From an uncultured Heliomicrobium sp. (GTDB lineage: Bacteria; Acidobacteriota; Blastocatellia; RBC074): a DNA stretch of 39,564 bases. Shown piece after piece: positions 1 to 39,564 of this stretch; positions within the stretch are counted from its first letter, which is position 1; each line of letters begins with the position of its first letter. Below the pieces are notes generated by a model. That model was not told the DNA's origin and made no database searches. It saw nothing but the letters and a program-made list of their open reading frames with translations. The stretch is from the NCBI GenBank assembly GCA_964603695.1, contig CAZRXE010001330.1, forward strand, positions 1 to 39,564. Reading direction: 5' to 3'. Position numbers and translations under genes: made by a program.

Positions 1-803
1 TCAATCGGCGCGAGGCCTACGGTCTGGTGACGGAATCGTCCACCGTGGCCGGCAGCGAAGCTGAAGTCGTGGTGCAAACTAACGAAGTAAGTTATGACGA
101 CTATTTGGAAGGCTGGCGGTTTATGTTCGCCACGATCATCCTGCATAACCTGAGAAGCACTTATTGTCTGGCTAAATATCTGACGGCCGCCGGGCTGGAA
201 AGTTATGGCGATCTATTCTCGAAATTCATGCATTTTTTGAAAGCGTCTCCGGCGGAGCCTCTGGCCAGGCTGATTGAAGAAGTAATTGAGTTGAAGATTG
301 TTGATGTTCAGACGCTGGGGCGAATCGCGTATTACTTATACGCTTCCAGAAAAGAGTTCGATGATCTGCTACATCGGTTTGTCTCCTCTCAACCCTGGTG
401 GAGCGATCAGACGGCTCAGCTTTGTTTTGAGATTGATTTACTGAACCGCCCACAATTTTATTCGCCTAATTTCAAGGAAGCGCCGTTTTCTTTTCGGCAG
501 GCAAAACTATTGAAGATTCTTCCCGGGGAATACATCGTCGAGGTACCGGAAACGTTTTTGCCTTCTCTGCGATCTTACCTCGGAGCCAAAGCTTCGTTTC
601 AATCAAACCCGATCAGGATCAATCACCAGCAAAAACAATTTCCTTATTACCCGTCTCCCAACGTGGAAAACTACTGGCTGCATTGTTACCACGGAGCCTT
701 TACCATCGCGCAAGTCTCGCCTTGCTGGCAGAACTTTGTGGAAAACGCTTCTCCAATGCAGAGCGTTTCGGAGCCGGCGTTGGGGAAATCGCTGAAGGTT
801 TGA
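1..803 (+). CDS. Hypothetical protein, 5'-partial (frame open to the window edge)
   Basis: The reading frame is open from nt 3 to the TGA at 801-803. The track start at 27 is only a GTG. I can assign no motif. It ends 16 nt before the next same-strand gene. Confidence 0.45.
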   Translation, partial: NRREAYGLVTESSTVAGSEAEVVVQTNEVSYDDYLEGWRFMFATIILHNLRSTYCLAKYLTAAGLESYGDLFSKFMHFLKASPAEPLARLIEEVIELKIVDVQTLGRIAYYLYASRKEFDDLLHRFVSSQPWWSDQTAQLCFEIDLLNRPQFYSPNFKEAPFSFRQAKLLKILPGEYIVEVPETFLPSLRSYLGAKASFQSNPIRINHQQKQFPYYPSPNVENYWLHCYHGAFTIAQVSPCWQNFVENASPMQSVSEPALGKSLKV

Positions 804-819
804 GAGGGAAAAGAAAGTT

Positions 820-1620
820 ATGAAGCGACTTGTCGTGGGGCCTTGGATAGGCGAATTCGGGTGGGAGCTATGCTGCTGGCAAGGTTTTGCAAGAACGCTA
901 GCGAAGGATTTCGATGAGGTACTTTGCATCAGTCGGTCCGGGCATGAGGAACTTTATAAGGATTTCTGTGACGAGTTTATTTGTTATAACCCGATTACCC
1001 GACAGGCGCTGAATGCCACCGCGCCGGATTTCAAGTACGACAATTTTCATGCCAACTACGTTACGGCGGATTCCTACTGGATGGAGCCGGCGGCATATCA
1101 GTGCAATGGATTCCCAGCCTGGGCAGGCGAATTTATCATCAACGGCCAACCGGTCAAGCAAACCTTCCGAAAGTATGGAAGTTACGATGCCGGCAAAGCT
1201 TATGACCTGATTGTTCATAAGCGTCATCGAATGGACTGGAAAAACTGGCCGTTGGAGAATCTTCAAGAAGTAACCAGCTATTTTTTATCTCGTGGAGCCA
1301 AAATCGCTTGCGTTGGTTCGCCCGGAGAATCCTTGCCCATTGAAGGCTGTACAAATCTACGTGGAATCCCGTTGACTGAACTTGCGGATGTGCTGGCCAG
1401 TAGTCGTCTGATTCTGGGCAGTTCCAGCGGGGTGATGCATTTCGCTTCCCTCTGCGGTTGTCCACATTTGGTGATCTCCGCGCCGGGAAATAAGCACAGA
1501 TACGAAACGGCCTGGAACCCTTTTGGAACCAAGGCCATTGTTGTAAATGAAGAAGGATGGAAGGCTTCTTCGGATTTGGTGATTAAACGGGTAGATCAGT
1601 TTCTTGAATCCACGGGCTGA
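820..1620 (+). CDS. GT-B-fold glycosyltransferase, family 9 (heptosyltransferase)-like, tentative
   Basis: 266-aa ORF with an ATG start. The C-terminal segment RLILGSSSGVMHFASLCGCPHLVIS resembles the DSG-x-x-H-x-A...G-x-P donor-binding segment of GT9 enzymes. The N-terminus carries GPWIGEFGWEL. Assignment is from motif memory only. Confidence 0.45.
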   Translation: MKRLVVGPWIGEFGWELCCWQGFARTLAKDFDEVLCISRSGHEELYKDFCDEFICYNPITRQALNATAPDFKYDNFHANYVTADSYWMEPAAYQCNGFPAWAGEFIINGQPVKQTFRKYGSYDAGKAYDLIVHKRHRMDWKNWPLENLQEVTSYFLSRGAKIACVGSPGESLPIEGCTNLRGIPLTELADVLASSRLILGSSSGVMHFASLCGCPHLVISAPGNKHRYETAWNPFGTKAIVVNEEGWKASSDLVIKRVDQFLESTG

Positions 1621-1669
1621 ATTGATTGCGGATTAAAACTGAGAATAAGTGGACTCCATGGAGAAATAT

Positions 1670-1698
1670 TTGACATCCCAAATTAACGCTCCTATATT
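1670..1698 (+). promoter_or_regulatory. Candidate sigma70-type promoter of the precursor gene
   Basis: TTGACA (1670-1675), a 17-nt spacer, then TATATT (1693-1698), about 95 nt upstream of the ATG at 1795. Confidence 0.5.
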
Positions 1699-1794
1699 TT
1701 GCGCCTTGCCGATTGTACGTTTACAACCGAAACGATTATCAAAACGGAAACCGACTATTGTCAGTTGGCTTCCGTCCAATCTAGGAGAATAACA

Positions 1795-2154
1795 ATGCAG
1801 ACCCAAGAAGATGTCCTTCGCATAATCAGCAAAGTAACGGCCCAGGCACAAGCTGATCAGGCTTTCAAGGCAGCTTATATGAGCGATCCTAACCTGGTGC
1901 TGTCGCAAGCGGGGCTTGATATTCCGCCGAACGTGAACTTCAAGGTTCAGCCGGTGAATTCGATCAGTTCCGATTATCAATTTACTTCCGACGGTACGGT
2001 GTATCTGGTTCTTCCCGAAGTCGAAGAAGTCGTGCAGGATGAATCTTTGGCAACTGCGGCGGCGGCGAGCTGTCAAACGACGGCCAGCACCGCCGGCACG
2101 GTTTCAACCTGCGTCAGCAGCGTGTCAACGGCGTCAACCAATTCCTGCAGCTAA
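1795..2154 (+). CDS. RiPP precursor peptide with a nitrile-hydratase-like leader (NHLP) and a Cys/Ser/Thr-rich C-terminal core
   Basis: The best start is ATG 1795, preceded by AGGAG at 1783-1787, inside track ORF 1699..2154, giving 119 aa. The leader MQTQEDVLRIISKV...DQAFKAAYMSDPNLVLSQAGLDIPPNVNFKV...TVYLVLPE fits the NHLP pattern. The last 28 aa are SCQTTASTAGTVSTCVSSVSTASTNSCS. Confidence 0.85.
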   Translation: MQTQEDVLRIISKVTAQAQADQAFKAAYMSDPNLVLSQAGLDIPPNVNFKVQPVNSISSDYQFTSDGTVYLVLPEVEEVVQDESLATAAAASCQTTASTAGTVSTCVSSVSTASTNSCS

Positions 2155-2221
2155 TCTCTCCACAGCGTATTTTGCCGACAACACCAGCATTATGGAGCCG
2201 GCTTGAAAGGCTGACTTTACC

Positions 2222-2254
2222 ATTCAGGGGAGATGAAATACGTCTCCCCTGAAT
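2222..2254 (+). terminator. Stem-loop downstream of the precursor gene (possible partial terminator or processing site)
   Basis: ATTCAGGGGAGA (2222-2233) pairs perfectly with TCTCCCCTGAAT (2243-2254) across a 9-nt loop. There is no clear U-tract. It lies in the 280-nt gap between the precursor gene and the enzyme genes. Confidence 0.4.
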
Positions 2255-2434
2255 TCAGGTAACTTTGCTTCCCCCTTGATCTTGTCGAAAGACGGATCAG
2301 GTTCTTTACTCATCCGGCAGGCGCTCCCATTCCTTGAATCCATTCCAACAAACCGGCGCGAGTGAATCCTTTATCGGATGAAAGATTGACTCTCTTCATA
2401 CTTCGACAAGAAAGGTAGTGTTAACAATACGCCT

Positions 2435-4681
2435 ATGATTGGTCGGCCTCGTTTCAAACATCAATATCACATCGAATTTCTGCCTCCCGACAAAGTCTTT
2501 TTACTTGCCGAGTCCGGTTACTTTGTACTGACGGCACAATCCTGCGGTCTTGTCGCGCGGCTTATTGACGGGCATCGGACGAATGACGAGATTGCGGACG
2601 CGCTTTCCGGCCAGGTTTCGATGAACCAGGCTTACTACGTTCTGGCGCTTCTGGAATCCAAAGGCTTTATCGAAGAGTCCACCGGAACGGTGCCGGACGC
2701 CGCGCTGGCGTTCTGGAATTCGCTGGGTGTGGACGGATTGACGGTCAAACAACGTCTTGATTCGGCCCGTCTTTCGCTCCATTCCTTCGGCGAGGTTCCG
2801 ACCGCCGAATTGCGTGCGTCGCTGGAATCGGCCGGTCTTCAAATGGTGGAGCCTGCGGAAAGCACACTTTCCGTCGTCCTGACGGATGATTACCTGCAGG
2901 TGGGTCTGGCCGAATTCAATCAGGCGGCGATGGCGGAGGGAAAGCCCTGGCTTCTGGCGAAACCTAATGGAATGTACGTTTGGGTGGGACCTGTTTTCAC
3001 TCCAGGGCAAAGCGGTTGCTGGCAATGCCTCAGCCAGCGGCTCAGGGCGAATCGCGACATTGACACGTTTCTTCAGGATTTGACCAGCAGGAAGGAACCT
3101 TTCGTAACGCTTTCCGCGCTGCCCTCGACGATTCAACTCAGTCTGGGAATGATTGCCACAGAAGTCGTCAAACACGTTGTTTTGGACGGCAACGATAATC
3201 TCAACGGCAAAATCATCAGTCTGAACATGGCGAATCTCGAAAAGCAGGAGCATGTTCTGGTCAAGCGCCCGCAGTGCCCTGTCTGCGGAGATCCGAAGAT
3301 TCAAGCCAGGCTTTCGTACCCGATTGAGTTGCAAAGCCGTCCCAAACGCTATGTCACGGACGGCGGGCATCGCGCCGTTGAGCCTGAAGAGACGCTTCGC
3401 AAATTCAATCACCATGTCAGTCCCATCACGGGAGTGGTCAACAAACTGGTTCGCGTCACGGCCGAAGATGATCCGTTGCAGCACGTCTATATTTCGGGCG
3501 CCAATATGGCCATGCGGAGTTTCAATTTCGATCTTCTGCGGACGACCATCCGCAGCCGCACGGCGGGCAAGGGCGTCAGCGACATACAAGCCAAGGTCAG
3601 CGCTATTGGTGAAGCGATTGAGCGATATTCGGGAACCTATCGAGGCGATGAAGCGCGGATCAGTGGCAGCTTCCGCGAGTTGGGAGATCGCGCGGTCAAT
3701 CCCACCAGTTGCATGTTGTTCAGCGAGACTCAATACCGCGAGCGCGAGAAGTGGCTGGCCAACGACAGTCCGTTTCAGCGCGTTCCTTTACCCTTTGACG
3801 AAGACGCGAGGATTGAATGGGCTCCTGTCTGGTCGCTGACCCGCAAGGAAGTGCGCTACATGCCTATGGAGTCCTGTTATTACTCCTATCCGATCACCTT
3901 TGAGCGCCATTACTGTCTGCCGGATTCAAACGGCGCTGCCGCCGGCAACACAGTGGAAGAAGCCATGTTGCAGGGCTTTCTGGAATTGGTGGAGCGGGAT
4001 GCTTTCTGCGTCTGGTGGTACAACCGGTTGAATCGTCCCTCGATTGATCTGGACAGCTTCGATGATCCTTATGTTCACAAATTGAAAGCCCTGCACAAAT
4101 CCATCAACCGCGACTTATGGGTGCTTGACCTGACCACCGATCTGGGCATCCCTGTGATGGTTGCCGTATCGCGCCGGACAGATAAATTCCCAGAAGATAT
4201 TGTTTTTGCGCCAGCGGCTCACTTCGATCCGAACGTCGCCATCCTGCGAGCCTTGACCGAGATGAATCAACTGGTCACGGCGGTCATCAATGTGGATCGG
4301 GACGGGGACTATTACTTCGACGACAAACATTCGGTCAATTGGTGGAAGACCGCGACACTGGAGAATCAACCGTACTTCGTTCCCAGCAAGACCGTTCGCC
4401 CGACTCGCCGGAACGATTTCGATTGCAACTGGTCGGATGATCTACGCGATGATCTGCTGCGCTGCCAGTCTTTGGTGGAGCAACAAGGAATGGAGATGCT
4501 GGTGTTGGATCAAACACGGCCCGATATTCTTCTGCCGGTTCTCAAGGTGATCGTTCCCGGAATGCGGCATTTCTGGGCGCGCTTTGCGCCCGGGCGGCTT
4601 TATGACGTGCCGGTTAAGCTGGGCTGGCAAAGCCGGCCTCTTTCCGAGCACGAACTCAATCCGATTCCGGTCTTTATCTAG
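2435..4681 (+). CDS. Fused E1-like leader-binding / YcaO cyclodehydratase (PatD/TruD-type heterocyclase architecture)
   Basis: 748 aa. The N-terminal ThiF/E1-like region ends in PQCPVCG. The YcaO region contains GKGVSDIQAKVSAIGEAIERYSG and AAGNTVEEAMLQGFLELVERD. The C-terminus is Pro-containing (NPIPVFI). Confidence 0.9.
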   Translation: MIGRPRFKHQYHIEFLPPDKVFLLAESGYFVLTAQSCGLVARLIDGHRTNDEIADALSGQVSMNQAYYVLALLESKGFIEESTGTVPDAALAFWNSLGVDGLTVKQRLDSARLSLHSFGEVPTAELRASLESAGLQMVEPAESTLSVVLTDDYLQVGLAEFNQAAMAEGKPWLLAKPNGMYVWVGPVFTPGQSGCWQCLSQRLRANRDIDTFLQDLTSRKEPFVTLSALPSTIQLSLGMIATEVVKHVVLDGNDNLNGKIISLNMANLEKQEHVLVKRPQCPVCGDPKIQARLSYPIELQSRPKRYVTDGGHRAVEPEETLRKFNHHVSPITGVVNKLVRVTAEDDPLQHVYISGANMAMRSFNFDLLRTTIRSRTAGKGVSDIQAKVSAIGEAIERYSGTYRGDEARISGSFRELGDRAVNPTSCMLFSETQYREREKWLANDSPFQRVPLPFDEDARIEWAPVWSLTRKEVRYMPMESCYYSYPITFERHYCLPDSNGAAAGNTVEEAMLQGFLELVERDAFCVWWYNRLNRPSIDLDSFDDPYVHKLKALHKSINRDLWVLDLTTDLGIPVMVAVSRRTDKFPEDIVFAPAAHFDPNVAILRALTEMNQLVTAVINVDRDGDYYFDDKHSVNWWKTATLENQPYFVPSKTVRPTRRNDFDCNWSDDLRDDLLRCQSLVEQQGMEMLVLDQTRPDILLPVLKVIVPGMRHFWARFAPGRLYDVPVKLGWQSRPLSEHELNPIPVFI

Positions 4682-4719
4682 CCCATTATTTCGCCCTTCA
4701 ATCGGCAAAGCTTCGAACA

Positions 4720-6243
4720 ATGATAGATTATTTCAAGTCCAGACAGTTCAAGGTCTCGCTCATTCCAGGGCTTTCGCTTGTCGAAGACGCTGCGGACGAG
4801 ATTTCGTTGGTTTCCGAGTATGGGCGGTTTCCGATGAAGCGTGTTTCCGCCGGGGTGCTGAATGCGTTTCGCGCGCTGGCGCGCGGAGATCGAACCGAGG
4901 AGGAACTGGCCAAAGAGGTGCTCGACACGGACGGCATCGGCGGGCTGACCGGTTTCAATCACTATTACGCCCAATGCGTTCTTCGCTGCTTCATACGGTA
5001 CGGCGTTTACGCGGAGAACGTGCGGTTGATGAGCTTGATGTTGACGGTTCCCGTCCGCCGGTTCGAGCTTTCCGATTTGGCCGCCGATAAACACTATGTG
5101 CTTTCGAGATTTGCCTACAGCCGTAAACAGAACGACGGGTTGATTTTGGAAACACCTTTGTTCGGCGCAAAGATTTCGCTTGACGACTGGCGCGCTGCCG
5201 CTTTGCTTTCTCTGTTGAGCAGCCCGCTGACGCCGGCGGAAATCGCCGAAAAAGCGCCCTTTCTTTCTTCCGAGAACATCGCGGGAATGCTGAAGCTGCT
5301 GAAAGCTTCAAAATTGCTGTGTCTTTGCGGCGATAAGGCAAAAGCGGACGAGGACGAAAATCCAAGTTTGCGGCAGTGGGAGTTTCAGGACTTGCTGTTC
5401 CATTCCAGAAGTCGCATCGGCAGGCATAACAATCCCATCGGCGCGACGTTCAGATACGTGGGCGTGATTCCGCCGCCGCCGCTAATCAAGGAATCCACCG
5501 GAGAAAAAATCCCGCTTTACCAACCGGACTTAAACCAAATCGAAAACGGCAGGACGCTGCTGGAAGTGATGGAATCGCGGCGTTCCGTTCGGGCATTCGG
5601 CAAAGAGCCGATCAGCGTCGAACAGTTAGGTGAGTTTCTTTATCGCGTGGCGCGAATCAGGGCGTTTTGGAACTTTGAACTCAAGGCGCCGGATGGGACG
5701 CTGGTGGAAACACTGCAACTGAGCAACCGCCCTTATCCGGGCGGCGGCGCAATTTACGAAATGGAACTTTACCTGACGATTGACCGCTGCCGTGGACTGG
5801 CTCCGGGCTTATATCGCTACAATCCGATGGAACACGTCTTGATCAAAGTTCCAGCCGACGACGCCAGGCTTGCGGGACTGTTGCAGGATGCCTGTCTGTC
5901 CGCCGCAATCACGCAAAAACCGCAGGTCTTGATTACGCTGGCCGCGCGCTTTCAACGACTGACCTGGAAATACACCACGATTGCCTATGCCGCGACGTTG
6001 AAAAACGTCGGCGTGCTGTATCAAACCATGTATCTGGTGGCGACGGCGATGGGTTTGGCACCCTGCGCGCTCGGCAGCGGGAATTCGGAACTTTTTGCGG
6101 AAGCCGCCGGCACTGACTATTACGCTGAAACCTCGGTTGGTGAATTCATGCTCGGCACGCTGCCCGAAGTAGACCAGCCGGTTCCCTGGGCCAATGACCT
6201 GGACTTCATCCCAAATACTTTTCTACAACCCCAGGCGAACTAA
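4720..6243 (+). CDS. SagB/ThcOx-type FMN-dependent dehydrogenase (azoline oxidase)
   Basis: 507 aa. The C-terminal nitroreductase-like domain has RRSVRAF, PYPGGGAIYEMELYL and LGLAPCALGSG. There is an N-terminal extension of roughly 270 aa. The stop overlaps the next start (TAATG at 6241-6245). Confidence 0.85.
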   Translation: MIDYFKSRQFKVSLIPGLSLVEDAADEISLVSEYGRFPMKRVSAGVLNAFRALARGDRTEEELAKEVLDTDGIGGLTGFNHYYAQCVLRCFIRYGVYAENVRLMSLMLTVPVRRFELSDLAADKHYVLSRFAYSRKQNDGLILETPLFGAKISLDDWRAAALLSLLSSPLTPAEIAEKAPFLSSENIAGMLKLLKASKLLCLCGDKAKADEDENPSLRQWEFQDLLFHSRSRIGRHNNPIGATFRYVGVIPPPPLIKESTGEKIPLYQPDLNQIENGRTLLEVMESRRSVRAFGKEPISVEQLGEFLYRVARIRAFWNFELKAPDGTLVETLQLSNRPYPGGGAIYEMELYLTIDRCRGLAPGLYRYNPMEHVLIKVPADDARLAGLLQDACLSAAITQKPQVLITLAARFQRLTWKYTTIAYAATLKNVGVLYQTMYLVATAMGLAPCALGSGNSELFAEAAGTDYYAETSVGEFMLGTLPEVDQPVPWANDLDFIPNTFLQPQAN

Positions 6244-9200
6244 TGCTCCCATTAAATGCTGAATTGCTGCGGATCATCGCCAAAGCGGCGTCTCCCATCG
6301 AACGAGCGGGCGGGGAATGGTTCGTTCCGCTGCCTGAACAACCTTCGGGAACCATTTCGGGAATTATGGAGAAGCGCACAGCGCAATGGATCAACACCGT
6401 TGCCGTAGGCGATAAAAAGCTCTTCGACGAATATCTGAAAGCTCGCGGACTGGATCACGACGCTTTTATTCGTGCGGTTTCCGAAGGCACAGTCAACACC
6501 GACGCGCAATTGCCGGAGTGGGCACAGACCTTCCTGAACGTCATGGAATCGCTGGCGGCCTCCAACGACACTGCGATTGCGGCTCAGGTCGCGGGCAAAG
6601 AAACGGCCAATCCTTTCTATGATGTTCTGCTGCCTTTCCGGCGGGTTGCCACACTGGAACTGCGCACGAAATTAAACAGCCTGGGCCTTTCGATTTCCGA
6701 GCGCGCCGAAGCCGGACTGCTGGACATTCTGTTGGCGCGGTTGTCATCGGCAACCATTCACGTCGTTGACAACGAACTGCAAACGGCGCTGGCCGCCGGC
6801 AGTTTGCTGAAACAACTGGGCATCACGCCCCGGCAGCATCTGGACGGCACACCGGCGGGCTGGATGGAGCGGTTCAATCGTTATCCGGCGCTGGCTCGCA
6901 TGGTTTCGGTGGCTTATCAAAACTGGCGCAATTACATCTTCGAGATGCTCGAACGCCTGACGCTGGATCGCGCCTTGCTCGAAGAACAGATGTTTGCTGG
7001 CAAGCCGCTCGGAACGCTGGGCAAAGTCATCGGAGACGCGGGCGATTTGCACGATCAGGGCAGAGCCGTGGCGTTGCTGATTTTCGACAACGGCAACCGG
7101 CTGGCTTACAAGCCGAAAGATCTCAGACTTTCCGTAGCCTTTCTCAATCTCGTCTCGCAACTGAACGGTTTGGGACTGTCGCCCGCACTTCATTCCCGCC
7201 GGATGATTTCGCGCGGGCAATACGCCTGGGAAGAATGGGTCGAACACCAGCCTTGCGAGACCGCCGAGGAAGTGGACGATTTCTATTTCCGCATGGGGCA
7301 GGTGGTTCGCCTGCTGCAATTGCTTGGTGCCAGAGATTTCTGGCTGGACAACCTGATTGCCCACGGCGGGCAACCGGTTTTCATAGATTTGGAGATGGCC
7401 TTTCAACAGGCCATGGCGTTGCCTACGCAACTGCTTTCCGCCGAGCAGGAAGCCTTTGCCAGGTTGGTGGAAACAGTGGTTCCGATGGGCGCGATTACGA
7501 TGGTGACGCCGATAGGGCAGGGAATCAAAGCCGAAGACCTGGGCGCGCTGACTCCCGTGCGCGAGTTTCAAACCCCGTTCAAGTTCTCGTATTCCTCTCC
7601 GATGAGAGCCTTGCTTGCGCCGCATCTGAAGAAGAACGACAACACAAAATGGTACAAAACGGATTACACGCCGGTTTTGAACGGGCAGCCTGCGGTTGCC
7701 GCCGAACGCTTCGATCACGTCATCGCGGGTTACAAGTCAATGAACGCCTTTCTGCGCGCGAACCGCGACACGCTGCTTTCCGAAACAGGCCCCTTCAGCG
7801 ACATAGGAGAGTTTCCGCTTCGTCACATCACTAGAGATACCTGGAGCTGCCTGCGCATCATCAACGACAGCACGCGCACGGCGCTGCTGGTGGATGGTTT
7901 TCAGCGGGAATTATTCTTTGAAGGATTGATGAAGGTCGCCGTGGACGGCAACGTCGCCGATGCTCAACTGGTCAAGGTTTTGGAAAGCGAGATTGATTCC
8001 ATGCGGGATTTCGACGTTCCGCTTTCCCGCGCGCTCCCGGCTCAAACCAAACTGCTGCTGAGCAACGGCGGGGAAATTCATGATTACTTCGCCGAAAGCG
8101 CACTTTCGCGGATCACGGATCGGCTTCAGTCGTTGGATAATTTCGACGTTGACGAACACTGCGATTTCATTCGATCCGGTTTTGCAACCGGGCCTCATCA
8201 GGCTTGCTGGACGCCACCGGCAACCGGTAAGTCTCGCCGGTCTGTTCCGTCAAGGGAATTCTGGCTGGAGGAAGCCGTCAAGCTGGGGGATTTCATTCTG
8301 GCGCAGGGGCTGCGCGGTGCTGAAGGCGATCTGGCCTGGCTGGGCCTGATTTATCATCCCGACATTGATCTGCGTTCGGTGGATGTGCTGCGTCCTGATT
8401 TGCTCTCCGGCACCGCCGGATTGAGCGTGCTTTTTGCAGCCTTGTATGAAGCGACCGGACTGAACCGCTTTCGCGAGGCGGCGCGCGGGGCGCTGGCAAC
8501 GACCGTGCGTTCGATCCATGAGGGTCATCCGCTGCTCAGGATTTTTGATCGCAGCGGCCCTTCCAAATCGCGGCGAATCGCCGCCGGCGTTTATTACGGA
8601 GTGGGCAGTCAAATCTATTCGTTGCGCCGCTGCGCGGAAGCCTTGAACTCCCGCGAACTGGAGGAAACGGTCGCCGCTTACCTGGACATACTTCCGCTGA
8701 CGGAGTTGTGCGAACGTTCGCACGTTGATTTGATTTCCGGCTTGGCTGGTCTGCTGCATTCCATTCTTCCGTTTCACGGCGCGGCGCTGACTGATCCCGC
8801 GTTGCCTATTGCCGACGCGCTGGCGCAATATCTGCTCGATTTGTGCCGGCGGGAAGACGGCCAACTGAAAGAGCCTTACCCGGAATCGGCCTTTCTGCTG
8901 GAAGGATTGCCCGATCTTCCCAGCGGAATGGCTCTTTGCTTGGCCAGGTTTCAAAAATCGCTTGGGACGCAATCGCGGAACCCACTTCAAGAAAGCATTG
9001 AACCAACCATCATCGCGCTTGAAGCGATGAAACCGCCGGAGGTCGTGCGCCGAAACTGTTTATGGGCCGGCCTGTCAATCCACCGAACGCTGGATTGGCC
9101 CGCGGATGATTTGCTGGAACAGGTGAAGGAGCAAATGACGGCGGAATTTTCTCGGCTGCATTCGCAACGTTTGCTTGATTTGCTTGAGACTTCGCTGACC

Positions 9201-15878: not shown

Positions 15879-18509
15879 CTATTCGTGCCGGAGCGCTACG
15901 AGCGGGTCTGTTTTGGCGGCACGGCGCGCGGGGAGCCAGCAGGCGAAGCACGCTGTCGCGGCCAATACGAAAGTGACGAGCAGAAATGTCAGCGGGTCAG
16001 TCGCGCCAATCCCAAAAAGGACTTTTGATAGGGCACGTGACAGGAGAAGCGCGCCGATTAACCCAATCGCTACGCCCATCTTAATCAGGCACAGGCCCTG
16101 CTTTACGATCAGGGCGTATACGTCGCGCGTCTGTGCGCCCAACGCCAGCCGGATGCCGATTTCATGAGTACGTTGCGAAACGGCGAAGGACAGCAGCGCG
16201 TACAATCCAACCGCCGCCATCAACAATGCGCCCAAGCCAAAGATGCTCAACAGCCCGGTGATGATGCGCCGGGCGGCGAGACGTTCGCGGATGATTTCAT
16301 GCACCGGTTTGACTTCAGCTAATGGCAGGCTTGGGTCAAGCTCAGCCAATTCTTTGCGAATGGCACTGACGAGTGCAGGGAAGTTTTCCTGACCTGATGA
16401 AGTGAGACGCCCACGCACCAGCAGCAGGACGTTAGATCGCGGGTGTTGTGTGATGGGCAGGTAAATGCCCGGTGGTTCCGGTTCGTTGCCGCGGCTGTCG
16501 AGTACGTTTCCGACAATGCCGACGATTTCGGCGGGCGGCTGATCGTCAACGCGCAATCTTTGACCGATGACCGTGCCGCCGGGAAAGAAACGCCGCGCAA
16601 AGGCTTCGTTCACCAAAACTACGGGAACTTTGCCGTTGTCACGCTCGGAGAAAATTCGCCCGGCGCGTAGCGGGATACCCGCTGCGGCAAAATACCCTGG
16701 CGTAACGAAATCTCCTGGGATCATCGGCTGTGAACGAATTGGCACAGGCGCTTGTCCGACAACCTGAATCGGCGCGCGCGGAGAAACTGACCATCCACCG
16801 GGCGCTTTGCCGCTGAAACCTGCGCCCGAAATGCCGGGCAATGCTGCCAGCCGTCGTTCGAGTTCCTGATAAAAGTTGATGCGCTGTTCCGCCGCCGAAT
16901 ACCGCTCGTTCGGCAGAACGATGGAGGCAGTAATCGCATTATCAGGTTCGAACCCCAGATTGGTGTTGAGCAGTTTGACAAAGCTCTGCATCACCAGTCC
17001 AGCACCAGTGAGCAGCACCAGTGACAACGCGATTTCGGCAATGACCAAACGATCGCGCAATCGGTCGCTCACCAGGCTGCCCATTCCTTTGCCGCTTTCT
17101 TTCAGCGTTTCTGCCAGGGTTTCGATAAAGCTGGCGCGCGTGGCTTGCAGCGCAGGCAACAGTCCGAACAGGACGCCCGTCAACAACGACAACAGCAACG
17201 TGAAACCCAGCGCCCAGTTGTTGATTCCGATGTTTTCCCAACCTGGAATGGAACGGGCGGCATCCTCCGGCATGCTTTGCCTGAGCGCCGTCACGCCGAA
17301 CCGCGCCAACCACAATCCGAACGCGCCGCCCAGCAATGCCAGCATCACACTTTCCGTCAGCAACTGCCTGATGATGCGTGTCTGGCTTGCACCCAACGCC
17401 TGCCGCATTGCCAGTTCCTTTTGCCGCGCCGCTCCCCGCACCAACAGCAAACCCGCGACATTCGCACAAGCGATCAACAACACAAACAAAACTGCGATCA
17501 GCAAAAACGGCAGGTACGTTTGCACCGCGCGCGTGTAATTCGAACTCAGGTCGCCGACGATAATGCCTACGTTTTCATACGCGGCGGGATAAAAAGCTTT
17601 CGCGCGCCGCTGGAGAACCTGGAGTTCCGCCGAACCTTCTACATCCGTAACTCCCGGCTTCAACAGGGCGATCACGTTGTACATATGCATTTCCCGATCC
17701 TGCCGCCGTTCAACCGGGAAAACATACGGCGTCCACAGCGCGACCGTATTGTCGGGAAAGTTGAAACTCATCGGCATCACCCCGATCACCGTATAAGCTT
17801 TGTTACTGAGTGTGATCGTCTGGCCGATCACGTTTGGATCTGCGGCGAAGCGACGCTGCCAGAAACTGTGTTTGAGTATGACAACTTGTTCATGTCCCGC
17901 CATATCTTCGCCCGGTTGGAAGCTGCGTCCCAACAGCGGCTGCACGCCCAACGCGGCAAAATAGTTGGCTGAAACGTTAAACGCATTCACCTGTTCCGGC
18001 TGCTCGCCCCCCTGCAATTCGTAGTTCACGCTGTTGGCCGTGGCGAATTGCTCGAACAAGCGGCTTTGCTCACGCCAATCCTGCAACGTGCCGGGCGTCA
18101 CGCCGGTGCGTCCGACTCCTAAAACGCTTTCGTTGATCATCACCAACCGGTCTTGATGCGGCAACGCAAAGGGATGGAACATCACAGCTTCCAACGCGCT
18201 GAAAATCGTCGTATTCGCCCCAATGCCAAACCCCAACATGAGAATGACCACCAGCGTCGAAGTCTTGTGCTTGAACATCAGGCGGATGCCATAGCGAATG
18301 TCCTGAAGTAAATATTCCAACCAACCCCAGCCCCACATTTCGCGCGTGACTTCTTTGACCAATCCGACATTGCCGAATTCGCGCAAGGCATTCGCGCGCG
18401 CTTCGTCCGGCGTCTCGCCACGTGCGATGCGGTCGCGGATGGCTTCGTCGAGGTGGTGGCGGATTTCGGCGTCGAGGTCTTCGTCTTTGCGGTGTCGCCA
18501 GAATTTCAT
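15879..18509 (-). CDS. ADOP-family (acidobacterial duplicated orphan permease) MacB/FtsX-like permease
   Basis: 876 aa. It has the characteristic N-terminus [61 protein letters not shown] and two FtsX-type membrane modules (...VLLIACANVAGLLLVRGAARQKELAMRQALGAS... and ...SQRTHEIGIRLALGAQ...). Confidence 0.9.
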   Translation of the reverse strand: MKFWRHRKDEDLDAEIRHHLDEAIRDRIARGETPDEARANALREFGNVGLVKEVTREMWGWGWLEYLLQDIRYGIRLMFKHKTSTLVVILMLGFGIGANTTIFSALEAVMFHPFALPHQDRLVMINESVLGVGRTGVTPGTLQDWREQSRLFEQFATANSVNYELQGGEQPEQVNAFNVSANYFAALGVQPLLGRSFQPGEDMAGHEQVVILKHSFWQRRFAADPNVIGQTITLSNKAYTVIGVMPMSFNFPDNTVALWTPYVFPVERRQDREMHMYNVIALLKPGVTDVEGSAELQVLQRRAKAFYPAAYENVGIIVGDLSSNYTRAVQTYLPFLLIAVLFVLLIACANVAGLLLVRGAARQKELAMRQALGASQTRIIRQLLTESVMLALLGGAFGLWLARFGVTALRQSMPEDAARSIPGWENIGINNWALGFTLLLSLLTGVLFGLLPALQATRASFIETLAETLKESGKGMGSLVSDRLRDRLVIAEIALSLVLLTGAGLVMQSFVKLLNTNLGFEPDNAITASIVLPNERYSAAEQRINFYQELERRLAALPGISGAGFSGKAPGGWSVSPRAPIQVVGQAPVPIRSQPMIPGDFVTPGYFAAAGIPLRAGRIFSERDNGKVPVVLVNEAFARRFFPGGTVIGQRLRVDDQPPAEIVGIVGNVLDSRGNEPEPPGIYLPITQHPRSNVLLLVRGRLTSSGQENFPALVSAIRKELAELDPSLPLAEVKPVHEIIRERLAARRIITGLLSIFGLGALLMAAVGLYALLSFAVSQRTHEIGIRLALGAQTRDVYALIVKQGLCLIKMGVAIGLIGALLLSRALSKVLFGIGATDPLTFLLVTFVLAATACFACWLPARRAAKTDPLVALRHE

Positions 18510-18521
18510 GGGGTACGCTCC

Positions 18522-18893
18522 TTATGATTCTTCGGCCCCTTCTGATGGATTCAGAATGCCTGCCATTGCTGCCGTCAGCCGCTCCCAGTTGGAGCGTTCG
18601 GCGGCGAGTTGTTTTTTGCCTGCGGCGGTCAGTTGGTAGCTTTTGACCTTCTGGTTGTTCTCCGACACCGTCCATTCCGACTTGATCCATTTCTTGCGTT
18701 CCAGCCGATGTAGCGCCGGATAGAGCGAACCGGTGTCCACTTGCAGCACTTCGCCGGAACCGGCGCGGATGGCTTGGCTGATGCCGTAGCCGTGGCGCGG
18801 CCCCCATTGCAGCGTTTGCAAAATCAGCAGATCAAGCGTGCCTTGCAGCAACTCGATACGGTTTTCATAACCGCCTTTTGCATTGGATTTCAT
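18522..18893 (-). CDS. PadR-family transcriptional regulator
   Basis: 123 aa with [59 protein letters not shown]. It ends 12 nt upstream of the ADOP permease, so an operon is likely. Confidence 0.9.
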
Positions 18894-18920
18894 TGCAGAG
18901 TTCCTTTCCCGGAAATGTTT

Positions 18921-18966
18921 AGGGTGTAGACAAGGTACACCCTAGGATGTACCTTGTCTACACCCT
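18921..18966. promoter_or_regulatory. Candidate PadR operator (perfect 19-bp inverted repeat)
   Basis: AGGGTGTAGACAAGGTACA (18921-18939), 8 nt, then TGTACCTTGTCTACACCCT (18948-18966). It begins 28 nt upstream of the padR start codon, in the divergent intergenic region. Confidence 0.5.
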
Positions 18967-19220
18967 GAGGCGACAAAAAAGCCCGGGCTGTCAAAATTGT
19001 GAAGGCCCGCGCGAAATGAGCGCGAGTGAAGATGCGATTGCGGAAGCAGAGCGTATCGGTAGTAGAAAGGCGCGCGAGAATTTTTCAAGTCGCTGGCAAA
19101 AGCCACGAAAAAAGCAACTTTCGAGCGCCCTTCAAGACCTTTTCGGCGGGTGCTAGTATGTTGGCCAACGCTTTGTTTCCCGGCAGGAAAGACAGTACTA
19201 CTGACACGACAAGGAGAATA

Positions 19221-20459
19221 ATGATGACGATGAAGTTCGTGAGAGTCGCGCTGCTTCTCACATTGGCGGCGTCGGCTGTTTGGGCCCAAACCAATGTGGG
19301 CGGGCAGGAAGCCGAAGCCACACTGCCCTTTCAGTTGACCACGACCGCCACGTTTGGGTTGCCTTGGCGGATTGCGTTCCTTCCAGATGGGCGCATGTTG
19401 GTGACCGAAAAGATTGGGCCTATTTGGCTGGTATCGGCACAGGGTGAAAAGATCGCGCCTTTAGGCAATACGCCTCCTGTTTATTGGCAGAACCAGAACG
19501 GTATGCTGGGGGTTTTCGTCTCGCCCCATTTCGCAACTGATGAAAGCATTTACATTACCTATATCGAACCGGGTGATTACGGCGGCGGCCAGGTGTTGGC
19601 ACGCGCCAAGCTGGATTTCAGGCGGAATCGGTTGCTGGATTTCACGGTGCTATGGCGTCAGATGCCCAAAGGCAAAGGCGGTCAGGCCGGCGGGCAGGTT
19701 GTTTTCGCGCCCGATGGACAGTCGCTGTATATGACAGTGGGAGACCGCCAGCGCATGACTCCGGCCCAAGACCCGGATCAGCCGGTTGGCAAAATTTTGC
19801 GGCTCACGTTGGATGGCAAGCCTTTTCCGGGTAATCCCAATTTCGGCAAAACCGGCGCTGCCACCATTTCGCTGATTGATCCGCCACAGGACACCGAAGT
19901 CGCCAAGACAGCGAAGGTGGTGAGTACCTACACCTTTCCCAATCCCAATCTGACGCCTGCGGAAACCTGGGCCAGCGGCTTCCGCGCGCCGTATGGGTTG
20001 GCGCTTTCACCCGCCGGTGAATTATGGGAGCTTGAACATGGCCCCGCTGGCGGCGACGAGTTGAACCTGATCGAGAAGGGCAAAAATTATGGCTGGCCGC
20101 TGGTTTCTTACGGGAAGAACTACAACGGAACGCCGATCCCCAGTCACGACACAAGGACGGATTTCGTGAAGCCGGTGCTCTATTGGGTGCCGGTGATCGC
20201 GCCGGGCAACCTGATGTTTTACAAGGGGACCAAAATGTTTCCGCAATGGGATGGCAATGGCTTTATCAGCGGATTGGCGACGATGTCGCTCACGCGCGTC
20301 ATCTTTGACGGTAAAGGCGGAGCCAAGACGGCAGAGCGTTGGAAGATAGGCAAACGGATTCGCGATGTGGAACAAGCGCCCGACGGTTCGCTGTGGTTGC
20401 TGGAAGACGCCAATCCCGGCGCTCTGATCCATGTGACTCCAAAACCGACTCCAAAGTAA
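19221..20459 (+). CDS. PQQ-dependent sugar (glucose/sorbosone) dehydrogenase family beta-propeller protein, secreted
   Basis: The start is placed at ATG 19221 (AAGGAG at 19211-19216), giving the signal peptide MMTMKFVRVALLLTLAASAVWAQ. Motifs are LPWRIAFLPDGRMLVTEKIGPIWLV and GGDELNLIEKGKNYGWP. Confidence 0.85.
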   Translation: MMTMKFVRVALLLTLAASAVWAQTNVGGQEAEATLPFQLTTTATFGLPWRIAFLPDGRMLVTEKIGPIWLVSAQGEKIAPLGNTPPVYWQNQNGMLGVFVSPHFATDESIYITYIEPGDYGGGQVLARAKLDFRRNRLLDFTVLWRQMPKGKGGQAGGQVVFAPDGQSLYMTVGDRQRMTPAQDPDQPVGKILRLTLDGKPFPGNPNFGKTGAATISLIDPPQDTEVAKTAKVVSTYTFPNPNLTPAETWASGFRAPYGLALSPAGELWELEHGPAGGDELNLIEKGKNYGWPLVSYGKNYNGTPIPSHDTRTDFVKPVLYWVPVIAPGNLMFYKGTKMFPQWDGNGFISGLATMSLTRVIFDGKGGAKTAERWKIGKRIRDVEQAPDGSLWLLEDANPGALIHVTPKPTPK

Positions 20460-20474
20460 TGACCCCGCGTTGAT

Positions 20475-20492
20475 GAGAGTTCGGCAACTCTC
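20475..20492 (+). terminator. Short hairpin after the dehydrogenase gene
   Basis: GAGAGTT-CGGC-AACTCTC followed by GGTTTGG, 16 nt after the stop codon. Confidence 0.35.
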
Positions 20493-20504
20493 GGTTTGGC
20501 CAAA

Positions 20505-20530
20505 TACAGCGGACTGAGGAGTCCGCTGTA
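20505..20530 (-). terminator. Hairpin downstream of the sigma54 activator gene
   Basis: There is an 11-bp perfect stem, TACAGCGGACT / AGTCCGCTGTA, with a 4-nt loop. On the minus strand it is followed by TTTGG. It lies between convergent genes. Confidence 0.45.
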
Positions 20531-20595
20531 CAAAATGAGTTGGTCTTTCACACGCGCTAAGCAAGCGTTTCCTGAACAGGGAAGTTGAAGACAAC

Positions 20596-22524
20596 CTATT
20601 TTCTCAACTTCAGTTCGCGTACCAGCCGATGCACGTGGTTGGGGTGAATGCCGAGGATTTTTCCGGCTTCCGTGTAATTGCCTTCGGCTTGTTCGATGGC
20701 GTCGAGAACGAATTGCTTTTTGGCTTCTTTGACGGCGTCGTAAAGCGTCAATCGCGTCGGCGATTCGACTTCCAGAATGGTTTCCGGCAAATCTTCAGGG
20801 CGGATTAAATCGCTTGATCCCAGCACCAGCGCGCGTTCGATGACGTTTTCCAGTTCCCGCACATTGCCCGGCCAGTCGTAATTTTTGAGCAGCGATTGCG
20901 CTTCGTCGGAGATGCCGCGCACGCGCCGTTTGCATTGTTCGCGGTGTTTTTTCAGGAAGTGATTGGCCAACAGCGGAATGTCCTGGCGGCGGTCTCTGAG
21001 AGAAGGCATTTTGATGGAAACGACATTGAGGCGATAGAAAAGATCCTGGCGAAAGTTGCCGGCGACTATCTCCGCTTCCAGGTCACGATTCGTGGCGGCA
21101 ATCACGCGAAGATTGGCTTTCAGTGTGCGGGTGCCGCCAACGCGCTCGTATTCCCTTTCCTGCAAAACGCGCAGCAGTTTGGTTTGCAGCAGCGGCGACA
21201 TTTCGCCCATTTCATCCAGAAAGATGGTTCCGCCGTCGGCCATTTCCAGCTTGCCTTTTTTTTGCGCGACGGCTCCGGTGAACGCGCCTTTTTCGTGGCC
21301 GAAAAGCTCGCTTTCCAGCAGCGTTTCGGTCAGCGCGGCGCAGTTGATGGCGACAAAGGCATTGTCCTTGCGCGTGCTGTTGCGGTGAATGGCGCGGGCG
21401 GCCAACTCCTTGCCCGTGCCGCTTTCGCCACGAATCAGCACGGTGAAATCGCTGGGCGCGACTTTGGCGATCATCTGATAGATGTCCTGCATTTTGGGGC
21501 TTTCGCCAATCAGGTCGTGACTTAGATTCAATTCGTCCTGCAATCGCCGATTCTCGTTTTCAAGCCATTCGACGTAGCGCGCGTTTTGCAAAGGCGTCGC
21601 TGCGACTCCGGCAATGGCCGTCACCAACTGTAGATGGTCGCGATCAAAATAGATTAGTGGGTTGCTGGTCGTCAGGTAAATGACGCCCAGCATTTTGTCC
21701 ACAACGATGATCGGAACGGCCAGCAGCGATTGAACCCTGGCAACCATCAAACTGGCCACGGCCTGAAACGCGCCGCTGTCCTGAACGGCATTGCTCAAAA
21801 CTGCGGTACCGCTTCGCAACACTTGCTGAACAACGGTCTGGCTGATGGGAACAGGCTCTTCCCTGCCTGCGCGTTGATCCCAGATGCAGACGGGAATGAA
21901 TTCTTCCTGGCCCTCTCCGGCCAGCAAAATCGCGCCGCGTTCGGCTGGAACCACTGCGCAGATCAAATCCAGCAAGCGTCGCCACAAGGAAGGCACATCG
22001 CAGATCGGCGCAATCTCCGTGCTGATCTTCAACAGCAGGTTCAAATCCGCCACCAATCGCGCCGATGGCGGCATTAAGGCCAGCGTTTCCGCAGGCTGCA
22101 AGTAAAGCGCGTCGGCGCTTCGCAAACTGAGCGTTGCGCGCGCGCCCAGATCGGAGTCATCCAGTTTGATCAGATCCGGCGTCGCCTCATCGCCAAGCAA
22201 AAACAGAAATTCGCATTCGCCGATTTCAATTCGGTCTCCATCCGCAAGCTTTCGCTCCCCGACCGGCAGGCCGTTGACGAAGGTTCCATTGGCGCTGCCC
22301 AAATCGCTGAGCGTGATTTGCTCGGCGTCTGTTGTCATACGGCAATGCCAACGCGACACGGTCGGAGAATCAAGACAAATATGGTTGGCAGGCTCGCGGC
22401 CAATCGTGAATTCCGTCAACTCGCCAAGCGCGAAGGTCTTGCCTTGCAGCGGGCCGGCAATGGCAATTAGCTTAGGCAGCTTGGGCAATTTGGGGAGTTT
22501 GGGAAGATTGAAGGGCATCATCAT
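20596..22524 (-). CDS. Sigma54-dependent transcriptional activator with N-terminal FHA and GAF domains
   Basis: [25 protein letters not shown]...[14 protein letters not shown]+: GESGTGKE and GAFTGA. The C-terminal Fis-type HTH is [21 protein letters not shown]. The start is ambiguous: GTG 22545, or ATG 22524/22521/22518 behind GAGGAA. Confidence 0.9.
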
Positions 22525-22684
22525 TTCCTCGTTTATCACAGCCACTCAGCCAAAGTATAGAGCCGGGCAGGGTCTATTCATTCTCAGCCACATAGGCCAC
22601 CGAGTGCCTGGAGAAAATCTAACATCTCGGTGCGCTCTACAGTCCCCGTGGCTAAATCCGGAAAAAGCCCAGTCACTACCAAAG

Positions 22685-22980
22685 CTCCGTTGCGGAAAGG
22701 TTTGAATTACGGGAATTGCACAGACTCAGCCTTGACAAAATGAGGCCACGGGCTTGCCCCGTGGAGTCTCACGCTTGTCGCTACAAGCAGACAAGCGCGG
22801 CTTCGAGAGGCCACGGGCTTGCCCCGTGGAGTCTCACGCTTGTCGCTAAGTAGCTGCCAACGTGAAGCTCCACGGGGCAAGCCCGTGGCCTCTCAAGCAG
22901 GTTGCGGTCGTTGTAGCTGCCAACGTGAAGCTCCACGGGGCAAGCCCGTCGCATCTGGCTAAACCTTTCCGCAACGGAGT
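22685..22980. repeat. Composite palindromic repeat array (two direct plus two inverted copies inside an outer inverted repeat)
   Basis: The unit core is CCACGGG-N5-CCCGTGG, at 22746-22764, 22811-22829, 22870-22888 and 22933-22951 (the last has 1 mismatch). Units 1 and 2 share about 40 bp as direct repeats, and units 3 and 4 are their inverted counterparts. The outer 19-bp inverted repeat is CTCCGTTGCGGAAAGGTTT (22685-22703) against 22962-22980. Confidence 0.7.
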
Positions 22981-23125
22981 ACCAAAGTTATTTATGCGAC
23001 TACCAAACTGGTTAGACTTTGAAGCTTGTTTCAATGCCGCCAATTATCCAATCCGAAACGTGGAAATCGGCAACAGCCTTATGAATCAAGCACTTCCGCT
23101 CAATCAACGAGTCTGGGTTTATTCG

Positions 23126-23140
23126 TGGCACAAGGGTTGA
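23126..23140 (+). promoter_or_regulatory. Weak candidate sigma54 (-24/-12) promoter
   Basis: TGGCAC-AAGGG-TTGA has correct GG-to-G spacing, but the -12 element reads TTGA rather than TTGC. It is about 140 nt upstream of the ATG at 23281 and downstream of the repeat array. Confidence 0.25.
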
Positions 23141-23280
23141 GATAGACAATGCCGTCAGTAAACAACGGGTAGCGAAACACTCAGTCGAGAGTCCTTAGCT
23201 ATCCACCCAAACAAAGACCGGCGGACGTTGGAGCCGGCGGACTTTGAAAGATGAACTGTCAGACAATCGAGAGGAAAATC

Positions 23281-23811
23281 ATGACTAAACAGCAAATGAC
23301 TAGCGTTTTTGGAAAGAAGAAAGTGGCAGTGTTCGCGTTGATGTTCGCAGCCTTTTCACTGTTGGTGCCGTTTTCGCTGATTGGCAACGCATCCGCCGCC
23401 GCGAATTCATCGCTGTCGGCACTGGCGGAGCAAGCCAACTTCCGCGTGTTGCTCAGCAGCGCGATTCACCTGGGCGACGACGGCGGCGTCGGTGACGATT
23501 ACGAAATCACCTTCAGCGCCCCGGAAGTAGACGCTACCAAAACCGCGATTCTGATGATTCGGACGCGGGACGTGGATTTCAGCAGAAACGTCATCACCAT
23601 TAACGGCGTGGCGGTCAGCAACGCGCTGGTTCCGCACAGTGACGACAACGACGGCGAGTACTTCACGGAAATCGGGATCGTTGCGGCCAACACGCTGAGA
23701 GCGACCAACAACAAGCTCTACATCGGCGCGCGCAATGAAAGCGGCACCATCGGCGGCAACCTGGACGACTTTGACGTGGACAACGTGGTGCTCGTCTACA
23801 AACAACCCTAA
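23281..23811 (+). CDS. Small secreted hypothetical protein
   Basis: The start is placed at MTKQQMTSVFGKKKVAVFALMFAAFSLLVPFSLIGNASA (signal peptide). The mature part is Asp-rich, and I recognise no family. Confidence 0.55.
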   Translation: MTKQQMTSVFGKKKVAVFALMFAAFSLLVPFSLIGNASAAANSSLSALAEQANFRVLLSSAIHLGDDGGVGDDYEITFSAPEVDATKTAILMIRTRDVDFSRNVITINGVAVSNALVPHSDDNDGEYFTEIGIVAANTLRATNNKLYIGARNESGTIGGNLDDFDVDNVVLVYKQP

Positions 23812-23847
23812 GCTTTCCGGCGAAGGATTTTTCCCAATCAAGGCGAC

Positions 23848-23878
23848 AAAGGGAACGCGGGCCAACCGCGTTCCCTTT
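23848..23878 (+). terminator. Intrinsic-terminator-like hairpin
   Basis: AAAGGGAACGCGG (23848-23860), loop GCCAA, then CCGCGTTCCCTTT (23866-23878), a perfect 13-bp stem 37 nt after the stop. Confidence 0.55.
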
Positions 23879-23924
23879 CGACGTTCGACTGATTTCAGTG
23901 TACGCAGCGAAATAAAGGAGAGAT

Positions 23925-24458
23925 ATGCAACGAGTGAAATTGATGGTGATGACGATTTGCCTGTTGAGCGCGATTGCGGTGACGGGCTGGGCGCAAACCG
24001 CCGGTTCCGCCGCGCAGGCGACCAATAATCCCGCAGGGCAAACGCCTGAACTCGCCGCTCAAGTGCGGCAATTGATGGTCGAAGTGCGAAACCTGAAAGT
24101 CGAATTGCTCAAACTCCGGCTTGAAGCGCAAGCGGCCAAACTGGCGCAAATGGAACGCGAGTTTGCGGAAGCCCAAAAAGGCGGACAGCGTATGAGTGCG
24201 CAGGAACAACAGTTCGCACAGGAAGTGGCCGAGTTCGACGAACGCCTGGGACAAACGGATTTGGACTCTTCCGAACGCGCGCAGTTGGAAGTCTCGAAAG
24301 CGAAGATGACGCAGACCGGGACACAGAAGTTTTTCGCGCAGCGGCAACAACTGCTGGAAAAACAAAATGAAGCCGGTCAACGCCTGGAACGCGAGCGGGA
24401 ACGTTGGCAGGAGCTGGTCAAGCAGGCTGTGAAATTAGGCGTCAAGGTTGACGAATAA
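23925..24458 (+). CDS. Secreted coiled-coil hypothetical protein
   Basis: GGAGAG lies 3 nt upstream of the ATG. The signal peptide is MQRVKLMVMTICLLSAIAVTGWAQ. The rest is rich in E/Q/K/L/A with a heptad-like pattern (LKVELLKLRLEAQAAKLAQMEREFAEAQK). Confidence 0.6.
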   Translation: MQRVKLMVMTICLLSAIAVTGWAQTAGSAAQATNNPAGQTPELAAQVRQLMVEVRNLKVELLKLRLEAQAAKLAQMEREFAEAQKGGQRMSAQEQQFAQEVAEFDERLGQTDLDSSERAQLEVSKAKMTQTGTQKFFAQRQQLLEKQNEAGQRLERERERWQELVKQAVKLGVKVDE

Positions 24459-24469
24459 ATGTGGCGCAA

Positions 24470-24502
24470 TGTGGAGTGCGGCGATGCACGCCGCACTCCA
24501 CA
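24470..24502. terminator. Hairpin between convergent genes (possibly a bidirectional terminator)
   Basis: TGTGGAGTGCGGCG (24470-24483), loop ATGCA, then CGCCGCACTCCACA (24489-24502), a perfect GC-rich 14-bp stem. Confidence 0.6.
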
Positions 24503-24505
24503 GGC

Positions 24506-25456
24506 CTATTGATGAATCAATTGAGTCTTCATCACCAGTAGATTCAGCGTAGCCGAAACATTCATTTGAACAATCGTCGGTTCCGGTTCTTGAGGTTTGA
24601 GTTTGAAGCCTTTGGCAATCGCTACGTCCTCAGTTGCGGCCTGTAATTGTCCAAGCGTTTTGCTCTGACTGACGATCTTGGGCTGATTGGCCTGGGCGAT
24701 GACCGGATCGTATTGCGGCTGAGTCGGTTTCCAGGCGCAATCGTCTCCGAAAGCCAAACAGTATTTGACCAGACTGTCGCCGGTCGGAACGCCGACGAGC
24801 GGTGTCTTTGAAACGACAATCAGAAAGTTCTCTACCGCCGGTTTTTCGTCGAACACGAACCAGGGCGTTCTGGAATGGCGCGAGGGAACTTCGCAGGGCA
24901 CGTGCGCTGTGATTTTGTTGTCGCCTTCGTGCAATCGCGGATCGGGAAAAATCATCATCGGTTCGGTCTCGTTCTCGCGGTAAAAGATATACAGATAGCC
25001 GTCAATATTCGGTTCGATGACGAAGCGCACCAGGTCGTCTTTGCGAAAGGTCTTGGCGGGATTGACGCGAACGGCTTCGCCGCGTTCGTTGCGCTGATAA
25101 AGCGTGAAGCCCAGACCGATACGCACAGGCGCAGGCGCAGTTTCAGGCGCGGGCGAATTGCTTGTTTCAACAACGGGCGGACGACGCACTGGTTTGCTGT
25201 TGCGATTGCCGGCTGGCACGGGCGGCTTGGATGGTTGGCTTTGCGCCGTTTGTTTGCCCGCGCTTGAAGCGGCGGGTTTCTTGTCGCGGTTTTTGATGAA
25301 TGCTCCGCGCGCTTCTTCATCCGAAGACATAGGTGAAGACAGAGGCGTTTCCTGGCTCGGCGTTGATTGGCCGGCGCGCGCGACAATCGAAACTGTCAGC
25401 GTCAAACAGGCCAGCGCGAGCAAGTGTGATGGTCGAATCAAGGCTCTGAAATTCAT
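24506..25456 (-). CDS. Secreted DUF4384-domain protein
   Basis: The signal peptide is MNFRALIRPSHLLALACLTLTVSIVARA, followed by a Pro/Ser-rich linker. The DUF4384-like core is DDLVRFVIEPNIDGYLYIFYRENETEPMMIFPDPR. GGAGGG precedes the ATG, and the gene starts 12 nt after the kinase stop. Confidence 0.7.
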   Translation of the reverse strand: MNFRALIRPSHLLALACLTLTVSIVARAGQSTPSQETPLSSPMSSDEEARGAFIKNRDKKPAASSAGKQTAQSQPSKPPVPAGNRNSKPVRRPPVVETSNSPAPETAPAPVRIGLGFTLYQRNERGEAVRVNPAKTFRKDDLVRFVIEPNIDGYLYIFYRENETEPMMIFPDPRLHEGDNKITAHVPCEVPSRHSRTPWFVFDEKPAVENFLIVVSKTPLVGVPTGDSLVKYCLAFGDDCAWKPTQPQYDPVIAQANQPKIVSQSKTLGQLQAATEDVAIAKGFKLKPQEPEPTIVQMNVSATLNLLVMKTQLIHQ

Positions 25457-25468
25457 AAGTTCCCTCCG

Positions 25469-27295
25469 TTATTGCTGCTTGATCGGCAGATCGAAGATCA
25501 ATGGTTTGTCGGCGACGGTTGTTTCGCCGGCGATGTTGACGCGAGTCAGGCGCTGCACGGCATCGGGCTGAATGTGCGGTGCGGGCAGGTTTTGTTGCCG
25601 ACGCCAGTCATTGAATTGATGCTGCTCGGTCGCCGTCAATTCATGCAGTGCCGGAGTAGCCAAAAATTCCGGGCTGAGCAGTGGCCTGGGAGAAAGAATG
25701 ACTGTAAACGCCATCATCTTTTCATTGCTGGTAAGCCCCAGACATTTGCCCTCGCCGGACGGAAAACTGTAATCGCTTCCCGCCTCAACGAAATTGGTGT
25801 TGACGCCTGTTTCAGCGTCCGGCTGCGCGGTCAGAAAAGTCATCGGAATGTTTTTTTCGTTCTGCGCCAGAATGTAAAGGTAGCCGCTCTGCCGAGGCAG
25901 GAAATGAAATTTGAAAGATTGCGCGGCGCTGAGGGATTCGTCTCCAATCGCGCGCGCGAGTGTTTGGCAGTCGTCCGAACTGATTTCCAGATAATACGAC
26001 ATCGGCTCCGCGCCGTTGCCGGACGCCGGCGTCTCGTTCGGAACCGCTTGGGCAGCGCCTGTCTGGTTGCTCAGCCTGGCCCGAAGCCTTCCCAGATAAA
26101 GCGCCGAAAAACCGGCCAGCACGGCCAGAATCAACATCCCGGCAATCAAATATGTTTTCGTGCGTTGATTGGTGAGCGCTGCGGGCGGCGCTTGCGCTTC
26201 AAATGTTCGCGCCAGTACGGCTCGCCGAGGCGCTGCGGCGGTTGGTTCCAGAGGCTTGTTGTCTGTTGCCGCATTTTGATTGGGATTCGTATCCGAAACA
26301 GTTGCGCCTTCCGAAGAAGTCGTCATCGAATCCAAACTGCTCCCTTGCCCAGCGCCATTCAGCGACTGCACGAAAAGATGGAAGGCTTCGAGCGCGCTTG
26401 GCGGGCGGTGTTGTGGTTCCTGATCGAGCATTTTGAACAGCAGTTGCTCTATGGCCTCCGGCGTTTCGGGACGGCGTTGGCGAATGGCGGGCGGCGGCGT
26501 GGTTCGTTGCAGTCGTATCAACTCCGGCAAGTTCTGGGCTGTGAACGGCAGGCGACCGCAGAGCATTTGATAGAGCAACACGCCGAGCGAATAAATGTCC
26601 GAACGGCTGTCGAGCGAACTGCCCACGCAGAATTGTTCAGGGCTGGCGTAATGAGGCGTGCCCAGCAGCAACGAAGCCGAAGACGCGCCCGGCGTATTGG
26701 ATTCGGCAACGACTTTGGCGATGCCGAAATCAACCACTTTGACCCGCTCGCGTCCGTCAGGCCCGCGAACGAGCATGATGTTCGCCGGTTTGAGATCGCG
26801 ATGAATGATGCGCCGCGCGTGCGCGTGATCGAGCGCCGCCGCCACCTGCTCGAAGATTTCCGTAATCCGCTCGAAGCTGAGTTGGCGATTCTTTTCGATT
26901 TCCTTTTCCAGCGTGTGGCCTTCCAGCCACTCCATCACTATGTACGCAAGATTGTCCGGCGTGCGGCCTGCATCCTTGATGTCCACTATGTTTTCGTGAC
27001 TGAGTTGCCCGGCGATTTCCGCTTCACGCTGGAACAGTTCCAGCAAACGTTCATTGCCGAGCGCCAGATTGGGTTGCAGGATTTTGACGGCGACGTGGCG
27101 ATTGATCGTCAAATGATAGGCGCTATAAACCGCGCCCATTCCGCCCAATCCAATCAACGCATCCACACGATATTTTTCCAGCAACGTTCGCCCGACCAAA
27201 TGATACGGGTCTGGAAAAGAAAGCAGCCGTCCTTCAGTCGGGCAAAAACGCTCGCTGTCCGGGTATGGAGCTTTGCAGGCGGGACAGTATTTCAT
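25469..27295 (-). CDS. Hanks-type Ser/Thr protein kinase with N-terminal zinc ribbon, one TM segment and a C-terminal DUF4384-like domain
   Basis: The zinc ribbon is MKYCPACKAPYPDSERFCPTEG. Kinase motifs are VAVKIL, HRDLKPANIML, DFGIAK and GTPHYASPEQ. The TM segment is YLIAGMLILAVLAGFSALYLG. The C-terminal part has FHFLPRQSGYLYILAQNEKNIPMTFL. Confidence 0.9.
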   Translation of the reverse strand: MKYCPACKAPYPDSERFCPTEGRLLSFPDPYHLVGRTLLEKYRVDALIGLGGMGAVYSAYHLTINRHVAVKILQPNLALGNERLLELFQREAEIAGQLSHENIVDIKDAGRTPDNLAYIVMEWLEGHTLEKEIEKNRQLSFERITEIFEQVAAALDHAHARRIIHRDLKPANIMLVRGPDGRERVKVVDFGIAKVVAESNTPGASSASLLLGTPHYASPEQFCVGSSLDSRSDIYSLGVLLYQMLCGRLPFTAQNLPELIRLQRTTPPPAIRQRRPETPEAIEQLLFKMLDQEPQHRPPSALEAFHLFVQSLNGAGQGSSLDSMTTSSEGATVSDTNPNQNAATDNKPLEPTAAAPRRAVLARTFEAQAPPAALTNQRTKTYLIAGMLILAVLAGFSALYLGRLRARLSNQTGAAQAVPNETPASGNGAEPMSYYLEISSDDCQTLARAIGDESLSAAQSFKFHFLPRQSGYLYILAQNEKNIPMTFLTAQPDAETGVNTNFVEAGSDYSFPSGEGKCLGLTSNEKMMAFTVILSPRPLLSPEFLATPALHELTATEQHQFNDWRRQQNLPAPHIQPDAVQRLTRVNIAGETTVADKPLIFDLPIKQQ

Positions 27296-27334
27296 TGGAA
27301 TAGTCGGTTAATCGCGAAGTGACGCGAGGCGGTT

Positions 27335-27429
27335 CATTTTCCATTTTCCATTTTCCATTTGGCATTTGAGATTTGCGGACGACGAATTCCTCAATGACAA
27401 CTGACAAATCTCAAATGACAAATGGAAAA
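27335..27429. promoter_or_regulatory. Heptamer tandem repeat plus 25-bp inverted repeat between the caspase and kinase genes
   Basis: CATTTTC occurs 3 times perfectly (27335-27355), with a degenerate fourth copy. The inverted repeat is TTTTCCATTTGGCATTTGAGATTTG (27351-27375) against 27405-27429, with 1 mismatch and a 29-nt loop. It begins 10 nt after the upstream gene's stop. Confidence 0.5.
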
Positions 27430-27438
27430 TAAAACTTT

Positions 27439-30400
27439 TCACCGCACAGCAATCACCAGTTGCCGGCTTTCGGCCTCTCGACGATAAAAAACGCGCGGGC
27501 GCTGGATTTCCCGTGTGAGTTTGACGCCTGTTGCCAGCTTGATTCCACGATTTTGAGTGTTTTTGTTTTCCTGCATGTTTTGCAATCGAGGAGCCTGCTC
27601 GGTGGCGTAATCCAGCCATTCCCTGAGCAGCACTTGTCCGTCGTGCGGTTTGTGATCTGCGCCCAGTGCCTTGATGCCGTCAACTATCAATGCCTGCGTC
27701 AAATAGCCGTGCCCGAGTCGAGAGTTTTCCCAGGCGACTTGATAACTTTGCGACGCTGTCAGGATGTTCATGCCTTTTTCGTAAGCCAGTTGAGCCAGCC
27801 CTTTGGAATTCATCGGCCCGCGACGTTTTTCCTCCGCTTCCAGCACCTGCCCCGAATAACACGCATCAATCACGAAAACCAGTTGGCCGGCGTCCACCTT
27901 TTCAAAATGCTGTTCCAAATCCAGATCGGAGATGCTGTTGGCGAGCATTTGCCGCCAGCCTGTTTGATCCAGTTCATCGCGGCGGCCTTGATAGCCCAGG
28001 TCGTGCGGAACCAGATAAAAACGCGGCGCTTCGGCCAGCCCGTGACCGGAAAAGTAAACAAGCACGGCGTCTTCGGGTTGAGCCGGCTGCAAGCGTTCCA
28101 TCTCCACAAGTGCCGGTTCTTTTGACGCTTCATTTCTCGCTAGCCGTTTCAACGCGCCCAGCAGATTGGCTTTGGTCGCCTGCTTATCGAGCAAGTTGAC
28201 GACCTCTATTTTGGCAAAGCGTTTGAGCCGCGATTGCTGCTGCTGAAGCTCTTCGCTGAAGACGATGGCGTCGGCCACTGCAAATTTCAGGTTGAATTCC
28301 GGGTTGGCGTATTGATTGACACCGACGGAGAGAATATAGAGCGTTCCGGGGCGCGCCAACTGTTCGCTGCCAGTCAGGATTAAGGTTTCATCCGCGCTTT
28401 TGACGTTGTCGCGATTGAAGGCATAAGCCGTCAGCCGATTTTCTCCGGCGACGAGCGACACTGTGTGTTGGAGTTTGACCGCGCCCGCGCGGCCTTGTAG
28501 CAAGTCTCCGCGCCAGACTTTGACCAGCGAGCCGTTGCGAAACAGCCGCACGTCGTAAACGCCGCTGCCCATCGCGTAATCGCCATCGGCTGAGGCTTCA
28601 GCGATTTCCAGATTGATCTTTGCCAGACGATTCGCCGCTTCCTGAACCGCCAGTTTGACGGCGGGCTGACGGCGGTCGCGCAAGGCAATGTTTTCAACGG
28701 CGCGCGGGCGGCTTGGCGTCATCACTTCGGCCAGCAGGTTGGGATGGAAAAACTCGTTGAAGAAAATTTCAACCGGCGCGGTGCTGAAAGTGTTGTGGCC
28801 GAATCGCCATAGAATCTGATTGAACGCCGCCGGCGAGCCGTCAAACAAACCGTCCGGCGCGACCACCAGCCAATCGGAATTGTTCGACAGGGAAACCAGC
28901 GTTGCCGCCGGTTCGCCGGTTGCGACCTCCCAAAATCTGACGCTGCCGTCTTCGCTGCCGGAGATCAGCCATTTGCCTTCGCCTGCGAAACAAAGCGCGC
29001 TTACGTCGCCTGCGTGACCTGAAAGCGCGCCCGCCGGCGTGAATTCGGCGCGAGACTTTTCCCAAAGCTTGATTTCACCCGTCGCGTCGCCTGCGGCCAG
29101 ACGTTGACCGTCAGGGCTGATGGCCAGACTATCAATGCGTCCGCGCATTCCAGCCAGCGATTGCAGTTCGCGCCCGGTTGCCGCGTCCCAGACTTTGACC
29201 AGCCGATCCGCTCCGCCCGAAACGACTGTGCGCCCGTCCGCGCTCATCGCCACGGCAAAGACGTTGCCGGTGTGCCCTGTCAGCGTTTGTGCAGGTTGGC
29301 TTGATCCGGCAGCCCACAGCCTGACAGTTTGATCCGCGCCGGCTGATGCGAATTGTTTTCCGTCCGCGCCGGCGCTGAGCGCGCGGACTTCTTTTGTATG
29401 GCCTGCCATCGCCAAAGCTTCTTTCCCAGTTTCCACTTCCCACACTCTGACCACGGAATCCACGCCGGAAGAGATCAATTGTTTTCCGCTGGAAGAGAAG
29501 AGCAGGGAATTGACGCCTTCAGGATGCGCCGTCCAGCGGCGTTGTTCGCGGACGGCGGCAATGTCCCAGAGCAGAATCATTCCGCCTTTGCTGCCGGCGG
29601 CGAGTTGCAGACTGTCTGGGCTGAACGCAACGGTGGTGATGCTGCCTGTATTGCCCGGCAGATTGGCGACCACGCGCCCGGACGCCAAATCCCAAAGTGT
29701 GACGGTCATGTCCTGATTGCCTGTCGCCAGCCAGCGACCGTCAAGACTGAGCGTGAGGCTGTAAATCGGATTGTTGTGATTTTCCAGCAGTCGCCTGCCG
29801 CCGCCATCCGTCCGCCGCAAATTGATAGTCGGCAAACCAATGCCTGCGGCAAGGCTGTCACCGTTTGGACTAAACACAGCGATTTCGTATTTTTCGATTT
29901 CGGAAGAGTTGTCGGGCAATGTCGAAAGTTCTAGGAGCGTGGCGGCGTTGAAAATTCTGATGCTTCGATCCTCCGCGCAGGTCAGCAGCTTCGCGCCGTC
30001 GCGGCTGAAGCCCACGGCCAGGACGCCGCTTAAATGTACAAGCGGTTTTTTGACGCGCTGCATTTTTGGCCAGGTCCAAAGCTGAACTTTCGCATCGTGA
30101 CCGGCGACGGCCAGCGTTTTGCCGTCCGGGCTGAACTTCAGGCTTTTGACTTCGCCAGTGTGTTCAAGCGGCTGCCGCGTCGAAGAAGCGTTTAGAAGCG
30201 ACCAAAGTCTGACTGTCTTATCCCGCGCGCCTGAAGCCAGCCAGTTGCCGTCGGGACTGAACGCCAGCGCCGTCACCAGTCCGAAATGGCCTGTGTAAGT
30301 TCGCGCTTCGCGCTGCGAGGCGACATCCCAAAGTTTGACGCTGAAATCCGCGCCCGCCGAAGCTAGCGAACGCCCGTCTGGAGAAAAGGCCAGCGCCGTG

Positions 30401-30876
30401 ACTGATTGCGCCGTGACCGATTGCATGTGCCCAGCCAACGACGCCGATTCGCGCCCCGAAGCCAATTCCCAAAATTTGATCCTGCCGTCGTTTCCGCCCG
30501 AAGCCAGCAGCCGCGCGTCAGGGCTGAAGGCGACTGCTTTGACCGCTCCGGTGTGCCCTGCCAACGTGCGCAATTCCCGCCCGGTGGCGGCTTCCCAAAT
30601 TTTGATCGTGTGATCCACGCTGCCGGTGGCGACATAACGGCCATCGGGGCTGAAAGCGATTCCTTCGGCCTTTTGGCTGTGCCCGGTTTGCAGAATCAAT
30701 TCGGGCTTTTCGGAAACAGCTTGTTGAGAAATCGCCGGCGCTTGCCGCGCAGCGTAACCGGCGAACAAAAACAGTGCGCTGAGGAAAAGGAGGCTTCGCG
30801 GCTTTTTTCCCAGCGGGCAGGATTCCCGCGCTCCCTGACTTTCTGGATAAAGTTTCGATCTCATGTAACTGCTCAT
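27439..30876 (-). CDS. N-terminal signal/anchor + 14 WD40 repeats + C-terminal caspase-like (peptidase C14) domain protein
   Basis: There are fourteen units of the GH-x-x-V-x-x-(V/L)AFSPDG...D.T(V/I)(K/R)LW type. The caspase dyad contexts are LVYFSGHGLA (His) and VFVIDACYSGQ (Cys). The hydrophobic N-terminus is PRSLLFLSALFLFAGYAA. The start is ambiguous: TTG 30927, ATG 30876 or ATG 30864. Confidence 0.9.
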   Translation of the reverse strand: MSSYMRSKLYPESQGARESCPLGKKPRSLLFLSALFLFAGYAARQAPAISQQAVSEKPELILQTGHSQKAEGIAFSPDGRYVATGSVDHTIKIWEAATGRELRTLAGHTGAVKAVAFSPDARLLASGGNDGRIKFWELASGRESASLAGHMQSVTAQSVTALAFSPDGRSLASAGADFSVKLWDVASQREARTYTGHFGLVTALAFSPDGNWLASGARDKTVRLWSLLNASSTRQPLEHTGEVKSLKFSPDGKTLAVAGHDAKVQLWTWPKMQRVKKPLVHLSGVLAVGFSRDGAKLLTCAEDRSIRIFNAATLLELSTLPDNSSEIEKYEIAVFSPNGDSLAAGIGLPTINLRRTDGGGRRLLENHNNPIYSLTLSLDGRWLATGNQDMTVTLWDLASGRVVANLPGNTGSITTVAFSPDSLQLAAGSKGGMILLWDIAAVREQRRWTAHPEGVNSLLFSSSGKQLISSGVDSVVRVWEVETGKEALAMAGHTKEVRALSAGADGKQFASAGADQTVRLWAAGSSQPAQTLTGHTGNVFAVAMSADGRTVVSGGADRLVKVWDAATGRELQSLAGMRGRIDSLAISPDGQRLAAGDATGEIKLWEKSRAEFTPAGALSGHAGDVSALCFAGEGKWLISGSEDGSVRFWEVATGEPAATLVSLSNNSDWLVVAPDGLFDGSPAAFNQILWRFGHNTFSTAPVEIFFNEFFHPNLLAEVMTPSRPRAVENIALRDRRQPAVKLAVQEAANRLAKINLEIAEASADGDYAMGSGVYDVRLFRNGSLVKVWRGDLLQGRAGAVKLQHTVSLVAGENRLTAYAFNRDNVKSADETLILTGSEQLARPGTLYILSVGVNQYANPEFNLKFAVADAIVFSEELQQQQSRLKRFAKIEVVNLLDKQATKANLLGALKRLARNEASKEPALVEMERLQPAQPEDAVLVYFSGHGLAEAPRFYLVPHDLGYQGRRDELDQTGWRQMLANSISDLDLEQHFEKVDAGQLVFVIDACYSGQVLEAEEKRRGPMNSKGLAQLAYEKGMNILTASQSYQVAWENSRLGHGYLTQALIVDGIKALGADHKPHDGQVLLREWLDYATEQAPRLQNMQENKNTQNRGIKLATGVKLTREIQRPRVFYRREAESRQLVIAVR

Positions 30877-30923
30877 GCCTCTTCGGCTCGTGGAGCCGGT
30901 TGAGTTTAGATACTGCTTGAACG

Positions 30924-31669
30924 TCAACCAGCAAAAGTAAGATTTGGGTCAAACGAGCGATTATTTTTCAAGACACCAAAAGCTTGATGCAGCAATTTTC
31001 GCATAGCGGCGCAGACGATTGGCATCTTGGTCTTCCCGTTTTTCTTCAATCGCTCCGCGAATTCTTTGATAATTGGGTTATGGCGCGTAGCGACGACTGC
31101 GGGAAAATAGAGGGATTTGCGAATTCTACCGTTCCCCAGTTTGGACAAATTCGTGTGCTTCAAGCAGGTGCCGGATTCCTGCTTGCGCGGAGTGACGCCG
31201 GCAGTGGCGGCGAATTGGCGAGCATCATCGTAGCGGGCGAAATCCACCTCGCTGAGCAAAAATTGGGCGGTCTTTTCTCCAATGCCTGGTATGGAGAGTA
31301 ACAAATCATGTTGCTCTTTAAGTTTCGGATGTTGATCCGGATGTTGATCCGGATGTTGATTGATTTCTTGTCGCATTTTGTCAATTTCTTCTGTCAAAGC
31401 CAGCGTCTCCGAGAGAGTTTCAATTCCGCACGTCAAAGCCTGCAATTGCCTGATTTCAGGGGCTGGCGGAGTCCAGGGCGATGGGTTTTCCTTCTCACAA
31501 AATTCCGCGATCAACCGTGCATCGGCTTTGTCCGTTTTGTTGCGTTGTAAATTGGAAGCGGCATATCCCTTGATGCGCAACGGATTGACCAGCGAAACAG
31601 TCTGCCCTTGCTCGTGTAAAAAAGAGCGACCGCATCGCCGTAAGTTCCATTTACATATTTTTCAAACAT
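30924..31669 (-). pseudogene. IS110-family transposase relic (N-terminally degraded, frameshifted)
   Basis: ORF 30924..31580 has KTDKADARLIAEF and LLSIPGIGEKTAQFLLSEV (Transposase_20-type). Upstream, NGTYGDAVALF...HEQGQTVSLVNPLRIKGYA is recovered only by a frame change at the A6 run 31618-31623. More remnant with in-frame stops may extend to about 31790. The first roughly 60 or more aa of the DEDD domain are missing. Confidence 0.75.
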
Positions 31670-31870
31670 CAAGCGACCGAAACGGTCTCTTTTGCGTAAG
31701 TCCTAATCAATAAACTCCTGAAGAGAGATTGTTCCGTAGGTCAAACTTGTCAATCCAGACTCGAGGTCATCAGATACTGTCCGACTTGTCAGGAACTGGA
31801 AAAGGGGAAGAGGTCTTAATCTAAATCACAGACTCGTGGTCTGAGGCAGGCCCGGACTAATCTTTCCCCA

Positions 31871-31896
31871 CGATTAACAAGGGCCCTTGTTAATCG
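31871..31896. repeat. Perfect 26-bp palindrome
   Basis: CGATTAACAAGGG|CCCTTGTTAATCG lies just beyond the degraded 5' end of the IS110 relic. Confidence 0.6.
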
Positions 31897-32225
31897 TTTG
31901 ACGCCTGACTTTCAAGATACAAGGTCGTTTACAGTCTGCAATGCGATTGGCAATTCATTGCGTCAAGTAGTGATGCTTGAATTCTGTGTGAAAGCAAAAG
32001 ACTCAGCCGTCGCTACGCGACGCGAACGTTTTTTGTCACCTCGCAGGCCGTGAACATCCTGCCTAAGTTCAAACGCCGCTACGCGGCTGAGCAGCTACAC
32101 CGAATCAATCTCGGATCAAAAAATAGGTAGTTCCGCCTATGCAAAATAGGTGTTTCCCGTAATTCACAGCCACGCTCTTCCGCCGGACAATTCCCGCGTC
32201 GGACAACTTCAATGGCAGGTCACAA

Positions 32226-32612
32226 ATGATGCTGATGATCGTGGATGACAATTCGCGGATGCGGCGATTGCTGCGCTGCATCTTCGCTTCCGTGGCCGCT
32301 GAGGTTTGCGAATGCGCAAACGGCGGCGAGGCGGTGGAGATGTATCGCGCGCGGCGACCCGATTGGGTGCTGCTGGATTTTGAAATGGACGGTCTGGATC
32401 TGACCCGCCGCTTGCTGACCGAATTCCCCGCCGCGCGCGTGGCGATCCTGGCCGTTTACGATGACGACCGGTTACGCGCCGCCGCATATGACGCAGGCGC
32501 GAGCAGCTTTGCCTCGAAAGAAGACTTGAGTGAACTGCCCGCCCTGCTGTGTTGCGGGACCGAATCACCCCTCAAAACATATTTCATTACTCAAAAGGAG
32601 TTCCCCCAATGA
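32226..32612 (+). CDS. Stand-alone response-regulator receiver domain (CheY-like)
   Basis: 128 aa with MMLMIVDDNSRMRR (acidic pocket), WVLLDFEMDGLDL (phospho-acceptor Asp context) and ASSFASKEDL (conserved Lys). There is no output domain. Its stop overlaps the next start (ATGA at 32609-32612). Confidence 0.8.
   Translation: MMLMIVDDNSRMRRLLRCIFASVAAEVCECANGGEAVEMYRARRPDWVLLDFEMDGLDLTRRLLTEFPAARVAILAVYDDDRLRAAAYDAGASSFASKEDLSELPALLCCGTESPLKTYFITQKEFPQ

Positions 32613-39564: not shown

Follow-up and report, generated by a model that had tools for sequence, protein, structure and literature searches.

The DNA analysed here, a 39,564-nt stretch referred to as the window, comes from an acidobacterium in activated sludge. 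Three co-directional genes on the minus strand, lying where the initial annotation had placed them, make up the core of the locus, and about 170 related loci formed the comparison set for the module:

27439..30876, minus strand: WD40-caspase gene, start ATG at 30876, product of 1,145 aa (ORF; Pfam; orthologues)
25469..27295, minus strand: Hanks Ser/Thr kinase, 608 aa (Pkinase, PF00069, E=2e-52; motifs)
24506..25456, minus strand: secreted DUF4384 protein, 316 aa (Pfam; alignment A1; AF2 model)

The third gene starts exactly 12 nt past the kinase stop. The caspase and kinase genes are separated by 143 nt in the window and by 9-44 nt in the related loci L004, L007 and L011. Alternative starts for the first gene are an ATG at 30864 and a TTG at 30927, the latter giving a protein of 1,162 aa. 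The orthologues of this protein in L003 and L004 are approximately 70% identical to the window copy, and its first ~50 residues show no alignment with those of the orthologues. From N- to C-terminus, a signal-like segment is followed by 14 WD40 blades, a linker, an FN3-like sandwich and a C-terminal C14 caspase-like domain:

30733..30807, minus strand: signal-peptide or signal-anchor-like segment, residues 24-48, KKPRSLLFLSALFLFAGYAARQAPA (sequence; positional conservation)
28927..30714, minus strand: fourteen WD40 blades, residues 55-650 (Pfam WD40, PF00400, E=8e-127, 13 stretches; blade list)
28663..28926, minus strand: linker, residues 651-738, with the conserved motif DWLVVxPDGLFDGSPxAxNQILWRF...DRRQP (alignment A2, invariant columns)
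28369..28662, minus strand: FN3/Ig-like beta-sandwich, residues 739-836 (AF2 pLDDT 82-93; Foldseek)
27667..28344, minus strand: C14 caspase-like domain, residues 845-1070 (Peptidase_C14; invariant dyad; Foldseek)
27442..27507, minus strand: C-terminal tail, QRPRVFYRRExExxxL(V/I)xAxx (invariant A2 columns Q477, P479, R480, F482, Y483, R484 and E488)

Thirteen of the blades are canonical and one is degenerate, and they are arranged as 6+1 and 7 (7+7), so that the 14 units of ~42 aa would suffice for two 7-bladed propellers. The middle region of ~190 aa consists of the linker of ~88 aa, for which no fold was predicted (AF2 pLDDT <50), and the sandwich, which Foldseek matched to CbhA FN3-like modules and to SoxZ with a probability of 1.0. 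With the C-terminal 498 aa as the query, the Peptidase_C14 profile (PF00656) gave E=8.2e-11 and 42.5 bits against a cut-off of 21.4, and the PADLOC 'caspase' model scored the same domain at 40 bits. The catalytic dyad, His945 (YFSGHG; 28042-28044) and Cys1006 (IDACYSG; 27859-27861), was invariant in an alignment of 25 homologues, and its motifs align with the SGHG and DSCHSG of Yca1 (4f6o). A family-specific invariant segment, EEKRRGPMNSKGLAQLAYEKG, lies C-terminal to the catalytic Cys. The AF2 model of the caspase domain had a moderate pLDDT of 66 (74-95 in the core, 197-356 of the fragment, and poor after the catalytic Cys), and Foldseek matched its fold to the MALT1 paracaspase 6h4a over 169 columns with a probability of 1.0. 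At the sequence level the domain is very divergent; the best solved structure was Yca1 at E=1.2, and the NCBIfam model caspase_w_EACC1 reached 51.6 against a cut-off of 140. Assignment of the domain to CHAT (PF12770) was rejected, as hhalign of alignment A4 against 40 CHAT domains from neighbouring proteins gave a probability of 1% (E=0.049), with the alignment limited to the His...Cys stretch. The product of the first gene is predicted to be a caspase-like protease of clan CD (C14) whose dyad is intact. Two Asp residues are conserved in the alignment, one in AVADA and one two positions ahead of the catalytic Cys; these positions line the S1 pocket in metacaspase structures. Meta-, ortho- and paracaspases have P1 specificity for Arg or Lys, and by analogy with metacaspases these conserved Asp residues would point to a P1 preference for Arg or Lys in the WD40-caspase as well.

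The product of the third gene matched DUF4384 (PF14326) at 43.0 bits, with a cut-off of 27, over residues 136-219. Its signal peptide is followed by an EEARGAFIKNR motif (helix 45-58), a disordered linker rich in K, R and P (59-112), an Ig-like sandwich (113-219) and a C-terminal alpha/beta subdomain with two conserved Cys. Signals and the two Cys were present in all 21 secreted DUF4384 homologues of alignment A1, and the motif, EExxRGAFLxxR in its general form, is near-universal directly past the signal peptide: of 86 secreted DUF4384 ORFs, 75 have RG[AS]F exactly and the others carry near-variants. The DUF4384 core is compact and Ig-like in the AF2 model. Foldseek found no significant match for it; the weak neighbours (E >= 0.08) were RhoGDI, PDE6D, UNC119 and the Wzt C-terminal domain, which are ligand- or lipid-binding sandwiches.

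In the kinase, the catalytic domain lies at 26402-27172, with readable VAVK, HRDLKPAN, DFG and SPE motifs, and is joined by a Ser/Thr-rich juxtamembrane linker to a single TM helix (residues ~382-402, ~26081-26149) that was found in 33 of 33 orthologues. A zinc-ribbon-like CxxC...CP motif is located at the N-terminus. Beyond the helix the ectodomain contains a further DUF4384 domain:

25631..26005, minus strand: DUF4384 domain in the extracytoplasmic part of the kinase, residues 431-555 (hhalign; Pfam below cut-off)

The 207-aa ectodomain scored 20.5 bits with PF14326, below the Pfam cut-off of 27, and several kinase orthologues have precomputed PF14326 matches. Since hhalign of 33 kinase ectodomains against the family of the third gene gave a probability of 94.4% (E=9e-8, 116 columns), homology between the two is well supported, and the secreted protein appears to be a soluble paralogue of the kinase DUF4384 domain. 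The second gene product is thus a Hanks kinase that is predicted to be catalytically competent, to cross the membrane once and to expose its DUF4384 domain on the outside. Like the PknB/Stk1 PASTA kinases, it combines a cytoplasmic kinase domain and a Ser/Thr-rich juxtamembrane linker with one TM helix and a sensor beyond the membrane. Identity as a PASTA kinase was nevertheless rejected, as the PASTA domain is absent, the ectodomain is DUF4384, and the PknB/Stk1 model NF033483 matched residues 35-420 only, at 294 bits (cut-off 450); moreover, unlike in PASTA kinases, a soluble sensor paralogue and an exported protease are co-encoded. For these three proteins the initial annotation was confirmed: the co-directional arrangement and 12-nt spacing, a first product of 1,140-1,160 aa with fourteen blades, enough for two propellers, a C-terminal caspase-like domain whose dyad is intact and not misaligned, the single-helix kinase whose DUF4384-like domain (sub-threshold in Pfam) lies outside the membrane and the signal-peptide DUF4384 protein were all recovered, and a middle region is indeed present, at ~190 aa rather than the ~170 aa given.

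As the conserved signal segment of the WD40-caspase precedes all of its domains, the entire remainder of the protein is predicted to be extracytoplasmic, as had been proposed, a prediction based on hydrophobicity, charge and conservation. The segment of the window protein reads KKPRS-LLFLSALFLFAGYAA-RQAPA, with a basic n-region and then a 15-residue hydrophobic core. A hydrophobic segment stands before the conserved (S/G)E(K/R)PELILQTGH motif in five of five orthologues (the window, L003, L004, L007 and L011), those of L003 and L004 having textbook Sec signals (MKLIHQ...ARALCFIAATAAFA|QTQ), and a signal segment was also seen in all eight paralogues with visible N-termini (L001, L002, L096, L106, L110, L113, L128 and L154), so that 13 of 13 visible N-termini in the family carry one. 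The window, L007 and L011 have a long n-region of 24-60 aa, so that the segment could be an uncleaved anchor there. Further in-frame starts occur only inside or after the hydrophobic core, and would drop this positionally conserved feature. An in-frame TTG at ELILQ, right after the segment, is nonetheless what a cytoplasmic conflict or abortive-infection WD40-caspase would use if its true start lay past the segment, with the kinase as an intracellular partner, and many bacterial caspase-WD40 proteins, of the NACHT/STAND-associated kind, are cytoplasmic (PMC3501461). We regard this reading as most improbable: the position of the segment is kept in every visible N-terminus while its sequence drifts, in the fashion of signal peptides, and all other module proteins are predicted to be exported or to have outward-facing domains. 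No NTPase, effector-associated domain or defence-system neighbour was found. The kinase did match the PD-T4-6 and MAD6 models, but generically, and PADLOC-DB 2.0 otherwise gave only domain-level matches to WD40 and caspase domains, with none to the DUF4384 protein, the small ORFs described below or the CHAT protein of related loci, leaving the 'conflict' role that the initial annotation had offered as an alternative without support.

The triad recurs in L003, L004/L005/L090, L006, L007, L008/L091, L011 and L094, and partly in L101, bearing out the expected synteny; the order Kelch, WD40-C14, kinase, DUF4384 was found on ~9 contigs, all from one Blastocatellia subclade. The Kelch gene of these orthologous loci encodes a giant secreted protein that carries a signal, and its stop overlaps the caspase start (ATGA) in L003, L004, L007 and L011, indicating translational coupling. 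The Kelch protein is absent from the window, where its place is occupied by a transposase remnant, the junction of which with the caspase gene was spanned by contigs from three runs; the runs found were all of DNA:

30924..31580, minus strand: truncated IS110-family transposase remnant (Pfam Transposase_20 and partial DEDD_Tnp_IS110)

A different arrangement was seen in 80 other Blastocatellia/Pyrinomonadaceae genome loci, all from metagenome-assembled genomes, in which the kinase (~75 of 80) and the secreted DUF4384 gene are followed by a gene for an exported TPR-CHAT protein (65 of 80). These neighbouring proteins of ~950 aa are true CHAT (E=1e-67 to 1e-73), and signal-like N-termini were found in 49 of the 49 TPR-CHAT neighbours that were inspected at full length. 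Another 13 loci lack the kinase and have a secreted DUF4384 gene 9-122 nt downstream of a WD40-caspase paralogue. Common to three independent gene arrangements are thus a secreted DUF4384 protein and a clan-CD protease that is exported. In Blastocatellia as a whole, the gene for the secreted protein almost always adjoins that of an exported clan-CD protease on a repeat scaffold, which is TPR-CHAT in most genomes and WD40-C14 here, usually with the DUF4384 kinase alongside. Because no relation between C14 and CHAT could be detected at the profile level, this exchange is a non-orthologous displacement, which classically marks a functional tie and not merely shared history. The wider pattern, with the TPR-CHAT loci, the kinase-less WD40-caspase pairs and the N-terminal motif of the secreted protein, is new.

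The WD40-caspase family is large (901 matches in one search, at least 541 loci in another), and most paralogues have unrelated genes downstream: in ~51 of the 65 paralogue loci with room, neither the kinase nor DUF4384 follows, and in 14 loci the downstream gene is xanthine-dehydrogenase-like. Together with the restriction of the strict triad to one subclade, the Kelch/caspase overlap and the 143-nt gap in the window, this might suggest that the adjacency is coincidental, the WD40-caspase belonging with the Kelch giant in a secreted degradative or adhesive apparatus beside an unrelated kinase-DUF4384 pair. We consider this unlikely, however, as the same pair is flanked by the unrelated TPR-CHAT protease in most genomes and the window-type loci are precisely those that lack CHAT, as the same caspase family pairs directly with DUF4384 in the 13 kinase-less loci and lies close to the kinase in L004, L011 and L007, and as DUF4384-caspase fusions exist elsewhere (PMC8283722).

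On balance, we favour the view that the three genes form an extracytoplasmic proteolytic signalling module in which the kinase is controlled by the clan-CD protease, with the secreted DUF4384 protein as its target or its partner. The repeat scaffold would capture the secreted protein, for which the docking site could be EExxRGAFLxxR at the mature N-terminus or the basic disordered linker, and the protease would cut it after Arg or Lys. Cleavage, or its absence, may alter how the soluble DUF4384 protein engages the DUF4384 ectodomain of the kinase, thereby switching the kinase; we infer this direction of signalling. More tentatively, and as something possible rather than probable, the same pathway may be lineage-wide, with TPR-CHAT or WD40-C14 processing DUF4384 at EExxRGAFLxxR and the product controlling the kinase through homotypic DUF4384 contacts. 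The data are compatible with the secreted DUF4384 protein being either a substrate or a partner, and, with the same location and linkage, it may act as an inhibitor, chaperone, adaptor or soluble ligand-presenting co-receptor, the targets of the protease lying elsewhere (envelope proteins, the Kelch giant or foreign proteins) and the kinase using its own DUF4384 domain to sense that ligand or envelope state as well. The translational coupling of the Kelch giant to the protease in orthologues and the ligand- or lipid-binding neighbours of the sandwich are in keeping with such a role, and the kinase-less pairs show that caspase and DUF4384 can work without kinase signalling. None of those structural matches was significant, however, and an Arg-containing motif with a basic disordered linker resembles a processing or docking site more than an inhibitor fold, so that we judge a non-substrate role to be rather unlikely.

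To our knowledge, bacterial caspase homologues have been discussed almost entirely as intracellular death or anti-phage effectors, very few of them with a known substrate. Unlike in that framing, the whole caspase system here is predicted to lie outside the cytoplasmic membrane. Comparison with the related loci indicates a previously undescribed outside-the-cell proteolytic signalling module and singles out the secreted DUF4384 protein, with its conserved motif that contains an Arg, as the candidate substrate or partner. The WD40 domain is the commonest accessory domain of prokaryotic C14 enzymes (PMC3501461, PMC8283722), and DUF4384 has been found fused to caspases and to kinases elsewhere (PMC7475262, PMC8283722, bioRxiv 10.1101/2025.01.12.632604), in agreement with the initial annotation. 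Orthocaspases and bacterial metacaspases with WD40 share with the window the Peptidase_C14 His/Cys dyad, WD40 and DUF4384 as an accessory domain, but in the window protein the order is reversed (signal, WD40 x14, FN3-like, caspase C-terminal), the protein is predicted to be wholly exported, DUF4384 is provided in trans rather than fused, and the family has its own invariant segment after the catalytic Cys and QRPRVFYRRE tail. The initial annotation had called unusual both this domain order and the predicted export; the latter is not unprecedented as a prediction, because 46 prokaryotic metacaspases were reported to have a single N-terminal helix that is probably a signal peptide (PMC3501461).

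The type III-E Craspase also has a clan-CD protease on a repeat scaffold, the TPR-CHAT protease Csx29, which cleaves a dedicated partner, Csx30, and thereby changes transcription; some Csx30 proteins have a DUF4384 C-terminal domain (bioRxiv 10.1101/2022.08.17.504292), and most relatives of the window locus likewise use a TPR-CHAT protease. The locus is not a Craspase, as no Cas7-11, CRISPR array or crRNA, Csx30, Csx31 or RpoE is encoded in the window or related loci; in contrast to Craspase, the proteases here carry signal peptides, that of the window is C14-WD40 and not CHAT, and the output would be a Hanks kinase rather than an anti-sigma factor. There is a conceptual likeness, implying no homology, to DegS-RseA, CtpB/SpoIVB-SpoIVFA and Prc-type systems, in which a periplasmic protease cleaves a regulator to give a transmembrane signal. 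They rely on serine proteases together with anti-sigma or intramembrane cascades, whereas in the window the protease is a caspase-like cysteine enzyme and its companion a Ser/Thr kinase. DUF4384, which recurs with caspases, kinases and Csx30, gains a directly testable role. If the proposed mechanism is true, it would be the first function for DUF4384, as cognate substrate and receptor domain of clan-CD proteases, would explain its fusion to caspases, kinases and Csx30 elsewhere, and would make caspase-like proteases periplasmic signal transducers instead of intracellular death or defence effectors. The replacement of TPR-CHAT by WD40-C14 in the same context amounts to a natural swap experiment, arguing that protease function, and not the particular family, matters, and culturable Blastocatellia may carry the CHAT-type version.

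Downstream of the triad, a possible continuation of the pathway is found in the following genes and element:

20596..22545, minus strand: FHA-GAF-sigma54 enhancer-binding protein, FHA-EBP (Pfam; synteny)
23126..23141, plus strand: sigma-54-like promoter element TGGCAC-N5-TTGA, TGGCACAAGGGTTGA (invariant in L003 and L004)
23251..23811, plus strand: small secreted protein 2, with a signal peptide, 186 aa (L003 and L004 conserve it)
23925..24458, plus strand: small secreted coiled-coil protein 1, with a signal peptide, 177 aa (L003 and L004 conserve it)

The FHA-EBP of the window and of the nearest relatives probably reads phospho-Thr made by the kinase. Phospho-threonines on the juxtamembrane linker would be read by the adjoining activator, which would then drive the sigma54-type promoter ahead of the two small secreted proteins, giving the module a defined candidate output in the kinase and, in these loci, the FHA-sigma54 activator. 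As in other kinase to FHA-protein signalling, the adjoining FHA protein is a plausible phospho-Thr reader, and the Myxococcus FHA-type enhancer-binding proteins are a precedent for a kinase signalling to an FHA activator. The FHA-EBP, into which the initial annotation had the module feed, is a conserved neighbour in the closest relatives only, L003 and L004/L090 (79% identity), and L008 and L011 carry a PBP1 gene in its place. Small secreted protein 2 matched no Pfam family. The sigma-54-like element sits 110 nt upstream of its ORF, and the -12 element is TTGA compared with the consensus TTGC. Because near-matches to the element across the window occur at the chance level (26 observed, 26.6 expected), only its conservation and position argue for it. 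Approximately 120 nt upstream of the element are CTACCAAA repeats.

Open reading frame calling identified three genes transcribed in the same direction in the window, a complete metagenome contig of 39.6 kb that occurs in bioreactor and activated-sludge runs:

27439 to 30876 or 30927, (-) strand: gene 1, the WD40-caspase
25469 to 27295, (-) strand: gene 2, the DUF4384 Hanks kinase
24506 to 25456, (-) strand: gene 3, the secreted DUF4384 protein

The best homologues and all of the related loci (contigs from genomes or metagenomes, numbered with the prefix L) came from Blastocatellia/Pyrinomonadaceae (Acidobacteriota). When the ATG at 30876 is used, gene 1 encodes 1,145 aa, and residues 55-650 consist of WD40 repeats (Pfam E=8e-127). 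The fourteen blades forming two propellers that were described in the initial annotation were recovered as 13 canonical blades and one degenerate blade in a 7+7 arrangement. These are followed by a strongly conserved linker of ~88 aa without a predictable fold (AF2 pLDDT <50), an FN3/Ig-like sandwich (pLDDT 82-93; Foldseek matches to CbhA FN3-like modules and SoxZ), and a C-terminal Peptidase_C14 domain scoring above the Pfam threshold (E=8e-11), the modelled core of which matches the MALT1 paracaspase (AF2 model, Foldseek probability 1.0). The His/Cys dyad reported as intact, His945 (YFSGHG) and Cys1006 (IDACYSG), was invariant in an alignment of 25 homologues. A sequence search of the PDB with the whole C-terminal alignment was swamped by the last WD40 blade and was repeated with the caspase domain alone, giving Yca1 as the nearest solved structure (E=1.2); by this measure the C14 domain is remote from anything solved.

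Asp residues are conserved in gene 1 at the positions which we take to be those lining the S1 pocket in metacaspases, suggesting Arg/Lys specificity. Two invariant, Arg-rich elements are specific to the WD40-caspase family: EEKRRGPMNSKGLAQLAYEKG (EEKRRGPM...; 27790-27858, (-) strand), immediately following the catalytic Cys, and the tail QRPRVFYRRE (27442-27507, (-) strand) at the extreme C-terminus. AF2 modelled the most conserved part of the caspase region downstream of the catalytic Cys with a pLDDT of <50. If the protease is Arg-specific, both elements could be autoprocessing or autoinhibitory pseudo-substrate sites.

Export of gene 1 was assessed by comparing N-termini from loci with readable upstream DNA, since hydrophobicity statistics on the 120 best homologues were uninformative, nearly all of these being N-terminally truncated gene calls. 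Residues 24-48 of the window protein (KKPRS-LLFLSALFLFAGYAA-RQAPA) pair a basic n-region with a hydrophobic core of 15 residues, and all other in-frame starts lie inside or after this segment. The first ~50 residues do not align with those of the orthologues, while every orthologue carries a hydrophobic segment in the same place, just before (S/G)E(K/R)PELILQTGH at the start of blade 1. The N-termini of L003 and L004, which are among the closest relatives, are textbook Sec signals (MKLIHQ..ARALCFIAATAAFA|QTQ), and L007 and L011 have longer n-regions followed by LALCLFFAAAIFA|QQ and IALAIILALIPAFSETAFA|RR, respectively. Distant WD40-caspase paralogues likewise have the segment (P0109/L001, L002 as a split gene, L096, L106, L110, L113, L128, and L154). 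Because position and physicochemistry are kept while sequence drifts, the gene 1 segment resembles a signal peptide, in agreement with the initial annotation. Whether it acts as a cleaved signal or an uncleaved anchor, the propellers and protease are predicted to be outside. A cytoplasmic conflict system is a poorly supported alternative, and membership in a known defence system was rejected using PADLOC. In a search for expression evidence, the sequence occurred only in DNA runs, from bioreactor and activated-sludge metagenomes.

Gene 2 encodes a Hanks kinase (Pkinase E=2e-52) with every catalytic motif present. Its N-terminus bears a zinc-ribbon-like motif (CxxC...CP), and a Ser/Thr-rich linker leads to a TM helix followed by a C-terminal region of 207 aa. 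All 33 full-length orthologues likewise have just this one TM helix. Pfam scores DUF4384 in the C-terminal region at a sub-threshold 20.5 bits (cut-off 27). A profile-profile comparison of the 33 ectodomains with the gene 3 family gave a probability of 94.4% and E=9e-8 across the DUF4384 core, which strongly supports the homology of the two. Since the kinase domain must face cytoplasmic ATP, the DUF4384 domain is predicted to face outward, as had been proposed.

The start of gene 3 lies 12 nt past the gene 2 stop, as first reported. Its product opens with a signal peptide, after which come a conserved short helix (EEARGAFIKNR), a linker that is disordered and rich in K/R/P, an Ig-like sandwich, and an alpha/beta subdomain. 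The sandwich corresponds to Pfam DUF4384 (43 bits) and is confidently modelled by AF2. No significant structural relative of the model was found by Foldseek in the PDB (best E=0.08), so "Ig-like sandwich" is as far as the fold can be described. Two nearly invariant Cys residues in the C-terminal subdomain would fit a disulfide formed in an oxidising compartment. A few residues past the signal peptide, secreted DUF4384 proteins carry an acidic patch and then R-G-(A/S)-F-(L/I/M)-x-(S/T)-R; RG[AS]F is exact in 75 of the 86 ORFs, with near-variants in the others, and a looser motif (TRGLKVKK, ARRLWDGAFLKKR) is found in a kinase-less group.

At contigs carrying kinase orthologues, the gene order is a large secreted Kelch protein (the Kelch giant), WD40-caspase, kinase, and DUF4384 protein. 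This order was found in L003, L004/L005, and L007 and partly in L006 and L008, and the triad order also occurs in L011 from the genome collection and in L090, L094, and, in part, L101 from the metagenome collection, so the synteny anticipated for related genomes does exist. A purely coincidental adjacency of the three genes is poorly supported. The Kelch giant (1,766 to >2,600 aa) has a signal peptide and a TIGR03437 C-terminus; its stop overlaps the caspase start (ATGA) in four loci, and the caspase-kinase gap is 9-44 nt in L004, L011, and L007. In the window the Kelch gene is missing, and a truncated IS110 transposase takes its place. Survival of a degraded Kelch ortholog in the window was rejected, as tblastn returned no match, and the 33-39.5 kb repeat region was ruled out as a Kelch remnant, being a different gene in divergent orientation. 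The IS110-family remnant (30924-31705 region), which abuts the caspase start, retains Transposase_20 and, of the DEDD domain, no more than the final part. Single contigs span its junction with the gene 1 N-terminus in three independent runs, indicating that the junction is not an assembly artefact. In four runs, contigs branch at the 56-bp stretch 31650-31705 and its depth is 2-4x higher, which marks it as a multi-copy repeat; past this point, linkage in the window depends on the path chosen by the assembler.

In order to examine the wider pattern, an alignment of secreted DUF4384 proteins was scanned against one genome per species, and 80 loci were returned, nearly all from Blastocatellia/Pyrinomonadaceae. 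A kinase with a homologous TM-plus-DUF4384 C-terminus is located immediately upstream on the same strand in ~75 of the 80. Immediately downstream, 65 of the 80 encode a ~950-aa TPR-CHAT protein (CHAT E=1e-67 to 1e-73), with a signal-peptide-like start in all 49 full-length copies inspected. CHAT is a clan-CD protease family related to caspases. The idea that the window C14 domain and the neighbouring CHAT are one protease on different scaffolds was rejected, as their profiles are not significantly similar. The loci with a WD40-C14 protease are those without CHAT.

A reverse scan of metagenome contigs with the caspase domain returned 80 loci, of at least 541. Among these, the orthologous kinase-DUF4384 pair lies downstream of the closest caspases only, and the neighbours of most WD40-caspase paralogues are unrelated. 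In 13 loci without a kinase, the gene beginning 9-122 nt after the WD40-caspase encodes a secreted DUF4384 protein of ~300 aa (Pfam 26-28 bits). Comparison of the three gene arrangements leaves one constant, a secreted DUF4384 protein adjoining a clan-CD protease that is exported and built on a repeat scaffold, and at sequence level this three-way neighbourhood association is established. That the protease is displaced by a non-orthologous one while its gene context is conserved would be hard to explain by inheritance alone, and provides strong comparative support for a functional link.

In three CHAT-type loci (L026:6393-7454, L031:3010-4071, and L046:6228-7286), the gene directly upstream of the kinase encodes a WD40 protein of ~353 aa that forms a single propeller and is anchored by an N-terminal TM segment, and in L018 a WD40-containing protein of 1,110 aa follows the CHAT gene; propellers thus recur in the module even with a CHAT protease. 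A second kinase gene lies in tandem upstream in CHAT-type loci L021, L025, L032, L037, L047, L053, and L056, and those of L037, L047, and L056 also have a weak DUF4384-like C-terminus. L059, L085, and L088 contain a typical Blastocatellia module in MAGs labelled Heliomicrobium or Clostridia, probably reflecting mis-binning or mislabelling and not true spread beyond Acidobacteriota.

Domain content, intact catalytic residues in protease and kinase, and conserved export signals in every module protein are established from sequence; the signalling mechanism of the module as a whole is a hypothesis. The repeat scaffold (WD40 in the window, TPR elsewhere) may dock the secreted DUF4384 protein, and the protease would cut this protein either in its basic linker or at the N-terminal motif that contains Arg. 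Whether processed or not, the protein might then modulate the kinase through DUF4384-DUF4384 contacts, and phospho-threonines of the kinase could be read by the FHA domain of a neighbouring activator that would switch on small secreted proteins. In the main rival, location and linkage are unchanged, but the DUF4384 protein would serve as an inhibitor, adaptor, or co-receptor in place of a substrate. The nearest functional analogue of the module is Csx29-Csx30, in which the TPR-CHAT protease Csx29 cleaves the dedicated regulator Csx30; in some lineages Csx30 ends in a DUF4384 domain (bioRxiv 10.1101/2022.08.17.504292). In contrast, the window module lacks any type III-E component and differs in topology.

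Fusions of orthocaspases/metacaspases to WD40 are on record, as are DUF4384-caspase and DUF4384-kinase fusions (PMC3501461, PMC7475262, PMC8283722, bioRxiv 10.1101/2025.01.12.632604), the latter two as the initial annotation had stated for other bacteria. In 2012, 46 prokaryotic metacaspases with N-terminal helices, possibly signal peptides, were noted (PMC3501461). Our literature search found no description of an exported clan-CD protease/secreted DUF4384/DUF4384-kinase module, and PADLOC and NCBIfam contain no specific model for it. The module is not categorically new, and belongs with caspase homologues and sensor Hanks kinases. The earlier proposal of a signalling or conflict module is supported wherever it could be tested (export, synteny, and dyad), while its conflict reading found no support; the CHAT/C14 displacement, the kinase-less caspase-DUF4384 pairs, and the conserved RGAF motif are additions to it.

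Downstream of the triad, the window shares with L003 and L004/L090 two small secreted proteins encoded on the other strand, followed by an FHA-GAF-sigma54 activator (20596..22545, (-) strand) that is 79% identical between the window and these loci. A TGGCAC-N5-TTGA element upstream of the small genes is invariant in the window, L003, and L004, with conserved CTACCAAA repeats ~120 nt further upstream. Since sigma54 near-matches in a window-wide scan equalled chance in number, the conserved site at 23126 alone was retained; because its -12 element departs from consensus, it is rated a plausible, not an established, sigma54 promoter. The operon scan detected no sigma70 promoter or terminator beyond shuffled expectation. 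The 5' leader (23126-23250) of the small gene at 23251-23811 is highly conserved in the window and L003/L004 from the sigma54-like element to the start codon. A GC-rich inverted repeat (AAAGGCCGGCCGGC...GCCGGCCTTT) lies just before the ribosome-binding site in L003 and L004, and is altered in the window. The activator side of the locus is flanked by an 876-aa MacB-like/FtsX permease (15879-18509, (-) strand) and a glucose/sorbosone dehydrogenase-like protein (19026-20459, (+) strand), neither of which is conserved in L003 or L004.

Divergent from the triad, the gene for a very large secreted repeat protein (at least 2,318 aa; 32609-39564, (+) strand), which is not the Kelch orthologue, runs off the window end. 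Its signal peptide (MKNHRQTKVLAISLSLILGIGTLSF) precedes ~56-aa propeller-like repeats (NTWSALGTGGGNGVNN..LYVGGSFT), encoded by 168-nt tandem units at 33058-33534, and then Ig-like regions. A CheY-like receiver ORF (32226-32612) lies just upstream. A RiPP-type biosynthetic cluster occupies 2435-11168 on the (+) strand, possibly specifying a hybrid azol(in)e-lanthipeptide pathway, with these genes:

2435-4681, (+) strand: YcaO cyclodehydratase with N-terminal wHTH
4720-6243, (+) strand: ThcOx-like/nitroreductase oxidase
6243-9419, (+) strand: class-II LanM-like synthetase with DUF4135 and LANC_like domains
within the cluster, (+) strand: 183-aa ORF
9975-11168, (+) strand: S8 subtilase
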